A DNA stretch of 64,000 bases from contig JBKGZM010000001.1 of assembly GCA_046545575.1 (NCBI GenBank), positions 2,729 through 66,728 of the forward strand, written 5' to 3'. Source of the stretch: Dehalococcoidia bacterium. Lineage in GTDB: Bacteria > Chloroflexota > Dehalococcoidia > SZUA-161 > SpSt-899. The notes below the pieces were generated by a model. The model saw only the letters and a program-made list of their open reading frames with translations, was not told the origin of the DNA and did no database searches. Positions 1 through 64,000 of this stretch are shown here, piece after piece (the first letter of the stretch is position 1; every line of letters begins with the position of its first letter). A program made the translations under genes and the position numbers.

Positions 1-1783
1 GTTTTCGAGTTATGAAACCACCAGAATAGGGGTCATCCTTGGCAAAGGTCAAGCTTAAGCCATGTGACTCCGTACCCTGTTTAAGCGAACTGCCGAATGC
101 GGAAACGATTCCCTCGCAGGCCGAAGTCCCGCCGAGTGTTCCCAGCACAAAATTATCCCGTTCCTGCCCCGTATCATGCACGCGCCCGAGCCCGGTAGAC
201 ATCATAGAGTGACCATCAATTATCAGGGCATACCCGCGCTCGCGCTTCATACGCTCAATAAGCGTGGACAACATCTCATGATAGAGATCATAGTATTTGA
301 TGACCTTTTCTTCCTCGGATGCCGAATATGGTTCCTGCAGAATCGGTTCATCCTGGACAGTGTAGTACTCGGTTGCGGGATTCTTGAGGTGCTTGGGGAT
401 TTGCTTCCCTTTCGATCCTTCCCGTTCCCTGTTCATATCCACGAAAAAAGGTGCCAACCTGGAGATAACCTGAGCACCTCCAAGGGCCTCGAAGATGACA
501 TCACTGAAGAGGTCGATCTCCACCAGAGAGCTTGTGTCAAGCTCGAAATGTTCAGCGAAGTCAGTGGGCACCAGAACACCGGCATGGGGAATGGACAGGA
601 TAAAGTCAAGATTCCCGGGGCGAAATTCGACTAGCTCTTTTGTGGAAAGGGTATACCCGTCATAACTGAAAACGTCCAGCGTCTCAACCGACTCTTCAAA
701 TCCTTCGTAAAGGGCATCAATATCATCCCACCGGGAGGTCGACTCGCTTACCAAAGACCTGGCAATAGAGGCTGGCGCCCTCGCCAAACCCAGCAGTTCG
801 TCCTCCAGACGGTCTATTATCATATTCCCGACCGAGATACCATAGAGGTCCAGCAGCCCTCTTCCTCCCGGAAAGGCATTGACCTCCATCACCTTGCCGG
901 AAAGAAGCATATCCACAGACATGAACCGGCAGTCGGAAAATGCCCGCTGGACAGTGCGCGCGATCTCCTCATGCTCAGGACTCAGCATATGCGGGTTCTG
1001 CGTTGCTCCCAAACTGTAGTTGGTCTTCCACTCGCCAAAACTAGCCTCCCGGCGCATAGGAGCAACAAGCTCCCCGTCAAAGAAAGTGACAACAATGTCC
1101 CCTTCAGCGATCTCGGGGCAGTATTCCCCCAGTATTATTTTGTCATATGCTTCGAGATACATATTGACTACTTCCAACAGTTCCGGGTCCGCGAATTCGA
1201 TCCTGTGCACTCCATGCCCGCATCCATATCCGAATCTATCCTTCAAGACGAAATAGCCTCCCCTGTTGGGTAGTTTACTGATAGCTTCCATCGCCTCATC
1301 CAAAGAACTCGCGGCAAAGGTAACCGGCTGTGGCACATCAGGAACACGTCTGGCGATCTCATACTTGTCACACGTAGAGAGGGTTACGTCGATATTCTCT
1401 ATGAGGGTACCATGCTCCTCAACGGTGCGAAGGATATCGAGGTTTGGTGTGTCAGCGTTCCTCACATCATCCGCACGGAAAAAACACAGGTCAACGTCTC
1501 GGAGAGGCAATGGCCTCTCATCTATCTTCTTAAGGAGCACGTGGGCTTCCAAGGGATCCGAGTACCACGAGTCAGGTAAAGAGAGAACGGACGCCCTGGC
1601 ATAAGGCACATCCTCGTGAACGTAAAGGTCTTCCATGCTGAAATGATATAGCAAATGGCCACGCACAGCAGCCACACTCAGAATCTGATTGATCCCTGAG
1701 TTGTAAAGGTCAACCTCCTGATTGCTGTAGCTGAGCCGCGAGCTTTCAAAAGCGATTGTTAGTGTGCTATCTTCCCTTCCCAT
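1..1783 (-). CDS. ATP-grasp ligase domain fused to an N-formylglutamate amidohydrolase (FGase) family domain; the 3' end runs off the window
   Basis: The frame is open from ATG 1783 (GGAGGA 13 nt upstream) to position 1. It is missing from the ORF track only because there is no stop in the window. Hand translation gives ATP-grasp-like segments (RGGYFVLKDRFGYGCGHGVHRIEF; SVDMLLSGKVMEVNAFPGG) followed by FGase-like segments (ALIIDGHSM; KDDPYSGGFITRK). Confidence 0.7.
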   Translation of the reverse strand, partial: MGREDSTLTIAFESSRLSYSNQEVDLYNSGINQILSVAAVRGHLLYHFSMEDLYVHEDVPYARASVLSLPDSWYSDPLEAHVLLKKIDERPLPLRDVDLCFFRADDVRNADTPNLDILRTVEEHGTLIENIDVTLSTCDKYEIARRVPDVPQPVTFAASSLDEAMEAISKLPNRGGYFVLKDRFGYGCGHGVHRIEFADPELLEVVNMYLEAYDKIILGEYCPEIAEGDIVVTFFDGELVAPMRREASFGEWKTNYSLGATQNPHMLSPEHEEIARTVQRAFSDCRFMSVDMLLSGKVMEVNAFPGGRGLLDLYGISVGNMIIDRLEDELLGLARAPASIARSLVSESTSRWDDIDALYEGFEESVETLDVFSYDGYTLSTKELVEFRPGNLDFILSIPHAGVLVPTDFAEHFELDTSSLVEIDLFSDVIFEALGGAQVISRLAPFFVDMNREREGSKGKQIPKHLKNPATEYYTVQDEPILQEPYSASEEEKVIKYYDLYHEMLSTLIERMKRERGYALIIDGHSMMSTGLGRVHDTGQERDNFVLGTLGGTSACEGIVSAFGSSLKQGTESHGLSLTFAKDDPYSGGFITRK

Positions 1784-1904
1784 AGAATGCTTTTGTATCC
1801 TCCATAAGATTTAACTCTTTCAATGTCAGTACAGCCGTGGGAATATATAATTAATACTACCACATTTGTATGTCGGGTTTATTTACCAGTATATCACGGA
1901 GTCC

Positions 1905-3329
1905 CTAATCCCTCTCAAACTCGACCTCCAGGACTCTTTTGGTTGATTCGGTAACCCTTGCACGGTGATCGATGCGCCACCCCACCACCCACACAATCCA
2001 CTCCCCACAACAGACAAGCGGGACCCGATCCCGACAAGATTGCGGTATCTTGGCATCGACCATAAAATCCTGAAGCTTCTTGGTATCGCTCATACCCAAA
2101 GGCTGAAACCGATCGCCGGGCCTCCGGGTCCTTACAAAAAGCTCCGAGCCCACACGGTCGAAGTCCAGGCAGACTTTGTAATCGGTATCTGCAGACTCAC
2201 TCCATTCCTCATGAATCTCTACCCTTACCTTCCAGCCCGAGAACACCGTCTCACCCGGGATGCTCAAAGCGTTCTTTCCCTCAATAGAAGGCAAGGGGCA
2301 GGGGACACTCTCCCCGGTCGTAATAATACTCTTCTCATAGCCACCGTAGAATGTCAGTCCGTGGGGAAGGGAAAGGCTTTTCCCCGCAGGCCTTTCCAAG
2401 ACCTCAATCAAGATTTCAATGTGGACCAGCTCAATATCGCGCGGTGTTCCCGAAAGCCAACCCAACGCAGCACGCAAAAGGTGCCTCTTAAGCGAGGCAG
2501 GAAGCGCAGAAAACGCTTCGTTGTCGAGAGCCATACCCCTAGGCATCTCTTCTACTACCGAACTCCAGATGCGCGAAACCTCGTCATCCAGATACGCGAC
2601 ATCATCTGCAACCGTGCGGGCGCAACGGGAAAGAGACTCACGAATACCAGGGTTATATTCCTCAAGCTTCGGCAGGAGCTCGTAACGAATGCGGTTCCGC
2701 AGATGTTGGAGGGAGACATTCGAGGAATCAACCCGGGGATAAAGCTCCCGGATAGCACAATAAGCCTGGGTATCCTCGCGATTCACCTCCAGGAGGGGGC
2801 GAATCAAGTTAAGCTGAGTACCGGACGGCAGCTGCCAATGTGAAACCGGTCGCATGCCCTCTAGCCCCGAGAGTCCCGTCCCTCGAATAAGATGCAAGAG
2901 GATTGTCTCGGCCTGGTCATCAGCGGTGTGCCCGAGCATCACAGCATCGGTACCAAGTGACTGGGCTACTTCGGCGAAAAACCTGTAGCGCACCTCCCGA
3001 GCCGCCTCCTCCAGCGAACATCGATTCTCAATCCTGTAACCCTCAACATCCCGGCTCTCGATGGTGGCAGGAAGACCGAGCCGTTGGGCCAGAGAGGCAA
3101 CATACTCGGCATCAGCATCAGCCTCCCCACCCCGCAGCCCGTGATTAAGATGCGCCACGTGCAGCTTCAGTCCGAGCTCGTCCTTAAGCGAAAAAAGAAC
3201 ATGTAAAAGACACACGGAATCCGCCCCACCCGACACCCCCACCACCAGCGGTCGGGAGCCCTCAGTGGGAGCGTTGTCAAGCAGGAAACGACGAACTACT
3301 TGAGGAATTCGCTTCTCGATGTCGGACAT
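1905..3329 (-). CDS. tilS: tRNA(Ile)-lysidine synthase
   Basis: PP-loop motif VGVSGGADSVCLL in a protein of about 470 aa. The track ORF begins at TTG 3368. ATG 3329 overlaps the upstream stop as TAATG and gives a normal N-terminus. Confidence 0.85.
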   Translation of the reverse strand: MSDIEKRIPQVVRRFLLDNAPTEGSRPLVVGVSGGADSVCLLHVLFSLKDELGLKLHVAHLNHGLRGGEADADAEYVASLAQRLGLPATIESRDVEGYRIENRCSLEEAAREVRYRFFAEVAQSLGTDAVMLGHTADDQAETILLHLIRGTGLSGLEGMRPVSHWQLPSGTQLNLIRPLLEVNREDTQAYCAIRELYPRVDSSNVSLQHLRNRIRYELLPKLEEYNPGIRESLSRCARTVADDVAYLDDEVSRIWSSVVEEMPRGMALDNEAFSALPASLKRHLLRAALGWLSGTPRDIELVHIEILIEVLERPAGKSLSLPHGLTFYGGYEKSIITTGESVPCPLPSIEGKNALSIPGETVFSGWKVRVEIHEEWSESADTDYKVCLDFDRVGSELFVRTRRPGDRFQPLGMSDTKKLQDFMVDAKIPQSCRDRVPLVCCGEWIVWVVGWRIDHRARVTESTKRVLEVEFERD

Positions 3330-4012
3330 TATTGCCCGTTGGTCCCCAAAATAATCCTGGTCCGGCAAATCGATGTCGGTGGCTCAGAGAAGCCAAGGGC
3401 CAGGGCCACTTGCTCCGGCCTGCCTGACCCTCTGGAATCGTTGCGGAGCTTCATTCCAAGCGTATATCTGGCCCCATCCTTGTCCGCTATCCAAATGTCC
3501 TCGATGAGGGCACGCAGATCGTAGTGGCGAACCTCCTTGCCCCTGGAATGCTGCCATGGCAGGTTCTCCTTTCCCAAAAGCGAGCGTACCGCTTCAGCCA
3601 CCTCGTTCGGCCCCCTCTCCGACTCGAGCTCGACTTTATACTCGGCGAAACGGACCTGCGATTGAAGGGATGGTAGCCCTGGCCAGATTTCCTTAACATC
3701 AAATATCTGAATACCGTCAGGCAACTGTTTGCCCATTGCCCTGGCGAAGAAATCACACGAGGCTCGCCTTTCCATGAAGATTTCCAGTAACTCACCCTCA
3801 CTCATGACACCGACAGCGAGCGGAGCCGCTATGGCAATCCTGGGACGTGGATTGAATCCCTCCGAGTATGAAAGCGGCATACCAGCCCGGCGAAGTGCCC
3901 TCACCCAGAGACGCATAATATCCAGATGGGAGATGTATTTTACCTCTTCACCACGGCCAAATGTTACACAGAGCCGCTGCGACTCATTCCTTGATAATGA
4001 GGACTTTTTCAA
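3329..4012 (-). CDS. DUF2344 / TIGR03936-type radical-SAM-associated protein
   Basis: The segment RLCVTFGRGEEVKYISHLDIMRLWVRALRRAGMPLSYSEGFNPRPRI is characteristic of this family. Confidence 0.7.
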   Translation of the reverse strand: MKKSSLSRNESQRLCVTFGRGEEVKYISHLDIMRLWVRALRRAGMPLSYSEGFNPRPRIAIAAPLAVGVMSEGELLEIFMERRASCDFFARAMGKQLPDGIQIFDVKEIWPGLPSLQSQVRFAEYKVELESERGPNEVAEAVRSLLGKENLPWQHSRGKEVRHYDLRALIEDIWIADKDGARYTLGMKLRNDSRGSGRPEQVALALGFSEPPTSICRTRIILGTNGQ

Positions 4013-5243
4013 TCTTAACCCCTTTCATCTCCGTAACAGTGAACGTTGTCTCTCCATATTTCAGCTGCTCGCCCTCAGCAGGTATACATCCCAGTTCGCT
4101 GAGGATAAAGCCCGCCACCGTCTCGTAGTCATCCTTGGGCAGGTCAAGCCCCAGCTCCTCATTCGCCTGGTCGATCTTCATCCCGCCGTCGACCTGGTAG
4201 GTGTTCAAGCCGATGGTCTCAACCCGTTTCTCTCCCGCTGCCAGTTCATCACCAAGCTCTCCCACAATCTCTTCCAGTAGCTGCTCCATTGTGACAAGCC
4301 CCGCTGTGCCACCGTATTCGTCGACGACCACCGCGATTTCCCTCATCTGGTCTTGCATCTCGCTAAAGAGCTGCCCCACAGTTTTGGATTCCGGCACAAA
4401 ATAAGCCTGCCTGGAGAGATCGGTTACAGAGGCATCCTCCACCAGCTCACCTTGCGCATGGGCGAGGAGAACGTCCTTTATCCAAATGATGCCACTCACG
4501 TTATCCACTGTCTCCTCATAAACCGGGAAGCGGGAATGCGGCGACTCCGCATAGACAGGCATGAACTCCTTTACCGTTGTGCCCTTTTCCACCCATATTA
4601 CGTCCGTGCGTGGGGTCATGATCTCACCCACGTGCCGGTCCCCAAACACGGAGACCCGCTTCATCATCTCAGCCTCATCTTCCTCCACGGCACCGTCCTC
4701 ATGCCCTATGGAGATCACATCCCGGATTTCCTGCTCCGTTATAACATTCTGGGCCACTGCATCCCCTCCCACTACTCTAGCGATGCCTGTGCCAATGCCT
4801 GAGAGAATATATGTAAAGGGAGAAAGAATCCAAACTATCGCCTTTATGGGACAGATGTACAGTAAAGCCATTCGCTCCCCCATTTTGGTGGCCATGGTCT
4901 TGGGCCCGATCTCACTGAAAATCAACAACAGAAACGTCACAACAACAGTTGCCACAATGACCCCGTACTCATCGCCCAGAAAGGTCACAATTATTATAGT
5001 ACCCAACGCTGAAGCAGCAGTATTGACGAAGTTATTGCCCACAAGCACGGTGGTCAGGAGTTTTTCCGGCCTCTCGGTCACCTTCGCTACTGCGTCAGCC
5101 CCTGAGACTCCGCTGCTCACCAGATGCTTGAGACGCACCTTCTGAAGGGAGGTGAAAGCCGTCTCCGAGCTGGAGAAGAACGCGGAAACCAGCAGACAGA
5201 TTATGAAAACAATCAGGTAGACCATGTTGATGCTTTCAATCAT
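3984..5243 (-). CDS. CNNM/DUF21 transmembrane protein with a CBS pair and a CorC_HlyC domain (hemolysin/TlyC family)
   Basis: N-terminal transmembrane helices, a CBS region and a C-terminal segment (GFILSELGCIPAEGEQL..FTVTEMKGVKIEKVLI) typical of CorC/HlyC. Confidence 0.8.
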   Translation of the reverse strand: MIESINMVYLIVFIICLLVSAFFSSSETAFTSLQKVRLKHLVSSGVSGADAVAKVTERPEKLLTTVLVGNNFVNTAASALGTIIIVTFLGDEYGVIVATVVVTFLLLIFSEIGPKTMATKMGERMALLYICPIKAIVWILSPFTYILSGIGTGIARVVGGDAVAQNVITEQEIRDVISIGHEDGAVEEDEAEMMKRVSVFGDRHVGEIMTPRTDVIWVEKGTTVKEFMPVYAESPHSRFPVYEETVDNVSGIIWIKDVLLAHAQGELVEDASVTDLSRQAYFVPESKTVGQLFSEMQDQMREIAVVVDEYGGTAGLVTMEQLLEEIVGELGDELAAGEKRVETIGLNTYQVDGGMKIDQANEELGLDLPKDDYETVAGFILSELGCIPAEGEQLKYGETTFTVTEMKGVKIEKVLIIKE

Positions 5244-6609
5244 CTTTGCTCACCCTCCTTTGGCCAAATGGCCAATTCTCGCTAATCACTGAAGGTTGAA
5301 GTTTGTATGCTAACCTGCCCCACAGACTATCCTGACAATCTTCGCCCAAAACTGTATCCGTTAGACAATTGCCCAGATAGCATTCGCTTCCAGTTTTTAC
5401 CTTTATGTAGTTATCGGTATAACCGATCCAGCAGCCATTACTATTCCGTTCCTCCCATAAAACGGGGCGCACAGTTCCTGAGAAACTTCGCCGGAAATCA
5501 CGCGCACTGCGTCCGGCCAGATCCAGCATCTGCTTAACCCGGCCCTTTTTTACTTTCTCGGAGACCTTGCCATCCATTCGCGCTGCTCTGGTACCAGGCC
5601 TGACAGAATATGGAAAAACATGCAATCTTGCAAACCCTATCTCATCGCAGAAACGATAGCTCTCCTCGAATTCCTCCTCGCTCTCGCCTGGAAAACCCAC
5701 AACCACATCCGTAGTAATAGCCATATCGGGGAAAGCGTCCCTGATCCAGTTCACGGTCTCCCTGTACTGAGGGATCGAGTATCCTCTACCCATGCGCTTG
5801 AGCACGGAATCACTGCCGCTCTGGAGGGCCAAATGCAGATGCCGACACAACCGATTATCTTCCCAGAGATCCAACAGGGAACTGGACAGCTCCTGAGGCT
5901 GAAGAGAGGAAAGCCTAATCCTCGGCATGCTGGTTTCCTCAAGAATACGCCTTATCAGTCCTTCCAGACCTCCATCCCCTTCGTAAGTACCGACTCTGGT
6001 CCCGGTGAGGATAACTTCGTTATATCCTTCGCTCACCCTGGCCTTCACCTCATCCACAACCCGTGACTCTGGCACACTGCGCTCTCTACCCCTCACCGAG
6101 GGCACAATGCAGTACGAGCATTGCTGGTTACACCCTTCCTGGATTCTAACTAGCGAGCGCGTTCGTGATGGAGCACGCTCCTCACCAAGTCCACAAGACC
6201 CATCGATTGAATCGTGAAAACGATTTGCGAGCATTTCCACCACGGAATGTTTACCATCATTTCCAATTCGCCAGAAGTGGCTATCGCCCGCTTCCACATG
6301 GTCCAACCGAGGGTCCCGGTCCACGTAGCATCCCAGCGCCACAATTAAAGCATCAGGGTTTAATCGGCGAAAGAAACGCAAACGCTGCCGACACTTTCGG
6401 TCAGCAACGTGGGTAACGGTACAGGTATTGAGGATATATACATCGGGGAGATCGTATGGAGAAACGACGTTGAATCCAGCCTGCACGAATCCTCGTGCCA
6501 GTGACTCACTCTCTGCCTGATTGAGCTTACACCCTATCGTCTCAATGGCAACAGAGGGCCTGCTCACCTTAGAGTGTTCCGTGTCTTCTTCGTCTTCAGG
6601 TGTATTCAT
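5236..6609 (-). CDS. mtaB: MiaB-like radical SAM methylthiotransferase (MtaB-type)
   Basis: UPF0004 N-terminal domain (IETIGCKLNQAESE), radical SAM motif CNQQCSYCIVP and a TRAM-like C-terminus. The track start at 6687 is a TTG; ATG 6609 is preferred. Confidence 0.8.
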   Translation of the reverse strand: MNTPEDEEDTEHSKVSRPSVAIETIGCKLNQAESESLARGFVQAGFNVVSPYDLPDVYILNTCTVTHVADRKCRQRLRFFRRLNPDALIVALGCYVDRDPRLDHVEAGDSHFWRIGNDGKHSVVEMLANRFHDSIDGSCGLGEERAPSRTRSLVRIQEGCNQQCSYCIVPSVRGRERSVPESRVVDEVKARVSEGYNEVILTGTRVGTYEGDGGLEGLIRRILEETSMPRIRLSSLQPQELSSSLLDLWEDNRLCRHLHLALQSGSDSVLKRMGRGYSIPQYRETVNWIRDAFPDMAITTDVVVGFPGESEEEFEESYRFCDEIGFARLHVFPYSVRPGTRAARMDGKVSEKVKKGRVKQMLDLAGRSARDFRRSFSGTVRPVLWEERNSNGCWIGYTDNYIKVKTGSECYLGNCLTDTVLGEDCQDSLWGRLAYKLQPSVISENWPFGQRRVSKDD

Positions 6610-6895
6610 TCTTTGCAACGCAGCTCCGTTTGTTTCCTGGAAGCCACGATTACAATAACTTTGCTTATTAAAAGAGGGGCCTTTCAACGCTTATGCTCAG
6701 CGGGAGATTAGATGTAAAAAGTGGTATCACATGCCTTTACTTCACAGAAGTAGATTTAACATGTTCTTCCCGGGCAGGTTCCCTCACCTGCCATTTTCCT
6801 GTTGTGTTGTAGGAGTTATGCCCAGACAAAGCAAAATCCACCCTAGTAATCCTAATTATATCATACCGTTCAAGGGCTCACCAAAACGGATCCCC

Positions 6896-7255
6896 TTAGT
6901 AGCCACGCTTCTTTGCACGAACGTTACGGCGGCTGCCCTTTGGCTTGCCGGATTTCTTTGAACCTTTGAGCTTTCCCGATCCAGAAGAAAACTTTGAGGG
7001 GCTGGGCTGCTTGTCCTCCGCTTCGCTGACACGAAGAGCCCGTCCATTCAGCTCATGGCCGTCAAATTTCTCAATGGCCTTCGCTACAGCCTCCTCATCA
7101 CCAAACTCAACAAAGGCAAACCCTCTCGGACGCCCGGTAGCACGATCCACTGGTAAGAACACCTCAACTATCTGCCCCACCTCAGAAAAAAGGTCCTCAA
7201 TCTCGCCTTCCATCGCGTCGTAGCTCACGTTTCCGACATACACTTTAGAGCTCAT
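6896..7255 (-). CDS. RRM-type RNA-binding protein
   Basis: RNP motifs KVYVGNVSY and RGFAFVEF with a basic C-terminal tail. ATG 7255 is preceded by GAGAGGAGG. Confidence 0.85.
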   Translation of the reverse strand: MSSKVYVGNVSYDAMEGEIEDLFSEVGQIVEVFLPVDRATGRPRGFAFVEFGDEEAVAKAIEKFDGHELNGRALRVSEAEDKQPSPSKFSSGSGKLKGSKKSGKPKGSRRNVRAKKRGY

Positions 7256-7433
7256 GGATAGCCTCCTCTCAACTATATTGCGGACAGACTGCGCTCTTCG
7301 CGGCCTCACAAGGGAGTCTGCATTTGCCCGCTACGGGCCCCCCGAGATTATCATCAAAATAGTTAATATACAAGAGGGAGGCCGGACATTTCTTTCCCGG
7401 GCCTCCCTCTTGATTTCCTTCGCGTTGGAAAAG

Positions 7434-7736
7434 CTATCTCCTGCTTCCAGCGCCCATGCTCTGATAGCACTGGCTGCAATAGACGGGTCTGCCCTGGCGG
7501 GGCTCGAACGGCACTTCAGTCTCAACGCCACAGTTTGCGCATACAGCCGGATACATCTGCCTGCGAGAACCAAAGCTATCACCACGACGCTCCCTCTTCT
7601 TGGCAGCCCTGCAGTCCGGACAGCGCTTGGGGTCGTTCTCAAAACCCTTGCCAGCAAAGAACTCTTGTTCATTGGCGCTGAAGGTAAAGGTTGCCCCACA
7701 GTCTATACACTGCAATTCCCTGTCAACGAAACTCAT
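7434..7736 (-). CDS. Zinc-ribbon domain protein (two CxxC pairs in each half)
   Basis: LQCIDCGATFTF..CPDCR and VCANCGVETEVPF..CSQCY. ATG 7736 is preceded by AAGGAGG. The longer track ORF adds an implausible N-terminus. Confidence 0.7.
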   Translation of the reverse strand: MSFVDRELQCIDCGATFTFSANEQEFFAGKGFENDPKRCPDCRAAKKRERRGDSFGSRRQMYPAVCANCGVETEVPFEPRQGRPVYCSQCYQSMGAGSRR

Positions 7737-7944
7737 TGGATGACCTCCTTTCTTGGAAATTGTGAACTGAACTCCGGTCATCCAATACCTCGAGCACCTT
7801 GCCCTGAAGAAACCTTTACCGGGGAAATCCAAAGGAGGTTTGCCATTGGAAGTGATAACCTTGTTCAAATCACTACCTATAGTATACAGGAGAAAAATAA
7901 TACCCGCAAACAAATACCGCTCTCACGCCTATCCCTTATCCTAA

Positions 7945-9231
7945 TTAGTCCCAAGTTCGTTCATCAACTATCGTCTTATGTTCCTCGGGAATTGCCCCTC
8001 TCTCCACAAAGTCGATTCTATCCGCCTTGACTCGACATCCTTCCTGGAACCTTCGACTCAGGCGTTCCGCCAGATTATCTCTGTCTATGCCTTCATCCTT
8101 AAGCTCGACCTTCAAGCACGTCGTATCCCTTTGCCCCTCACGCCCAACCGATATTTGACATTTGGATATCTCATTGAAGCTGTTGAATACTCCTTCTGCC
8201 TGTTTTGCCACGACAAACATGCCTCGCACCTTCACGGCATCCCCAATCCTGCCGGCGATACCGGTTAAGCGACTTGAAGTCCGTCCACATGGACAAGGAT
8301 CGGTAATATAGGAGGACATGTCCCCTGTACCAAAGCGAATTAGCCCCCAACTCTTGTTATGAATCGGTGTTATGACAATTTCCCCTACCTCACCCGGGAC
8401 GAGCTGTTTACCTGTCTCATGGTCAACTATCTCTATTATGTGCTCATCCATCAAATGCATACCCGATTTCTGGCTGCATTCATAAGCATTAACACCGCCC
8501 GTCTCAGTAACCGAATAACACTGAAAAGTATCAATCCCATAGTCACCCTCCAGGCTTTCCCTCAAAGAGGGAGGAAGCATCTCGCCGGTGAACCATGCAC
8601 GCTCAAGGGAGAAATCTCGACGGAAATCATGACCCATCTCCTCAGCCCTCTGGATAATCGTCATCAGGAAGCTGGGCATGCCGACATATCCATTAACCTT
8701 CAGGTCGAGCATGGTCTTGATCTGTGCATCGGTACTACCCACACCCGCAGGTATAGCCGTTGCCCCGCAGGCCCTTATCCCCTCATGGAAGAGGATGCCA
8801 GCCGGAGACATGTGATACGTAGCCGTGTTTATCACCATATCTCCCTCTCTGAATCCGGCCGCATAGATCGTCTTACCAAACCAACTGATCTCCTCAGTAT
8901 GGTGAGGACCGTAAACAGGACCCGGAGTGACAAACACCCGTTCAACTTCCTCAGGCGGCACGGTAAGAAAGCCTCCATAGGGCGGTCTTGACCTTTGCCA
9001 TTCTATCAGGTCAGTCTTCCTCACAATTGGCACCTTTTCCAGGTCCTCAACGCTTGTGATATCGGCAGGATTAACGCCGACCTGGTCGAAGAGCTCCTTT
9101 ACCGTCGGAGCATTCTGGTAGGCATTCCCTACGACTTCCTTCACCTTCTGGTTTTGGTATTTTTCTCTCTGCTCGGGAGACATTGTCTCCAGTCCATCGA
9201 AAAACTCGTTTACCATTTCTTCTGACATCAT
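7945..9231 (-). CDS. Phenylacetate-CoA ligase family (PaaK / F390-synthetase-like) adenylate-forming enzyme
   Basis: About 430 aa with PaaK-like segments (PPYGGFLTVPPEEVERVF; YSVTETGG). The start overlaps the livF stop as ATGA. Confidence 0.7.
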   Translation of the reverse strand: MMSEEMVNEFFDGLETMSPEQREKYQNQKVKEVVGNAYQNAPTVKELFDQVGVNPADITSVEDLEKVPIVRKTDLIEWQRSRPPYGGFLTVPPEEVERVFVTPGPVYGPHHTEEISWFGKTIYAAGFREGDMVINTATYHMSPAGILFHEGIRACGATAIPAGVGSTDAQIKTMLDLKVNGYVGMPSFLMTIIQRAEEMGHDFRRDFSLERAWFTGEMLPPSLRESLEGDYGIDTFQCYSVTETGGVNAYECSQKSGMHLMDEHIIEIVDHETGKQLVPGEVGEIVITPIHNKSWGLIRFGTGDMSSYITDPCPCGRTSSRLTGIAGRIGDAVKVRGMFVVAKQAEGVFNSFNEISKCQISVGREGQRDTTCLKVELKDEGIDRDNLAERLSRRFQEGCRVKADRIDFVERGAIPEEHKTIVDERTWD

Positions 9232-10016
9232 AGCCACCTCTTCCGTCTCTTGTAGTGCTTTACCTCCCTGTAGCTCTTTTTCTGCCCCACTGCCGATAGG
9301 CCCATGAAGAACTCTTTTACATCCTCGTTGTTTTTTAGGAATTCGGCACTTCCATCAAGAACTACCCGCCCATTTTCCATGACATAGCCGTAGTCCGCCA
9401 CCTCCAGAGCTACCCTCACATTCTGCTCAACAAGCAAGATCGAGGTCTTCATCTCCTTATTGAATTGATTTATGATGTTGTAGATCTCCTCCACCAGGAG
9501 CGGCGCAAGCCCCAGCGATGGCTCATCCAGTAGCATCAGCTTAGGGAAAGCCATCATCGCCCGGCCAATGACAAGCATCTGCTGCTCGCCGCCGGAGAGG
9601 TAGCCGGCGGTGTTGTGGCGAAGGTCTTTAAGACGGGGGAAATAATGATAGACCATCTCAAGGCCCCGTTTAGCGGTACCACGGTCCTGATTGTGGGCGC
9701 CGACGAGGAGATTCTCCTCCGTACTTTCATGCTCAAAAACCCTTCTTCCCTCCAAAGCCTGGACAATCCCCAGTTTGGATATGGCCTGAGCACTTCTCGT
9801 GTCTATCCTATGGCCATTCCACTCGATGCTGCCATCGGTTACCTTGCCCTCCTCAACATGAAGCAGCCCCGATATGGCTTTAAGGGTAGTGGTCTTACCG
9901 GCGCCATTCGCCCCGAGGAGGGCAAACACCTGACCATCCGCTACCTCAAGCGAAACGCCGTGAAGCACCCGGATCACGTTCAGATAGGTAACCTCTATGT
10001 TATTTAGCCGAAGCAT
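9228..10016 (-). CDS. livF: Branched-chain amino acid (LIV) type ABC transporter ATP-binding protein, LivF-like
   Basis: Walker A GANGAGKTT, signature LSGGEQQ and Walker B LLDEPS. ATG 10016 has GGAGG 9 nt upstream. Confidence 0.85.
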   Translation of the reverse strand: MLRLNNIEVTYLNVIRVLHGVSLEVADGQVFALLGANGAGKTTTLKAISGLLHVEEGKVTDGSIEWNGHRIDTRSAQAISKLGIVQALEGRRVFEHESTEENLLVGAHNQDRGTAKRGLEMVYHYFPRLKDLRHNTAGYLSGGEQQMLVIGRAMMAFPKLMLLDEPSLGLAPLLVEEIYNIINQFNKEMKTSILLVEQNVRVALEVADYGYVMENGRVVLDGSAEFLKNNEDVKEFFMGLSAVGQKKSYREVKHYKRRKRWL

Positions 10017-10114
10017 ACCCCATCCCTCCCCCGACCCCGCTATTAGCGGGGTCGGGGAAATCATTGATTTATCAAACCTCCAGAGCAGACCTTATCGCGG
10101 TCTGGAGACCGCTC

Positions 10115-11425
10115 CTACTCGAACCACTCGTATTCCTCGTAAGGCACTAGCGGAGCCTCCGGTTCAGCAAGCAAAACCTTCTCGCCCTCCTGTATCTGAT
10201 AAAGTTTTACTGCCTTTATGAGCCGGTGGTCCTTCTCAGTGGGAGCGGTCAAGGGGCCCGTCAGACCCTCCATATCGTAGGTTTCCAGTTTCTTGATCCC
10301 TTCTTCCTCGATGGTCTTCCACCTCTGTTCTTTGGGCCCTTCCATTATCTCCTCGTAGCTTGCATTCTCCATAGCTGTCTCAAATATCTTGTAGACCACA
10401 AGCCCATGTGCCCAGTGGCAGAGATAGTCAAGGCTCTCCGACTCGTAGTACTCCTTGCTATACTCGGAGCTATATTCCTTGACCTTTGCTATTCCCGGGG
10501 CATCTGACTCCGGGGTGTCAAAAGCAGCCGTCGGATAGACTCCGTATATACCTTCGAGAACGTCGGCACCAGCCATCTCCATCAGAACATCGGGGACAAA
10601 ACTAGCATGGGCCATGCCGATAGGAATATCAATTCCCTGGTCCTTAGCATTCTTGAGTATCACCGAGGTTGGTGCTGGCGTACTGGAAATGAAGAGCACA
10701 TCAGGATTTTCCTCTTCAATCCGGGTCAGGGTTTCCATCTCCGACATCGTTTCGGCCTTGTGCTCCTCAACGGCCACAACCTCATAGCCCATCTCCTCGG
10801 CCTTGGCACGGCATGCCATCTGTGCCCCATATCCCGTCGGGTTATTCAGTATATGAAGAGCCAGCTTTATCGTCCCGTCACCATCCCAAATGTTATTCTT
10901 AAAGTGCTCGAGGAAGGCCAAAGTCTCGTCACCATAGCCCGGGGATTGGGCGTAGACGTGCTTCGGCGGATGGACACACTTGGTAGAGCAGAAGTCGCAA
11001 ATCCCCGGCATGCCTGCACGGTTGCTAATCGCCATGGCCGATTCCATCATCTTGGATGAGCAGGTGGTGAAGAGCGGCATACCTTCATCTATCCATCCCC
11101 TGGCGATAGTAGCCATCTTGGATGTATCATAGCCACTGTCACGGTCCACGACCTCTATCGGGTGGCCCTGAACGCCCCCCTTCTCCTCATTGATATACTT
11201 AATACTGTCCAACAATCCATCGCCCATGGGCTGACATTTCTCCGCTGCTACACCTGTCCAGCAGATTTCAGCCCCGAACTTCAGCGGCTGGTCCTCAGGA
11301 GCCGCGGTCTCCGTCCCCGTTGGCTCACCGGGTGGAGCCGTACATGCCATACTGAGCAACAGACCCAATACCACGAGAGCCGTCCCAATAATCCCTACAA
11401 GTCTCAATAATCCCCTAGTCCTCAT
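10115..11425 (-). CDS. ABC transporter substrate-binding protein (type I periplasmic binding fold, LivK-like), probable lipoprotein
   Basis: Signal peptide with LLLSMAC followed by a PBP1-like body. The start among M17/M22/M23 is uncertain; an AAGGAGG lies just upstream. Confidence 0.75.
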   Translation of the reverse strand: MRTRGLLRLVGIIGTALVVLGLLLSMACTAPPGEPTGTETAAPEDQPLKFGAEICWTGVAAEKCQPMGDGLLDSIKYINEEKGGVQGHPIEVVDRDSGYDTSKMATIARGWIDEGMPLFTTCSSKMMESAMAISNRAGMPGICDFCSTKCVHPPKHVYAQSPGYGDETLAFLEHFKNNIWDGDGTIKLALHILNNPTGYGAQMACRAKAEEMGYEVVAVEEHKAETMSEMETLTRIEEENPDVLFISSTPAPTSVILKNAKDQGIDIPIGMAHASFVPDVLMEMAGADVLEGIYGVYPTAAFDTPESDAPGIAKVKEYSSEYSKEYYESESLDYLCHWAHGLVVYKIFETAMENASYEEIMEGPKEQRWKTIEEEGIKKLETYDMEGLTGPLTAPTEKDHRLIKAVKLYQIQEGEKVLLAEPEAPLVPYEEYEWFE

Positions 11426-11519
11426 CATTACCTCCTTTTCCATAATTTTTCCTTCGCATGACTTGCTTGTTCTCTTATTCGAGATTCCCACCCCCTTTCG
11501 TTTGAATCTATAAAAGCGC

Positions 11520-12569
11520 CTAGTAAGAGAAAGGCCAGAGCCTGTACGAGGCCTTCAGCAAGCCCCATCTATGTGCCATACCTCGGGGCTCAAATATCAA
11601 AAACAATACAATTATGAGCCCAAATAGCATAGGAGCTACGCCAGTGGTAAACCCTCGTGGTAGCTCCGGGAACGCACCTTCCAACGCCGGATACACATAT
11701 ATCATTCCTTGATCCAGGAGCCGGATAAAAGCCGCGCCAAGTACCGGACCGAGAGCAGTGCCGAGCCCCCCGATGATGACTATCCCTACAAACAGTATAG
11801 ATTCCAGGAATCCATATTGTTCCGGATTGATAAATCCCATCCAATGAGCATACAAGGAACCGGCTATTCCCGCAAAAAAGCATCCGATAAAGAAAGCGAG
11901 AAGTTTGTAGAAGAACAGATTAACTCCCATGACCTCCGCCGCAAGGTCATTGTCGCGTACAGCTACAAACGCTCTCCCTACCCTCGTCCTCTTCAGGTTC
12001 AACGCAAAGAACACGGAGATAGCCACTATGCCCATAACGAGATAGTAAAAGCTAAAGTCACTCCCGAAGACAAAACCACCGATCGAGGCAAATGGCACTT
12101 CTTTGCCGGTGAATCCTCCCGTTACCGAGGTCCAGTGCCCGATAACCCAAATTATGATAAACTGAGCAGCCAGAGTCGCAATTGCCAGATAGAAACCTTT
12201 CACTCTGAGGGAAGGCACGCCGAAAATGAGCCCCACTATTCCGGCCATAATCCCAGAGCAGATAAGCGCCCCTATGAATGGAATCCCAAATGTCCCGGTC
12301 AGTATAGCACTCGTATAGGCCCCAACAGCCATAAAGCCGACATGTCCGATAGAGAGCTGCCCACAATACCCGGTGAGGATATTCAAGCCCGTAGCAGCGA
12401 TAATCGTAATGCCGATGTAGTTTATAACCCCCACCCACTTGCCGCTCATGTACAGCGGGAGTGTGCCGGCGACGACAAAAAGCAAGATCAACCAGAACCA
12501 GTGGGTTTTGGTCCGGCAAACGGCCATGTCCTGTTCATAAGAGTAATTATGCGTTCCACACGGTAACAT
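11520..12569 (-). CDS. livM: LIV-type ABC transporter permease, LivM-like
   Basis: Polytopic membrane protein placed between livH-like and substrate-binding protein genes. Confidence 0.8.
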   Translation of the reverse strand: MLPCGTHNYSYEQDMAVCRTKTHWFWLILLFVVAGTLPLYMSGKWVGVINYIGITIIAATGLNILTGYCGQLSIGHVGFMAVGAYTSAILTGTFGIPFIGALICSGIMAGIVGLIFGVPSLRVKGFYLAIATLAAQFIIIWVIGHWTSVTGGFTGKEVPFASIGGFVFGSDFSFYYLVMGIVAISVFFALNLKRTRVGRAFVAVRDNDLAAEVMGVNLFFYKLLAFFIGCFFAGIAGSLYAHWMGFINPEQYGFLESILFVGIVIIGGLGTALGPVLGAAFIRLLDQGMIYVYPALEGAFPELPRGFTTGVAPMLFGLIIVLFLIFEPRGMAHRWGLLKASYRLWPFSY

Positions 12570-12573
12570 TGGA

Positions 12574-13458
12574 CTAAATCCTCTCTATCCTTTCTTCACC
12601 GAATAGCCCATAAGGCTTAATGAACAACACGATAAGGATTATGACAAACGGGATGATGTCGCTGACACCTTTCCATATATATGCGGAAAGATACCCACCG
12701 CCTACGTTCTGGGCCAGGCCTATGATCGGGCCGGCTATGATAGCACCCAGGAACGAATCCAATCCGCCAAGTATGACCACGGAGAACGTCCCCAGACCAC
12801 TGTGAATCAGCCCGTAGCTAATGCCCCCAATTTGGGCCATAAGTATACCACCAATAGCAGCAACAATACATGCGACCATCCAGGAGCTGGAGAAAACGCT
12901 GGTGACTGGGACACCACATGCCTGAACCGCAAGCTGATCGTCGGAAGTGGCACGCATGGCGATGCCCATCTTGTGGTAACGATAGAAAGCAGCCAGGGCT
13001 ATGAATAGAAGTAAAGCGATGCCCCCGGCCCAGATATATTCCTGGCCAAGTGCCGCTCCGCCAACTCTGACTGCCTCACCAGGGAAGAGGGGTGGTAGAG
13101 CACCAACGCTCACAGGCCACAAGAACCACATCACCCCGCGCAGAAAATACGCTAAACCGAGGGTCACAGCGATTAAGGATAGGATAGGCTGGGCAATCAA
13201 TGGGCGAAGGGCAAACCTCTCAATTAGCCACCCTACAGCCACGGCACAAACAATTGTGAGAATAATGCCAAGCGCATAATGGAGTTCTAGCTGGACTACA
13301 AACGCATAGGTTATCCACGCGAAGAGACATACCAGCTCACCAAGGGCTAGATTAGCTACATCACTGGACTTCCATATTATGACAAAGGACAGGGCAATCA
13401 GGGCATATATCAGCCCAACACTGAGACCGCTGATGGAGAATTGAATAAGCTCGCTCAT
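12574..13458 (-). CDS. livH: LIV-type ABC transporter permease, LivH-like
   Basis: Polytopic membrane protein of 294 aa in a conserved operon position. Confidence 0.8.
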   Translation of the reverse strand: MSELIQFSISGLSVGLIYALIALSFVIIWKSSDVANLALGELVCLFAWITYAFVVQLELHYALGIILTIVCAVAVGWLIERFALRPLIAQPILSLIAVTLGLAYFLRGVMWFLWPVSVGALPPLFPGEAVRVGGAALGQEYIWAGGIALLLFIALAAFYRYHKMGIAMRATSDDQLAVQACGVPVTSVFSSSWMVACIVAAIGGILMAQIGGISYGLIHSGLGTFSVVILGGLDSFLGAIIAGPIIGLAQNVGGGYLSAYIWKGVSDIIPFVIILIVLFIKPYGLFGEERIERI

Positions 13459-15404
13459 GAGTCGTCTCCTCCGACATCTCTCACCTTAAGGGCAGTGGTA
13501 ACCACCCCCGTCCGCCCATCCCTATAGGTTACCGGCGTCTCCATTCTCACCTCCTCTTTGTCTCCGTACATTGCATCGATCAAATCCCTGTAGCGATCCT
13601 CCACAAAATCACGCCTTAACTTCCTTGTCCGGGTAAGCTCCGCCTCGTCAGGGTCGAATTCCTTGTGCAGCAATACAAATTTCCTGAGCCTCGATGCCTC
13701 CGGGAGGAGTTTGTTCACCCTGATCAAGTCCTTTCGTACCAGATCCGCAACCTCTTTTTTCTGGGACAAATCAACGAATGTCGTATAGGCAACATGATTG
13801 TCCTCGGCCCACTTACTTACCATGCTGAAATCGATGTTTATAATCGCCGAGACATAGTTCTTGTCTTTGCCGCCGATGACTATAGCGTCCTGTATATACG
13901 GACTAAACCTGACTCTGCCCTCGATATACTGAGGAGCATACCGTGCACCACTGGCTAATTCTCCCATATCCTGAAGCCGGTCAAGGAATATGATATGCCC
14001 ATCCTCGTCGATATGGACAGCGTCCCCGGTATGAAGCCAGCCATTCTCCATAACCTCACGGGTCTTCTCAGGGTCTTTGTGATATTCGTTGAATGTCGTA
14101 TCGCTCCTGATAAGCAATTCGCCTTCGTTAGTCAACCTGAGCTCGGTTCCAGCAACAGGACATCCGACACTCTCAAACTTAATCTCGCCTTTCGTATGGG
14201 AGGAGATATATCCGGCCTCCGTGCTCGCATAGACCTGTCTCAGTTCGATGCCTATGGCGTGAAGAAGCCGGAAGGCATCCAAACTCAAGACCGAGCTGCC
14301 GGTAGCCGCAAACTTGACCTTCTCCAGGCCCAGCTTGTCCTTGAGCGGCCGGAACAGAGCAAGGTCAGCTACAGCATACAAAGCCTTCCAAAACAGATTG
14401 GGCTCCTTTTTCTGGAACTTCATATCAGCGAGCTTATACCCAACTGGCATGAACAACTTGTAACAGGCTCTCTTTATGGGATTGGCATCAATCATTTTCA
14501 CTTGAACTTCACTAACAACGCCTTCCCACTGTCTGGGACCATAGCAAACGAAGGTGGGGCCAGCCTCTCTCGTGTCCTCAGCGATCGTCTCCGGTTCCTC
14601 CGGGGCATACAACCTTGCCCCTGTCAATAAATGTGGTATGGTGGAGAAGAAACTATCACCAACCCATGGTGCCGGGAAATTGGAGATCAATGCGTCATCT
14701 TCGTTGAGCGGATACTGGCTGACAAATCCCTTAGCGGTGGTTAGTAAAGACTTGTGTGTAACGATAGCCCCTTTTGGCAAGCCGGTGGTCCCCGAGGTAT
14801 AGTAAATGAAGGCAACATCCTCCCCTTTCCCATCCCCCACCTTCTGCTCAAACAACCCCGGATGCTCCTTTTCATACTCTTTACCCAATTCCAGAACCTT
14901 GTTAAAACTCATAATGATGGGGTCGTCGTAATTCTTCAGACCTTTGGGATCCCAATAGATGATTTTCTTCAGCAAGGGCAATTCATCCTTGATCTCCAAA
15001 AACTTGTCCGTTTGCTCCTGATCGTTGGCTATAGCGAACTTGGCATCGGCGTGCTCAGCGATATACTTCACCTCTGAAGGTATGGAGTCAACGAATATTC
15101 CGCTGGGGATCCCCCCTGCCGCCTGCACAGCGAACTCGGCCCAGAACCACTGCGGCTCATTATCCCCAATAATACAAGCATGGTCACCCGGCTCCAGGCC
15201 AAGACTCATTAAGCCCAAGGAAAAATACTTTACCTTTTCATAATATTCCTTCCATGTATACGTCTGCCATATCCCAAAATCCTTTTTCACCATCCCCACG
15301 CGGTTGCCCCATTTCTCATAGTTATGTTTTATCAACTTAGGCAGCGTATCTACACCATCCATCCTGTCATCCCTCTGAATGGAACTAACTGTCGACAACA
15401 TCAC
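13455..15404 (-). CDS. AMP-dependent acyl-CoA synthetase (long-chain fatty acid-CoA ligase family)
   Basis: AMP-binding motif YTSGTTGLPKGA and TGD motif (WLHTGD) in a 649-aa protein embedded within the transporter operon. Confidence 0.85.
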   Translation of the reverse strand: MMLSTVSSIQRDDRMDGVDTLPKLIKHNYEKWGNRVGMVKKDFGIWQTYTWKEYYEKVKYFSLGLMSLGLEPGDHACIIGDNEPQWFWAEFAVQAAGGIPSGIFVDSIPSEVKYIAEHADAKFAIANDQEQTDKFLEIKDELPLLKKIIYWDPKGLKNYDDPIIMSFNKVLELGKEYEKEHPGLFEQKVGDGKGEDVAFIYYTSGTTGLPKGAIVTHKSLLTTAKGFVSQYPLNEDDALISNFPAPWVGDSFFSTIPHLLTGARLYAPEEPETIAEDTREAGPTFVCYGPRQWEGVVSEVQVKMIDANPIKRACYKLFMPVGYKLADMKFQKKEPNLFWKALYAVADLALFRPLKDKLGLEKVKFAATGSSVLSLDAFRLLHAIGIELRQVYASTEAGYISSHTKGEIKFESVGCPVAGTELRLTNEGELLIRSDTTFNEYHKDPEKTREVMENGWLHTGDAVHIDEDGHIIFLDRLQDMGELASGARYAPQYIEGRVRFSPYIQDAIVIGGKDKNYVSAIINIDFSMVSKWAEDNHVAYTTFVDLSQKKEVADLVRKDLIRVNKLLPEASRLRKFVLLHKEFDPDEAELTRTRKLRRDFVEDRYRDLIDAMYGDKEEVRMETPVTYRDGRTGVVTTALKVRDVGGDDS

Positions 15405-16219
15405 CGCTGCTCCCCCAAATATGCTTTTATGACCTCGGGATTGTCCCTGACCTCTTCTGGAGTACCTTCGGCGATCTTTCGCCCAAAGTCAAGGACAACT
15501 ATTCTATCAGCTATATCCATCACTGCTCCCATGTCATGCTCGATAAAAACTATGCAACTCACCCCATCCCGCAAGACAGGAGTATCTGGATACGTTTCTC
15601 CCTGTCCCTCAAAGACATCGATAATGAATCTGGAAATGTCCTCCTTCTCTTCCAGGTTCATGCCCGCCATAGGCTCATCAAGAAGCAAAACATCTGGCTC
15701 CAGGGCCAGTGCCCTTCCCAGCTCAATACGCTTCCGCATCCCATAGGGTAAGAAGCCCACCACCTTCTTCCTGACTGACTCCACCTCTAAGAAATCAATA
15801 ATATCCTCGATCATCCTACGGTGCCTGACTTCCTCCCTGTGAGCCCTTCCAAAATAGAGACCGCCATCGAGGAAATTCTGTTTCATAAGCAGGTGTCGGC
15901 CAGCCATGATGTTATCCTGAGAGCTAAGTCCCGTATACAGCTCTATATTCTGGAAGGTTCGGGCCAGGCCGAGTTTGGCCACTTTATCAGGTCGCAGCTT
16001 GGTAATCTCCTGGCCATCAAAATAAATATGCCCGCTCTGTGGCTTATAGAACCCATTTATGCAGTTAAGCAGGGCACTCTTTCCAGCGCCATTTGGTCCG
16101 ATGATGGCCAGAATCTCTTTATCCTTCACGTCGAGGCTTAAATTAATTAGTGCATTGACCCCGCCAAAACTCAGTGATACATCGTCAATGCGCAACCGTA
16201 CTTGTCCATCAGTTTGCAT
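15401..16219 (-). CDS. livG: LIV-type ABC transporter ATP-binding protein, LivG-like
   Basis: Walker A GPNGAGKS, Walker B LLLDEP and the LivG C-terminal extension. Confidence 0.85.
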   Translation of the reverse strand: MQTDGQVRLRIDDVSLSFGGVNALINLSLDVKDKEILAIIGPNGAGKSALLNCINGFYKPQSGHIYFDGQEITKLRPDKVAKLGLARTFQNIELYTGLSSQDNIMAGRHLLMKQNFLDGGLYFGRAHREEVRHRRMIEDIIDFLEVESVRKKVVGFLPYGMRKRIELGRALALEPDVLLLDEPMAGMNLEEKEDISRFIIDVFEGQGETYPDTPVLRDGVSCIVFIEHDMGAVMDIADRIVVLDFGRKIAEGTPEEVRDNPEVIKAYLGEQR

Positions 16220-16557
16220 CCACTTTCCTCCAGCATCCGGCCTATTGTATATCAGCCAACCTCAAGCCCCAGTCACACCCAAGGATTCAGATATTTAAAA
16301 ATCATTTAACCTAAATTGGACTTGGTTGACCTGAAACATACCACACATTATGCAAATAGTCAATAGCATAGGCTGTCTTCTGTCTTTGTAAAACATACCG
16401 TCTTTGAGCACACACAGATTTAAACATACACAGAGGCCAAATACAACACGTGCGCCGGGTTTTCATCACCGATATCCACGAACTACCACTGGACAGCTAG
16501 AGTATTTTATGTTATAAGTATCATACCGTTATATGCCGTAAGAAAGGAGGGTAAAAG

Positions 16558-17208
16558 ATGCTGGTAAAAGACGCCATGACGACGAACGTGGTGACCATAC
16601 CAAGCAGCACACCGGTACTTGAGGCAAAGAAGCTCATGGATGTGCATAAGGTCGAGCGCTTGCCGGTGGTAGACAAAGGGAAACTGGTTGGTATTGTAAC
16701 CAAGGGAGGAATCGAAAGGGCCTCCCCTTCCGCAGCCACCTCCCTCAGTATATGGGAAATAAATTACCTCGTAGCCAAGATGACGGTGAAAGAGGTGATG
16801 AGGAAAGATCTGGTAACGGTTGCCCCAGACACTACCGTGGAGTCCGCGGTGGCCAGCGCGCAAAAACATGCTGTGGGCGCATTGCCTGTAATGGAAGAGG
16901 ATAAACTGGTGGGGATACTGACCACCAATGATTTCTTCTACAAGATATTAAATCCCCTTCTTGGCATAGGCGAATCCGGGAAGCGTTTCATCGTTTACGG
17001 AGCAGATACCCCGGAGCAGATATGCAAGGTTATGGAAACGGTAAAGGCCCAAAAGCTAAAGATAAAAGCAACACACACCATAGCCGTACCAGAGGCAGCG
17101 AGCAAGGACCTCATCATCCACCTGGACACCGAGGATACAAGCAAGCTCGAGGAGGAGCTGAAGAAACTAGGTTTCCACGTGGAGAGCCGGGAGCATACTC
17201 CTCTCTGA
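16558..17208 (+). CDS. CBS domain-containing protein
   Basis: Two CBS repeats (VKDAMTTNVVTI..; VKEVMRKDLVTV..) and AGGAGGG upstream of the ATG. Confidence 0.8.
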   Translation: MLVKDAMTTNVVTIPSSTPVLEAKKLMDVHKVERLPVVDKGKLVGIVTKGGIERASPSAATSLSIWEINYLVAKMTVKEVMRKDLVTVAPDTTVESAVASAQKHAVGALPVMEEDKLVGILTTNDFFYKILNPLLGIGESGKRFIVYGADTPEQICKVMETVKAQKLKIKATHTIAVPEAASKDLIIHLDTEDTSKLEEELKKLGFHVESREHTPL

Positions 17209-17290
17209 CATTTGGAGAGTGCTTATAAAACAGAGTGCTTTTACACCCGGAGAGGTTCCGCCTGTCCGGGAGAGGTGGGAGTTGTTAACC

Positions 17291-17324
17291 AAACCGCGGT
17301 GCCGCATGGCACCGCGGTTTTTTC
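17291..17324 (+). terminator. Rho-independent terminator after the CBS gene
   Basis: AAACCGCGGTGCC-GCAT-GGCACCGCGGTTT forms a perfect 13-bp stem and is followed by TTTT. Confidence 0.8.
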
Positions 17325-17351
17325 GTGAAGCCCCAGCCCCATGACCTTTCG

Positions 17352-17381
17352 TTGACATACCTCCTCCGCTTGGCCTAAAAT
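17352..17381 (+). promoter_or_regulatory. Sigma-70-like promoter of alaS
   Basis: TTGACA, an 18-nt spacer and TAAAAT, lying 33 nt upstream of the alaS ATG (RBS GGAAGGAG). Confidence 0.5.
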
Positions 17382-17413
17382 CAAACGGAAGGAGTCAAGA
17401 AATCGGTGAGACT

Positions 17414-20053
17414 ATGAACAGCGACCAGGTCAAAGAAACATATCTGACCTTTTTCAAAGAAAAGGGACATACAGTCCTCCCGAGCTCGTCCCTCATCCCA
17501 CAGGGAGATCCAACCCTGCTCCTGACAAGCGCGGGTATGGTGCAGATTAAACCGTACTTCATGGGCGAGGCCACGCCACCAAACGTGCGCCTTGCTTCAT
17601 GCCAGAAGTGCTTCCGCACCACCGATATCGACGAGGTAGGAGATGCAACCCACCTGACTTTCTTCGAGATGCTGGGGAACTTCAGCGTTGGCGATTACTT
17701 CAAGAAAGAGGCGATTGCCTGGGCGTGGGAATTCGTCAAGGAGCGCCTGCAACTGCCGCAGGACCGCCTGTGGATAACCATCTTTCTCGACGATGACGAG
17801 GCATTCGAGCACTGGATCCAAACGGGAGTCCCCAGGGAACGCATCGTGCGCTGCGGCGAGGAGGACAACTTCTGGGGACCCGCCGGAGACACCGGGCCCT
17901 GCGGCCCGTCCAGCGAGATCCTCTATGACCTGGGGGAGGAGTTTGGATGCGGCAGACCCGACTGCGGTCCGGCATGCAACTGTGGCCGTTTCTCGGAACT
18001 CTGGAACCTCGTCTTTACTCAATACTACCAGGATGAGCACGGCAACCGAACGCCGCTCACCAGCAAGAATATCGATACAGGCATGGGACTGGAGCGCACC
18101 GCCGCCATAATGCAGGGCAAGGATTCAGTCTACGAGACCGACCGGTTTAGTCCAATCATAGACTGCATATCCCGGCTAACGGGCAAGAACTACGGCGAAG
18201 ATAAGTCCTCGGACAAAGCGATAAGGGTCGTGGCCGAGCACGGGCGATCCGCGACCTTCCTCATCGCCGACGGCGTGATTCCCTCCAATGAGGGCCGGGG
18301 ATATGTACTGCGACGGGTACTTCGCCGAGCCGCCCTCTTCGGCTATCTTCTGGGTTTGAAGGAGCCCTTCCTTACACAAATAGCGGAGGTGGTCATCGAC
18401 CAGATGGGGAATTCCTACCCCGAGCTCCTCACTCGGAAAGACCACATAATCCGGGCGATTGACCTGGAGGAAAGCAGGTTCGACCAGACTTTGAACACCG
18501 GCATGAATCTCCTGGACCAGATGATAGAACAGGACAAAGAGAGCGGGGTTTCTTCCATCTCCGGCGAACAGGCATTCACCCTCTACGACACGTATGGATT
18601 TCCCGTGGAGATGACCAAAGAAATCGCCGCCGATCACGGCCTTTCGGTCGACCTGGAGGGCTTTGAGCAGGAGATGGAGAAGCAGAGGGAGAGGGCACGG
18701 GCAGCTCAGAAGTTCGGGGCAGGAGACAAAGCGGCCCAGAGGGTCTATGAACAACTGGATGTAGCACCCACCGGGTTCGCCGGCTATGATAGTTTCTCAT
18801 GCGAAACCCGGGTGGTCGCACTGCTCGTGGAAGGGGAGCCGGTGGGCACAGCCTCCGCAGGGCAGGAGGCGGAGGTGATCCTGGCCAAAACACCGTTCTA
18901 CGGCGAGATGGGCGGACAGGTGGGCGACACGGGAGAGATTAAAGGATACAACGGAAAAGTTGCAGTGAGCAATACAACGAGGCCTCTGGATGATCTGGTG
19001 ACACATTCAGGTAAGGTGGAGGAAGGGTCAATCTCCGTGGGCGACTCAGCGGAGGCGGAAATAGACCGCGAACGCCGGCTGGACATCGCACGCAACCACA
19101 CAGCCACACACCTCCTTCAGGCAGCCCTGAGGCAGGTAATCGGCGATGACGTCAGCCAGGCGGGGTCTCTCGTTGCACCTGACCGCTTCAGGTTCGACTT
19201 CACCTATCTTATAGCGTTGAGCAAGGAGGAACTGGCCAAGGTCCAGCGCATCGTAAATGAGAACATACGGCGGAATCTTCGCGTCTCCAGCCGCGTCGTG
19301 CCCTACAGTCAGGCGCTCGCGGAGGGGGCACTGGCCTTCTTCGGCGAGAAGTACGGGGATGAGGTCAGGGTAGTGAGGATAGAGGACTCTAATTCCTCCG
19401 AGGTCGTAAGCACCGAGCTTTGCGGTGGCACGCACGTGCAGAGTACTGGGGAAATCGGCTTTTTCCACATCACGAGCGAGAGGAGCATAGGATCTGGGAT
19501 GAGGCGCATCGAGGCGGTGACGGGGAGGGGGGCGGAGGCCCTTGTGAACGAAAGGTTCTCCGTCCTGGAAAACGCAGCCGAACAGCTTGAAACAAGCCCC
19601 TCAGATGTCCGGCAGAAGCTCTCCGAGGTTTTATCGGAGCTCGATACCGAACGAAAGAGGGCCAAAGATTTGGAGGCACAGCTTCTCAGGACAAGGGCAG
19701 AATCCCTGCTCTCCGAGGTGAGCGAGGTAAATGGAATAAACGTTCTGACAGCCGAGGTCGCCACATCGAACATGGACCTTTTGCGCCAGATGGGGGATTT
19801 CCTCAAGGACAAACTGGGCAGTGCAGTTATCGTACTGGGAACCACTCTCGATGGCAACCCCAGGTTCCTGGCCATGGTGACCTCCGACCTGGTAAGCCAA
19901 GGCATCAATGCCGGCGACATCGTCAAGCGGGTAGCGGAGGTGACGGGGGGTGGTGGGGGTGGAAAGCCGGGAATGGCCCAGGCCGGCGGCAAGGACAGGA
20001 GCAAGATGGATGAAGCCCTGAGACTCGTACCTCAATTGCTCAAAAAAGGTTAA
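17414..20053 (+). CDS. alaS: Alanine--tRNA ligase
   Basis: 879 aa with editing-domain motifs HTATHLL and CGGTHV and a C-terminal DHHA1-like GGGGGGKPGMAQAGG. Confidence 0.95.
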   Translation: MNSDQVKETYLTFFKEKGHTVLPSSSLIPQGDPTLLLTSAGMVQIKPYFMGEATPPNVRLASCQKCFRTTDIDEVGDATHLTFFEMLGNFSVGDYFKKEAIAWAWEFVKERLQLPQDRLWITIFLDDDEAFEHWIQTGVPRERIVRCGEEDNFWGPAGDTGPCGPSSEILYDLGEEFGCGRPDCGPACNCGRFSELWNLVFTQYYQDEHGNRTPLTSKNIDTGMGLERTAAIMQGKDSVYETDRFSPIIDCISRLTGKNYGEDKSSDKAIRVVAEHGRSATFLIADGVIPSNEGRGYVLRRVLRRAALFGYLLGLKEPFLTQIAEVVIDQMGNSYPELLTRKDHIIRAIDLEESRFDQTLNTGMNLLDQMIEQDKESGVSSISGEQAFTLYDTYGFPVEMTKEIAADHGLSVDLEGFEQEMEKQRERARAAQKFGAGDKAAQRVYEQLDVAPTGFAGYDSFSCETRVVALLVEGEPVGTASAGQEAEVILAKTPFYGEMGGQVGDTGEIKGYNGKVAVSNTTRPLDDLVTHSGKVEEGSISVGDSAEAEIDRERRLDIARNHTATHLLQAALRQVIGDDVSQAGSLVAPDRFRFDFTYLIALSKEELAKVQRIVNENIRRNLRVSSRVVPYSQALAEGALAFFGEKYGDEVRVVRIEDSNSSEVVSTELCGGTHVQSTGEIGFFHITSERSIGSGMRRIEAVTGRGAEALVNERFSVLENAAEQLETSPSDVRQKLSEVLSELDTERKRAKDLEAQLLRTRAESLLSEVSEVNGINVLTAEVATSNMDLLRQMGDFLKDKLGSAVIVLGTTLDGNPRFLAMVTSDLVSQGINAGDIVKRVAEVTGGGGGGKPGMAQAGGKDRSKMDEALRLVPQLLKKG

Positions 20054-20054
20054 A

Positions 20055-20471
20055 ATGCGCATAATGGGACTCGACGTCGGCGATAGGCGAATCGGGGTGG
20101 CACTGAGCGACCCAACGGGTATACTGGCCACCGCACTAACGGTGATCCTACGGACGGAAGATAGCTCCGATCTGGAAGAGATATTGAGGCTAATAGAGGA
20201 GAACAGCGTAGAGTGTATAGTGGTCGGGTTACCTCTCTCAATGGATGGCAGTATGAGCGAACAGGCGGAAAAGGCGAGCTCCTTCGCCGAGGAGCTTTCC
20301 GCACACACCGGGGTCCCTGTTAAGATGTGGGACGAGCGGCTTTCGACCTCCATTGCCAGCAAGCTGATGCGCGACAGCGGTAGCAACAGCCGGCAGATAA
20401 AGGAAAGGCGGGATTCGGCCGCCGCGGCACTTATTCTGCAGGGTTATCTCGATCACAGAGACTTCGAGTGA
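20055..20471 (+). CDS. ruvX: Holliday junction resolvase-like pre-16S rRNA nuclease RuvX/YqgF
   Basis: MRIMGLDVGDRRIGVALSD in a 138-aa protein immediately after alaS, which is a conserved arrangement. Confidence 0.9.
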   Translation: MRIMGLDVGDRRIGVALSDPTGILATALTVILRTEDSSDLEEILRLIEENSVECIVVGLPLSMDGSMSEQAEKASSFAEELSAHTGVPVKMWDERLSTSIASKLMRDSGSNSRQIKERRDSAAAALILQGYLDHRDFE

Positions 20472-20562
20472 ATAACCCCCGACCAGTTATTAGTCGTCAG
20501 TCAATAGTCCACAGTTAATCCATAGAGCTCTTTTGTAGAAGAGATCAAAAGCCTATCACAAC

Positions 20563-20591
20563 TTGTTTGCCGGAAAGCTAAATGCTATAAT
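20563..20591 (+). promoter_or_regulatory. Sigma-70-like promoter of the MscS gene
   Basis: TTGTTT, a 17-nt spacer and TATAAT with an upstream TG (extended -10). Confidence 0.45.
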
Positions 20592-20635
20592 AATCCTCAC
20601 ATTTTGACAAGCTAGGCGCTTGGCGGAGAGTATCT

Positions 20636-21850
20636 ATGACCTGGTTTATGGAGAGTGGTATATGGATCATAGTAGCCGTGGTCGTTGCCACGCTGGTGTG
20701 GTGGGCCTGTAGAAAATGGGCACCCCGGTGGATTGCACTCCTGGTCAAAAAGATCACCCCCACCAAGGAGGATTGGAGTCGAGGAGCGCGGGTCACAGGC
20801 CACATCTTAGTCTATATATGGACAATTATAATAGCAGCCGCGCTCGTGCTGGCAATATTACCCCGTGTTGGAATAGATGTAGCCATCGCTACGAATGCCC
20901 TGAAAGACGCAGGGATTGCTGTACTGGAATGGTTGCGCGACAGTGGTATTAAAGTAGCGATAATCCTGGTAGTGGCATTTATCATCCAGCAAATATCCAA
21001 AAGTCTTATACCCAGATTTGTAAGTAGACATGTAACCAGGCAAAAAAAGCAACGACTTAAGGAGGAGGCCGAGCAGAGGGCAGAGACCCTTATCCATTTC
21101 CTCACAAGTACTATTACAGTGGTCATTTGGGCAATAGCTATCTTTACCATCCTCTCCGAGTTTAATATTAACATCGCTCCGCTTATGGCTGGTGCTGGTA
21201 TACTCGGCATTGCCATAGGTTTTGGGGCACAGAACCTCATTCGAGACCTGCTGGGTGGTATATTCATTATCATAGAAGATCAATACTCGGTGGGCGATTG
21301 GGTGGAAATAGCGGGCAAGAGTGGTGGTGTTGAATATCTGGGATTGAGAAGGACAATATTAAGAGACCTGAACGGTACACGCCACGTCGTCCCCAACGGG
21401 GAGATCAAAACCGCCAGCAACCTCAGTCAGGACTGGGGATGTGTAAATCTCAACATCCGTGTCGCATATGGTGAGGACCTGGACCAAGTAGCGGATATCC
21501 TGAATCGGGTAGGTAAAGAAATCAAGGAGGAAGAACCCTGGAGAGATATTATAATGGAGACGCCCACGGTTCTGCGCGTGGATAATTTCGACGATTCAGG
21601 AATCGAGTTAAAGATATGGGGAAAGACCAAACCTCTGCTGCAGTGGCGGGTCATGGGAGAGATGCGCAGAAGGATCAAGAGGACCTTTGACCAGGAAGGA
21701 ATAGCGATGCCATGGCCTTATATCAAGCTCTACCTGGGCGATAGGGTTGCCCTCAATACACTGTCAAAGTATGGGGAAGAGACGTCCTCGCGTCCTGAAC
21801 AAGGCCAAAATGAAAAGGGAGGAATGGGAGGTTCATCCTCGAAACAATAG
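20636..21850 (+). CDS. Mechanosensitive ion channel family protein (MscS-like)
   Basis: N-terminal transmembrane helices followed by an MscS beta-domain segment (IIEDQYSVGDWVEIAG..GGVEYLGLRRTILRDLNGTRHVVPNGEI). Confidence 0.85.
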   Translation: MTWFMESGIWIIVAVVVATLVWWACRKWAPRWIALLVKKITPTKEDWSRGARVTGHILVYIWTIIIAAALVLAILPRVGIDVAIATNALKDAGIAVLEWLRDSGIKVAIILVVAFIIQQISKSLIPRFVSRHVTRQKKQRLKEEAEQRAETLIHFLTSTITVVIWAIAIFTILSEFNINIAPLMAGAGILGIAIGFGAQNLIRDLLGGIFIIIEDQYSVGDWVEIAGKSGGVEYLGLRRTILRDLNGTRHVVPNGEIKTASNLSQDWGCVNLNIRVAYGEDLDQVADILNRVGKEIKEEEPWRDIIMETPTVLRVDNFDDSGIELKIWGKTKPLLQWRVMGEMRRRIKRTFDQEGIAMPWPYIKLYLGDRVALNTLSKYGEETSSRPEQGQNEKGGMGGSSSKQ

Positions 21851-22164
21851 AGCCGATAACCAAGAACTTCCCCCACAGATAATACCCAGACAAACGAATT
21901 AAATAGCTTGAGGCTTAAGCTTATGATACATCTGGAATGCCATTGTATACTTTTTTGACACCGTGCTTTACGCTAAACATCTGGTGGTTGCAACATGGTA
22001 TACAGTTATGATATAAATTAATTTAACAAATCCCAGCAGCCAAGGGTTGTAAAGAGAGAAGCTGATGGACCCGCCTGATGTGAACATGACCAGCGATAGA
22101 GGTTTTTACCAAAGCTTCCCTCAGAAGCTAATTGAGGGCTTAGTCAAAGGAGACAGGTGAGTTC

Positions 22165-22189
22165 GACCTCCTCCCGTATGGGGGAGGTC
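22165..22189 (+). terminator. Hairpin with a T-rich tail in the hdr leader region
   Basis: GACCTCC(T)CCC-GTAT-GGGGGAGGTC followed by TTTGTGT. It lies directly after a 31-codon sORF (22065-22160). Confidence 0.3.
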
Positions 22190-22266
22190 TTTGTGTACCA
22201 AGGTTTGCATTTTAGGGGACTTATTGATACCATATTACTAACATCTTGCACCTTGTTAGAGATAAA

Positions 22267-22290
22267 GAAAAAGCTTGTGATAAGCTTTTT
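22267..22290. promoter_or_regulatory. Inverted repeat immediately upstream of the hdrC RBS
   Basis: AAAAAGCTT-GTGAT-AAGCTTTTT (9-bp arms), ending 2 nt before AAGGAGG. Confidence 0.3.
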
Positions 22291-22305
22291 GCAAGGAGGC
22301 GATAA

Positions 22306-22875
22306 ATGACAGCAATTACAGAAACGCCACCAACTCGCGAGAAAACATTCTTGGAGGAAGTTGCGTCAAGACCCGGGGGAGAGGATATCAACTCCTGCAT
22401 CCAATGCGGAACATGCACGGCATCCTGCCCCAATGCCAAGATAATGGATTACACTCCTCGGGAAATGATTGCTTTAACACGCGCGGGAGAGCGCAAGAAG
22501 GTCCTGTCCAGCAACTCAATGTGGGTATGTGCCTCCTGCTACATGTGTACTGTGCGGTGCCCCCGAGACATCAAGCCGACAGACCTGATGCATGCTTTCG
22601 AGGCACTGGCCATCCAGCATGGGATGGCTACAAGGCGAGTAGGTACTCCTATTGCTTATCAAGCGTTTGTTGACTCAATTAAGAGTAATGGCCGGGTCCA
22701 TGAGTTCGGCATGATGTTCAAATACTACTTAAAGACCAATCCCTTCGCCGCCCTTAAAATGTCCGGCTTAGCGCTAAAATTACTAACTCACAGGCGAATG
22801 TCCCTTACAGCCGACAAGATAAAGGGCGTTGATCAAGTCAAGAAAATCGCTGAAAAGGCGAAAACTCTGGAATGA
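22306..22875 (+). CDS. hdrC: Heterodisulfide reductase subunit C-like (2x[4Fe-4S])
   Basis: CIQCGTCTASCPNA and CASCYMCTVRCPRDI in a 189-aa protein upstream of hdrB. Confidence 0.85.
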   Translation: MTAITETPPTREKTFLEEVASRPGGEDINSCIQCGTCTASCPNAKIMDYTPREMIALTRAGERKKVLSSNSMWVCASCYMCTVRCPRDIKPTDLMHAFEALAIQHGMATRRVGTPIAYQAFVDSIKSNGRVHEFGMMFKYYLKTNPFAALKMSGLALKLLTHRRMSLTADKIKGVDQVKKIAEKAKTLE

Positions 22876-22913
22876 CCCTTTACCCGCCAATAGTTACAGT
22901 TAGGAGGTAGCCG

Positions 22914-23786
22914 ATGAGATACTATTCATATTTTCCAGGTTGCTCGGCCAAGGGCACAGCGGTAGGATATGAAATCTCCATCCAGGCCATTAAGAGTTCG
23001 CTGGAGATGGATCTGGCTGAGCTGGACGATTGGAACTGCTGTGGGACTACGCCTTACGCTTCTACAGACGAGCTGGGGGCAATATGCATCGCCGCTCGCA
23101 ACCTGGCATTGGCGGAGAAAACTGGTCTCGATCTGGTGACCGCTTGCAGCGCGTGTTATGTCACACTTGCGAGAGCAAATTCCTTTATCAAGCTCTATCC
23201 TGACATCAAGGAAAAGGTAAATCAGGCCCTGTCAGAGGTCGGACTGGAGTATAAAGGGACCGTTAAGGTGCGGCACTTGCTGGAGGTCATAATCAACGAT
23301 ATCACCCTGGAATCCGTTTCTTCCAAGGTGATAAACCCACTCGATGGACTTAGGGTGGCTCCATACTATGGATGCCAATTGGTCCGCCCCGATCTGGGAT
23401 TTGATGACCCCGAGAATCCCCAAACACTGGATCGTTTGATCACGAGCCTGGGAGCAGAGGCCACACCTTTCCAAAATAAGAACCGGTGCTGCGGAAGCTC
23501 TCTAGTGATAGCGGAGCCAAAGGTAGCATTCAGACTCATTCGTGATGTGCTTGCCAGCGCACAAGAGGGCAACGCGCAATGCATAATTACCGCATGTCCA
23601 TTGTGTCAGACCAATCTGGATGCTTATCAAGGTATGGTAAACAGCGAGTTCAAAACCAAGTTCGATCTCCCTGTTTTATTCTTCACCCAGCTTATCGGCC
23701 TTGCTCTGGGTATCGACGCCAAGACATTGGGCATAGACACAGCAATAGTATCGCCCAAGAAGGTAATGGCAGCGATAACGAAATAA
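22914..23786 (+). CDS. hdrB: Heterodisulfide reductase subunit B-like (two CCG domains)
   Basis: NCCGTTPY...CSACY and RCCGSS...CPLCQ. Confidence 0.85.
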   Translation: MRYYSYFPGCSAKGTAVGYEISIQAIKSSLEMDLAELDDWNCCGTTPYASTDELGAICIAARNLALAEKTGLDLVTACSACYVTLARANSFIKLYPDIKEKVNQALSEVGLEYKGTVKVRHLLEVIINDITLESVSSKVINPLDGLRVAPYYGCQLVRPDLGFDDPENPQTLDRLITSLGAEATPFQNKNRCCGSSLVIAEPKVAFRLIRDVLASAQEGNAQCIITACPLCQTNLDAYQGMVNSEFKTKFDLPVLFFTQLIGLALGIDAKTLGIDTAIVSPKKVMAAITK

Positions 23787-23863
23787 CTGTGGCAACCGAG
23801 GTCGGTTAATCAACCTTAACTGACCTTTAATCAATGAAATCAATATACAAAAGGGGTGTGCAA

Positions 23864-26800
23864 ATGGAAGAGCCAAGAATCGGTGTTTACATTTGTCACT
23901 GTGGAAGTAACATCGCGGGAACGGTGAACTGTGAGGACGTATCCGCTTTCGCGCAGGATCTGCCTGGAGTGACCATAGCTCGCGACTACAAGTACATGTG
24001 TTCGGACCCCGGGCAGAACCTCATCAAAGAGGACATCAAAAACCTCAATGTCAACCGTGTTGTTGTAGCTTCCTGCTCGCCGCGGATGCACGAACCCACA
24101 TACCGACGCTGTATTCAGGAAGCAGGATTAAATCCATACCTGTTTGAGATGGCCAATATCAGGGAACATTGCTCCTGGGTTCACCCAAACGAACCTGAGA
24201 AAGCTACGGAAAAGGCTAAAGCGCTGGTTCGCGGCGCAGTACAGAAAGTCTACTATCACGAGCCACTGGAGACAAGGGAGGTTCCGGTAAATCCCAGTGT
24301 CTTGATTATGGGTGGAGGAATTGCAGGTATCCAGGCCGCTCTCGAAATCGCCAGTTCTGAAAACAAGGTATACTTGGTAGAACGTGAGCCTTCTATTGGC
24401 GGTCACATGGCTCAACTCGACAAGACCTTCCCTACCCTTGACTGTTCAGCCTGTATCCTCACCCCCAAGATGAGTCTTGTAGGAGCTCATCCAAATATCG
24501 AGCTCCTGACTTACAGTGAGGTAGAAGAGGTAGCAGGCTATGTTGGCAATTTCGAGGTTAAGGTAAGGGAAAAGGCTCGATTTGTCGATGAAGAAAAATG
24601 CACCGGATGCGGTGAATGTACCAGGGCATGTCCTGTAGAAATCCCTTCCAAGTTCGAGTTGGGAATGACCAACACAAAGGCCATAGCAACGTCCTTCGCC
24701 CAGGCCGTTCCCAATGTCGCTTCCATCTATAAACGTGAGGGAGGTGCCTGGCCCCCCTGTCGCTTTACATGCCCCGCCGGAGTAAATGCTCAGGGGTACA
24801 TCGCCCTCATCTCTCAGGGCAATTTCAAGGAAGCGGCCGAGGTCGTGAGAAAAACCATGCCGTTCCCAGGCATTCTGGGGAGGGTATGTACACATCCATG
24901 CGAATCGGAGTGTGAGCGAGCAAAGCTCGATGAACCAATGGCCATCAGGGCTCTTAAGCGTTCAGCTGCTGACTATGAGAGGAAAGTGGGCAGGGAAAAA
25001 GCAAGCCCTGTAGAGATAACCAAGAAAGGGAAGATCGCGGTCGTGGGTTCAGGCCCAGCCGGCCTCGCATGTGCCTATGACCTCATACGCGAAGGATACC
25101 CTGTGACGGTATTTGAGGCAATGCCCGAAGCCGGGGGAATGCTTCGGTACGGCATTCCCGAATATCGCTTGCCAAAGGACGTGCTGGACAGCGAGATCAG
25201 CTACATAGAGGAACTTGGAGTAGAGATCAAGACAAACAATCCGATCAACGATATCGGTCAGCTTTTCAACGAGGGGTATAAAGCCATATTCATGAGTAAC
25301 GGCGCCTGGACAAGCCAGAAGATGAGAATAGAAGGGGAGGATGCAAACGGGGTGCTCCATGCGCTGGACTTCCTGAAGCGCGTCAATTCCGGAGATCAAA
25401 CCCAAATAGGCAAAAAGGTAGCCGTTGTCGGCGGTGGCAATGCTGCCATCGATGCTGCCAGGGTAGCATGGCGATTAGGCGCTGAGGAGGTAAGCATCGT
25501 CTACCGGCGCTCACGGGAAGAGATGCCCGCGGAAAAGAGTGAAATCGAGGAAACTGAAAGGGAAGGTATCAACATACAGTTCCTGGCAGCACCAAACAAA
25601 GTTCTAAGTGAAGGCAATAAGGTCAGTGGCATAGAGTGCACGCGAATGGAACTAGGTGAGCCTGATGCCAGTGGCCGACGTCGGCCCGTGCCCGTAAAAG
25701 GGTCTGAGTTCACTCTGGATGTAGACAACGTCATCATTGCCATCGGACAGGGCGTCGACAAGGAAGCACTGCCTGAGGAGCTTGAATACACTCAATGGAA
25801 TACCCTCTCAGTTGATGAGATTACTTTGGAGACGAACATCGACGGCGTATTCGCCGGTGGTGACGTAGTTTCCGGCCCAGCCTCGGTAATCGACGCTGTT
25901 GCTGCAGGCAAGGAAGCCGCTACATCAATTGACCGCTACATCAGGGATGTGGACATGAAAGAGGGCAGACCAGAGGAGAGGAGAAAGGTGTCCGATGTGC
26001 CCAAAGAGGGTGTTGCCAGTGCTTCGAGAAGTTCCATGTCCACCATTGAAGTTGATAAGCGGGTCCGTTCCTTCGCTGAAGTCGAGCAGGGCTTTGATGA
26101 AAATACAGCAATAGAGGAAGCCAAGCGCTGCTTGAATTGTGCCGGGTGTGCGGATTGTCGAGAGTGCGAGAAGGTCTGTGAGGCCGGGGCCATCAATCAC
26201 AGCATGCAGGACGAGATCCTGAACCTGGAAGTAGGAAACATAATCGTAACCACTGGCTTCCAAGCCTTCGACCCAACACCGATTTACCAATACGGGTATC
26301 ATCGCCTGGATAATGTTGTTACCGGCCTGGAGTTCGAACGTCTGATAAGCGCATCAGGTCCAACCGAAGGGCATATAGCACTTAAGAATGGAGAAGAGCC
26401 GGATAGTGTGGCTATTATCCATTGTGTAGGAAGCCGGGATGCCAAATACCACGAGTACTGTTCGCGGGTCTGCTGCATGTATTCCATGAAGTATGCCCAT
26501 TTACTCAGGGAACACGTCCCGAACGCCAGGATATATGAATTCTACATTGACCTGAGATGCTTCGGCAAAGGCTATGAAGAATTCTACAACCGGATGCTGA
26601 AGGAGGATATCACCTTCATTCGCGGCCGGCCCGGCGAGATCACACAGGAGGACGGCAAACTGGTAGTCCATGCCGAAGATACGCTGGCTTCCATCATGCG
26701 TGATATACCGGTCGACATGGCAATCCTGAGCATAGGCCTGGAGCCACAGGAAGATGCCGATGAGGTCTCCAAACTACTCAAGATGAGCAGAAGCGCGGAT

Positions 26801-27205
26801 GGCTTCTTTATGGAGAGTCATCCCAAGCTAGAGCCAGTATCCACACCCACAAAGGGAGTATTCATCGCCGGCTGCTGCCAGGGGCCCAAGGATATCCCTG
26901 ACACGGTAGCTCAGGCTTCAGGGGCAGCGGCGGAGGCTCTGGCCATGATCAGCAGAGGAAAGGTTGAAGTGGAAGCAGCTACCTCCGTGGTGGACGAAGA
27001 CCTTTGCTCCGGCTGCAAAACATGTGTATCACTATGCCCCTATGGCGCGATTTCGTTCGATGAAGAGAAAAAGGTGGCTGTCATAAACGAGGTGCTGTGC
27101 GAAGGGTGTGGTCTATGTGCCGCTACCTGCCCTTCAGGCGCTATCAAGGCCAGGCACTTCACGACACAGGAGATCATGGCGCAGATCGAGGGCATTCTGG
27201 TTTGA
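23864..27205 (+). CDS. hdrL: HdrA-like flavoprotein with an inserted NfnB/GltD-like NAD(P)H:FAD module (HdrL-type)
   Basis: HdrA N-terminus (RIGVYICHCGSNIAG; IMGGGIAGIQAA). A GltD-like insert spans about 24750-25950 (PPCRFTCPAG; VVGSGPAGLACAYDL; VVGGGNAAIDAAR). It is followed by an HdrA C-terminus (HCVGSRD..YCSRVCCMY) and a terminal 2x[4Fe-4S] region (CSGCKTCVSLCP; CEGCGLCAATCP). ATG 23864 follows AAAGGGG. Confidence 0.8.
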   Translation: MEEPRIGVYICHCGSNIAGTVNCEDVSAFAQDLPGVTIARDYKYMCSDPGQNLIKEDIKNLNVNRVVVASCSPRMHEPTYRRCIQEAGLNPYLFEMANIREHCSWVHPNEPEKATEKAKALVRGAVQKVYYHEPLETREVPVNPSVLIMGGGIAGIQAALEIASSENKVYLVEREPSIGGHMAQLDKTFPTLDCSACILTPKMSLVGAHPNIELLTYSEVEEVAGYVGNFEVKVREKARFVDEEKCTGCGECTRACPVEIPSKFELGMTNTKAIATSFAQAVPNVASIYKREGGAWPPCRFTCPAGVNAQGYIALISQGNFKEAAEVVRKTMPFPGILGRVCTHPCESECERAKLDEPMAIRALKRSAADYERKVGREKASPVEITKKGKIAVVGSGPAGLACAYDLIREGYPVTVFEAMPEAGGMLRYGIPEYRLPKDVLDSEISYIEELGVEIKTNNPINDIGQLFNEGYKAIFMSNGAWTSQKMRIEGEDANGVLHALDFLKRVNSGDQTQIGKKVAVVGGGNAAIDAARVAWRLGAEEVSIVYRRSREEMPAEKSEIEETEREGINIQFLAAPNKVLSEGNKVSGIECTRMELGEPDASGRRRPVPVKGSEFTLDVDNVIIAIGQGVDKEALPEELEYTQWNTLSVDEITLETNIDGVFAGGDVVSGPASVIDAVAAGKEAATSIDRYIRDVDMKEGRPEERRKVSDVPKEGVASASRSSMSTIEVDKRVRSFAEVEQGFDENTAIEEAKRCLNCAGCADCRECEKVCEAGAINHSMQDEILNLEVGNIIVTTGFQAFDPTPIYQYGYHRLDNVVTGLEFERLISASGPTEGHIALKNGEEPDSVAIIHCVGSRDAKYHEYCSRVCCMYSMKYAHLLREHVPNARIYEFYIDLRCFGKGYEEFYNRMLKEDITFIRGRPGEITQEDGKLVVHAEDTLASIMRDIPVDMAILSIGLEPQEDADEVSKLLKMSRSADGFFMESHPKLEPVSTPTKGVFIAGCCQGPKDIPDTVAQASGAAAEALAMISRGKVEVEAATSVVDEDLCSGCKTCVSLCPYGAISFDEEKKVAVINEVLCEGCGLCAATCPSGAIKARHFTTQEIMAQIEGILV

Positions 27206-27223
27206 GCTTTGTCATGTGTGGAT

Positions 27224-28312
27224 ATGGAACAGATTCAGTCTCCGCGGATGCAGCAAGAGCAGCGGCATGTTCTTCGCATAGAGCAAGCCAACCTCCTGCA
27301 GATGTCTGAGGAGGAATTTCAGAGCTTAGTTGCTCAAATAGAAAAGAGCTCTCTCTTTAAGAAGCTCTACAAATCAGAAAACATAATCCATTACCAGCGA
27401 TTCCCCAAGACTGATATCTCCGCTCGCTGCTACGAGCTCAAGGAAAACATCCTCGCTGACGAGGGCTCTCTCGATGTGGAGCCCCTTCTGCAGCAGAGAG
27501 GGGAAGTGGTGGAGCTTATACAAAAGATAGGGCTGGAGAAGTTCAAGGAGTTCTTCCTCTTTCCCGACCCCGAGATTACCGCAGAGCATATCGCACAGGA
27601 GTGTAATATAAGTCTCTCCCAGGTGCACAGGATAAACGAATTCATCACCGACTTTTCCGCCATGAGCGAGTTCTATCATCCTTCAGCGATCAGCCCGGAG
27701 GAGAGAGTCCATTACTCCAAGGTCGCTTCAATAGAACGAGCACATGACGGCTTTGTTATCGGCTATTACCCCCCATCACTTGCCAGGGGAAGATATTCGA
27801 TTAACTACGAAAAATTTGAGAAAATAATAAATGAGAGGTTAACTGAGGCAGAGGGTAAGGAAGCAAGGAAGCTGTTCAGGAAACTGGAGTTGATAAATGT
27901 GCGCAAAGATACGCTGACGCAGATATTGCAAAATGTGGTGGAGAAGCAGAAACTATATTTGGACACCGGGGATGCGATGTCTCTCCTTCCGTTAAGTCAG
28001 AAGGAAATGGCCAACCAAATAGGACTGGATTCAAGCACGGTCAGCCGTACTATTCACGGGAAAAGCGTGGAGACGCCATGGGGAGAGGAGAAACCGATTA
28101 AAGATTTCTTCGCACATCCCAAGGACTTCAAGAAAGAGGCGCTTAAGAGAGTCTTTGAATCCGAAAGACGACCTCTCAGCGACCAGGCGATCAAAGAGAA
28201 ACTGGAGGAGTCAGGTATATTACTTTCCCGGCGCTCGATAGTGAACTTGAGGCAGGAGCTGAGAATGCCTTCATCACGAAAACGGTTTAAGAAACAGGAA
28301 AGCACAAAATGA
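27224..28312 (+). CDS. rpoN: Compact sigma-54 (RpoN) family sigma factor homolog
   Basis: Gln/Leu-rich region I (MQQEQRHVLRIEQANLLQMSEEEF). HTH segment LPLSQKEMANQIGLDSSTVSRTIHGKSVETPWGEEKPIKDFF. RpoN-box-like C-terminus PLSDQAIKEKLEESGILLSRRSIVNLRQELRMPSSRKR, compared with the canonical ARRTVAKYR. About 362 aa. Confidence 0.75.
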   Translation: MEQIQSPRMQQEQRHVLRIEQANLLQMSEEEFQSLVAQIEKSSLFKKLYKSENIIHYQRFPKTDISARCYELKENILADEGSLDVEPLLQQRGEVVELIQKIGLEKFKEFFLFPDPEITAEHIAQECNISLSQVHRINEFITDFSAMSEFYHPSAISPEERVHYSKVASIERAHDGFVIGYYPPSLARGRYSINYEKFEKIINERLTEAEGKEARKLFRKLELINVRKDTLTQILQNVVEKQKLYLDTGDAMSLLPLSQKEMANQIGLDSSTVSRTIHGKSVETPWGEEKPIKDFFAHPKDFKKEALKRVFESERRPLSDQAIKEKLEESGILLSRRSIVNLRQELRMPSSRKRFKKQESTK

Positions 28313-30234
28313 GTGTTGTGTACACCATAAAGGATAAATGCAAGGAATGCTACGCATGTGTCCGTAGCTGCCCTGTAAAAGCTATTAGGGTTAGAGAGCG
28401 GAAAGCCGAGGTCTTGAGGGATCGGTGTGTGGCCTGCGGCACGTGTATTAATGTCTGCCACGCAGGCGCAAAGAAATACGAAAGCGATATCGGGCTTGCT
28501 TGGCAATTACTGCGTGAAAATGCACCTGTCATAGCCGTTTTGTCGACCTCGTTCCCAGCAGGCTTTCCTGAAGTCCGCCCGAGGCAGCTCGTCACTGCCC
28601 TTAAGAAACTCGGATTCAACGAGGTTATGGAGGCTGCTTTTGGCGCTGAACTGGTTGCGCGCGAATACCGCAGGCTCTTCGATGAGAACAAAAAGGCTCC
28701 AATGCTCTCTTCTACCTGCCCGGCGTTTGTATCCATGATAGAGAAATTCTATCCTCAATTGATAAACAACTTAGCGCCCACTGTCTCACCAATGATAGCC
28801 ATGGGCCGAGTTATCAAGTGGAAATACAATCCAAATGCTAAAGTTGTCTTTGTGGGCCCATGTATTTCTAAGAAACTCGAGAAGATAGATGAAAAACTCT
28901 CTGGCGTAATCGATGCCGTCCTTACCTTTCCCGAGTTAAAGGAGATGTTTGCAGCCAAAGAGATTGATCCTGCCTCTGAAGAGGAATCACAATTCTCCGG
29001 GCCAAAGTCCAACCTCGGGCATCTATTTCCCATCTCCGGAGGATTGCTAAAGGTGACCGGAATTCCCGGCGACATTTCCACTACTGACGTCGTCTGGGCC
29101 GAAGGAAGGAGACGAGCTCGATGGTGTGTTGATGATCTCGCCCAGAACCGGATCGCCACCCGATTCCTAGATGCCTACTTCTGTGAAGGATGTATCAACG
29201 GCCCAGCAATCGGTAATGAGTTACGTACAACGGAAAAAAGAAGGATCGTTACCGAACACTTTGTGAATGAGTCTAATCCTGCGCAGGCTGAGAAAGACAT
29301 CCAAGAGTACAGCGGAATCGATCTGAGTCGCAAGTTTACAAATAGATTCAGCTCTCTGGAGCAACCCCGTGAGGAAGATGTAGAGGAAGTCCTTAATCAG
29401 ATCGGTAAGGCATCTCCAGAAGATCAACTTGACTGTGGCGCCTGTGGCTATGCTACCTGTAGGGAGCTGGCCGTAGCAGTGTCTCAGGGGCTGGCCGAGG
29501 TAGAGATGTGCTGGCCATATCTGTTTCGCAAGCTCAAGGATGCTCAGGAACAACTTATTCAAGCGGAGAAATTAACATCACTGGGGCAAATGGCGGCGGC
29601 TATCGCCCATGAAATCAATAATCCACTGGCGGGAGTTCTGACCTACACCAAACTTCTGATGAAAAAGGCCGAAAACGATTCTCTGACCAAGGAGATGTCC
29701 AGGGAGTATCTCCCGAAGATGGAGTCAGAGGTGACCCGCAGCTCCCGAATAATTCGCAATCTGCTGGATTTTGCCAGACAAACGGAGCCGATGTTACGTG
29801 AAACAGACATAAATCAAACCATAGAAAAAGCTCTATCTCTCGTAGGACACCAGGCGCAGATACAGAATGTCGAGGTCAAAAAAGAGCTGAGCCCTGACTT
29901 GCCCAAAATCACAGCTGATTTCGACAAATTACAGCAGGTGTTTACCAACCTTATTCTGAACGGGGTTCAGGCGATGCCGGATGGTGGAACGCTCACGTTA
30001 CGGAGCCAGCCCACGGGCAATGGCCATGTCAGGATTGACATTCAGGACACCGGATATGGCATACCCAAAGAGAACTTTCGCAATCTGTTTACGCCTTTCT
30101 TCACCACCAAAGAAAAGGGGAAGGGGGTAGGCCTGGGACTGGCTGTAGTGCATGGCATTATAGAGCAGCATAAAGGAAAGATCAATGTCCAGAGCGAGGA
30201 AGGGAAGGGAACGAGGTTCAGTATCTATTTGTAA
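28309..30234 (+). CDS. Sensor histidine kinase with an N-terminal 2x[4Fe-4S] ferredoxin, an [FeFe]-hydrogenase H-domain-like module and an RnfB-type Fe-S motif
   Basis: CKECYACVRSCP and CVACGTCINVC. H-cluster-like motifs SSTCPAFV, VGPCISKKLE and FCEGCINGP. CGACGYATCRELA...C. HisKA H-box AAIAHEINNPL. HATPase N and G boxes (NLILNGVQAM; DTGYGI; GKGVGLGL). The start overlaps the rpoN-like stop as ATGA. Confidence 0.8.
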   Translation: MSVVYTIKDKCKECYACVRSCPVKAIRVRERKAEVLRDRCVACGTCINVCHAGAKKYESDIGLAWQLLRENAPVIAVLSTSFPAGFPEVRPRQLVTALKKLGFNEVMEAAFGAELVAREYRRLFDENKKAPMLSSTCPAFVSMIEKFYPQLINNLAPTVSPMIAMGRVIKWKYNPNAKVVFVGPCISKKLEKIDEKLSGVIDAVLTFPELKEMFAAKEIDPASEEESQFSGPKSNLGHLFPISGGLLKVTGIPGDISTTDVVWAEGRRRARWCVDDLAQNRIATRFLDAYFCEGCINGPAIGNELRTTEKRRIVTEHFVNESNPAQAEKDIQEYSGIDLSRKFTNRFSSLEQPREEDVEEVLNQIGKASPEDQLDCGACGYATCRELAVAVSQGLAEVEMCWPYLFRKLKDAQEQLIQAEKLTSLGQMAAAIAHEINNPLAGVLTYTKLLMKKAENDSLTKEMSREYLPKMESEVTRSSRIIRNLLDFARQTEPMLRETDINQTIEKALSLVGHQAQIQNVEVKKELSPDLPKITADFDKLQQVFTNLILNGVQAMPDGGTLTLRSQPTGNGHVRIDIQDTGYGIPKENFRNLFTPFFTTKEKGKGVGLGLAVVHGIIEQHKGKINVQSEEGKGTRFSIYL

Positions 30235-30273
30235 CCGATCCTCCTTTGAATTCTTGGTTCAAGGTGAAAACTG

Positions 30274-31674
30274 ATGCAGGATGCTGACACCACACGACAA
30301 TCCCCGGATATGAAAAGCCAGATCAAAATCCTCGCTGTCGATGATGAAGAGACAGTCCGCGAATCACTAAAGGACTGGCTCACCGACTCAGGGTATCAGG
30401 TGCTGGTCGCTGAAGACGGATACAAAGCACTCGACATTATTAAACGTGAGAAGATAGGCATACTCATAGCCGATTTAGTAATGCCGGGCATAGACGGCAT
30501 TGAACTCATGAGAAGAACCAAGGAAATCTCCCCTGACACGGGTGTAATCATCATAACTGCGTACGGAAGCGTACCCAGTGCTGTGTCCGCGATGCATGAA
30601 GGGGCCTATGACTATATCGAGAAGCCATTCTGCCCCGAACGGGTGGAGTCGCTCCTTGAGAAGTTGATGGAACACCAGAGATTGGTAGAGGAAAACCGAG
30701 TTCTCCGCGAACAATTAGAAGACCATTACCGTTTTGAGAACATCATCGCTAAGAGCCACAAAATGCACAAGATTTTCGATGTGGTCAAAACCGTGGCCAA
30801 GAGCAATGCCAGTGTCCTCATCACCGGCGAAAGCGGGACCGGCAAGGAGCTTATTGCACGGGCCATCCATAATCTAAGTCCCCGCCGGGACAAGCCTTTC
30901 GTGGATGTGAGTTGCGCTGCATTACCTGAGAGCCTCCTCGAGAGCGAGCTATTCGGGCATGAGAGAGGGGCTTTTACCAGCGCTGTAAATCAAAGAAAGG
31001 GAAGATTTGAACTCGCTCACCGCGGGACCCTTTTCCTCGATGAAATAGGAGAGATAAGCACCAACATGCAGGTACACCTGCTCAGAGTCCTGGAGGAACG
31101 GGAGTTCACTCGCGTCGGGGGCACTGAGCCCATAAAGACCGATGTACGCCTCATTTCAGCCAGCAACAAAAACCTGAAGGAGGCGATAAACGAGGGAGAA
31201 TTCAGGGGAGACCTCTACTATCGCCTGAACGTAGTCAGCATTGAACTCCCGCCCCTCAAGGAAAGAAGCGAAGATATCCCCCTGCTGGCTCAACATTTTC
31301 TGAACAAGTTCGCCCGGGAGAACCAGAAAGGTGAGATTAAGCTTTCTTCCGAGGCCATGGACTTCCTTATGAAGTACGACTGGCCCGGGAATGTAAGGGA
31401 GCTAGAGAACACTATTGAGAGGGCGGTCGTGCTCACACAGGATAGCACGATCAACGTAGATGATCTGGCAACACAAAACCTACCTTCTGCTCAGCAATCT
31501 TCAAGTGAAGGAAGCCTTGAAGATATGGAAAAGCAACACATTGTAAATGTCCTCAAGGAGACCAGCGGGAACCACACCGAAGCAGCGAAACGGCTCGGGA
31601 TCACCCGGATGACCCTTTACAAGAAAGTCAAGAAATACGGAGTGGATGTAAACAAATTAAGCAGTGCTGTATAA
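30274..31674 (+). CDS. Sigma-54-dependent response regulator (NtrC family: REC, AAA+ and Fis-type HTH)
   Basis: REC domain (ILAVDDEE..IADLVMPGIDG), Walker A GESGTGKE, GAFTGA-loop variant ERGAFTSA, an ESELFGHE box and a C-terminal HTH (NHTEAAKRLGITRMTLYKK). Confidence 0.9.
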   Translation: MQDADTTRQSPDMKSQIKILAVDDEETVRESLKDWLTDSGYQVLVAEDGYKALDIIKREKIGILIADLVMPGIDGIELMRRTKEISPDTGVIIITAYGSVPSAVSAMHEGAYDYIEKPFCPERVESLLEKLMEHQRLVEENRVLREQLEDHYRFENIIAKSHKMHKIFDVVKTVAKSNASVLITGESGTGKELIARAIHNLSPRRDKPFVDVSCAALPESLLESELFGHERGAFTSAVNQRKGRFELAHRGTLFLDEIGEISTNMQVHLLRVLEEREFTRVGGTEPIKTDVRLISASNKNLKEAINEGEFRGDLYYRLNVVSIELPPLKERSEDIPLLAQHFLNKFARENQKGEIKLSSEAMDFLMKYDWPGNVRELENTIERAVVLTQDSTINVDDLATQNLPSAQQSSSEGSLEDMEKQHIVNVLKETSGNHTEAAKRLGITRMTLYKKVKKYGVDVNKLSSAV

Positions 31675-31700
31675 TTTGTTTACAGTCCAGGGGCAGCCCC

Positions 31701-31734
31701 GGGTAGGCCAGGCCGACGTCGGCCTGGCCTACCC
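31701..31734. repeat. Perfect 34-nt GC-rich palindrome
   Basis: GGGTAGGCCAGGCCGACGTCGGCCTGGCCTACCC with no T-run after it. Its centre is about 105 bp upstream of the -24 element at 31822. Confidence 0.9.
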
Positions 31735-31768
31735 GTATTAGACACGCAGAACACCCGTAGCAACCCAG

Positions 31769-31817
31769 GGGAGGAGGGCGGTCCGCCGACGGCGGACCGC
31801 CCTCCTCCCTTTTCTTT
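31769..31817 (+). terminator. Strong rho-independent terminator after the kinase/activator genes
   Basis: A 20-bp perfect stem (GGGAGGAGGGCGGTCCGCCG-A-CGGCGGACCGCCCTCCTCCC) followed by TTTTCTTT. Confidence 0.8.
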
Positions 31818-31820
31818 AAT

Positions 31821-31837
31821 TGGCAACAAAATTGCAT
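31821..31837 (+). promoter_or_regulatory. Sigma-54 (-24/-12) promoter
   Basis: TGGCAACAAAATTGCAT matches the consensus TGGCACG-N4-TTGCW with exact GG-to-GC spacing. It lies 26 nt upstream of ATG 31863 and an RBS GGAGGTG follows it. Confidence 0.65.
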
Positions 31838-31862
31838 ATACATTAGGGTGGAGGTGATAGAG

Positions 31863-32936
31863 ATGATGAAGGGAGAAGAGAACAAAAGAAATGAAATCCA
31901 ACCTAAGGAGGTGGACAATATGAAACGGCAACCTGTACTGATAGTTGAGGATGAAAACATCATGCGAGAGTCCCTCAGGGACTGGCTGGCAGACAGCGGT
32001 TACGAGGTAACCACAGCCGAAGATGGTGAACAAGCGCTGCAAATGCTCGGAGAGCAAGAATTCGGCGTGGCGGTTCTTGACCTCAAACTACCGGGTAAGG
32101 ACGGCGTTGAGGTCCTGAAAGAAGCCACAAACCGGCAACCGAACCTGAAGGGCATCATTATCACCGCCTATCCGTCTGTGGAGACGGCGGTAGAGGCGAT
32201 GAAGTACGGCGCAACCGACTACCTGGTCAAGCCGGTCTCCCCGGATGAACTCGAGGACCTGATACAAAAGACCCTGGGTCCCGTACAGGCCGAGATCAGG
32301 CCACAGCCCGCTGCCGAGGAAGCTGTAGAGACCGAAACAGAAGCGGCCGAAGTCGAGCAACCGGCAGTTGAAGAGGAAGTCCCCAGCATAAGCGAAGCCG
32401 AAGCCCCTGCACACATGCAGGAGGGGAAGAACCTCTTGAAGGCTGGGCGCTTCGATCAAGCGAAAAGGGAATTCCAGGCCGTGATAAGCGTACAGCCTGG
32501 CAACCTGGAAGCACGGCAGTACCTCCGCCAAGCGAAGGAAGAGGTAGCAAAATCAGCAAAAGCTGCTGAAGCCCGTCCAGAAGTGGGCAAGCCATGCGTG
32601 TGGATGAAGCTGGGACTCGTCTCCTACCGCATGTGCAATCGGGACTACGATTGCTTCGCCTGCGAGTTCGACCAGATGATGCAGGAGAGATTAGCAACCG
32701 AGGAAGCGGAAGTAGACAAGGCAGTGGAGCGACTCAAGGAATTGCCAGGCAACCAGCGGGTTTGCCGCTACGCCCTTAAGGGAGAGGTCGCTCACCGGAC
32801 ATGTAGCCACCTTTTCAACTGTGCACAGTGTGAGTTCAATCAAATGATGGAAGATGCATTCCTGCAAAAGCTGACTGCGGAGCAGGAAGCGCTGCGCAAG
32901 AAGAAAGACAGTTGGTGGTGGAGTTACTGGAGTTAA
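31863..32936 (+). CDS. Response-regulator receiver protein with an acidic linker, a TPR-like segment and a duplicated C-x12-C-x5-C-x2-C module
   Basis: REC domain (VLIVEDEN..VLDLKLPGKDG..ITAY). Two copies of C..x12..C.x5.C.x2.CEF[DN]QMM. A Trp-rich tail SWWWSYWS. ATG 31863 lies 6 nt after GGAGGTG, whereas the track start is a GTG at 31848. Confidence 0.75.
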   Translation: MMKGEENKRNEIQPKEVDNMKRQPVLIVEDENIMRESLRDWLADSGYEVTTAEDGEQALQMLGEQEFGVAVLDLKLPGKDGVEVLKEATNRQPNLKGIIITAYPSVETAVEAMKYGATDYLVKPVSPDELEDLIQKTLGPVQAEIRPQPAAEEAVETETEAAEVEQPAVEEEVPSISEAEAPAHMQEGKNLLKAGRFDQAKREFQAVISVQPGNLEARQYLRQAKEEVAKSAKAAEARPEVGKPCVWMKLGLVSYRMCNRDYDCFACEFDQMMQERLATEEAEVDKAVERLKELPGNQRVCRYALKGEVAHRTCSHLFNCAQCEFNQMMEDAFLQKLTAEQEALRKKKDSWWWSYWS

Positions 32937-32952
32937 ACAAAGAACGGTAGAT

Positions 32953-32986
32953 TATAGCCCGCCCGGGTATACCCGGGCGGGCTATA
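32953..32986. repeat. Perfect 34-nt palindrome
   Basis: TATAGCCCGCCCGGGTATACCCGGGCGGGCTATA, immediately followed by TGTATAAT (a -10-like sequence). Confidence 0.9.
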
Positions 32987-33062
32987 CGTGTATAATAGTA
33001 TAACAAAACCAGATAAACGCATCCCTGAAGAACGATTTCTAAAACCATAAGGAGGTAACCAT

Positions 33063-33530
33063 ATGGCTTATGAGGCGGTTGAAACGAGTACAGTAGAGGG
33101 GATCATAAATAGATACTCAGGAGACAGTTCAGCCCTTATTCAAGTCCTTCTGGACATCCAGCGTGAAAATCGGTGGTTGCCAAAAGACACCCTGAAACTG
33201 GTCAGTCAAAGTCTCGGTGTTCCATTAACTCAAGTCTACCATATAGCTAGCTTCTACAAGGCCTTCAGTCTTATACCCAAAGGGCGAAATCAGGTTACGG
33301 TTTGCCTGGGTACTGCGTGCCATACCAGGGGTGCGCCTCGTCTTCTGGACAGGGTTTCCACAAGCCTGAAGCTGAACCCGGGCGAGACCTCGGAAGACAT
33401 GCGCTTTAGCCTGGACACGGTCAACTGCCTCGGCTGCTGTGCTCTGGGACCAGTGATGATGGTCGGGGAGCAGTACTACAGCAACCCTTCCACGGAAGAG
33501 TTGGAGAATATCTTCTCCGCATGCGAATGA
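33063..33530 (+). CDS. nuoE: NuoE/HoxE-like [2Fe-2S] thioredoxin-fold subunit
   Basis: VCLGTACHTRGA ... VNCLGCCALGP in a 155-aa protein with RBS AAGGAGG. Confidence 0.85.
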   Translation: MAYEAVETSTVEGIINRYSGDSSALIQVLLDIQRENRWLPKDTLKLVSQSLGVPLTQVYHIASFYKAFSLIPKGRNQVTVCLGTACHTRGAPRLLDRVSTSLKLNPGETSEDMRFSLDTVNCLGCCALGPVMMVGEQYYSNPSTEELENIFSACE

Positions 33531-33560
33531 TCCCGCAATCAATATATTAAGGAGGGAGCT

Positions 33561-35489
33561 ATGCCAAAATTGAACTCAGCCTCTGACCTGGAGAATTTGA
33601 GACAAGAAGTGGTAAGCAAAAGAGACCCAAACAAGCTCTGTGTTACCATATGCTCGGGCACAGGATGCCGCGCATATGGTAGCGAACAGGTCGCTGAAAC
33701 CTTTGCCGAAGAGCTCTCAAAAAACGGGCTTAAAGATAAGGTCGACATACGTCGGACGGGGTGCCACGGGTTCTGCGAGAGAGGCACCCTCGTCGTCATT
33801 TTCCCAGAGGAAATATGTTACCTGAAGGTCAAACCAGATGATGTTCCCGAAATCGTCTCCACCACCTTACAGGAAGGGAAGGTAGTGGATCGGTTACTGT
33901 ACGAAAAAAGCGACGGCGAAAAAGTAGTTCACGAAAGCGAGATTCCCTTTTATAGCAACCAGAATAGAACAGTGTTCGGGAACAATAGATTTATTGACCC
34001 CAAGAAAATAGACGATTATCTGGCCCTGGGCGGCTACAAGGCCATTTCCAAGGCGCTTTTCGACCTCTCCCCCGAGCAAGTAATGGACGAAGTTAAGGCC
34101 GCCAACCTGAGGGGAAGAGGAGGCGGGGGATTCCCCGCAGGAATAAAGTGGGAGACCACTCGTGATGCTCCGGATGAACCAAAGTATGTCATCGTCAACG
34201 CCGATGAGGGCGACCCGGGCGCTTACATGGACAGGAGCTTGCTCGAGGGCAACCCCCACAGCGTGCTGGAGGGCTTGACTATCGGGGCCTACGCCATTGG
34301 CTCACACCAGGGCTTTATTTATGTGCGTCAGGAATATCCCCTAGCTGTGGAGAATCTGAACATCGCAATAGAGCAGGCACGGGAACACGGACTTCTCGGG
34401 GAAAATATCCTCGGCTCGGGTTTCAATTTCGATGTCACGGTACATCGTGGTGCTGGGGCTTTTGTTTCGGGAGAGTCCAGCGCTCTCATGACCGCAATAG
34501 AGGGCAAGGTAGGCGAACCCAGGCCAAAATACATTCGCACCGCCACAAGCGGCATCTGGGACAAACCCAGCGACCTGAACAACGTTGAGACCTGGGCCAC
34601 TGTTCCCTTGATAATCAACAAAGGCGCTGACTGGTTTACTGGTATCGGGACCGACAGAAGCAAAGGAACAAAAATATTCTCACTCGTGGGCAAAGTAAAT
34701 AATACAGGGCTTGTAGAGGTGCCCATGGGGACCACCATTCGTGAGATAATCTACAATATCGGCGGAGGCATTCCTGGAGGGAAGAAATTTAAGGCCGTTC
34801 AGACCGGTGGTCCCTCTGGAGGGGTTATTCCCGAAAGCCTCATCGACCTCCCCGTCGACTACGATGAGCTGGCCAGGGCGGGCTCGATGATGGGCTCTGG
34901 CGGCATGATCGTGATGGACGAAGATACCTGCATGGTAGATATCGCCAGGTATTACCTCAACTTCCTGGCAGGAGAATCCTGTGGCAAGTGCGTCCCATGT
35001 CGGGAGGGAATCTACCAGATGCTCAAGATACTGAACAGGATCTGCGATGGGGAAGGGCAAGATGGAGACATCGAACTCCTGGAGGAAATCGGGGAGGTGG
35101 TCAGGGACTTCTCGCTCTGCGCACTTGGTGCCACAGCCCCTAACCCTGTGCTCAGCACAATCTCGTATTTCCGCGACGAGTACGAGGCCCACATAAAGGA
35201 GAAGCGTTGCCCAGCTGGCGTTTGCAAGTCGCTTATCAGCTACTACATCGATCCGGATAAGTGTCAGGCCTGTATGATCTGCCTCAGGAACTGTCCTGTT
35301 GGAGCCATAAGCGGCGATAAGAACGTGATCCATGTCATAGATCAAGATAAGTGTACCAAATGCGGAACCTGCTTTGAGGTTTGCCCCTCACGCTTTGGTG
35401 CCGTTAAAAAGATCTCTGGAGAGGAACTGCCAGAAGCAGTCCCGGCAGGAACGCCGGTAAAGCGAGAAAAAGGAGGCAAGAATGGCTGA
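33561..35489 (+). CDS. nuoF: NuoF/HoxF-like NAD(P)H-binding FMN/Fe-S subunit with an N-terminal [2Fe-2S] domain and a C-terminal 2x[4Fe-4S] region
   Basis: GRGGGGFPAGIKWE, ESCGKCVPCREG, and C-terminal CQACMICLRNCP and CTKCGTCFEVCP. Confidence 0.9.
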   Translation: MPKLNSASDLENLRQEVVSKRDPNKLCVTICSGTGCRAYGSEQVAETFAEELSKNGLKDKVDIRRTGCHGFCERGTLVVIFPEEICYLKVKPDDVPEIVSTTLQEGKVVDRLLYEKSDGEKVVHESEIPFYSNQNRTVFGNNRFIDPKKIDDYLALGGYKAISKALFDLSPEQVMDEVKAANLRGRGGGGFPAGIKWETTRDAPDEPKYVIVNADEGDPGAYMDRSLLEGNPHSVLEGLTIGAYAIGSHQGFIYVRQEYPLAVENLNIAIEQAREHGLLGENILGSGFNFDVTVHRGAGAFVSGESSALMTAIEGKVGEPRPKYIRTATSGIWDKPSDLNNVETWATVPLIINKGADWFTGIGTDRSKGTKIFSLVGKVNNTGLVEVPMGTTIREIIYNIGGGIPGGKKFKAVQTGGPSGGVIPESLIDLPVDYDELARAGSMMGSGGMIVMDEDTCMVDIARYYLNFLAGESCGKCVPCREGIYQMLKILNRICDGEGQDGDIELLEEIGEVVRDFSLCALGATAPNPVLSTISYFRDEYEAHIKEKRCPAGVCKSLISYYIDPDKCQACMICLRNCPVGAISGDKNVIHVIDQDKCTKCGTCFEVCPSRFGAVKKISGEELPEAVPAGTPVKREKGGKNG

Positions 35490-36117
35490 AGTTACCTTAA
35501 CCATAGATGGAAGAGAGGTCAAAGCAGAGGAAGGAACGACCATTCTGGAAGCGGCACAGAGCGCAGGTTTTGATATCCCCAATCTCTGTTACCACCCCAT
35601 GCTAGCCCCCTACGGCGCTTGCCGGCTGTGCATGGTGGAGATAGAGCGGGGCAAGCGAACACGGTTGGTGTCCTCCTGTGTATATCCTGTAGAGGACGGG
35701 CTCACCGTATATACAGAGTCTGACCGAGTGGTCAAGGGACGCAAGATGTTGCTGGAGTTCCTGTGGGCACGTGCACCCGGCTGTAAGGCGATAAGGGACT
35801 ACGGCACCAGATATGGCATAAGCGGTATGGAATCCATACGAGAATTCGGCGAAGCCTATGGGGCAGCTGCAAGCAAGACCAAGTTCGAGATAGAGCCAAC
35901 CTTCTGCGTTCTTTGCGGCCTGTGCGTTCGGTATTGTGCAGAGATCAAGAAGAAGAACGCCATCGGATTCATTGGCAGGGGCACGGAACGGGAGGTAATG
36001 TTCTTCCCTGAGATAGCGCGCGAGGAATGCCCACAATGCGAGGAGTGCTTCTCCGTGTGCCCAACAGGTCTGGTCCGGCTCATGTTTGACCTAGTGAAAG
36101 AGCCGCAGTCCCCGTAA
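35482..36117 (+). CDS. hoxU: NuoG N-terminal / HoxU-like [2Fe-2S]+[4Fe-4S] subunit
   Basis: VTLTIDGREVKAEEGTTILEAA..CYHPMLAPYGACRLCMVEI, followed by CVLCGLCVRYC and CPQCEECFSVCP. Confidence 0.8.
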   Translation: MAEVTLTIDGREVKAEEGTTILEAAQSAGFDIPNLCYHPMLAPYGACRLCMVEIERGKRTRLVSSCVYPVEDGLTVYTESDRVVKGRKMLLEFLWARAPGCKAIRDYGTRYGISGMESIREFGEAYGAAASKTKFEIEPTFCVLCGLCVRYCAEIKKKNAIGFIGRGTEREVMFFPEIAREECPQCEECFSVCPTGLVRLMFDLVKEPQSP

Positions 36118-36149
36118 TCGACCCCCTGGACTGACAAAGATTCCTGCCG

Positions 36150-36176
36150 GGCGCACCCGCCGAAGGCGGGTGCGCC
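36150..36176 (+). terminator. GC-rich hairpin after the diaphorase genes
   Basis: GGCGCACCCGCC-GAA-GGCGGGTGCGCC. It shares the apical core CCGCCGAAGGCGG with the hairpin at 56708. Confidence 0.5.
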
Positions 36177-36192
36177 GCTATGATCGCTCGCA

Positions 36193-36218
36193 GCAGGAGG
36201 TAAGCACTTACCTCCTGC
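36193..36218 (+). terminator. Second hairpin (tandem with 36150)
   Basis: GCAGGAGGTAAG-CA-CTTACCTCCTGC, with a T-run (GTTTTTG) about 12 nt downstream. Confidence 0.45.
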
Positions 36219-36322
36219 TCCAACAACACGTTTTTGAGTTTCTCAAGTTCTCCTGGCTCTTGGGGCCAGGCTCTAGCTGCAAAACATATTGCTATAGCTA
36301 CACCTTGTGGGCACCTTTAGAT

Positions 36323-36363
36323 TTGACAAGAAAGACTCGCATACGGTATACTGTATGCATACA
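36323..36363 (+). promoter_or_regulatory. Sigma-70-like promoter with overlapping palindromic operator candidates upstream of the ArsR-family gene
   Basis: TTGACA, an 18-nt spacer and TATACT. GCATAC-N8-GTATGC (36339-36358) and the 12-nt palindrome TGTATGCATACA (36352-36363) overlap the -10 and +1 positions. Confidence 0.5.
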
Positions 36364-36388
36364 TGCGCATATAGGAAATTAGTTTGTC

Positions 36389-36790
36389 ATGCAGGAAAGA
36401 TTGAGAGTATTCAAAGCCCTCTCCGAGGAAACAAGGATGAGGATTATGGGGGTGCTCCTCCAGCGAGAATGTTCAGTTTGTGAAGTGGCCCAGTCACTGA
36501 GTATTTCCCAAACCAGGGCTTCCCGCGGGTTAACTGCTCTCCATAACGCAGGGCTATCCAAGACAAGACGGGATGGACTATGGGTCCTTCATTCCATAGA
36601 TAAAGATACCGTTGAGAAATCTTGCCCCGGACTTCTGAACCTCCTTGATGAATGCCTGAATGATGAAGAAATATGCGTCATTGATCGGGAGAGACTGCGC
36701 CACGCAGTGCGGGAAAGCCCCTGCAACTATATCCTCGAATTGTCAGAAAAGGAAGAAGCATACTCTTGCGAAAGCGATAGTGTTGGCTAA
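36389..36790 (+). CDS. ArsR/SmtB family transcriptional regulator
   Basis: FKALSEETRMRIMGVLLQRECSVCEVAQSLSISQTRASRGLTAL (a winged HTH with CxxC in place of the ArsR CVC) and a Cys-containing C-terminal extension. Confidence 0.8.
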   Translation: MQERLRVFKALSEETRMRIMGVLLQRECSVCEVAQSLSISQTRASRGLTALHNAGLSKTRRDGLWVLHSIDKDTVEKSCPGLLNLLDECLNDEEICVIDRERLRHAVRESPCNYILELSEKEEAYSCESDSVG

Positions 36791-36823
36791 TAAATAATAA
36801 TTCGAAACTCGAAAGGGGGGAAG

Positions 36824-37237
36824 ATGGACCAGTTTGAACCGAAGATATTGGGATTTTGCTGTAACTGGTGCTCTTATGCTGGCGCCGACCTCGCTGGCAC
36901 TTCCCGAATGCAGCAAGCGACCAATGTGCGGATAATCAGGGTCATGTGTAGTGGCAGAGTTGACCCGACATTCATACTCAAAGCCTTTGAAGCAGGGGCT
37001 GACGGCGTGCTCATCGCCGGTTGCCATCCCGGAGATTGCCACTACATCGCAGGCAACTACAAAACTGCCCGGCGAATCTCTCTCCTCCAGAATATGTTAG
37101 AGCAACTCGGAATAGAGAAGGAGCGAGTCCGTATGGAGTGGGTTTCCGCCGCCGAGGGAGCGAAATTCACACAGGTAGTCAACGATTTTACAAAAACCCT
37201 CAAAGAATTGGGCGCAAGCCCAGTTAAAGCCCAATAA
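36824..37237 (+). CDS. mvhD: Methyl-viologen-reducing hydrogenase delta subunit (MvhD/FlpD family)
   Basis: ILGFCCNWCSYAGADLAG...VMCSGRVDPTFILKAFEAGADGVLIAGCHPGDCHY. Confidence 0.9.
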   Translation: MDQFEPKILGFCCNWCSYAGADLAGTSRMQQATNVRIIRVMCSGRVDPTFILKAFEAGADGVLIAGCHPGDCHYIAGNYKTARRISLLQNMLEQLGIEKERVRMEWVSAAEGAKFTQVVNDFTKTLKELGASPVKAQ

Positions 37238-37258
37238 ATTAAAAGGAAAGGAGCGAAC

Positions 37259-38236
37259 ATGGCTAAGCCGAAGGTTGCTTTTTACTGGAACGCATCGTGT
37301 GGCGGATGTGAGGAGACGGTCGTTGATCTGAATGAAGATATACTGAAGGTCGCAGACGCCGTCGACATAGTGCTATGGCCTGTCGCGCTGGATTTCAAGA
37401 GGAAGGATGTCGAAGCCCTGGCCGACGGGGAGATAGCAGTCAGCTTCATCAACGGGTCCATAAGACTGGAAGAACAGGAGGACATGGTAAAACTCCTCAG
37501 GCAGAAATCCGGACTGGTAGTGGCGTTTGGGGCATGTGCTCACATCGGCGGAATACCCGGACTGGGGAATTTCTGGAACAGGGAAACGATATTCGATCGG
37601 GCATATAAGGAAGTCCCAAGCGTTGAGAATCCGGAGGGAACACTGCCTCAGGAGAAAACAACAGTTGACGGCTGTGAACTAACCCTCCCGGAATTCTACG
37701 ACACAGTCAAGACATTGGACCAGACAATTGACGTGGATTACTACCTCCCGGGATGCCCCCCACCACCCGACCTCGTCATGAATGCCATAAACGCGATTTT
37801 GCAAGGCGATTTGCCCGAAAAGGGATCAGTACTCGCCCCTGCCAAAGCCCTGTGCGATACATGCCCTAGAAGGGACTCAAAGCCGGAGAAAATATCGATC
37901 TCCGAGGTGAAGAGGCCGTGGGAAATCAAGATGGACCCTGAGACATGCTTCCTGGCACAGGGCGTGATCTGTCTCGGTCCCGCTACTCGCTCAGGATGCG
38001 GTGAGACCTGTATCAGAGCCAACATGCCCTGCCGTGGATGCTTCGGCCCGGTGGACGGAGTTGCGGATCAGGGCGCAAGGGCCCTCTCGGCAATCGCCTC
38101 CATACTGGGACTCGAGGGCGAGGAAAATATGCCCGAGCAGGACGTCCAGAAGCTGGTCGATCAAATCGTAGACCCCGCTGGGACATTCTACAGGTTCGGT
38201 CTCCCAGCTTCTCTACTTCGAAGAAAGAAGATGTAG
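37259..38236 (+). CDS. mvhG: [NiFe] hydrogenase small subunit, group 3c (MvhG-like)
   Basis: KVAFYWNASCGGCEETVVDL. At 325 aa it is much larger than HoxY. It has C-terminal Cys clusters (CDTCPR; CLGPATRSGCGETCIRANMPCRGCFGP). Confidence 0.85.
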   Translation: MAKPKVAFYWNASCGGCEETVVDLNEDILKVADAVDIVLWPVALDFKRKDVEALADGEIAVSFINGSIRLEEQEDMVKLLRQKSGLVVAFGACAHIGGIPGLGNFWNRETIFDRAYKEVPSVENPEGTLPQEKTTVDGCELTLPEFYDTVKTLDQTIDVDYYLPGCPPPPDLVMNAINAILQGDLPEKGSVLAPAKALCDTCPRRDSKPEKISISEVKRPWEIKMDPETCFLAQGVICLGPATRSGCGETCIRANMPCRGCFGPVDGVADQGARALSAIASILGLEGEENMPEQDVQKLVDQIVDPAGTFYRFGLPASLLRRKKM

Positions 38237-38268
38237 TAACTCGGAACTGACAGCACAAGGAGGAGATA

Positions 38269-39735
38269 ATGAAACAGATAACCATAGATCCGATTACCAG
38301 ACTTGAGGGACATGGCAAGATCGAGATCTTCCTCAATGATGAGGGAGAGGTCCATCAAGCTTATCTCCAGGTACCCGAACTTCGGGGTTTTGAGAAGTTC
38401 TCTGAGGGAAGGCCGGCAGAGGAGATGCCCAGGATCACCACCATGATCTGCGGGGTCTGTCCCACTGCTCACCACATGGCCGCCACCAAAACGCTCGATG
38501 ACCTGTGGAAGGTGGAGCCAACCTCAACGGCGAAGAAAATAAGACGTTTGATGTACAATGCCTTCCAGGCGGAAGACCATCTGCTCCACTTCTTCTTCCT
38601 CGGCGGCCCCGATTTCATCGTCGGCCCGACGGCACCGGCTGCGGAAAGGAATATACTGGGCGTTGTCGGCAAAGTCGGGACGGAGGCCGGTGGCAAAGTA
38701 ATAGAGGCCAGAAAGAGGCTCAGAAACGTGCTGAGGATAATCGGGGGCAAACCGGTTATGCCCACCTGTGGGCTTCCCGGTGGCGTGTCGAAGGCGATTA
38801 CCGAGGAGGAAAGACAAAGTTGTATAGAGGCAGGGGAATATGCAGTTGACCTTTGCCAGTTTGCCTTAAAGGCCTTCGATGATATAGTGCTGAACAACAA
38901 GGAATATGTCGACCTTATAACTGGTGACGCCTTTACCCACAGGACCTACTACATGGGGCTCGTGGATGAAAACAACAAGGTAGACTTCTACGATGGCATG
39001 ATCAGAGTGGTTGACCCCAATGGTAAGGAATTCGCCAAATTCAGGCCACAGGAATACCTCGACCACGTCAGGGAGCATGTCGAACCGTGGAGCTACATCA
39101 AGTTCTGTTATCTTAAGAACGTGGGATGGAATGGTTTCACCGATGGGGAAGACAGCGGGGTTTACAGAGTGGCACCACTCGCCCGACTCAACGCAGCGGA
39201 TGGGATGCCCACCCCGCTTGCTCAGGAAGCTTACAACAAGATGTACGAGACCCTGGGAGGCAAGCCGGTCCACCATACTCTGGCTTACCACTGGGCCCGG
39301 CTGATTGAGGCGCTTTCCGCTTCGGAGCAGGTGCTGGACCTTGCCAAAGATCCTGAGCTTACCTCCGATGACATCGTAAACCTGCCAACTGCAACTCCGA
39401 AGGAGGGCGTCGGTGTGGTTGAAGCTCCCAGAGGGACCCTGTTCCATCACTATGAGACAGATGAGAAAGGTATCCTGACAAAGGTTAATTTGATCGTGGC
39501 CACAACCAATAACGCTGCTCCCATCAATATGTCGATCGAGAAAGCCGCCAGAGCACTCATACACAACGGAGAGGTTAACGACGGGCTTCTCAACATGGTT
39601 GAGATGGGATTCAGGGCTTACGATCCTTGCCACGCCTGTGCAACCCATAGCTTGCCAAGTGAAACGCCGCTGGAGGTCACAGTCCGCGATTCCCAGGGCA
39701 ATGAGCTTAGAAAATTGACCAGAAACCTCGGTTAA
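38269..39735 (+). CDS. mvhA: [NiFe] hydrogenase large subunit, group 3c (MvhA-like)
   Basis: RLEGHGKIEI, N-terminal Ni-binding motif MICGVCPTAHH, C-terminal DPCHACATH and a cleavable extension. Confidence 0.9.
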   Translation: MKQITIDPITRLEGHGKIEIFLNDEGEVHQAYLQVPELRGFEKFSEGRPAEEMPRITTMICGVCPTAHHMAATKTLDDLWKVEPTSTAKKIRRLMYNAFQAEDHLLHFFFLGGPDFIVGPTAPAAERNILGVVGKVGTEAGGKVIEARKRLRNVLRIIGGKPVMPTCGLPGGVSKAITEEERQSCIEAGEYAVDLCQFALKAFDDIVLNNKEYVDLITGDAFTHRTYYMGLVDENNKVDFYDGMIRVVDPNGKEFAKFRPQEYLDHVREHVEPWSYIKFCYLKNVGWNGFTDGEDSGVYRVAPLARLNAADGMPTPLAQEAYNKMYETLGGKPVHHTLAYHWARLIEALSASEQVLDLAKDPELTSDDIVNLPTATPKEGVGVVEAPRGTLFHHYETDEKGILTKVNLIVATTNNAAPINMSIEKAARALIHNGEVNDGLLNMVEMGFRAYDPCHACATHSLPSETPLEVTVRDSQGNELRKLTRNLG

Positions 39736-39756
39736 AACCGGGGTGCCTGTTCACCG

Positions 39757-39815
39757 CGTCATCGCGAGTTCGCCCCTGGCGGACTCCGAGGGCCCACCAT
39801 AGGTGGGCAATGACG
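39757..39815. repeat. REP-like palindromic element
   Basis: Termini CGTCATCGC and GCAATGACG are inverted, and there is an internal hairpin GCCCACC-ATA-GGTGGGC. Confidence 0.6.
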
Positions 39816-39978
39816 TTCCCTGAGGTTATCATTCCGTGCTCTTGACACGGATTCCAGCAGGCTGGGTGCTTAGTCCAGTTCAGTAAATAATTCAGCATGG
39901 TATGGTTTTGCCATTCCATGTTGCGAGAAATCGTAGGGAACGAAACAGTAAAACGAAGAGTTTAGTTAGGAGTCAAGG

Positions 39979-41796
39979 ATGAGTTCTCAAGCTGAAGCAC
40001 AGATCAAAGAGGTGATTGATCAGTCTACCGGAAAAGTATACCTGCCCCCTTGCCAAATAGCCTGCCCCGTCGGGGAGGATATCCAGCGTACAAACACCCT
40101 GATATCAATGCTCCCCCCGGATCCCGAGAAGGCCAAAGGCCTGATACAAGAGATAGGGGATGAGATTTACGAGAAGAACCCCCTTTTCACAGTTTGTGGT
40201 TACATTTGTGGCCTTTGTGAGAATGAGTGTAACTACAGAGATCACACAGGCTCTATAAGACGAACAAGGCTCAAGCGCTTCCTTACCGAGTACTATCTCC
40301 CGTATCTGGACCAAAAGCCAGCATTCGCTCCGCCTACCAAAGAAAAGGTAGCTGTCATCGGAGGCGGTCCGGGAGGTTTAATGTGTGCGTACATGCTGAG
40401 CAAGCAAGGCTACGCCGTGACCATCCTCGAGAGGGGAGATCGGCTCGGAGGAGCTCTTAGATATATTCCTCTTTACCGTCTTACTGAAAATATTACGGAC
40501 AGGACGATAAATAATTTGGTTCGAATCGCCAATATAGATGTTCAGTTCGGCGTAACAATGGGCAATGGAGGAAAAACGCTCGCCGACCTCAAGAGTGAAG
40601 GTTACCAGGCAGTATTCGTTGCCACGGGCACCCATCTCCCCCGCCCCCTCACATTCGGCAGGGAAAAAGTCGAAGGAACAGACCTGGAAGGCGTCATGTT
40701 CGGGTTGAGTCTCCTTCAAGAAGTGAATCAGGGGCTCGTCTCACCTGACCGCTTCCAGGGTAAGAGGGTAATCGTCATCGGCGGCGGCAACGTGGCTTTT
40801 GATGCAGCCAGGACAGCACGGAGGCTCGGTGGAGATGTCCGGCTCGTGTGTTTGGAATCCAAAGATAAATCGTCAAAAGACGGCATTCCTGCCGATACGG
40901 AAGAGATAGAAGGCGCTACTGAGGAGGGAATCAGCATAACATACTCGCGTGGGGTCAGGGAGATAGTCAGTGAGAACGGGAAATTCAAAGCGATCAAGTC
41001 GCCACGATGCACATCGGTGTTCGATGAGAACGGATTCAATCCTCAGTTCGACGAAAGCGACGAAATGTACATGGAAGGAGACGTCCTCCTGGTCACAATC
41101 GGGCAGGCTCCGGAGCGCGATTTTTTCCAGCAGGAAGAATTGCTCAACGAGCGCGGAAGGCTGGATGTTGATCAGACCACCCTTATGAGCAACCGCAAAG
41201 AAGGGGTCTTCATCGGGGGCGACGTCAGGCGTGTTGGTTTTGCCGCCGATGCAATGCAGGAGGGAGCGACCGCAGCCGAGTCGATAGACCGGTATATCAG
41301 AGGAGTAGCCCTCAACTCGGATAGGGAGAAGGAATACGAAAAGGCGGACATCCCTCAATGTTTGCAGTACAAACCCCAGCCTGAACTGACATTAGCGCCG
41401 GCGGAAGAAAGGATGAACTTCCAGCCCTTTGAGGAGCTGCTCACTCTGGAAGAAGCCATCAAGGAAGCCCGCAGGTGTCTTGATTGCGGACCCTGTGAAA
41501 GTTGTAAAGCATGTGTTAAACTAGAGCTACAATCAGAGTTGCCACAGGTCACAGTTAATGAGGATCTGTGCAGCGGATGTGGCGTCTGTGTTGCCGTCTG
41601 TCGATATGATGCTCCCAGGCTCGAGCATTCTGGAGAGGCTCTTAAGGCCATTATAGATGACATCAAGTGCAAGCGATGCGGGCTATGTGTAAGTGCGTGC
41701 CCCTCCGGAGCTATAAACACAACAGACGGACTTACGGAGTTTATAGATACGTTGACCAGCAGCGAGGCAGCGCTAATAGCCCAGAGCACAGCGTGA
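39979..41796 (+). CDS. NfnB/GltD-like FAD-dependent NAD(P)H oxidoreductase with a C-terminal 2x[4Fe-4S] ferredoxin domain
   Basis: N-terminal Fe-S motifs (PPCQIACPVGEDI; CGYICGLCENEC), VAVIGGGPGGLMCAYML, VIGGGNVAFDAAR, and C-terminal CSGCGVCVAVC and CKRCGLCVSACP. Confidence 0.8.
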   Translation: MSSQAEAQIKEVIDQSTGKVYLPPCQIACPVGEDIQRTNTLISMLPPDPEKAKGLIQEIGDEIYEKNPLFTVCGYICGLCENECNYRDHTGSIRRTRLKRFLTEYYLPYLDQKPAFAPPTKEKVAVIGGGPGGLMCAYMLSKQGYAVTILERGDRLGGALRYIPLYRLTENITDRTINNLVRIANIDVQFGVTMGNGGKTLADLKSEGYQAVFVATGTHLPRPLTFGREKVEGTDLEGVMFGLSLLQEVNQGLVSPDRFQGKRVIVIGGGNVAFDAARTARRLGGDVRLVCLESKDKSSKDGIPADTEEIEGATEEGISITYSRGVREIVSENGKFKAIKSPRCTSVFDENGFNPQFDESDEMYMEGDVLLVTIGQAPERDFFQQEELLNERGRLDVDQTTLMSNRKEGVFIGGDVRRVGFAADAMQEGATAAESIDRYIRGVALNSDREKEYEKADIPQCLQYKPQPELTLAPAEERMNFQPFEELLTLEEAIKEARRCLDCGPCESCKACVKLELQSELPQVTVNEDLCSGCGVCVAVCRYDAPRLEHSGEALKAIIDDIKCKRCGLCVSACPSGAINTTDGLTEFIDTLTSSEAALIAQSTA

Positions 41797-41841
41797 GTAT
41801 TTAGCCTCGCTTGTAAATAGCGGCACAAAGGGGTTAAGATA

Positions 41842-42060
41842 ATGCCCATATATGAGTATGTGTGCCCGAATTGCAAGTTGAAATTCGAGATGCTCCGTAC
41901 AATGAGCCAGGCAGATGCAGTGGCTACATGCCCCGAGTGCAGCACCGGGTCTCGAAGGGTTCCCTCAACATTCTGCGGGAACTCCGAAGATGGGCCCATA
42001 GGGGGTAGCTCGTGCGGCACCTGCTCTTCCGCTAGCTGCAGCACCTGCTCTTTAGGATAG
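41842..42060 (+). CDS. FmdB-family zinc-ribbon protein (CxxC_CxxC_SSSS)
   Basis: MPIYEYVCPNCKLKFE...CPECS with a Cys/Ser-rich tail. Confidence 0.8.
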   Translation: MPIYEYVCPNCKLKFEMLRTMSQADAVATCPECSTGSRRVPSTFCGNSEDGPIGGSSCGTCSSASCSTCSLG

Positions 42061-42063
42061 AAA

Positions 42064-42300
42064 ATGGAAGCCGAAGAGATGCGCTTCATTTGCCAGTCAT
42101 GCGGGAAAGAGGTAGAGGATTCCTCTGGAGAACCCCCATGTGAGGTTCTCAAGGGCTGGGTTACGGTTTCCCATTGGTACGGACGAGGCGATGTTGATCA
42201 CTATACATTCTGTTCATTTGCGTGCCTTAGATCCTGGGTGGATGCCCAGGTTCCGCAGATACCTAACATATTCCTAAAATCCTTTGACGAAGGAGACTAA
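42064..42300 (+). CDS. Small Cys-containing hypothetical protein (78 aa)
   Basis: An ORF packed tightly between neighbours (4 nt after the FmdB stop and abutting the next ATG), with CQSC...C...CSFAC. No family recognised. Confidence 0.5.
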   Translation: MEAEEMRFICQSCGKEVEDSSGEPPCEVLKGWVTVSHWYGRGDVDHYTFCSFACLRSWVDAQVPQIPNIFLKSFDEGD

Positions 42301-43467
42301 ATGGATATGGTTAACGAGGCTCAGAAACAGGTTGGCGTCCACATAAACGACGAGTACTGCAGTCGGTGTTTCATCTGTTCCTCTCTTTGTCCCTTCGACG
42401 CGATAAGGAAAGACCCGGAAACTGACAAGATGGTTCTGGACATCGAGAAATGCCAGACATGCGGGCTGTGTTACTCCTCATGTCCCGCCCAGGCTATCGA
42501 CATCATCTACTACGACATGAATTCCCTAACCAGGTACCTGGAAAGGGCAAAGCAGGAATACGCCAGCGACACCTTGATGATCATGTGTAAGGGATGCGCC
42601 CCTGAGACCGAGGTTGTCGAGAAGATATTCGGGATATCCAAATTTGTGCCTTTGTCCGTACCATGCGTAGGACGAGTGCCGGAGAATGTCTTCTTGAAAG
42701 CCATATCCGCTCTGGGAATGAAGAAGATATATGTCCTTGCCTGTGAAGAGGACTATTGCCGTTTCGAGCGTGGAAGCTCAGTGGCAACCCGGAAGATATT
42801 AGCGCTTAATCTCCTTCTGGAGCAGCTTGGCTATGGCAAGCCCATTACCCTGAGACAAAATAGCCTTAAGGTAACGGTGAACAAGGATAAATGTATCGCC
42901 TGTGGCAACTGTGCATATCACTGCCCCTACGGTGCGGCTACTCTGATAAGCGGAACAGCAGATATAGATGAGGCATCCTGTCATGGCTGTGGACTTTGCG
43001 TGAGCTTGTGCCCGGCCTTCGCGCTGGAACTGGATTACTGGGAAGGTGACCGCATATCTGCCCAGGTCTCGAGCCTGATGTCGGGGAAGGCAAAGCCAAA
43101 ATTTCTTGTCTTTCGCTGCCAATGGTCTGTTTTCCCCTCTCTTAACGGGACCACTGACCCGGATGTAGGAATCATAGAGTTGCCGTGTGCCGGCAGAGTC
43201 GATGCCCTGCATGTGCTGGAAGCACTCGACAAAGGAGCAGAGGGCGTTATGATAGCCGCCTGTCCCGAAGAGGACTGCAAATCGGAGACAGGAAGCAAGG
43301 AAGCCGAGAGATCAATAACAGCGTTAAAGAAAACGCTCAGCCAGATCGGCTTGGACGAAAAGCTCCACTTCTACTCAGTATCACCACGCTATCCCGGAGC
43401 GTTTGATGACGCTCTGAAAGATTTCAAGGAGAAATTAGCAAATCCCTCAAAGGAGACTGCGGAATGA
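42301..43467 (+). CDS. Tandem (2x[4Fe-4S] ferredoxin + MvhD-like) iron-sulfur protein
   Basis: CSRCFICSSLCP and CQTCGLCYSSCP, then a degenerate MvhD-like unit (VPCVGRVPENVFLKAISALGMKKIYVLACEEDYC). This is followed by CIACGNCAYHCP and CHGCGLCVSLCP and a canonical MvhD unit (FRCQWS..LPCAGRVDALHVLEALDKGAEGVMIAACPEEDC). Confidence 0.75.
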   Translation: MDMVNEAQKQVGVHINDEYCSRCFICSSLCPFDAIRKDPETDKMVLDIEKCQTCGLCYSSCPAQAIDIIYYDMNSLTRYLERAKQEYASDTLMIMCKGCAPETEVVEKIFGISKFVPLSVPCVGRVPENVFLKAISALGMKKIYVLACEEDYCRFERGSSVATRKILALNLLLEQLGYGKPITLRQNSLKVTVNKDKCIACGNCAYHCPYGAATLISGTADIDEASCHGCGLCVSLCPAFALELDYWEGDRISAQVSSLMSGKAKPKFLVFRCQWSVFPSLNGTTDPDVGIIELPCAGRVDALHVLEALDKGAEGVMIAACPEEDCKSETGSKEAERSITALKKTLSQIGLDEKLHFYSVSPRYPGAFDDALKDFKEKLANPSKETAE

Positions 43468-44114
43468 TTATAACAACACAGAAACCGCTCGACGAGATCC
43501 TTGACTTCTTATCGCCCTACACGAATGTTTTGATCGCCGGTTGCGACGGCTGCACTCAGCCCCCAAGGGGGCTAAGAGAGGCTCAAACCCTTGCTCAGAT
43601 CATTGAGCTAGCGGGGCAGTTGAGAGGCAAGAAATTCAATCTCAAAACAATGACCGTACCCAAGCAATGTGACTCCTACATCACCCTGACCGCCATGGAG
43701 CCTCATGTGAAGGACGTGGAAGCTATTCTGTCACTGGCCTGCGGACTCGGGCCGCAGACCATAAGCCAGGTTCTGCCTGATCTATCCGCATTCCCGGCTC
43801 AAAACACCGTGTTCATGGGAACGGAGACCCGGGAAGAAGATGTCATCGAGGAAAGGTGCGCCGCCTGCGGCGACTGCGTTCTGGGACTGACCGGCGGGAT
43901 CTGCCCTATTTCCCGGTGTGCTAAAAGCCTGCTTAACGGCCCATGTGGTGGCACTAGACCAGATGGCAAATGCGAAATAGACCCGGAAAAGGACTGTGCT
44001 TGGTACCTCATCATCAAACGACTGGAGAAACTGGGCCAACTCTCCGCGTTGGAAGAAATCCAGCCACCTAAGAATTACGGGCAGCTAGTGAGCGGGAAGG
44101 TCAGCAAGCACTGA
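43464..44114 (+). CDS. metV: MetV-like protein (methylenetetrahydrofolate reductase C-terminal-domain-like zinc/Fe-S protein)
   Basis: LIAGCDGCTQ ... CAACGDCVLGLTGGICPISRCAKSLLNGPCGGTRPDGKCEIDPEKDCAWY. Confidence 0.7.
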   Translation: MIITTQKPLDEILDFLSPYTNVLIAGCDGCTQPPRGLREAQTLAQIIELAGQLRGKKFNLKTMTVPKQCDSYITLTAMEPHVKDVEAILSLACGLGPQTISQVLPDLSAFPAQNTVFMGTETREEDVIEERCAACGDCVLGLTGGICPISRCAKSLLNGPCGGTRPDGKCEIDPEKDCAWYLIIKRLEKLGQLSALEEIQPPKNYGQLVSGKVSKH

Positions 44115-44141
44115 TTTGACCGTTTTCAGTCTCTGACACAG

Positions 44142-44158
44142 GAACAGCTCGGCTGTTC
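44142..44158 (+). terminator. Weak hairpin after the metV-like gene
   Basis: GAACAGC-TCG-GCTGTTC followed by a T-rich tract. Confidence 0.3.
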
Positions 44159-44184
44159 TCCTTGGCCCTTTCCTTTTGGCCGTT

Positions 44185-44241
44185 TTGACATCCATTTACT
44201 TTTCGTGCTATCATTTACTTGTTGACCATTTTAGTCAACAA
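44185..44241 (+). promoter_or_regulatory. Sigma-70-like promoter plus an inverted-repeat operator candidate upstream of the Rrf2 gene
   Basis: TTGACA, an 18-nt spacer and TATCAT (44185-44214), followed by TTGTTGAC-N7-GTCAACAA (44219-44241) at about +1. Confidence 0.5.
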
Positions 44242-44257
44242 AAATGTGGGTTAATTA

Positions 44258-44686
44258 ATGAAACTCTCAACAAGAGCAAGATACGGGACCAGAGCACTTG
44301 TAGAGCTTGCGCTCCATTGGGGAGAGGGAGCGGTTCTGTTGAGGGATATAGCTAGCAGGCAGAACATCCCCTTACCTTACCTGGAGCACTTGATCAGTCC
44401 TCTCGTACAAGCCGGGATAGTCAAAAGCACCAGAGGTGCACGGGGCGGGTTATCCCTTGCCAAGTCACCTGAGGAGATTACACTTAGTGAAGTCATCCCG
44501 CTCCTTGAGGGCTCAATCGACCTCCTGGATTGTGTGAACAATCCGGAGAGTTGCCCTTATTCGGATACATGCGTAACGCGACGGATATGGGTCGAGTTGA
44601 AGGAGTCCATGGACAAGACGCTACAATCAGTAACCTTACAGGATTTAGTAACGCAAGAAAACGGGAACCAGTCTACAAGGAGGTAG
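44258..44686 (+). CDS. Rrf2 family transcriptional regulator (IscR-like)
   Basis: [19 protein letters not shown]... with a Cys cluster (C..x6..C..x5..C) in a 142-aa protein. Confidence 0.85.
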
Positions 44687-44688
44687 CA

Positions 44689-44907
44689 ATGAAGGAGAAG
44701 GTAGAGGAAGCCCTGCAGAAAATAAGACCTGCCTTACAGGCGGATGGCGGTGATGTTCAGCTTGTAGACGTCACTGACGGAGTGGTCAAGGTACAGTTGA
44801 CGGGTGCATGCGGCGGTTGCCCAATGGCTACTATGACCCTGAAAAATGGCATCGAGAAGGTGCTCAAGGAGCAGGTGCCAGAGGTCAAAGAAGTAGTTGC
44901 CGTCTAA
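44689..44907 (+). CDS. NifU C-terminal domain-like Fe-S assembly protein
   Basis: [48 protein letters not shown] 44689 follows AAGGAGG. The track ORF from 44530 overlaps the Rrf2 gene. Confidence 0.85.
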
Positions 44908-45296
44908 AATCGATGCTCAAGCCTGAATTAGAGCATCCACCTTCGGCGTGTTAAGGAAAGGCAGAGTGAGGATACAAGCTGACACAAAAGCCTTGACAGG
45001 GCCGTGGGTGAATGTTTAGAGAGATATTGCCACAGCCAGCCTCTTAGCCCAGCGGAAGGATTTATCCTGAGATACTGCGTAAAATAGCCCAAAAGGAGAT
45101 CCCTGCGGTAACTTCCGCTTCTAATCCCACAGCGTGAGGATAGACTACCCGGTGACTGCGGCATAACTGCGCTTGGGTTCATCGGGAAGGGTTAGAACCA
45201 ACAACTGCTCCCACGTGTACAAATAGGAGAAAGGGATTGGTAGCTGAAACCCCAGGGATTGCCGAATACGTCGACAGATAGAGTAAAGAGTAAGAC

Positions 45297-46292
45297 ATGT
45301 TACTCCAGTTCTTCATAGTTCTAAAGGATTACCTGATCGAGGTACTGCCGTACCTGGTCGCGGGTTTGCTCCTCAGTGGATTCATCAATGAGTTCGTCCC
45401 ATCCCGCTGGGTAGAGGCCCACCTGGGGAAGAAAGGGATAAAGCCACTTGCCTATTCCGCCATGGCAGGGACAGTCCTCCCGATCTGCTGCATAGGTTCT
45501 CTGCCCGTGGCTGTAAGCCTTCACCAAAAGGGAGCGAGGCTGGGAGCGGTGTTGGCCTTCCTGGTGGCAACCCCAGCCACATCCCTGACTGCCCTTTTGG
45601 TCACTTACGGACTCCTGGGTTTGAAGTTCACTATTTTCATCTTCTTCTCCGTAATAGCCATCGGGCTGGTGATGGGTTTGGTGGGAAACTTGATCAAAAT
45701 CCAGCCCAGGACCTGCGCTCAGGACCAGCAGGCTACAGATCCTGTCTGCGGGATGACGGTTCAGAAAGGGACCTCGCCTTCGACGGAATATGGCGGGGAG
45801 ATGTACTACTTTTGTTGTCCCCATTGCCAGCAAGAGTTCGAATCCAACCCGCAGGGGTTTTCATCAAGCCATTCACGCAGTATTGCCCATCGCGCGAAAC
45901 ACGCGTTACGGTACGGTTTCGTCGATATGGTGAGGGATATCGGCCCCCACATGCTCCTGGGACTTGTGCTCGCTGCGCTGGTCGCCGCGATAACCCCAGT
46001 CGGAAACTTCGTCGGCGCTCACCTGGGTGGCGGGCTGGGGTACCTCTTTAGCCTTGTGTTCGGCATCCTCATGTACATTTGCTCGACTGCCAGTGTTCCC
46101 CTGGTCCATGCATTCGTGGCACAGGGATTAAATATCGGAGCTGGCATGGTGCTTCTCCTGGTTGGGCCAGTCACCAGCTGGTCGACTATCCTGGTGTTGA
46201 GGAAAGAGTTCGGGAACGTGACGCTGCTTGTCTATTTAGCGGTCATCAGCGTAATGTCCCTGGCTTTGGGGTTCTGCTTTTCCCTGATATGA
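45297..46292 (+). CDS. Permease (DUF318 / SO_0444-like metal transporter) with an embedded YHS/TRASH metal-binding domain
   Basis: Polytopic membrane protein. The central soluble segment DPVCGMTVQKGTSPSTEYGGEMYYFCCPHCQQEF is a YHS/TRASH-type motif. Confidence 0.7.
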   Translation: MLLQFFIVLKDYLIEVLPYLVAGLLLSGFINEFVPSRWVEAHLGKKGIKPLAYSAMAGTVLPICCIGSLPVAVSLHQKGARLGAVLAFLVATPATSLTALLVTYGLLGLKFTIFIFFSVIAIGLVMGLVGNLIKIQPRTCAQDQQATDPVCGMTVQKGTSPSTEYGGEMYYFCCPHCQQEFESNPQGFSSSHSRSIAHRAKHALRYGFVDMVRDIGPHMLLGLVLAALVAAITPVGNFVGAHLGGGLGYLFSLVFGILMYICSTASVPLVHAFVAQGLNIGAGMVLLLVGPVTSWSTILVLRKEFGNVTLLVYLAVISVMSLALGFCFSLI

Positions 46293-46356
46293 TAAACCCT
46301 GAATGGCTTGAAGAAGTCGACAAGTTTATGCTAAATATAGCATCGGAGGAAATTAC

Positions 46357-47073
46357 ATGCTAGAAGTGAGCCAGCTCCACTACAGATCAAACGGACACGT
46401 CATTGTCGACGAGCTTACCCTTTCCATCGGGAAACAGGAGATACACGCCATTATAGGCGCAAACGGCACCGGTAAAACCACGCTTGCCTATCTGGTAATG
46501 GGCATCTATTCCCCTTTCGCGGGCAGCATCTTGTTTGAGGGCGAGGATATCACGGCATACTCCATTTCTGAAAGGGCTCAAAAGGGAATAACCCTAGCCT
46601 GGCAGGACCCCGCAAGGTTCGAGGGACTGAAAGTAGAGGAATACCTGAAGCTTTCCGACAAGAAGGGCTCACGGGGCATCGAGGATTACCTCTCAATGGT
46701 GGGGCTGTTACCTTCCCAGTTCATGAATCGCACGGTCGACGAAAACCTCAGTGGAGGAGAGAGAAGGAGAGTGGAACTCGCCGCTGTACTGGCCATGCAG
46801 CCCAAGCTCGCCATTCTGGACGAGGTGGACTCTGGAATAGATGTGGCCTCGCTGCCTTACATAATGGATGGCGTATCCGCAATGAGGAGCCAGGGGTCCT
46901 CGGTACTCTTGATTACTCACAGCAAGGATGCGCTTGATATAGCGGACAAGGCATCTCTCCTGTGTGCGGGGAGGGTGTTGCAGACCAGTTCCCCGGAGGA
47001 AATGTCACAATGGTTCGGCGACCATTGCGTGATCTGCAACCATGTCAACGTGCCCGAGGAAGGAAGTGCATAA
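46357..47073 (+). CDS. sufC: Fe-S cluster assembly ATPase SufC
   Basis: GANGTGKTT, LSGGERRRVE and ILDEVDSGIDV. Confidence 0.85.
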   Translation: MLEVSQLHYRSNGHVIVDELTLSIGKQEIHAIIGANGTGKTTLAYLVMGIYSPFAGSILFEGEDITAYSISERAQKGITLAWQDPARFEGLKVEEYLKLSDKKGSRGIEDYLSMVGLLPSQFMNRTVDENLSGGERRRVELAAVLAMQPKLAILDEVDSGIDVASLPYIMDGVSAMRSQGSSVLLITHSKDALDIADKASLLCAGRVLQTSSPEEMSQWFGDHCVICNHVNVPEEGSA

Positions 47074-47074
47074 T

Positions 47075-48028
47075 ATGGTTCTCACCAGGGAGGAAGAATA
47101 CCGGAAGATCGTCGAGGCCTACGGAGATGCCGGCGGAAATACCGGCCTGCTGGGAGATAAGCAGGTCGCAAATATGGTAGTTCATGAAAACCGGGTCCTG
47201 AACGCCAATGAGGTAGAGGGGATAAGCCTGAAATCGGAATCGACGGAACGGGGAGTGGCTCTCAAACTCACGGTCGAGGAGGGCAGAAAGATAGAACATC
47301 CCGTCCATCTTTGCTTCGGCATGTTGCCACAGGAAGGGTTGCAGGAAATAGATTTGAAGATGAACGTTCAGGACGGCTCCGAGGTAAACATAATCGCCCA
47401 TTGTGTCTTCCCCAACGCAATCGACATCACCCACAAGATGGATGCCGACATAAAAATCGGTAACAATGCCGTATTTTCCTACAGTGAAACCCACTACCAC
47501 GGAGACCATGGCGGCATCAATGTAATTCCAAAGGCGCGAGTCGAAGTGGGTGAGAACAGCGTGTACCGGAATACCTTTGCCCTGATAAAGGGCCAGGTTG
47601 GGAAGCTGGACTTCGACTACGAGACGCTGTGTGGGCGGAAAAGCAACACTGAACTGGTCGCTAAAGTATACGGGAAGGCCCGGGACAGCATAAGGATAGC
47701 GGAGAAGGTTCACCTGAACGGGGAGGAAGCGAAAAGCCTGATAAAGAGCCGACTTGTCCTGAGGGATAAAGCATGGGCGGAAGTCGTCGGGGAGACCTAT
47801 GGCAATGCGCCGCTGGCCCGCGGGCATGTGGACTGCAACGAAATCGTCGATGGTGACGAGGCCGTCGCCAGGGCCATCCCCATTGTGTCCGTGAGCAACA
47901 GGCAGGCCAAGGTTACCCACGAGGCGGCGATAGGCAGCATTGACAAGAAACAGATGCAGACACTCATGGCCCGCGGATTGAGCGAGGAAGAGGCCATTAA
48001 CGTGATCGTGCGAGGGATGCTGGCTTGA
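47075..48028 (+). CDS. sufB: SufB/SufD family Fe-S assembly protein
   Basis: C-terminal beta-helix segment GHVDCNEIV..AIPIVSVSNRQAKVTHEAAIGSIDKKQMQTLMARGLSEEEA. ATG 47075 lies directly after the sufC stop. Confidence 0.8.
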   Translation: MVLTREEEYRKIVEAYGDAGGNTGLLGDKQVANMVVHENRVLNANEVEGISLKSESTERGVALKLTVEEGRKIEHPVHLCFGMLPQEGLQEIDLKMNVQDGSEVNIIAHCVFPNAIDITHKMDADIKIGNNAVFSYSETHYHGDHGGINVIPKARVEVGENSVYRNTFALIKGQVGKLDFDYETLCGRKSNTELVAKVYGKARDSIRIAEKVHLNGEEAKSLIKSRLVLRDKAWAEVVGETYGNAPLARGHVDCNEIVDGDEAVARAIPIVSVSNRQAKVTHEAAIGSIDKKQMQTLMARGLSEEEAINVIVRGMLA

Positions 48029-48495
48029 AAACGTTGATCCTGGGGCTGGGGAATTCGATTCGTTGCGATGATGGCGTGGGCAACCGGGTTGCACAGGCAC
48101 TGGAGGAGGAGTTCCATGGCTCATCGGTGAAGGTTATGGAAGCCAATGCCGACGGGCTTGCGCTGCTTGATCTGCTACCAGGTTATGACCGGGCTATCAT
48201 CATCGACGCTATTGAAACGCCGCAGGGGACGCCGGGGCAGATATACAGACTGGACAAGCAGGAGCTTATTTCATATGACTACGCTCCCACGACCCATAAC
48301 ATCGGCATAGGCACTGCTTTACAGTTGGGGACCAAACTCGGAATCCCGCTGCCTGAGGAAGTCATCATCTTCGCCGTGGAGGTAGGGGATATAATTTCCT
48401 TCAGTCAGGAATTGACCCCACAGGTCGAGGAGGCAGTCCCGCGGGTTATTGAGCTAATACTGCAAGAGGTAGCGCAAAAGTCACCGGAGCACTAG
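48025..48495 (+). CDS. [NiFe] hydrogenase maturation endopeptidase (HycI/HoxW/FrhD family)
   Basis: LILGLGNSIRCDDGVG..IIIDA. The TTG start overlaps the sufB/D stop. Confidence 0.85.
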   Translation: MKTLILGLGNSIRCDDGVGNRVAQALEEEFHGSSVKVMEANADGLALLDLLPGYDRAIIIDAIETPQGTPGQIYRLDKQELISYDYAPTTHNIGIGTALQLGTKLGIPLPEEVIIFAVEVGDIISFSQELTPQVEEAVPRVIELILQEVAQKSPEH

Positions 48496-48523
48496 TACTA
48501 TGGTGCCCTAATTGAGGAAGACC

Positions 48524-48865
48524 ATGCACGAACTTCCGATTACCGAAAGCATCGTCAAAATCGCGCTGGACAAGGCTAACGAAGAACAGGCCAGCAAGAT
48601 CTACGAGATAAAACTGGTTCTTGGAGAGCTGTCGGGATTTGTTCCCGATTGTATCCGGTTCTATTTCGATTTCCTGAGTAAAGACACAATCGCCGAAAAC
48701 GCAACTCTCGACTTCGAATCGGTCCCAGCCGAACTCCGCTGCAGGGATTGTTCCACTGTCTCTCATCCCGAGGACAACGAGTGGATCTGTCCAAATTGCC
48801 ATGGCTGGAACGTCGAGATACTCAAAGGTCGAGAGCTATATATACAAAGCATGGAGGTAGAATGA
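48524..48865 (+). CDS. hypA: Hydrogenase nickel incorporation protein HypA
   Basis: MHELPITESIV... with CRDC...CPNC zinc motifs. Confidence 0.9.
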   Translation: MHELPITESIVKIALDKANEEQASKIYEIKLVLGELSGFVPDCIRFYFDFLSKDTIAENATLDFESVPAELRCRDCSTVSHPEDNEWICPNCHGWNVEILKGRELYIQSMEVE

Positions 48866-49536
48866 GAAAGATAGATGTAGTGCAGAATGTTATGGAGGCT
48901 AACGACACTATAGCCGGGAGAAACCAGGAACTGCTGAACAAACACGGGGTTTTTGCAGTTAACATAATGTCATCCCCGGGTGGCGGAAAGACAAGTCTTA
49001 TCCTCCAGACTATGGCAAAGCTGAAGGACGAGGCCAGGATAGCTGTCATCGAGGGAGACGTCGCCTCCACAGTGGATGCCGAAAAGGTAAGGAATGATGC
49101 AGTTGAAGTGGTCCAGCTAAACACGAGGAACATGCCGGAGAGCTGCTCCCTTATGGCAGTCATGCTTGATGAAGCGATCAAGGACATGCCACTGGATGAT
49201 ATAGACCTGCTGCTCGTGGAAAACGTGGGGAATCTTATCTGCCCCTCGGAATTCATCCTGGGAGAGCATAAGCGAGTGGTGATCTCCAGCTTGCCGGAGG
49301 GAGATGACAAACCGGCCAAGTACCCTGTTATGTTCACCGACGCCGACGCGGTTATCATAAACAAGATCGATTTCGTGCCTTACGTTGAGTTCGACTTGCC
49401 CGGCTTCCGCAGCGCGGTTGAAGGCCTCAATCCCGATATTACTTTCTTCGAGGTCTCATGTAAGACCGGCGAGGGAATCGACGACTGGTGCTCCTGGCTG
49501 CTTGACGAGTCGAAGCGTGTCACCGGGCAAGTCTAA
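48862..49536 (+). CDS. hypB: Hydrogenase nickel incorporation GTPase HypB
   Basis: P-loop SPGGGKTS and ENVGNLICP. The ATG overlaps the hypA stop as ATGA. Confidence 0.9.
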   Translation: MRKIDVVQNVMEANDTIAGRNQELLNKHGVFAVNIMSSPGGGKTSLILQTMAKLKDEARIAVIEGDVASTVDAEKVRNDAVEVVQLNTRNMPESCSLMAVMLDEAIKDMPLDDIDLLLVENVGNLICPSEFILGEHKRVVISSLPEGDDKPAKYPVMFTDADAVIINKIDFVPYVEFDLPGFRSAVEGLNPDITFFEVSCKTGEGIDDWCSWLLDESKRVTGQV

Positions 49537-49581
49537 TCTCCTGCCGAAAAGCATTTAACTTTTGCCGTAAGTGAATCCCAT

Positions 49582-49619
49582 GGGGGTAGAGGAGACCGAT
49601 GTCGGCCTCCTCTACCCCC
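49582..49619. repeat. REP-like GC-rich palindrome, related to 31701-31734
   Basis: GGGGGTAGAGGAGACCGATGTCGGCCTCCTCTACCCCC. It shares GGGTAG..CCGAyGTCGGCC..CTACCC with the 31701 palindrome. Confidence 0.7.
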
Positions 49620-49662
49620 GTTACAATATTCCTTTGTCCTGATCCCCTCTCCGTGTCGAGGT

Positions 49663-49714
49663 GGGTAGGGGAGGCTTTAGCCTCCCCCGAGGGCGAATAA
49701 ATTCGCCCCTACCC
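49663..49714. repeat. Composite REP-like element (two hairpins bracketed by GGGTA / TACCC)
   Basis: GGGGAGGC-TTTA-GCCTCCCC and GGGCGAA-TAAA-TTCGCCC, flanked by GGGTAGG...CCTACCC. Confidence 0.6.
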
Positions 49715-49840
49715 TTTGGGTCGAATGGGATGTGAGGTGGAGATGATTAAGGAGACTAATGCTGCTACAATAACTATAGATACCTAACAACATAGTGCGA
49801 GGCCCTTACGCAGCTATCAGGAAGAAGTGGGTAGTGAATA

Positions 49841-52180
49841 ATGAAAACACTTGAATCAGTTCAAATCACCGTCAGAGGCATTGTCCAGGGCGTTGGCTTC
49901 AGGCCCTTCGTGTACGGACTGGCCACACAGCACGGGCTTAACGGGTGGGTTTACAATACCTCGGAGGACGTCAGGATAGAGGTTGAGGGTGAACCACAGA
50001 GGATCGAACAATTCTGCTTCAACCTGAAGGCCAAGGCTCCTCCTCTGGCCCGTATCGAAGAACTGACCGTTACCCATACCCAGCCATCTGGCTATACAGC
50101 ATTTGAAATTAGGCACAGCGTCGCCGAAGAAGGCAAATACCAGCTCATCTCACCCGACATAGCCATGTGTAAAGACTGCCTGAGCGAACTCCTGAACCCA
50201 TCCGACAGACGCTATCGCTACCCCTTTACCAACTGTACAAATTGCGGTCCGCGCTTTACCATAATCGAAGATATGCCGTACGACCGGCCCAAGACAACCA
50301 TGCGCTCCTTTATCATGTGCCCGGAGTGTCAGGAGGAATACGACAACCCGCTGGACCGCCGCTTTCATGCCCAGCCAAATGCCTGTCCCACGTGTGGTCC
50401 TCAGGTTCAACTCCTCGACAGCCAGGGTAGTCCTGTCCCCGCGAGCGAATCCTACCCGGATGTCCCGGCTCGCGCTGCTCAACTCTTCAGAAAAGGAAAT
50501 ATCCTTGCGATAAAAGGGCTGGGAGGATTCCTTTTAGCCTGTGATGCCACCAACGAGTCAACGGTAAAGACCTTAAGAGAAAGGAAACGGCGGCCATCCA
50601 AGCCCTTCGCCATAATGGTTGCGGATATCGACGAAGCCAGGCAACACTGCGTGGTCGGCCCGAAAGAGGAAGAGGTGCTCAGGTCGCCTCAGAGCCCCAT
50701 TGTGCTTTTGAAGTGGAGGGAATCCCTCCTAAATCCCCCTTTCATAAAGGGGGAAACAGAGGGGTTATCCGGTATCTCCCCGGCAGTAGCTCCAAACCTG
50801 AAGTATCTGGGAGTGATGCTGCCGTATACTCCTCTCCATCACCTCCTGATTCGGGACACAGGTTTGCCGCTTGTAATGACGAGCGGAAATCTCAGCGAAG
50901 AGCCCATTGCCAAAGATAACGACGAGGCTCTGGAGAGGCTTGCGGGGATTGCTGATTACTTCCTGGTTCACAACAGGGATATCTACTCCCGATACGACGA
51001 CAGTGTGGCCATGGTGGAAAGGGAGCAGATTCAGCTTGTCCGGCGAGCCCGGAGCTACGCTCCGTTTCCAATAACACTACCTTTCGAGGCCAGACAGGCA
51101 CTCGGCTGCGGAGCCGAGATGAAGAATACCTTCTGCCTGACCAGGGATAATTATGCCTTCCTTTCCCAGCACATCGGCGATCTGGAAAACATAGAAGCCC
51201 TGGACCACTTCGACAATACTATCTCGCTGTATAAGAGGCTTTTCCGCGTCGAACCCGAGATCATCGGCTACGACCTTCATCCGGAATACCTTGCCACAAA
51301 GTACGCTCAGGACCTCAGGGAGTCGGGGGTGAAGCTTGTGCCCGTGCAGCACCACCACGCTCATATCGTGAGTTGCATGGTCGATAACGGGATTGATACC
51401 CCTGTTATTGGTGTGGCTCTGGACGGTACCGGTATGGGGACTGATAAGCACATCTGGGGAGGAGAGTTTCTGGTGGCTGACTTCCGGAACTTCACGAGAG
51501 CAGGGCACCTGCAGTACCTGCCGCTCCCGGGCGGGGATGCAGCCATAAAGAGGCCCTGTCGCATAGCTGTGGGTTATGTCGCCAGGCTGCTCGGGGAGAA
51601 AGCCCTGGAAGGGTTGTCCTTCATGCAGCAGGTGAGCGAAACGGAGGCGGAGATCGTTAAACGCCAGGTAGAGAAGGGTTTGAACTCCCCCCTTACCTCC
51701 AGCATGGGTCGACTTTTTGACGCAGTATCGGCCCTCATCGGAATAAGGGCGGAGATAGGCTACGAAGGGCAGGCAGCGGTGGAGCTGGAAATGGCCACTT
51801 ACGGGAACCACGTTGAGGAAATACAGAGCTACCCGTTTTACATAATCCACGAGGATGGTACGAGAACAGTACAGGTGGAGCCTTTGCTGGCATCGGTTAT
51901 CGAGGACCTGAAGCGAGGGGTCTCACAGGGGGAAATTTCCCTTAAATTCCACGAGACCATAGCGGAAATGGTGAATGAGATGTGCTGTTTGATAGCCAGT
52001 GAAACAGGCGTTGGCAGGGTTGCCCTGAGCGGGGGCGTATTCCAGAATCGACTGCTACTGAGAAGGTCGGTGGAGATGCTGGAGGAGAACGGATTTCAGG
52101 TCTTTACCCACAGCCAGGTGCCGTGCAATGACGGCGGCATCTCACTCGGACAGGCCGTCATCGCCAATTTCGGTGGGTGA
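49841..52180 (+). CDS. hypF: [NiFe] hydrogenase maturation carbamoyltransferase HypF
   Basis: Acylphosphatase domain (GIVQGVGFRPFVY), two zinc-finger pairs (CKDC..CTNCGPRFT; CPEC..CPTCGP), a YrdC-like domain and a Kae1-like domain (GVALDGTGMGTD). Confidence 0.95.
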   Translation: MKTLESVQITVRGIVQGVGFRPFVYGLATQHGLNGWVYNTSEDVRIEVEGEPQRIEQFCFNLKAKAPPLARIEELTVTHTQPSGYTAFEIRHSVAEEGKYQLISPDIAMCKDCLSELLNPSDRRYRYPFTNCTNCGPRFTIIEDMPYDRPKTTMRSFIMCPECQEEYDNPLDRRFHAQPNACPTCGPQVQLLDSQGSPVPASESYPDVPARAAQLFRKGNILAIKGLGGFLLACDATNESTVKTLRERKRRPSKPFAIMVADIDEARQHCVVGPKEEEVLRSPQSPIVLLKWRESLLNPPFIKGETEGLSGISPAVAPNLKYLGVMLPYTPLHHLLIRDTGLPLVMTSGNLSEEPIAKDNDEALERLAGIADYFLVHNRDIYSRYDDSVAMVEREQIQLVRRARSYAPFPITLPFEARQALGCGAEMKNTFCLTRDNYAFLSQHIGDLENIEALDHFDNTISLYKRLFRVEPEIIGYDLHPEYLATKYAQDLRESGVKLVPVQHHHAHIVSCMVDNGIDTPVIGVALDGTGMGTDKHIWGGEFLVADFRNFTRAGHLQYLPLPGGDAAIKRPCRIAVGYVARLLGEKALEGLSFMQQVSETEAEIVKRQVEKGLNSPLTSSMGRLFDAVSALIGIRAEIGYEGQAAVELEMATYGNHVEEIQSYPFYIIHEDGTRTVQVEPLLASVIEDLKRGVSQGEISLKFHETIAEMVNEMCCLIASETGVGRVALSGGVFQNRLLLRRSVEMLEENGFQVFTHSQVPCNDGGISLGQAVIANFGG
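50717..50772. repeat. Imperfect palindromic element lying in frame inside hypF
   Basis: Core TCCCCCTTT-CAT-AAAGGGGGA (50734-50754) with imperfect flanks GGAATCCCTC / GAGGGGTTATCC. It encodes ESLLNPPFIKGETEGLSG in the linker between PIVLL and VAPN. Confidence 0.35.
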
Positions 52181-52228
52181 ACAGACGGGTAGGCGGGCTG
52201 CCTTTGGTCGGAGTGACGTTTTTGATGG

Positions 52229-52723
52229 TTATTCCAACACCTTTGCATATAGATAGCAGTCGAAGTATGTGCCGTTTATCACCATGCGCTTCCGGAGTAA
52301 ACCCTCTTTTTCGTATCCGCAATTTATCGCTACCTGTTCACTGGCCTTATTCTCAGTGGCAATAACCAGTTCTAACCTGATCAGCTCCAATTTCCTGAAA
52401 GCGTAATCCTCTATCTGTCGCAGTGCCGCCGTGGCTATTCCCATTCCCCAGTATGCCTCGTCAACAAAGTAGCCTGCCTCGCCTATATGCGGGAAGTGAA
52501 AATTGATTCTCACACCCACGCCGCCGACGAGTTCCCCATCACAGAGTATCGCGAAATTGAACTCCGACCCTTCTTTTCTTCTCTGCTCACTCTGCCGGAG
52601 GAATTGTTCTTCCTCCTCCAGGCTTCTCACATTTATCGGGAAGTAGGCGAATCTGGGATTGGAGAGTATCTCCCAAAACCATTTGGCATCTGAACCCTTT
52701 GATGGGCGAATCTCCACTTTCAT
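52229..52723 (-). CDS. GNAT family N-acetyltransferase (RimJ/RimL-like)
   Basis: FAILCDGELVGGVGV..GYFVDEAYWGMGIATAAL. ATG 52723 has AGGAG 10 nt upstream. Confidence 0.8.
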   Translation of the reverse strand: MKVEIRPSKGSDAKWFWEILSNPRFAYFPINVRSLEEEEQFLRQSEQRRKEGSEFNFAILCDGELVGGVGVRINFHFPHIGEAGYFVDEAYWGMGIATAALRQIEDYAFRKLELIRLELVIATENKASEQVAINCGYEKEGLLRKRMVINGTYFDCYLYAKVLE

Positions 52724-52810
52724 AAGCGATGCTCCTGCTCCGTTTTTCCTTCCAAGCTTGCAGAATATAGCACAAGCGTTACTGCAAATCAAATGATCAA
52801 CTTACAAACC

Positions 52811-52840
52811 TTGACGAAGTCCGTATGTTTCATGTATAAG
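52811..52840 (+). promoter_or_regulatory. Sigma-70-like promoter of the molybdoenzyme operon
   Basis: TTGACG, an 18-nt spacer and TATAAG, about 58 nt upstream of ATG 52898. Confidence 0.4.
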
Positions 52841-52897
52841 ACAAATGGCGTGTAATACTCGTCGCCACCGAAACGGATACCAAGGAGGAGCACACGC

Positions 52898-55345
52898 ATG
52901 GGGAAACGTGACCATCGAATTGTTCGCACGACCACATGGTCGGCCGGGCCCGGCTGCCACGGCGGCTGCGGGGTGCTGGCACACATAGAAGACGGAAAGC
53001 TGACGAAGATAGAGGGAGACCCCGACCACCCCTGGAACCAGGGCAGGCTTTGCGCCAGGTGCCTGGCCATGAGGCAATATATCTATCACCCCAACAGATT
53101 GAAGCGCCCGCTCAAGCGGGTGGGGGAGCGGGGGGAGGGGAAATGGCAGGAGATCTCCTGGGATGAGGCCTTCGACCTCATAGAACAGAGGATGAAGCGA
53201 ATCCGTGAGGACTATGGACCGGAAAGCGTTATCTTCTCCATGGGCACAGGACGCGACATAGGCCCGTGGATTTGCATGCTTGCCTACGCATACGGCAGCC
53301 CCAACGTAATGTTCAGTCTGAGCGGCATCGCCTGCTACAGTCCGCGAATTGCCGCAGTGGAGACAGTCCAGGGCGACTACTGTATACTCGATGCAGCTCA
53401 GTGGCTGGAAAAGCGCTATGACGATCCGAAGTACAAAGTCCCTGAGTGTATCATTATCTGGGGCTACAATATTCCGGCAACATGCCCCGACAACGTTTTC
53501 GGGCACTGGATCATCGACCTGATGAAAAGGGGCACCAAACTCATCACCATAGACCCGAGGCTTTCCTGGTTCGCCTCCAGGTCCAAGCACTGGCTCCAGC
53601 TCAGGCCCGGCACCGACGGCGCACTCGCCATGGGCTTTCTGAACGTGATCATAAACGAGGACTTGTACGACAGGGACTTCGTGGAGAAATGGACAAACGC
53701 CCCCTTTCTGGTCAGGAACGACACTGGTAAACTCCTGCGCGGAAGCGACCTCGTGGAGGGTGGCGACTTCGACAACTTCGTCGCCTGGGATACGGTCAAG
53801 GCAGAACCAGCTGTCTGGGATTCGGGGAACGTGGGATATAAATCGCAGAATGTAACCCCGGCCCTGGAGGGCATCTATGAAGTACCTCTAGCGGATGGGG
53901 AAAGGGTCACATGCAGCACAGTCTGGGATTGCCTTCGCAATGAGGTAAACAAGTACCCTCCGCAGGCGGTTTCCGAGATCACCTGGGTGCCAGAGGAGAG
54001 CATCGTGGAGGCGGCCCGCTTCTACGCCAGGAGCAAGCCCGCTTCCATACACTGGGGGGTTCCTATCGATATGACTCCTGCCATCACTCCTACAGCCCAG
54101 GCCATCACCAACCTGTGGTGCATCACCGGCAATCTGGATATTCCCGGGGGAAATGTGATCTCCCGTTTTGCCTTCGATGCGGTAGCATATGCCCTGCCCG
54201 GGGCCAAGGGCGTGATCAGTTGCGACCCCGAAGCCGATAAAAAGCGGATCGGGCGCGACCAGTACGGTCCGTTGCGGCAATTCATCTGGCGGGCCCAGAC
54301 GGACCTGACCCTCGACCAGATATTCACAGAGGATCCTTATCCCGTTAAGGGAATGTGGATACAGACATGCAATCCCGTGGCCAACACAGGCCTTGATCCC
54401 GATAAATGGGTGGAGGCGTTGAAGAAGCTCGACTTCGTGGTTGCCGTCGACCTGTTCATGACCCCCACCGCGGAGCTGGCCGACGTGGTTCTCCCCTCGG
54501 CTACCTTCCTTGAAAAGGACGGCGTTCGCACGTGGTGGGTGCCTCTCCAGAGCATGAACAAAGCCGTCACGGTCGATGAGTGCAAACCGGATGTCGAGAT
54601 CAACTTCGAGCTGGCAAGGAGATTCGATTCGAACTTCAGATGGAAAGACACCCATGAACTCTTCGATGAGATCATCGAGCCTTCAGGCATGAGCTATTCC
54701 GAGTTACAGGAAAAGGTCTGGACGCTCCCCCCCGAAGGCCATCCCAGTGCGCCGTACCACCGCTTTGAGAGAGGACTGTTGCGTGCCGACAGGAAACCCG
54801 GCTTCCAGACCAAATCGGGGAAGGTCGAACTCTTTGCATCTCTGCGTGAGGAATGGGGGCTGGAGCCCCTGCCCCACTACGAGGAGCCGCCGTTCACCCC
54901 TGTAACGCGGCCAGACCTCCACAAAGAGTATCCGTTGATCCTGTCAACGGGAAGGAGATCGCCTGTTTACTTCCATTCAGAGCATCGTATGATTCCCTGG
55001 CTGCGCCAGCATGACCCCGACCCCGTGGCGGAGATTCACCCAAAGACGGCCAAAGCACATGATATCAGCGGCGGCGAATGGGTGTGGCTGGAGAACTGGC
55101 TGGGCAAGGCCAGGTTCAAGGCCAAGGTCACCCCGATAGTGCCAAGGTGGATGGTGATGGCCGCGCACGGTTGGTGGTTCCCCGAAAAGGAAGGGAAAGA
55201 GCCCTCGCTACATGGAACGTGGGAATCCAATGTCAACCGGCTTATTCCCATGGGCTCTCAGGGTAAAGACGGCCTCGGAGCACCCATAAAGCACATGCTC
55301 TGCAAGATGTACAAAGCAACAGGGAGGCACCAGAACGATGAGTAA
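52898..55345 (+). CDS. Molybdopterin (Mo/W-bisPGD) oxidoreductase catalytic subunit, cytoplasmic, substrate unknown
   Basis: 815 aa with no Tat signal. N-terminal Fe-S region GPGCHGGCGV...GRLCARC, then MopB-like blocks and a C-terminal molydop_binding-like region. Confidence 0.8.
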   Translation: MGKRDHRIVRTTTWSAGPGCHGGCGVLAHIEDGKLTKIEGDPDHPWNQGRLCARCLAMRQYIYHPNRLKRPLKRVGERGEGKWQEISWDEAFDLIEQRMKRIREDYGPESVIFSMGTGRDIGPWICMLAYAYGSPNVMFSLSGIACYSPRIAAVETVQGDYCILDAAQWLEKRYDDPKYKVPECIIIWGYNIPATCPDNVFGHWIIDLMKRGTKLITIDPRLSWFASRSKHWLQLRPGTDGALAMGFLNVIINEDLYDRDFVEKWTNAPFLVRNDTGKLLRGSDLVEGGDFDNFVAWDTVKAEPAVWDSGNVGYKSQNVTPALEGIYEVPLADGERVTCSTVWDCLRNEVNKYPPQAVSEITWVPEESIVEAARFYARSKPASIHWGVPIDMTPAITPTAQAITNLWCITGNLDIPGGNVISRFAFDAVAYALPGAKGVISCDPEADKKRIGRDQYGPLRQFIWRAQTDLTLDQIFTEDPYPVKGMWIQTCNPVANTGLDPDKWVEALKKLDFVVAVDLFMTPTAELADVVLPSATFLEKDGVRTWWVPLQSMNKAVTVDECKPDVEINFELARRFDSNFRWKDTHELFDEIIEPSGMSYSELQEKVWTLPPEGHPSAPYHRFERGLLRADRKPGFQTKSGKVELFASLREEWGLEPLPHYEEPPFTPVTRPDLHKEYPLILSTGRRSPVYFHSEHRMIPWLRQHDPDPVAEIHPKTAKAHDISGGEWVWLENWLGKARFKAKVTPIVPRWMVMAAHGWWFPEKEGKEPSLHGTWESNVNRLIPMGSQGKDGLGAPIKHMLCKMYKATGRHQNDE

Positions 55346-55682
55346 CGATAAGAAACAGTACGGACTCCTGATCGATTACGAGTACTGCACCGGTTGTCAT
55401 ACCTGTGAGGTTGCCTGTTCCCAGGAGTATGACTGGCCGGAGGGAATGTGCGGCATCAAGGTGATGGAAGTGGTGGAAAACTTGCCCAATGATAAGGCCT
55501 ACCTGGCTTATTTACCCTTCCCTACCGAGCTCTGCCGGCTGTGTGCTGGCCGCACCAGAAAGGGCCTCCAGCCGGCCTGTGTCCAGCATTGCATGGCCGC
55601 ATGCATGAAATATGGTCCTGTGGAAGAGCTTGCAAAGGAGATGAGCAAGAAACCGAGGATGGTGCTGTGGAGGCCGTACTGA
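55338..55682 (+). CDS. Small 4Fe-4S ferredoxin-type subunit of the molybdoenzyme
   Basis: CTGCHTCEVACSQE and CRLC...CVQHCMAACMKYG. It overlaps the upstream gene by 8 nt. Confidence 0.7.
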   Translation: MSNDKKQYGLLIDYEYCTGCHTCEVACSQEYDWPEGMCGIKVMEVVENLPNDKAYLAYLPFPTELCRLCAGRTRKGLQPACVQHCMAACMKYGPVEELAKEMSKKPRMVLWRPY

Positions 55683-55704
55683 GCAGGATTAGGAGGTTGC
55701 ATCT

Positions 55705-56637
55705 ATGCGCATCGTGTTTATGGGGACACCTGAGTTCAGCGTTCCGGCGCTCAAGAAGCTCATTGCAAGCGAGCATGATATAATCGCCGTTTACACGCAG
55801 ATGGACAAGCCCGCTGGCAGGGGCAAAGCCCCGACACCTCCGCCTGTGAAGAAAGTAGCGGAGGAGAACGGACTGACGGTGTTCCAGCCAAAATCCCTGC
55901 GGGATGAAGCTGGCCGGCTGCGCAGCCTGGCCCCTGACATTATAGTCGTTGCGGCCTTCGGGCAGATACTCCCTCAGTCCGTACTGGACATTCCCGGACT
56001 GGGAGGCCTGAACATCCATCCCTCGTTGCTCCCCAAATATCGAGGCGCTTCTCCGATTGCTTCTGCTATTTTATCGGGTAATGAGGAAACGGGTGTTACC
56101 ATCATGTTGATGGATACTGGAATGGACACCGGCCCCATTCTTGCACAGAGGCGCATACCTATCGATTCCGAAGATACCGCTGAGTCGTTGGAGGGAAAGC
56201 TGGCCGAGGCAGGGGCGGAGCTTCTGATGAAGGCCCTGCCGGAGTGGGCTGAGGGGCGCATTACTCCACAACCTCAGAGGGACGAGGAGGCCAACTATAC
56301 CAGTCCGCTCTCCAAAGCTGATGGAAAGATGGACTGGAATCTTTCGGCTGGTGAATTGTGGCGCAGGGTTCGGGCCCTGTATCCATGGCCGGGGTGCTAC
56401 ACCCGCTGGCAGGGGAAGATGCTCAAGGTACTGGACGCGGTTCCGGTTCCCTCTACTGAGGGAGCGTCACCGGGGGTGGTTGTTTCTTTACCAGATGGTG
56501 CTCCTGCACCGGTGGGGGTGGGGACGGGGGAGGGGATACTGGGACTCCGCCGGATTCAGCTCGAGGGAAAGAAAGCAATGTCGGCCAATGATTTTCTGCG
56601 CGGACAGAGGGGGTTTATCGGGGCGAAGTTGGGGTAA
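55705..56637 (+). CDS. fmt: Methionyl-tRNA formyltransferase
   Basis: MRIVFMGTPEFSVPAL and HPSLLPKYRGASPI. Confidence 0.95.
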   Translation: MRIVFMGTPEFSVPALKKLIASEHDIIAVYTQMDKPAGRGKAPTPPPVKKVAEENGLTVFQPKSLRDEAGRLRSLAPDIIVVAAFGQILPQSVLDIPGLGGLNIHPSLLPKYRGASPIASAILSGNEETGVTIMLMDTGMDTGPILAQRRIPIDSEDTAESLEGKLAEAGAELLMKALPEWAEGRITPQPQRDEEANYTSPLSKADGKMDWNLSAGELWRRVRALYPWPGCYTRWQGKMLKVLDAVPVPSTEGASPGVVVSLPDGAPAPVGVGTGEGILGLRRIQLEGKKAMSANDFLRGQRGFIGAKLG

Positions 56638-56638
56638 A

Positions 56639-56729
56639 GGTGTCTTTCGACCGAAGGGAGAAATCTTCAGGGTTTGAACGTGACACAACACAAGATTTCT
56701 CGTCCGCCGAAGGCGGACTCGAAATGACC
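56639..56729. repeat. Inverted pair of REP-like units between convergent genes
   Basis: GTCTTTCGA-CCGAAGG-GAGAAATCTT faces AAGATTTCTC-GTCCGCCGAAGGCGGAC-TCGAAATGAC. There is a 10-bp perfect inner match and the apical core is CCGCCGAAGGCGG. Confidence 0.65.
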
Positions 56730-56747
56730 TAAGGTAGAGCCTTTCCC

Positions 56748-58145
56748 TTATTTCAAATACTCATTTATCGAGGCAGCGGAACGCTTGCCCGCACCCATGG
56801 CGCTTATCACGGTCGCTGCTCCAGTCACTATATCCCCACCTGCCCATACACCTTCCTTGGTGGTCTTACCATCATCGTCAGCCTTGACAGTGCCTCTTTT
56901 AGTTGTCTCCAGCCCGGGGGTGGTCCTGGGGATGAGAGGATTGGGCTGTGTGCCCAGGGCCGGGATCACCGTGTCAAATTCCATAGTAAACTCAGACCCC
57001 TTGATGGGAACGGGCCGCCGCCGGCCGCTCTCATCCGGCTCGCCGAGTTCCATCCTGACACACTCCATCCCCTGAACCCATCCCTGCTCATCGGGTAGTA
57101 TCTGAGAGGGGTTGGTCAGGATATCGAATATTACCCCCTCTTCTTCCGCATTCTCCCTTTCTTCAGCCCTTGCCGGCATCTCAGCTTTGGTACGGCGGTA
57201 GACAACATGCACCTCCTCTGCTCCCATCCGCAATGCCCACCTGGCCGAGTCCATTGTAACATTGCCAGCTCCTAACACAGCTACTCGCTTGCCGGTCTTT
57301 ATTGGCGTATCATACTGAGGAAAAAGGTATGCCTTCATCAGATTCAGCCGGACTAGAAACTCATTTGCGGAATAGACTCCCTTTGAGCTCTCTCCGGGGA
57401 TGTTCATAAACATCGGCGCTCCGGCACCAACGCCGATAAAAACGGCATCATGACCATCTTTTAGCAATTCGTCGACGTTGGCTATTCTTCCCATAACGTG
57501 ATTTAGTTGGAAATCCACCCCCAACGTATCCTGAAGATAGTTGGCCTCGGCTTGCACGATGCTCTTGGGCAAACGGAATTCGGGTATGCCGTACACACAA
57601 ACGCCACCGGCGAGATGAAGAGCCTCAAAAACAGTGACCTGATGTCCTGATTTAGCCAGGTCAGCGGCACAGGTGAGACCCGCAGGCCCTGAGCCCAGTA
57701 TCGCTACCTTCTTGCCTGTTGATTTCGGAAGTTCCGGTTTGAAAACCCCGGACTCTTCCGGATTTGCCCGCGCCCAGTCGGCCACAAATCTCTCAAGCCG
57801 TCCGATGGCCACCGGCGCACCCTTGTTGGCCAGACTACACTGGCTCTCACACTGTGTCTCCTGCGGACAAACCCGGCCGCAGATCGCCGGGAGACTGTTG
57901 TGTTTCCACAGAACCTGGGCTGCCTGAGGAAGGTTCCCCTGCGCGAGAGCACCGACAAAGCCAGGAATGTCCACATTCACAGGGCAACCATTGATACAGC
58001 CCGGTTTCTTACACTGGATACAGCGATTTGCCTCCTCAACAGCCTGCTCATAGGAATAGCCCAGAGCCACCTCATACGGATTCCATCTCCGTATCTCCGG
58101 CTCCTGCTTGTTCATCGGCACGCGATTTAGGTTTAGCTTGGCCAT
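56748..58145 (-). CDS. nfnB: NADH-dependent reduced ferredoxin:NADP+ oxidoreductase subunit B / GltD/SudA-like
   Basis: CIQCKKPGCINGCPVNVDIPGF, VAILGSGPAGLTCA and VLGAGNVTMDSAR in a 465-aa protein downstream of an NfnA-like gene. Confidence 0.85.
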   Translation of the reverse strand: MAKLNLNRVPMNKQEPEIRRWNPYEVALGYSYEQAVEEANRCIQCKKPGCINGCPVNVDIPGFVGALAQGNLPQAAQVLWKHNSLPAICGRVCPQETQCESQCSLANKGAPVAIGRLERFVADWARANPEESGVFKPELPKSTGKKVAILGSGPAGLTCAADLAKSGHQVTVFEALHLAGGVCVYGIPEFRLPKSIVQAEANYLQDTLGVDFQLNHVMGRIANVDELLKDGHDAVFIGVGAGAPMFMNIPGESSKGVYSANEFLVRLNLMKAYLFPQYDTPIKTGKRVAVLGAGNVTMDSARWALRMGAEEVHVVYRRTKAEMPARAEERENAEEEGVIFDILTNPSQILPDEQGWVQGMECVRMELGEPDESGRRRPVPIKGSEFTMEFDTVIPALGTQPNPLIPRTTPGLETTKRGTVKADDDGKTTKEGVWAGGDIVTGAATVISAMGAGKRSAASINEYLK

Positions 58146-58156
58146 ACCTCTCCTTT

Positions 58157-58999
58157 CTATTTCTCTGCCGAGGCAAATTCTTCACCCATCTCGTAGCAGA
58201 GAGAAGATGTTCGCTCTTCCGCCGCATATGTTCGCTTTCTCGATTCCAGAAGGTCCCAATCGACGAGATGTCCATCGAACTCTGGCCCATCCACGCAGGC
58301 GAATTTCGTCTCTCCGCCTACCTGAACGCGGCAGACGCCGCACATTCCTGTTCCATCGAGCATTATCGGAGTAAGGGACGTAATGGTTTTTATTCCAAAG
58401 GGCCGTGTTATCTCACAAATCGCCTTCTGCGTAGCGGTGGCTACGCTCATAGCGATTGCGTGATCAACCTTTTCTTCTTTTAATACATCGTTCAGGAAGT
58501 CCACTCCTTCATATCCCTCGGAGCCATCGTCGGTACATACATAGAACTTGTCGGCTATTGCCTGCAGTTCTTCTTTGAAAATGAGAAGTTCACTCGTTCT
58601 CGCCCCGATAGCGACAATGAGTTTGTTACCGGCCTGACGGAAGGCCTCGGCGATGTACAGAAGAGGCCCGCTCATGACCCCTCCGCCGAAGCAAAGCACC
58701 GTACCGAATTTCTCTATCTCAGTTGGAATTCCCAATGGCCCTGCCAACCCCATGAGCTCCTGTCCGACACTTAAAGAGCCCAATTCCTTACTGCTTTTTC
58801 CCACTTCATTGAAAATCAGCCGTATCGTCCCTTTGGAAGGGTCCGCACCGGCAACGGTGAGAGGGAATCTTTCCCCTCTTTCTCCTATAATCACTACCAC
58901 AAACTGCCCCGGACTGACCTTAGCAGCTATCTCCGGGTTCTCTATCTCGAATTGCTTTATCTTTGGAGCGAGTTCCTTTTTTTCGACGATCTTATTCAT
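58157..58999 (-). CDS. nfnA: NfnA / SudB-like FAD/NAD-binding [2Fe-2S] subunit (PyrK family)
   Basis: FEIENPEIAAKVSPGQFVVV and C-terminal DGTGMCGVCRVQVGGETKFACVDGPEF. Confidence 0.85.
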   Translation of the reverse strand: MNKIVEKKELAPKIKQFEIENPEIAAKVSPGQFVVVIIGERGERFPLTVAGADPSKGTIRLIFNEVGKSSKELGSLSVGQELMGLAGPLGIPTEIEKFGTVLCFGGGVMSGPLLYIAEAFRQAGNKLIVAIGARTSELLIFKEELQAIADKFYVCTDDGSEGYEGVDFLNDVLKEEKVDHAIAMSVATATQKAICEITRPFGIKTITSLTPIMLDGTGMCGVCRVQVGGETKFACVDGPEFDGHLVDWDLLESRKRTYAAEERTSSLCYEMGEEFASAEK

Positions 59000-59009
59000 T
59001 CAATACCCC

Positions 59010-60197
59010 CTACTTTTTTGGAAAAGAAGAAACCTTGGCAACGAAGGAATCAAGCGCGGCCTCGAAATCCCCCACATTCCTGGGATAGGTCTTGAACACC
59101 TCGAAATTGTCCTCAAGTCCCATTCTCCTCAAAGTGGTATCCAGCACAGCCATGTTATCCTCAGCGGTATTCCTGCCTTCCTTGGACTTGCAATCATCGT
59201 CCTGGCAGGCGACAGCCAACACGCCATCGAAACCGGAGCGGAACGCTTGGAGGACGTTGATCGGATCCAGCTTGTTGAAGCAGGGAATCTCGACCAGCGC
59301 AACGTTATCCCTTATGAATCCATCTCGCACCGAGTCCAGAGCAGAGAATTCCGCCCACTGACAGCAGAAGACGAGAATCGCGGGCGATATGCCCCGTGAT
59401 TTTATCTCGCTGAGCTTTTCGCGGTAATTCTGAATCTGACCAGCCAGACGCTCGTGCTCGAATCCCTTGACCTCTATCGCGAGGTGAGGACACACGAGAG
59501 CGCATGCACCACAGCCAGTGCATTTATCGTAGTTTATTTTGGGAGTGGACAGCGGCTGAGCCTCGATTGCGCCATAGGGACAAATGTAAACGCACTTATC
59601 ACAGCCGACACACTTGGAGGTGTCATATGTGGCCTGCTGAGGGTTCTCAATTACCGTCAAGGCGTCATCACTGTAGCCGAGTCCGCTGAGAAGCATGTTC
59701 AGGGCAGTGACGCGGCGCGTGTTCAATTGGCTTCCCTGATTGAAGTGGCAGAATTCCTCAGTGCATTGAACTGCCACAATTCGTTTCAATCCCAATGAGA
59801 AAGCCTTCAAGTAAAACTCCGCGGGTATTCGCCCTACACAGGGCACGCGGAGAAACACGGATTTCTCCAAACTGTAATCCTGCAAAATGTCCAGTATATC
59901 ACATCCTGGCGGGCTGCTGCCCCTGCACATTACCACCAGGTTCTCAGTATCCTCTGTCTTCTTCGACTCCACATGCTTGATCATTGAATCATAGCCATAA
60001 TAGTAGGGCTCTATCACTCCCGAGGGGCATGCGCTTGCACACATACCACAGACCATGCACTTGTCCAGGTCGATTGATGGGGCCTGGCCATCTTCACGGG
60101 ATATCGCTTCAAAGGGGCAGATCGACTGACAAATGAGACACTGACTACACCGGTCCTGGTCCAGCACAATCGGGGGCGTTTCCACTTTATTTACCAA
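59010..60197 (-). CDS. Tandem (ferredoxin + MvhD-like) iron-sulfur protein, paralog of 42301-43467
   Basis: It has the same four-module order as 42301-43467: CSQCLICQSICP / CMVCGMCASACP; VPCVGRIPAEFYLKAFSLGLKRIVAVQCTEEFC; CVGCDKCVYICP / CTGCGACALVCP; FCCQWAEF..IPCFNKLDPINVLQAFRSGFDGVLAVACQDDDC. Confidence 0.75.
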   Translation of the reverse strand: MVNKVETPPIVLDQDRCSQCLICQSICPFEAISREDGQAPSIDLDKCMVCGMCASACPSGVIEPYYYGYDSMIKHVESKKTEDTENLVVMCRGSSPPGCDILDILQDYSLEKSVFLRVPCVGRIPAEFYLKAFSLGLKRIVAVQCTEEFCHFNQGSQLNTRRVTALNMLLSGLGYSDDALTVIENPQQATYDTSKCVGCDKCVYICPYGAIEAQPLSTPKINYDKCTGCGACALVCPHLAIEVKGFEHERLAGQIQNYREKLSEIKSRGISPAILVFCCQWAEFSALDSVRDGFIRDNVALVEIPCFNKLDPINVLQAFRSGFDGVLAVACQDDDCKSKEGRNTAEDNMAVLDTTLRRMGLEDNFEVFKTYPRNVGDFEAALDSFVAKVSSFPKK

Positions 60198-60395
60198 TTT
60201 TGCCTCCTACTGATAAAGTCCTTGAGAAACCATATGCCAAGTGCTCCGGGGCTTTAAGAACGGCATATCCATACTCAGATCTTGCCTGTGTCTACCATAC
60301 AAAGCCCTTCCATCAGCCCACAAAAACTACGGCTTTACCATAGCCATTTTGCTTGATTTCTCAGAAAATTTCAATAGCCTGGTGCCTACAGCCTC

Positions 60396-60424
60396 TTGAC
60401 AAGCAACGATCACTGAGGTAATCT
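60396..60424 (+). promoter_or_regulatory. Sigma-70-like promoter in a 530-bp gene-free region
   Basis: TTGACA, a 17-nt spacer and TAATCT, followed by a purine-rich GGA-dense tract. Confidence 0.35.
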
Positions 60425-60731
60425 AGGGCAAAACAACCCACTTTAACTGCGGAGGGAGCAAAAGAGGCGGCTGGAATCAGAGGGGCATAGGATAATCAGG
60501 AAGGGGAAGAAATACGTTGTGGAGGGGTATGAGAGGAATTTAGCGCCCGTTGAGTGAACGGTTTGAGGGATTTTTATATTGCATATGTACGGTCGTTCGA
60601 ATGGAAGTGATATAATGACACGTAGAAAAGATTTGTTTCCAAGAAAGCGCAATGTAAGTGAGCATAGCGCTGTTCTGGGCACCGAAACACGAATTCATAA
60701 GCAGCTTGGAAATTAATGTCAAGGGGTTCAT

Positions 60732-60965
60732 ATGAAAGAACTAACCAGAATAACCTTCAACCCGGATGTAATGGGGGGCAAACCCTGCATACGTGGTATG
60801 CGCGTAACCGTGGGCATGATTGTAGGGCTTATAGCTTCCGGGCATACCAAGGAAGATGTTCTAAAGCTGTATCCTTATCTGGAACCACAAGATATCGATG
60901 AAGCACTCGCCTATGCTGCGTGGCGGGCGGAGGAAATTGAAGTTCCTTTTGCTTCGACATCATGA
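60732..60965 (+). CDS. DUF433 domain protein (antitoxin-like)
   Basis: ITFNPDVMGGKPCIRGMRVTV..YPYLEPQDIDEALAY. Confidence 0.8.
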   Translation: MKELTRITFNPDVMGGKPCIRGMRVTVGMIVGLIASGHTKEDVLKLYPYLEPQDIDEALAYAAWRAEEIEVPFASTS

Positions 60966-61330
60966 AACTTCTCATCGACATGAATCTTTCACCAACGTGG
61001 ACGAACGTGCTGGAGGCTGCAGGGTGGAAAGCAGTCCATTGGTCTACTATTGGTGACCCGCGAGCCCCAGACAGGGATATCCTGAAATGGGCAAGAACAA
61101 ATGAATATATTATCCTTACCCATGATTTGGAGTTTGGTGCCATCCTCGCTGCCACGAGAGCAGATTGTCCAAGCGTTCTCCAGATACGAACTCAGAATGT
61201 TAGTCCATACCATTTGCAAACCCTCGTAATTTCAGTGCTCGAACGATTCAAGGAGCATTTGGAGAAAGGCGCCCTTATCACCGTTGACGAGAAGAAATCC
61301 AGAGCACACATTCTCCCTCTCAACGATTGA
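60962..61330 (+). CDS. DUF5615 PIN-like protein (toxin-like partner of DUF433)
   Basis: MKLLIDMNLSP..ILTHDLEFG. It overlaps the DUF433 gene by 4 nt. Confidence 0.75.
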   Translation: MKLLIDMNLSPTWTNVLEAAGWKAVHWSTIGDPRAPDRDILKWARTNEYIILTHDLEFGAILAATRADCPSVLQIRTQNVSPYHLQTLVISVLERFKEHLEKGALITVDEKKSRAHILPLND

Positions 61331-61365
61331 CTGCCTTAGAATAGTAGCATAAAGGTGATATCACA

Positions 61366-62391
61366 ATGAAAGCGATGGTGCTGAACCTTTGCAGCATGGA
61401 GGAAGACAGCACGCCGCTGGAATTCATGGACCTGCCAGAACCCGAACCCGGTGAGGGAGAGATTCTCGTAAAGGTTTCGGCCTGCGGCGTCTGCCACACC
61501 GAACTCGATGAAATCGAAGGGAGGACGCCCCCGCCGAATCTGCCGGTTGTGCTGGGGCATGAGGTAGTTGGGAGAGTGGAAAGAAATGGTCCCAATACCA
61601 GTGCCTTCAACACCGGGGACAGGGTTGGCGTTGCCTGGATCCACTCAGCATGCGGGGAATGCAAGCTATGTAAGGAGGGCTATGAGAACCTGTGCCCTGA
61701 CTTCAAGGCTACGGGCAGGGATGCCAATGGCGGATATGCGCAGTACATGACGGTTCCTGAAGGCTTCGCCTACAGCATCCCCGATGTCTTCTCCGATTCG
61801 CAGGCTGCTCCGCTCATGTGCGCCGGCGCCGTCGGCTACCGGGCACTCAGATTGACCGGTCTCAGAGACGGACAGAACCTGGGGCTCACAGGGTTCGGGG
61901 CTTCCGCACACCTCGTTCTCCAAATGGCGAACCATCGTTATCCCAATGCCAGGGTCTTTGTGTTTGCCCGAAATCCAAAGGAACAGGAGTTCGCAAGGGA
62001 ACTCGGTGCTGTCTGGGCAGGTGATACTGCCGAGGAATCCCCGGAGAAGCTGGATGCTATCATCGACACAACCCCTGTATGGAAACCGATCGTCGAAGCC
62101 CTGAAGAACCTGGAAGGGGGCGGCAGACTGGTGATAAACGCCATCCGCAAAGAAGATGTGGACAAGGAATATCTACTGAACCTCGAATACTCGACCCATC
62201 TCTGGATGGAAAAGGAGATAAAGAGCGTGGCCAATGTAGCGAGGCGAGACGTCAGCGAGTGTCTGCAACTGGCAGCGGAAATACCCATCAACCCCGAGGT
62301 TCAGGAGTTCCCGCTGGAAGAGGCAAACAGGGCCCTGGTCGAGCTTAAGACAAGCAAAATACGGGGGGCGAAGGTCCTCAAAATTACCTGA
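61366..62391 (+). CDS. Zinc-dependent alcohol dehydrogenase family protein
   Basis: CGVCHTELDEIEG, GHEVVGRV, structural-zinc Cys residues (CGECKLCKEGYENLC) and GFGASAHL. Confidence 0.85.
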   Translation: MKAMVLNLCSMEEDSTPLEFMDLPEPEPGEGEILVKVSACGVCHTELDEIEGRTPPPNLPVVLGHEVVGRVERNGPNTSAFNTGDRVGVAWIHSACGECKLCKEGYENLCPDFKATGRDANGGYAQYMTVPEGFAYSIPDVFSDSQAAPLMCAGAVGYRALRLTGLRDGQNLGLTGFGASAHLVLQMANHRYPNARVFVFARNPKEQEFARELGAVWAGDTAEESPEKLDAIIDTTPVWKPIVEALKNLEGGGRLVINAIRKEDVDKEYLLNLEYSTHLWMEKEIKSVANVARRDVSECLQLAAEIPINPEVQEFPLEEANRALVELKTSKIRGAKVLKIT

Positions 62392-62414
62392 GGAGATATA
62401 TCAAGGTCGTCTGT

Positions 62415-63218
62415 ATGAATCTTCTGAGCATCCTGGTTTTCATCGCGCTGGTGATGATGACAGCCCCCCTGTCTTGCCTGAAAGAAGCTGCCCCCACTCC
62501 TACCCCCCCCCCCCAATCTCCCAAGCTTCACACCTACAGAGTCGCCAATACTTTCCCACATGACAGCAACGCCTACACACAGGGACTGGTCTTTGAAGAT
62601 GGATTTCTCTATGAAGGGACGGGGCGTTACGGGCAATCCAGCTTGCGCAAGGTGGATCTTGAGACCGGGGAGGTCCTAAAAATGCACGATTTGCCGGAGC
62701 AATTCTTCGGCGAGGGCATCACGATATTTGAGGACAGGATAATCCAGTTGACCCTGCAGTCTGGTACCGGGTTCGTGTATGAGAAGGAGCGTTTCGAACT
62801 GCTGGGCGAGTTCGGGTATCGGGGGGAGGGGTGGGGTCTCACTCACGATGGCGAACAGCTCATCATGAGCGACGGCACCTCAACCCTGCGCTTTCTGAAC
62901 CCTGAAACCTTTGAGAAGACCGGCGAGATCGATGTGCATTATAAGGGCGAACCTGTTACGAAACTCAACGAACTTGAGCACATCAGCGGGGAGGTCTTCG
63001 CGAACGTCTTTTTAACAGACCGCATAGCGAGGATTAACCCAAGGACAGGCGAAGTGGTGGGCTGGATAGAACTAAAAGGCCTTCTGAATGAGGAGAATTT
63101 GAGTAAACCTGTTGATGTTCTGAACGGAATAGCGTATAATGCCCAGCAAGAGCAGTTGCTCGTGACTGGAAAGCTTTGGCCCGAGGTGTTTGAGATCGAG
63201 TTGATTACCGTGGAGTAA
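62415..63218 (+). CDS. Glutaminyl-peptide cyclotransferase (bacterial/plant beta-propeller type), probable lipoprotein
   Basis: Signal peptide ending in PLSC, followed by YRVANTFPHDSNAYTQGLVFEDGFLYEGTGRYGQSSLRKVDLETGEV. Confidence 0.8.
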   Translation: MNLLSILVFIALVMMTAPLSCLKEAAPTPTPPPQSPKLHTYRVANTFPHDSNAYTQGLVFEDGFLYEGTGRYGQSSLRKVDLETGEVLKMHDLPEQFFGEGITIFEDRIIQLTLQSGTGFVYEKERFELLGEFGYRGEGWGLTHDGEQLIMSDGTSTLRFLNPETFEKTGEIDVHYKGEPVTKLNELEHISGEVFANVFLTDRIARINPRTGEVVGWIELKGLLNEENLSKPVDVLNGIAYNAQQEQLLVTGKLWPEVFEIELITVE

Positions 63219-63228
63219 GCATAATTCT

Positions 63229-63256
63229 TTGACAAACGCAAGGGTGAAGCTATACT
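63229..63256 (+). promoter_or_regulatory. Sigma-70-like promoter
   Basis: TTGACA, a 16-nt spacer and TATACT, 19 nt upstream of ATG 63275 (RBS AGGAGG). Confidence 0.45.
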
Positions 63257-63274
63257 ATTGAGTCAGGAGGTGTA

Positions 63275-64000
63275 ATGGAAGAAAAAAGTCAGGGCAATCT
63301 CCCTGGAGATGTTCTGGTATTGCGACAGATCGGAGAGAATGAATGGAGCTTTGAATTCCCAAGGCTCACCCCCGAGGTACATGAGGAGTTCCATAAAGCT
63401 GTAGACCTGTGGCAAGAAGAGTACCTTTCCCAAGCTGAGGAGCAGTACCACCAACTCCTCAGCAGCTACCCTGAGTTTATAGACGCCTACCACCAGCTTG
63501 CCATCTTGCTCGAAGAGACAAACAGGACTCGCCAAGCCTTACAGACGTGGAATGAGGCAGTAGGGCTCGGATTCAGTTGCTTCCCCAAGGACTTTTCCAT
63601 AGGTGAAGATCTTCTGCCCTGGGGGTTCCTGGATAACCGTCCTTTTCTGCGCGCTTACGAGGGGCTGGGGCTGACACTTATGGAAAATGGGGAGACCGAA
63701 AGTGCTTTCACCTCCTTCATGAACCTGTTAGCACTGAACCCCAACGACAATCAGGGGGTACGCGCGATTGCCATCGACTGTTGTTTCCGTTTAGGCAGGC
63801 CCTGGGAGGTGCTGGGTATCGCAGAGAGGTTCCCCCTGGATATCACGCCAGAGGTACTGTATGGCCGGGTCCTGGCTTTGTATCAAATGGGGCTCGAAGA
63901 AGAAGCTGAGACCGCGCTCAAGGGAGCCATGCACTGCTTGCCGCTCGTGGGTAGGGAGCTGGCCAAGAAACGGCACAACCAACCGGATAATCTTTATTCC
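63275..64000 (+). CDS. TPR-like repeat protein; the 3' end runs off the window
   Basis: Hand translation is open from ATG 63275 to the window end (242 codons). It shows helical-repeat character (EAEEQYHQLLSSYPEFIDAYHQLAILLEE; AFTSFMNLLALNPNDNQG). It is absent from the track because there is no stop. Confidence 0.6.
   Translation, partial: MEEKSQGNLPGDVLVLRQIGENEWSFEFPRLTPEVHEEFHKAVDLWQEEYLSQAEEQYHQLLSSYPEFIDAYHQLAILLEETNRTRQALQTWNEAVGLGFSCFPKDFSIGEDLLPWGFLDNRPFLRAYEGLGLTLMENGETESAFTSFMNLLALNPNDNQGVRAIAIDCCFRLGRPWEVLGIAERFPLDITPEVLYGRVLALYQMGLEEEAETALKGAMHCLPLVGRELAKKRHNQPDNLYS

Follow-up and report, generated by a model that had tools for sequence, protein, structure and literature searches.

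A conserved sigma-54-type promoter as the probable single output of a compact sigma-54 circuit in a Dehalococcoidia genome

We consider it highly likely that positions 31821-31837 of the window (the whole 64-kb stretch of Dehalococcoidia DNA analysed here) form a genuine sigma-54-type promoter, very probably the only one in the genome of this uncultured bacterium, and that it works by the five-step circuit proposed below. Taken by itself, the promoter belongs to a known kind and is in no way exceptional. What is unusual is the setting, where a private sigma-54 circuit driven by a hydrogenase-like kinase would have it as sole output. The element is as follows:

31821 to 31837, + strand: sigma-54-type -24/-12 promoter element TGGCAACAAAATTGCAT, recognized by its spacing, its conservation in 16 other loci and its family-matrix score

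The GG of the element (31822-23) and its GC (31834-35) are 12 nt apart with 10 bases between them, which is the canonical sigma-54 spacing and is exactly what the sequence-only reading had described. Compared with TGGCACG-N4-TTGCW, the consensus from experimentally verified promoters that served as the starting motif of Francke et al. 2011 (PMC3162934), the element agrees at 10 of the 12 specified positions, and the mismatches are C to A at the sixth and G to C at the seventh. It is intergenic and correctly oriented, its -12 C being located 28 nt ahead of the ATG at 31863, with a Shine-Dalgarno sequence between the two. In its GG/GC spacing, its TGGCA and TTGCA cores, its location upstream of a gene and the nearby activator gene, it resembles canonical sigma-54 promoters. 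On the other hand, it differs from them in its family consensus, TGGCAAGAAAATTGCA, in which the sixth base is A rather than C and the conserved spacer is rich in A; in the T-tract of a terminator, which abuts the -24 element; and in the predicted leader, which is very short (approximately 16 nt).

The same reading had found no site of comparable quality elsewhere in the window, and indeed TGGCA-N6-TTGCW matches the 64 kb only once. However, 28 of 100 shuffles of the window also contained at least one match, and a single pattern match is therefore without significance. A genome-wide scan with a sigma-54 matrix, which had been proposed as a check, gave a divided answer. The genome comprises 2.13 Mb in 131 contigs, with 51% G+C and a completeness of approximately 94%. 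With a generic sigma-54 matrix, which is approximate and follows a published compilation, the 31821 site scored 13.7 bits, and 53 sites in the genome reached at least 13.5 bits; over the whole genome, these generic-matrix sites showed no intergenic enrichment. Among intergenic, correctly oriented sites less than 300 nt from a start codon, the 31821 site ranked at the top, and the chance of such a site in this particular 188-nt gap on the same strand is approximately 0.002. By sequence alone, the motif is no better than chance; the case is carried by context and conservation. Since there was no intergenic enrichment and the generic matrix did not single out the site, a family-specific matrix was used instead, built from the other loci only, with this genome left out. 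Under this matrix the site scored 27.7 bits and was the one outlier, the next-best site in the 2.1 Mb scoring 18.5 bits and lacking the GC. As roughly 6% of the genome is absent from the 131-contig assembly, another sigma-54 or another such promoter may be hidden in that part.

The regulator genes that precede the element, together with the gene before them, are the following:

23834 to 27205, + strand: HdrA/GltD-like flavoprotein of 1123 aa, by Pfam
27224 to 28312, + strand: compact sigma-54 homologue of 362 aa (Pfam Sigma54_DBD, E = 1e-25, the sole match in the genome)
28309 to 30234, + strand: sensor histidine kinase with an [FeFe]-hydrogenase H-domain-like sensor and FeS domains (Pfam Fe_hyd_lg_C, Fer4, FeS, HisKA, HATPase_c)
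30274 to 31674, + strand: NtrC-type activator with REC, AAA+ sigma-54 interaction and HTH_8 domains (Pfam; PF00158, E = 6e-73)

The only Sigma54_DBD gene of the genome therefore lies within 4.6 kb upstream of the promoter, on the same strand. Likewise, the activator gives the only strong PF00158 match and is the only true bEBP of the genome; two weak matches elsewhere fall in open frames of approximately 820 aa, which are presumably other AAA+ proteins. When the family profile of the compact sigma-54 was compared with the PDB, sigma-54 chains alone were matched, over the C-terminal 150-200 residues. For its AlphaFold model (pLDDT 77.8), the 27 best fold matches were all sigma-54/sigmaN chains. 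Across the family, the RpoN-box residues R336, R337 and R343 are conserved, as are S271 and R275 of the HTH. Pfam detected neither the activator-interacting (AID) nor the core-binding (CBD) domain in this protein. Both the profile and the predicted fold mark the compact 362-aa protein as a genuine sigma-54, one that would bind core polymerase. In the activator, the sigma-54-contact loop (30967-30984) reads GAFTSA; it reads GAFTGA or GSFTGA in 17 Dehalococcoidia-type orthologous activators and GAFTDA in one distant Clostridia locus (L032). The Dehalococcoidia-type orthologues, whose loops are canonical, also possess an HTH_8 domain. The GAFTSA form may weaken or alter coupling, or may be an assembly or population variant. 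As regards the neighbouring flavoprotein, the compact sigma-54 gene begins 4-19 nt past the stop of the HdrA/GltD-like gene (27205-27224) and may be co-transcribed with it here; in L017 and L023, the HdrA/GltD-like gene is on the opposite strand.

Among relatives, the cassette is sporadic: a compact sigma-54, 51-56% identical, was found in 5 of 60, and each of the five carries exactly one sigma-54 and one bEBP. A scan of species genomes yielded 22 loci, mostly in MAGs of Dehalococcoidia/Dehalococcoidales. Wherever the contigs of Dehalococcoidia-type loci are long enough, the order is fixed, namely compact sigma-54, hydrogenase-like kinase, activator and receiver-domain gene; the kinase is conserved within the cassette in other loci. 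Between the activator and receiver genes, TGGC-N5-AATTGC is present in 16 other loci, with the consensus tttTGGCAAGAAAATTGCA. The proteins of these 16 loci are 48-59% identical, which makes it unlikely that the loci are recent copies of one another, and their flanks are unalignable. One Elusimicrobia locus (L034), with TTGGCATAAAATTGCC, was left uncounted, its spacing being one base short.

For the promoter alignment, 17 non-redundant loci, including that of this genome, were anchored on the element. The AAT at +9 to +11, which lies outside the constraint of the search pattern, is invariant across the 17 loci, and the other free positions are nearly so. Pairwise identity averages 0.86 within the core and 0.30 in the flanks on either side of it. 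When the five relatives were scanned with the loose pattern TTGGC-N5-AATTGC, each genome gave one to four matches. As second promoters, the three most plausible extra matches were rejected; all are within ORFs, two of them clearly in long ones. From these comparisons, the six genomes each appear to have one sigma-54, one activator and one conserved promoter. The view that the promoter is a direct target of the adjacent activator gains support from the sole sigma-54 and sole bEBP upstream, the conservation of the element, its uniqueness under the family matrix and the terminator-promoter junction kept in 12 of 17 loci.

The gap in front of the element holds a terminator:

31768 to 31818, + strand: intrinsic terminator of the regulator operon, with a 20-bp stem and a T-tract, recognized by its fold and T-tract and kept in relatives

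Its stem of 20 pairs (31768-31810; -49 kcal/mol, z = -9.2) is followed by TTTTCTTTAAT. The structure has the form of an intrinsic terminator, a stem and then TTTTCTTT, and begins 94 nt past the ntrC stop. From the end of the stem to the promoter element there are 9-10 nt, and from the end of the T-tract approximately 3-4 nt, so the earlier description of a 20-bp-stem terminator just before the promoter holds. A hairpin with a T-tract abutting TGGC is found in 12 of the 17 loci, with differing stem sequences, which indicates that the insulating terminator is part of the conserved design. Against known RNA families, only sub-threshold hairpin matches were obtained; the best relevant one was Chloroflexi-1, with 20.5 bits against a cut-off of 80.

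Two further palindromes lie upstream of the terminator:

31647 to 31684, no strand: inverted repeat TGTAAACAAATTA-N12-TAATTTGTTTACA, candidate enhancer (UAS), conserved and spanning the activator stop codon
31700 to 31735, no strand: GC-rich, REP-like palindrome, a dispersed repeat with 22 genome copies

The repeat at 31647-31684 is perfect, and its centre is approximately 156 bp upstream of the -24 GG. The form TGTAAA-N26/27-TTTACA is kept in approximately 12 of the 17 loci, centred 84-156 bp upstream of the -24 GG; an enhancer would be looked for at roughly 80-200 bp. In the genome there is one perfect TGTAAA/TTTACA copy, and the sole other match to a relaxed pattern (C5:7867) has the right arm TTGACA. 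Complementarity inside the repeat is often weak, which favours a DNA site over an RNA hairpin. The TGTAAA/TTTACA repeat is thus the best enhancer candidate, and the activator may bind it. At L026, the unit of repeat, terminator and promoter occurs as a tandem duplicate, approximately 10 to 215 nt past the activator end (tblastn end 11380). The upstream repeat copy there, at the activator end, has lost its right arm, and the non-coding copy is intact, 84 bp before the gene-proximal promoter.

The GC-rich palindrome of 34-36 nt at 31700-31735 was also considered as an enhancer and rejected: its core, GGCCGACGTCGGCC, has 22 copies in the genome, mostly intergenic, and the palindrome is not present in the orthologous loci. 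It belongs to a perfectly palindromic repeat family, GGGTAGGC-nGGCCGACGTCGGCCn-GCCTACCC, found at 31700-31735, at C1:28401, 69300 and 78715, and at 18 other places. In appearance, this 22-copy family resembles REP- or MITE-type elements.

Downstream of the element, the predicted leader is followed by the first gene and then by the diaphorase genes:

31847 to 31862, + strand: predicted transcription start (approximately 31847) and 16-nt leader with the Shine-Dalgarno sequence GGAGGTGA (31850-31857), from sigma-54 geometry
31863 to 32936, + strand: receiver/Cys4 gene with its ATG at 31863, by Pfam (Response_reg and a weak TPR match) and translation
32953 to 32986, no strand: perfect 34-nt palindrome after the receiver gene (-34.9 kcal/mol, no T-tract, single copy in the genome)
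33063 to 36117, + strand: nuoE-, nuoF- and hoxU-like diaphorase genes, by Pfam, possible distal members of the transcription unit

By standard sigma-54 geometry, transcription would start near 31847, 12 nt past the C of the GC. The AGGGTGGAGGTGATA-ATG arrangement, with the ATG 26-27 nt past the -12 C, is found in this genome and in L021, L022, L025 and L026. In L017 and L018, the ATG follows the -12 C by 21-24 nt, with a Shine-Dalgarno sequence between. A second good Shine-Dalgarno/ATG pair lies within the first gene (31905/31920). The product of this gene contains a receiver domain, TPR-like helices, two C-x12-C-x5-C-x2-C-EF(D/N)QMM modules and a Trp-rich tail.

The promoter is followed by a receiver-domain gene in every Dehalococcoidia-type locus, and in most loci further receiver-domain genes come after it. 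In L031 (4603-8499) and L035 (11553-15088), the order is promoter, receiver-NuoE fusion, nuoF and receiver-HoxU fusion; the fusions combine REC with a 2Fe-2S thioredoxin-like domain (NuoE) and REC with Fer2_4 and Fer4 (HoxU). The diaphorase subunits themselves would then bear phospho-receiver domains. In L030 and L027, nuoEF-hoxU is on the opposite strand. The sequence-only reading had assigned the promoter to the receiver/Cys4 gene and possibly to nuoE/F/hoxU. The former stands, as the conserved target of the promoter in these loci is a receiver-domain protein, whereas control of the diaphorase genes is not general, the link to them being frequent and not universal. In the window itself, a TATAAT at 32990-32995 is located 3 nt after the 34-nt palindrome and 70 nt before nuoE. 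The palindrome and TATAAT region may be an independent diaphorase promoter; read-through from the receiver gene is also possible.

On the basis of these features, a circuit of five steps may be proposed. The regulator operon, encoding the compact sigma-54, the kinase and the activator, would end at the terminator at 31768-31818, and given the strength of this terminator, no read-through into the target gene would be expected. RNA polymerase with the compact sigma-54 would then sit on TGGCA-N6-TTGCA as a closed complex. The kinase would sense H2 or redox state through its FeS/H-domain and phosphorylate the receiver domain of the activator. Once phosphorylated, the activator would assemble upstream, most likely at the 31647-31684 repeat, loop across the terminator DNA and open the promoter with ATP. 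Finally, transcription would start near 31847 and give an mRNA with a 16-nt leader and the receiver/Cys4 sequence, possibly extending into nuoE-nuoF-hoxU.

Other explanations of the same sequence have to be weighed against this circuit. That the motif is a functionless chance match beside a terminator would fit the roughly 50 equal generic matches in the genome, their lack of intergenic enrichment and the 28 window shuffles that match the simple pattern. This is nevertheless hardly credible, because the element has the same position in 16 other loci, with invariant free positions amid random flanks, and because the site is the single genome outlier under the family matrix. Somewhat less remote, and still improbable, is the explanation that TTGGCAA...TTGCA is a direct-repeat operator of another regulator, for example an OmpR- or PhoB-type protein with repeats one helical turn apart, which serves a nearby sigma-70-type promoter. 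The halves TTGGCA and TTGCA are indeed direct repeats 12 nt apart, and the downstream ATA...AGGGTGGAGGTGATA is partly conserved too. However, this conserved downstream block is a Shine-Dalgarno sequence with a start codon, and the spacing is too tight for a -10 element ahead of the Shine-Dalgarno sequence. Nothing like a sigma-70 -35/-10 pair turned up on the + strand of the 31675-31862 gap, and the cassette has no conserved winged-helix response regulator. Moreover, if the motif were such an operator, the sigma-54 and bEBP of the cassette would have no promoter anywhere in the genome.

An alternative for the enhancer carries far more weight. The promoter may be real and yet be served from somewhere other than the TGTAAA/TTTACA repeat, with the activator binding elsewhere or acting from solution without an enhancer; we regard this as a substantial possibility, though not the favoured one. 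Rrp2 of Borrelia burgdorferi is reported to act without an enhancer. In the present loci, the right arm is lost or degenerate in 5 of 17 (L017, L020, L023, L025 and L035), the left arm is constrained by coding sequence, and a palindrome of 38-39 bp exceeds the width of a typical NtrC-family dimer site. Against this, in approximately 12 loci the right arm, which is non-coding, stays at a constant offset, and the often weak complementarity of the interior speaks against a mere RNA hairpin; the genome has only the one perfect copy; the intact copy in L026 is the non-coding one, 84 bp before the gene-proximal promoter; and the activator retains its HTH_8 domain. 

Two known systems offer comparisons. 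In Cupriavidus necator, the HoxBC-HoxJ-HoxA system controls sigma-54-dependent hydrogenase promoters. The circuit proposed here shares its overall path, from a hydrogenase-derived sensor through a histidine kinase and an NtrC-family regulator to a -24/-12 promoter before hydrogen/NADH-linked redox genes. Where that system has a separate [NiFe] sensor, the present kinase carries a fused [FeFe]-type H-domain in this role, and the sigma-54 is a compact private copy within the cassette; furthermore, the signal is a proposal, and the first conserved target is a receiver-domain protein, not a hydrogenase. The Rrp2-RpoN-RpoS pathway of Borrelia burgdorferi and the proposed circuit share their economy: each has a single sigma-54, a single bEBP and, in essence, a single direct promoter. 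In Borrelia, however, the genes do not lie together and a further sigma factor is the target, whereas the present cassette, found sporadically in 5 of 60 relatives, has its sigma factor, kinase, activator, terminator and promoter side by side.

HydS proteins are putative sensory [FeFe] hydrogenases, and HydDB places them in the histidine-kinase-linked group C1. The kinase at 28309-30234 belongs to this histidine-kinase-linked type (HydS, HydDB C1). For want of a defined output, the function of such 'sensory' [FeFe] hydrogenases still awaits proof, and our literature search found no paper on an output promoter of the kinase-linked HydS class, nor one on a circuit of compact sigma-54, hydrogenase-like kinase and activator. 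The 31821 site is a concrete candidate for such an output, one that can be fused to a reporter. So minimal a circuit, with a single sigma factor, a single activator and a single promoter within 5 kb, could be rebuilt in a laboratory host to find out what the hydrogenase-like domain senses.

Sigma-54 is found in only some Chloroflexi (Francke et al. 2011, PMC3162934), and the cassette presents it as a private module of sporadic inheritance in Dehalococcoidia, a class for which the literature search returned no published account of it. A broader idea, to which we give slightly less than an even chance, is that these Dehalococcoidia use sigma-54 in an ECF-like manner. A portable cassette would then unite the compact sigma-54 and the sole activator with a hydrogenase-like H2/redox sensor kinase, and would also bring an enhancer, a terminator for insulation and the regulon's one promoter. 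As outputs it would have receiver-domain proteins, in some cases fused to NuoE and HoxU, which would place a diaphorase/electron-bifurcation module under phosphorylation control.

The compact sigma-54 family itself is large, with more than 700 protein clusters in metagenomes. Among the best 120 of these cluster matches, the lengths are 346-444 aa, nearly all 350-380, with Sigma54_DBD and no AID or CBD match; some of the 120 also have generic HTH matches. Most of the 120 are unnamed, and the few with names are called hypothetical, sigma-54-like or transposase. In the Clostridia MAG locus L032 (674-8821), a 37% identical compact sigma-54 is accompanied by a different sensor, a hybrid kinase of the GAF-PAS-HisKA-HATPase-REC type, and by two bEBPs, and a similar element, CTGGCAGATAAATTGCT, is located 125 nt before an HTH-cupin gene. 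The family of compact sigma-54 proteins therefore extends beyond the hydrogenase-like cassette.

Follow-up and report, generated by a model that had tools for sequence, protein, structure and literature searches.

Genes and features of the locus

The locus lies in a 64-kb window, which is the whole stretch of DNA that was analyzed, and holds a four-gene regulatory cassette followed by redox-enzyme genes (Table 1). The fourth gene of the cassette encodes a response regulator in which a receiver (REC) domain is joined to two homologous C-x12-C-x5-C-x2-C-E-F-[DN]-Q units; these units are named MOD here, and the gene is referred to as REC-MOD. The sigma-54-like factor at the head of the cassette scored 105.7 bits with TIGR02395, which is below the cut-off of 277 bits. 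The sigma-54 type element is placed directly 3′ of the terminator of the activator transcript and ahead of REC-MOD. The NuoE-like, NuoF-like and 2Fe-2S genes are probably co-transcribed downstream of REC-MOD, and the 126-nt intergenic RNA 3′ of REC-MOD is strongly folded (-39.3 kcal/mol, z = -5.2), with a hairpin at 32953-32986 that was not called by the terminator scan.

Table 1. Positions of the genes, protein segments and signals of the REC-MOD locus in the window.
Feature	Position	Strand	Basis and details
Compact sigma-54-like factor, first gene of cassette	27209..28312	+	367 aa; Pfam Sigma54_DBD 1e-25 only; synteny
Histidine kinase with N-terminal 4Fe-4S / [FeFe]-hydrogenase-like / 'FeS' sensor region	28309..30234	+	Fe_hyd_lg_C 4.4e-53, FeS, HisKA, HATPase_c; synteny
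NtrC-type sigma-54 activator (REC-AAA+-HTH_8), first response regulator of the pair	30274..31674	+	Pfam; synteny
Intrinsic terminator of the NtrC-type activator transcript	31768..31810	+	20-bp stem, 16 GC pairs, T-rich tail
Sigma-54 type -24/-12 element TGGCAACAAAATTGCA	31821..31836	+	Only exact TGGCA-N6-TTGCW in the window
ORF as first read	31863..32936	+	357 aa from first ATG; translation is that of the protein described earlier
Shine-Dalgarno AAGGAGGTGG and probable start codon ATG 31920	31905..31922	+	Sequence; homologue comparison
Probable CDS	31920-32936	+	338 aa
REC domain, aa 25-134	31935..32264	+	Pfam PF00072, E 2.7e-30; E29-D30, D73, T101, K123
Acidic Pro/Glu/Ala-rich linker, aa ~140-171	32280..32375	+	AF2 pLDDT ~30 for aa 140-171, predicted disordered
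TPR-like three-helix unit, aa 178-234	32394..32564	+	Pfam TPR_2 sub-threshold; AF2 helices pLDDT ~90
MOD unit 1, C245-x12-C258-x5-C264-x2-C267-EFDQMM	32595..32681	+	Translation, relatives' alignment, profile-profile comparison
MOD unit 2, C301-x12-C314-x5-C320-x2-C323-EFNQMM	32763..32849	+	Translation, relatives' alignment, profile-profile comparison
Long C-terminal helix ending in basic patch and Trp-rich tail KKKDSWWWSYWS	32850..32933	+	AF2 helix 85-117, module model
Trp-rich tail SWWWSYWS, directly before stop codon	32910-32933	+	Translation
Stable 15-bp hairpin without U tract, between REC-MOD and NuoE-like genes	32953..32986	+	RNA fold
NuoE-like, NuoF-like and 2Fe-2S/4Fe-4S subunit genes	33063..36117	+	Pfam; order kept elsewhere

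The REC-MOD protein

The initial annotation had read the open reading frame as 31863-32936 on the forward strand, and its translation was matched exactly, but the true start is probably not at 31863 but at the in-frame ATG at 31920 (MKRQPVLIVEDE...). This ATG stands 8 nt past AAGGAGGT, and its Met is kept in the homologues, where the Shine-Dalgarno is read through as 'KEV' and the pattern around the start is '...KEV..MK(P/Q)..VLIVEDE'; some gene calls begin at this very Met. From the N-terminus the protein comprises an intact REC, an acidic disordered linker, a short TPR-like unit, the two MOD units and the SWWWSYWS tail; all of these had been described from the start except the TPR-like unit, which was overlooked. 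The unusual or unique architecture that was implied at first gave way to a large family, as more than 120 clusters of full-length REC-TPR-MOD2 homologues were found with 53-67 % identity, almost all in Dehalococcoidia. A gene-call or frameshift artefact as the origin of the fusion is ruled out, because more than 120 full-length homologues share the same architecture.

The REC domain (aa 25-134) scored 105.2 bits with PF00072 against a curated cut-off of 30.2, and its catalytic residues are complete, with the acidic pair E29-D30, the phospho-acceptor D73, T101 and K123 each aligned with the same residue of the neighbouring NtrC receiver. The two receivers are 47 % identical overall, and in the alpha-1 stretch RESLxDWLxDSGY 11 of the 13 residues are identical between them. 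Sigma54_activat (AAA+) and HTH_8 were not found in the REC-MOD protein by Pfam, so it is not an NtrC-type activator, and the NCBIfam NtrC/AtoC models matched its REC part only. The statement of the initial annotation that the protein is without a known DNA-binding or enzymatic output domain holds for the Pfam and NCBIfam searches.

The TPR-like unit was matched by TPR_2 with E 4.2e-5 and 23.8 bits, below the 27-bit cut-off, its three helices are confident in the AF2 model, and it is kept in the stand-alone TPR-MOD2 homologues. The Trp-rich tail, which had been put forward as a defining feature, turned out to be a minority trait carried by 11 of the 120 full-length homologues, and it was dropped as a family signature.

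The MOD domain

The translated segments CVWMKLGLVSYRMCNRDYDCFACEFDQMM and CRYALKGEVAHRTCSHLFNCAQCEFNQMM, beginning at nucleotides 32595 (unit 1) and 32763 (unit 2), are the only two matches to C-x12-C-x5-C-x2-C across the six frames of the 64-kb window. Profile-profile comparison shows that the two share a common origin (probability 99.2 %, E 9e-20), and the four-Cys pattern is not a matter of chance, because all 8 Cys are invariant among 52 diverse relatives; the duplicated and identically spaced motif noticed at the outset is thus real. The MOD family is defined here as a unit of ~35 residues, C-[VI]-W/R-[YH]...x12-C-x5-C-x2-C-[ED]-[FY]-[DN]-Q, with four invariant Cys and usually in tandem at a distance of ~57 residues, and 116 of 120 homologues keep a unit-to-unit spacing of 57 residues. 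The family profile recovered the protein of the window at E 4.4e-46 and comprises 316 representative clusters at E<1e-3, and a word-index homologue search with the diverse MOD alignment gave almost only stand-alone Dehalococcoidia proteins. All members found come from anaerobe lineages or sediment metagenomes. The AF2 model of the module, built from the 52-sequence module alignment, has a pLDDT of 91.5; a full-length run with 13 aligned sequences gave the module a pLDDT of 40-55 and was not used for it.

No known family was found for MOD by Pfam or NCBIfam when the protein, the module and the relatives were searched; PDB sequences gave no match by phmmer or by profile, and Foldseek with the MOD model gave no PDB match at E<1 and was likewise fruitless in BFVD. 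Neither sequence nor fold gave a significant match to a known zinc-finger family (CHY, zinc ribbons, treble clef), so that a match to a characterized family of this kind, which would have told against the initial annotation, was not obtained in the searches of Pfam, NCBIfam and PDB. Sub-threshold matches to zf-CHY were obtained in 24 of the 52 members (best E 1.3e-3; cut-off 31.3 bits); kinship with zf-CHY (PF05495) was considered and found unsupported, with an hhalign probability of 0.4 % against the Pirh2 CHY region. Ferredoxin-type 4Fe-4S sites were also looked for in the REC-MOD protein, which has no Fer4-family match in Pfam and a spacing of C-x12-C-x5-C-x2-C, not C-x2-C-x2-C-x3-C-P. The Whib Pfam model gave no match, and the C-xn-C-x2-C-x5-C order of WhiB-like proteins is reversed in MOD. 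In the literature neither the module nor the four-gene cassette was found described. MOD is a real and previously undescribed domain which has no Pfam, NCBIfam or PDB counterpart, and the binding of a metal or Fe-S cluster by it is plausible because its eight Cys are invariant.

Promoter and gene order in related loci

The order of sigma-54-like factor, [FeFe]-hydrogenase-like kinase, NtrC-type activator and REC-MOD recurs in the genomes of ~50 Dehalococcoidia species, and in some genomes, as at L004, a kinase-core paralogue lies directly upstream of REC-MOD. The consensus of the conserved promoter upstream of REC-MOD is TGGCA-N6-TTGCA; the same sigma-54 element stands upstream of the REC-MOD orthologue in 34 of 49 distinct loci, and such elements make up 43 of the 53 strict sigma-54 elements found in 1.97 Mb of related loci. 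REC-MOD heads a redox-enzyme operon, the transcription of which would begin at this conserved sigma-54 promoter.

The redox operon behind REC-MOD is NuoE/NuoF/2Fe-2S here, an order also seen at L005, L022, L040, L054, L075, L078 and L080, and Hdr/Mvh at other loci. The genes behind REC-MOD differ between loci, and at L012, L073 and L074 they are convergent.

Several points of the initial annotation can be judged from this material. The proposed genomic and phylogenetic survey of the motif was run and disclosed a widespread family and a conserved sigma-54 cassette. The position of REC-MOD as first gene behind a sigma-54 promoter is supported by the element kept in the related loci, and the second receiver beside a single kinase by the recurring four-gene order and the likeness of its REC to that of NtrC. 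The branched reading, with two regulators at one kinase, is well supported by comparative genomics, and the kinase at 28309-30234 is the likely phosphodonor of REC-MOD.

Other proteins carrying MOD

Besides REC, the partners to which MOD is fused are a kinase core, GcvH-like domains and a 2Fe-2S/4Fe-4S enzyme subunit. In P0171, a TPR-MOD2-HisKA-HATPase protein, TPR-MOD2 stands where a histidine kinase has its N-terminal sensor. The REC of the REC-MOD family is itself fused to the 2Fe-2S/4Fe-4S subunit (REC-Fer2/Fer4, e.g. L005) at 4 loci on three contigs, and Fer2-Fer4-MOD-GcvH fusions, having MOD right after the 2x[4Fe-4S] domain, are encoded downstream of NuoF- or GltD-like genes. Fusions of MOD to an enzyme subunit number 2 among the 150 representatives listed.

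The MOD2-GcvH genes are found in the setting kinase / NtrC / (M54 peptidase) / MOD2-GcvH / Hdr or Nuo genes, and the kinase/NtrC pair is present in 41 of the 46 such loci longer than 5 kb. In 48 of 70 loci a strict sigma-54 element stands ahead of the MOD2-GcvH gene; the 1.09 Mb of sequence contain 57 such elements in all, these 48 included. The MOD2-GcvH genes thus hold a position equivalent to that of REC-MOD, sigma-54-driven and beside a kinase/NtrC pair. The MOD-GcvH alignment contains no invariant Lys, and the position which we take to be that of the lipoyl Lys, from a manual alignment with the E. coli GcvH, is not conserved. The paper on the D. vulgaris sigma-54 regulome does not mention GcvH, Hdr or Flx.

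The stand-alone TPR-MOD2 genes are always divergent from a NarL regulator and a membrane HisKA_3 kinase without obvious sensor domain, and around them lie this NarL-type system and housekeeping genes but no redox enzymes. The small number of enzyme-subunit fusions, the distance of stand-alone TPR-MOD2 from redox enzymes and the presence of MOD in the N-terminus of a histidine kinase count against an enzyme link.

Comparison with known systems

Response regulators whose output is a protein interaction rather than DNA binding are represented by RssB, CheY and DivK. REC-MOD resembles them in its CheY-like receiver with complete phospho-acceptor residues, its lack of a DNA-binding or enzymatic domain, the adjoining cognate-type kinase and a presumed partner-binding output, but this output is a TPR-like unit with two MOD and has no homology to the PP2C-like domain of RssB or to other known outputs. 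HoxBC-HoxJ-HoxA is the H2-sensing system of Cupriavidus necator, and HydS is a sensory group C [FeFe]-hydrogenase. Like these, the present cassette links a hydrogenase-like sensor with a histidine kinase and an NtrC-type sigma-54 activator of hydrogen/redox genes, but in it the sensor domain and the kinase form one protein, and it has its own compact sigma-54-like gene and a MOD-bearing second regulator; we know of no such features described for Hox or HydS.

PspA is encoded by the first gene of a sigma-54 operon and inhibits its activator PspF. REC-MOD is likewise a non-DNA-binding regulator encoded by the first gene of a sigma-54 operon beside the activator gene, with a presumably autoregulated feedback, but there is no kinship in sequence or fold and the resemblance would be one of circuit only. 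With the CHY zinc finger, the WhiB-like [4Fe-4S] proteins and the NreB/FNR-type Fe-S sensors MOD has in common a small regulatory domain with four invariant Cys and x2 and x5 spacings; it differs from WhiB in the reversed spacing order, and from CHY (PF05495) in that the similarity is sub-threshold only. LbpA is the lipoate-carrier protein of Hdr-like systems (PMC6067878). The relatives of MOD that are joined to a GcvH-fold domain and have Hdr-like genes as neighbours recall this carrier, while the protein of the window has no GcvH domain.

Interpretation

The explanation that we tentatively prefer is that REC-MOD serves as an auxiliary response regulator in a two-component cassette which senses hydrogen or redox state and depends on sigma-54, and that TPR-MOD2 docks the co-encoded flavoprotein complexes. 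The [FeFe]-hydrogenase-like kinase would phosphorylate both NtrC and REC-MOD, and NtrC~P together with the cassette's own sigma-54-like factor would switch on the operon of REC-MOD and the NuoE/NuoF/2Fe-2S complex. Each MOD unit may bind one metal centre (Zn or Fe-S) via its four Cys, and TPR-MOD2 would be a protein-docking and possibly redox-reading module which contacts the Fe-S subunit of the flavoprotein complexes, a contact that phosphorylation of REC may tune. Beyond transcriptional control, the enzyme would thereby be regulated post-translationally, or the kinase would receive feedback. Action of REC-MOD on the flavoprotein complexes is plausible, as it is supported by two independent fusions, those of REC with Fer2/Fer4 and of MOD-GcvH with the Fe-S subunit.

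Against a strict tie to the enzyme, MOD accompanies kinase/activator pairs more constantly than it does any given enzyme; the downstream genes vary and are sometimes convergent, so that instead of the enzyme the kinase or the activator could be the partner. On this is built a second explanation, which we regard as rather unlikely, that REC-MOD is a feedback regulator acting on the kinase and/or the NtrC-type activator and not on enzymes. Induced by NtrC~P, it would drain phosphoryl groups of the shared kinase as a phosphate sink or bind the kinase or activator through TPR-MOD2, with MOD serving histidine kinases as an input or sensor module and a circuit logic like that of PspA. It agrees with the tie of MOD genes to kinase/NtrC pairs in two phyla, even where recognizable enzyme genes are absent or convergent, with TPR-MOD2 at the sensor position in P0171, with the constant NarL/HisKA_3 neighbours of the stand-alone proteins, with sigma-54 promoters that are almost exclusive to MOD genes in MOD loci, and with the REC alpha-1 nearly identical to that of NtrC. 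However, the fusions of REC and of MOD-GcvH with the Fe-S subunit speak for the enzyme as the target, a strictly conserved eight-Cys module would be superfluous in a pure phosphate sink, and the protein is homologous neither to PspA nor to any known anti-activator.

The docking role preferred above can be extended into a larger proposal, unlikely in its full extent, that MOD is a sensor and docking domain of a new kind, built on a metal cluster (Fe-S or redox-active Zn), which physically couples the flavin-based electron-bifurcating complexes of NuoEF/HydBC and Hdr/Mvh type to two-component signalling; through REC-MOD and REC-Fer2, His-Asp phosphotransfer would control enzyme activity post-translationally, and the TPR-MOD2-kinase fusions would report the redox state of the complex to kinases.

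It is improbable that REC-MOD, with Fe-S clusters bound by its MOD units, is an electron-transfer or assembly subunit, either a redox-active accessory subunit or a maturation factor of NuoEF/Hdr-type complexes, with REC as a minor add-on. The first place of REC-MOD in an enzyme operon, the insertion of MOD right after the 2x[4Fe-4S] domain and the fact that the family was met in anaerobe lineages and sediment metagenomes only would suit such a subunit, but the ferredoxin-type motif and Pfam Fer4 match are missing, the long disordered linker and TPR favour an adaptor over a fixed wire, MOD also occurs far from redox genes, and the downstream enzymes differ between loci. A zinc-finger transcription or RNA-binding factor, with MOD2 as a nucleic-acid-binding Cys4 pair and REC phosphorylation controlling DNA binding, is very improbable: the Cys4 spacing with the last C-x2-C adjoining a helix start (AF2), the sub-threshold zf-CHY matches and the basic C-terminal helix (RKKK) speak for it, but no zinc-finger family was significantly matched by sequence or fold, fusions to GcvH-like domains, Fe-S subunits and a kinase core are hard to square with DNA binding, and the unit is acidic (CEFDQ, D/E-rich), which is atypical of DNA binders.

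Significance

Dehalococcoidia, like those Desulfobacterota that are syntrophic or reduce sulfate, live near the thermodynamic limit, and to our knowledge the control of hydrogenase, Hdr and NuoEF-type electron-bifurcating modules in these bacteria is essentially unknown. MOD is a widespread and so far unannotated partner of sigma-54 two-component systems beside hydrogen- or NADH-linked redox operons in anaerobes. The newly defined four-gene cassette joins REC-MOD to a compact sigma-54-like factor of its own, a hydrogenase-like kinase and an NtrC-type activator, and its one clear sigma-54 target is the MOD gene with the redox operon behind it. At the least, annotators gain a new domain model and experimentalists a small, soluble and confidently modelled target. 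The fusions of REC and MOD to an Fe-S subunit raise the possibility that electron-bifurcating complexes are under direct two-component control by phosphorylation, which, if true, would mean that electron bifurcation in Dehalococcoidia and Desulfobacterota has a layer of phospho-control acting directly on it.

Architecture and start codon of the window protein

The open reading frame at 31863-32936 (+) translates into 357 aa, as the initial annotation had described, and its parts are listed in the table together with other features of the cassette. That observation is confirmed, and the interpretation placed on it is supported in part, but the TPR-like unit at aa 178-234 had been overlooked; the protein is called here REC-TPR-MOD2, where REC is the receiver domain, MOD is the C-x12-C-x5-C-x2-C unit and MOD2 is the tandem pair. 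The receiver has its acidic pair (E29-D30) and phospho-acceptor (D73) as well as T101 and K123, and by this domain the protein belongs to the CheY-like superfamily as an ordinary member; lacking both an AAA+ domain and an HTH, it is no NtrC-type activator. A search of the window in six frames with the C-x12-C-x5-C-x2-C pattern gave two matches, which are these two MOD units only. The Trp-rich tail, to which attention had been drawn, is a minority trait (11 of 120 full-length and 3 of 128 stand-alone homologues).

Translation probably begins at the in-frame ATG at 31920, which lies 8 nt past AAGGAGGT. The pattern '...KEV..MK(P/Q)xVLIVEDE' is kept in nearly all homologues, several gene calls begin at that Met, and the 'KEV' of the predicted N-termini is the Shine-Dalgarno AAGGAGGT translated. 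At 31863-31919, gene callers start the genes of this family ~19-25 codons ahead of the conserved Met.

Features of the cassette and of the window protein (nt, window positions; aa, residues of the window protein)
Feature	Position	Strand	Details
Compact sigma-54-like protein, 367 aa	27209-28312	+	Sigma54_DBD model match only; TIGR02395 105.7 bits, below the 277-bit cut-off
Histidine kinase	28309-30234	+	Sensor of 2x[4Fe-4S], [FeFe]-hydrogenase large-subunit-like domain and PF04060 'FeS'
Terminator	31768-31810		20-bp stem; ends the upstream NtrC gene
REC	aa 25-134		Pfam PF00072, E 2.7e-30; sole significant Pfam domain of the protein
Acidic Pro/Glu/Ala linker	aa ~140-171		AF2 pLDDT ~30
TPR-like three-helix unit	aa 178-234		TPR_2 23.8 bits, below the 27-bit cut-off; AF2 pLDDT ~90
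MOD units, two copies	start nt 32595, nt 32763	+	C-x12-C-x5-C-x2-C-E-F-[DN]-Q-M-M
C-terminal end			Long helix with KKKDSWWWSYWS
GC-rich hairpin, 15 bp	32953-32986	+	Very stable; no U tract; between REC-MOD stop codon and NuoE-like gene

The MOD unit as a domain

Homology between the two units is clear from hhalign (probability 99.2 %, E 9e-20). When 52 diverse relatives that are 27-62 % identical to the window module were aligned, all 8 of 8 Cys proved invariant, and conservation was at least 90 % for the W that follows Cys1 in unit 1 and, in unit 2, for the R that follows Cys1 and the Q four positions past Cys4. With this alignment the 118-residue module was modelled by AlphaFold2 at a mean pLDDT of 91.5, and by DSSP each unit of the model has a short strand or bridge beside Cys1 and Cys2, a loop that contains Cys3, and its last C-x2-C beside a helix start. 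MOD had no match in Pfam or NCBIfam, none among PDB sequences in single-sequence and profile searches, and none by Foldseek against PDB (best E 7.9) or BFVD; no description of it was found in the literature searched. The sole recurring signal was a sub-threshold match to zf-CHY in 24 of the 52 members (best E 1.3e-3), and it gives no support for an identity of MOD because hhalign run directly on the CHY region of Pirh2 gave a probability of only 0.4 %. MOD is a real, undescribed domain. Where the initial annotation had raised the case of a characterised zinc-finger family, no such match was found; the output fits none of the known zinc-finger, ferredoxin or WhiB families.

Each unit would bind a metal. 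The C-x2-C at a helix start, the aromatic core and the acidic neighbours look zinc-finger-like, and hints of Fe-S come from the confinement to anaerobes and from the insertion after a 2x[4Fe-4S] domain.

Among 1.84 billion representative proteins, the family profile found 316 clusters at E<1e-3. Full-length REC-(TPR)-MOD2 proteins make up more than 120 clusters, are 53-67 % identical to the window protein and are named only 'response regulator' at source; REC is also found with one or two MOD units without TPR. Stand-alone TPR-MOD2 proteins (~205-210 aa) are labelled 'hypothetical' or 'TPR protein', and in TPR-MOD2-HisKA-HATPase, MOD stands where a kinase has its sensor. The remaining architectures are MOD2-GcvH-like, the most diverse group, which includes a MOD4 version, and Fer2_4-Fer4-MOD-GcvH.

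The cassette and its promoter

One genome per species was scanned for the context of REC-TPR-MOD2, which gave 80 loci, nearly all from Dehalococcoidia or Dehalococcoidales MAGs, so that the window too probably derives from this class. Synteny was assessed by tblastn of the window neighbours against these loci, checked against gene calls. The order compact sigma-54-like factor, [FeFe]-hydrogenase-like-sensor kinase, NtrC-type activator and REC-TPR-MOD2 is found in ~50 Dehalococcoidia loci. The sigma-54-like protein, whose N-terminus is short, Gln-rich and region-I-like, looks like a dedicated minimal sigma-54, because it is the first gene of the cassette in ~45 Dehalococcoidia loci. The sensor of the kinase has SSTCP at the place of TSCCP in catalytic [FeFe]-hydrogenases, and it retains GPCISKK and FCEGCINGP; the protein is similar to putative sensory (group C) hydrogenases with a kinase attached. 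The window REC is 47 % identical to the REC of the adjacent NtrC, and the alpha-1 helix RESLxDWLxDSGY, a region which in receivers holds most kinase-recognition residues, is the same at 11 of 13 positions; this likeness fits one kinase serving both regulators. The cassette is like the H2-sensing Hox/HydS-type systems in having a hydrogenase-like sensor, a kinase, an NtrC-type activator and sigma-54, but it differs in the fusion of sensor to kinase, in its own compact sigma-54-like gene and in the additional MOD-bearing regulator.

The sigma-54 promoter recognised in the initial annotation proved to be conserved. The element TGGCAACAAAATTGCA starts 10 nt past the terminator and is the sole exact TGGCA-N6-TTGCW in 64 kb; in 34 of 49 distinct loci the same element, mostly in the form TGGCAAGAAAATTGCA, separates NtrC from REC-MOD. 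Across 1.97 Mb of these loci on both strands, 43 of 53 strict elements are within 400 nt upstream of REC genes of this family, which points to the MOD gene as the main recognisable sigma-54 target of the cassette. The 126-nt intergenic region after REC-MOD folds at -39.3 kcal/mol (z = -5.2), and its hairpin may stabilise the mRNA or cause partial termination, and so set the ratio of regulator to enzyme transcripts.

The genes 3' of the cassette differ: NuoE/NuoF/2Fe-2S as in the window, HdrD/HdrA/MvhD in some loci, or a second, shorter REC-MOD paralogue, further REC genes or convergent Mvh/Nuo genes. In the window, redox genes are on both sides of the cassette and form an Hdr-Mvh-MetV-type redox island. 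Upstream (22306-27205, +) are HdrC-like and HdrB-like (CCG) genes and a 1123-aa HdrA/GltD fusion; downstream (36389-44114, +) are an ArsR-type regulator, MvhD, MvhG-like and MvhA-like [NiFe] hydrogenase genes, an NfnB/GltD-like flavoprotein, an MvhD-polyferredoxin and a MetF-C-terminal-like (DUF5981) gene.

MOD proteins in other contexts

For MOD2-GcvH, 80 loci were kept from at least 524 confirmed metagenomic matches. Its gene has a position equivalent to that of REC-MOD, after a kinase with PAS/GAF or other sensors and an NtrC-type activator that is 45-57 % identical to that of the window. The pair is present in 41 of 46 loci longer than 5 kb, many with Hdr/MvhD or NuoE/F genes next. In 48 of 70 loci the gene is preceded, at no more than 320 nt, by a strict sigma-54 element, which is mostly 80-110 nt from the start, and MOD2-GcvH genes account for 48 of the 57 strict elements in 1.09 Mb. 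In two phyla, then, MOD proteins are the product of the sigma-54-driven gene beside an orthologous kinase/activator pair.

In the MOD2-GcvH alignment A4 (P0182 etc.) the GcvH-like domain is without any invariant Lys, and the lipoyl-lysine position is D in P0182 by manual alignment to E. coli GcvH; the domain is probably not a lipoate carrier. Some MOD2-GcvH proteins (P0172, P0179, P0183, P0187, P0195) have an extra N-terminal Cys-rich extension of ~60-80 residues, which begins MKCPFLEE..V..YC.A and has no Pfam match. A conserved archaemetzincin-like gene is often found between the activator and MOD2-GcvH (L097, L101, L111, L115, L119, L121, L136, L142, L159, L164); its product of ~180 aa contains HELGHxxGLxHC...CVM and, at the C-terminus, FCxxC, and a neighbouring gene of L088 (8946-9467) is Peptidase_M54 by Pfam.

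Stand-alone TPR-MOD2 is always divergent from a NarL-type regulator (~22 loci: L001-L003, L024, L025, L033, L037, L038, L050, L056, L058, L062, L068-L072, L079, L081-L084). At L001-L003 this regulator is accompanied by a HisKA_3 kinase whose N-terminus is only ~100 hydrophobic residues, and housekeeping genes (thiL-like, tsaE, tsaB-like) lie downstream. At L090, L075 and L078 TPR-MOD2 is fused to a kinase core beside a NarL-type regulator, directly behind the cassette and NuoEF operon.

Proposed role

REC is joined in a single ORF to the 2Fe-2S/4Fe-4S subunit after NuoF in L005 (13441-14442), L053 (the contig of L005), L075 and L078, at 61-66 % identity to the window REC, so that an electron-transfer enzyme subunit contains a receiver. 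In P0274 and P0296 a 2Fe-2S/4Fe-4S subunit of this kind has a C-terminal MOD-GcvH and directly follows a GltD/HdrL-like or NuoF gene. Elsewhere, then, each half of the window protein is covalently joined to the Fe-S subunit of NuoEF-type complexes, and such fusions are classical, if sparse, evidence for a physical or functional link.

The explanation we tentatively prefer, at somewhat less than an even chance as a whole, builds on the intact receiver, the conserved sigma-54 promoter, the conserved pairing with kinase and NtrC-type activator and the strictly conserved twin Cys4 domain; the MOD gene is co-located with redox-enzyme genes and probably co-transcribed with them. The hydrogenase-like kinase would phosphorylate both NtrC and REC-MOD, and NtrC~P with the sigma-54-like factor of the cassette would induce REC-MOD and the NuoE/F/Fer2 operon. 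With a metal held by each MOD unit, TPR-MOD2 would dock on the complexes encoded alongside it, at their Fe-S subunit, and phosphorylation of REC would tune the contact.

The main rival, which we consider only a little less likely, takes the kinase or the activator as the partner, with REC-MOD acting in feedback or as a phosphate sink by a PspA/PspF-like logic; MOD is associated more closely with the signalling pair than with any enzyme, and it can occupy the sensor position of a kinase. Docking on the enzyme and feedback are compatible if the redox state of the complex is sensed by MOD and passed on to the signalling proteins. That the protein is simply a subunit for electron transfer or assembly is improbable, being less consistent with the range of fusions, and on the same ground a DNA-binding zinc finger is more doubtful still. 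The response regulator and its two-component branch are of a known kind; what is new in the window protein is the family-defining output domain.
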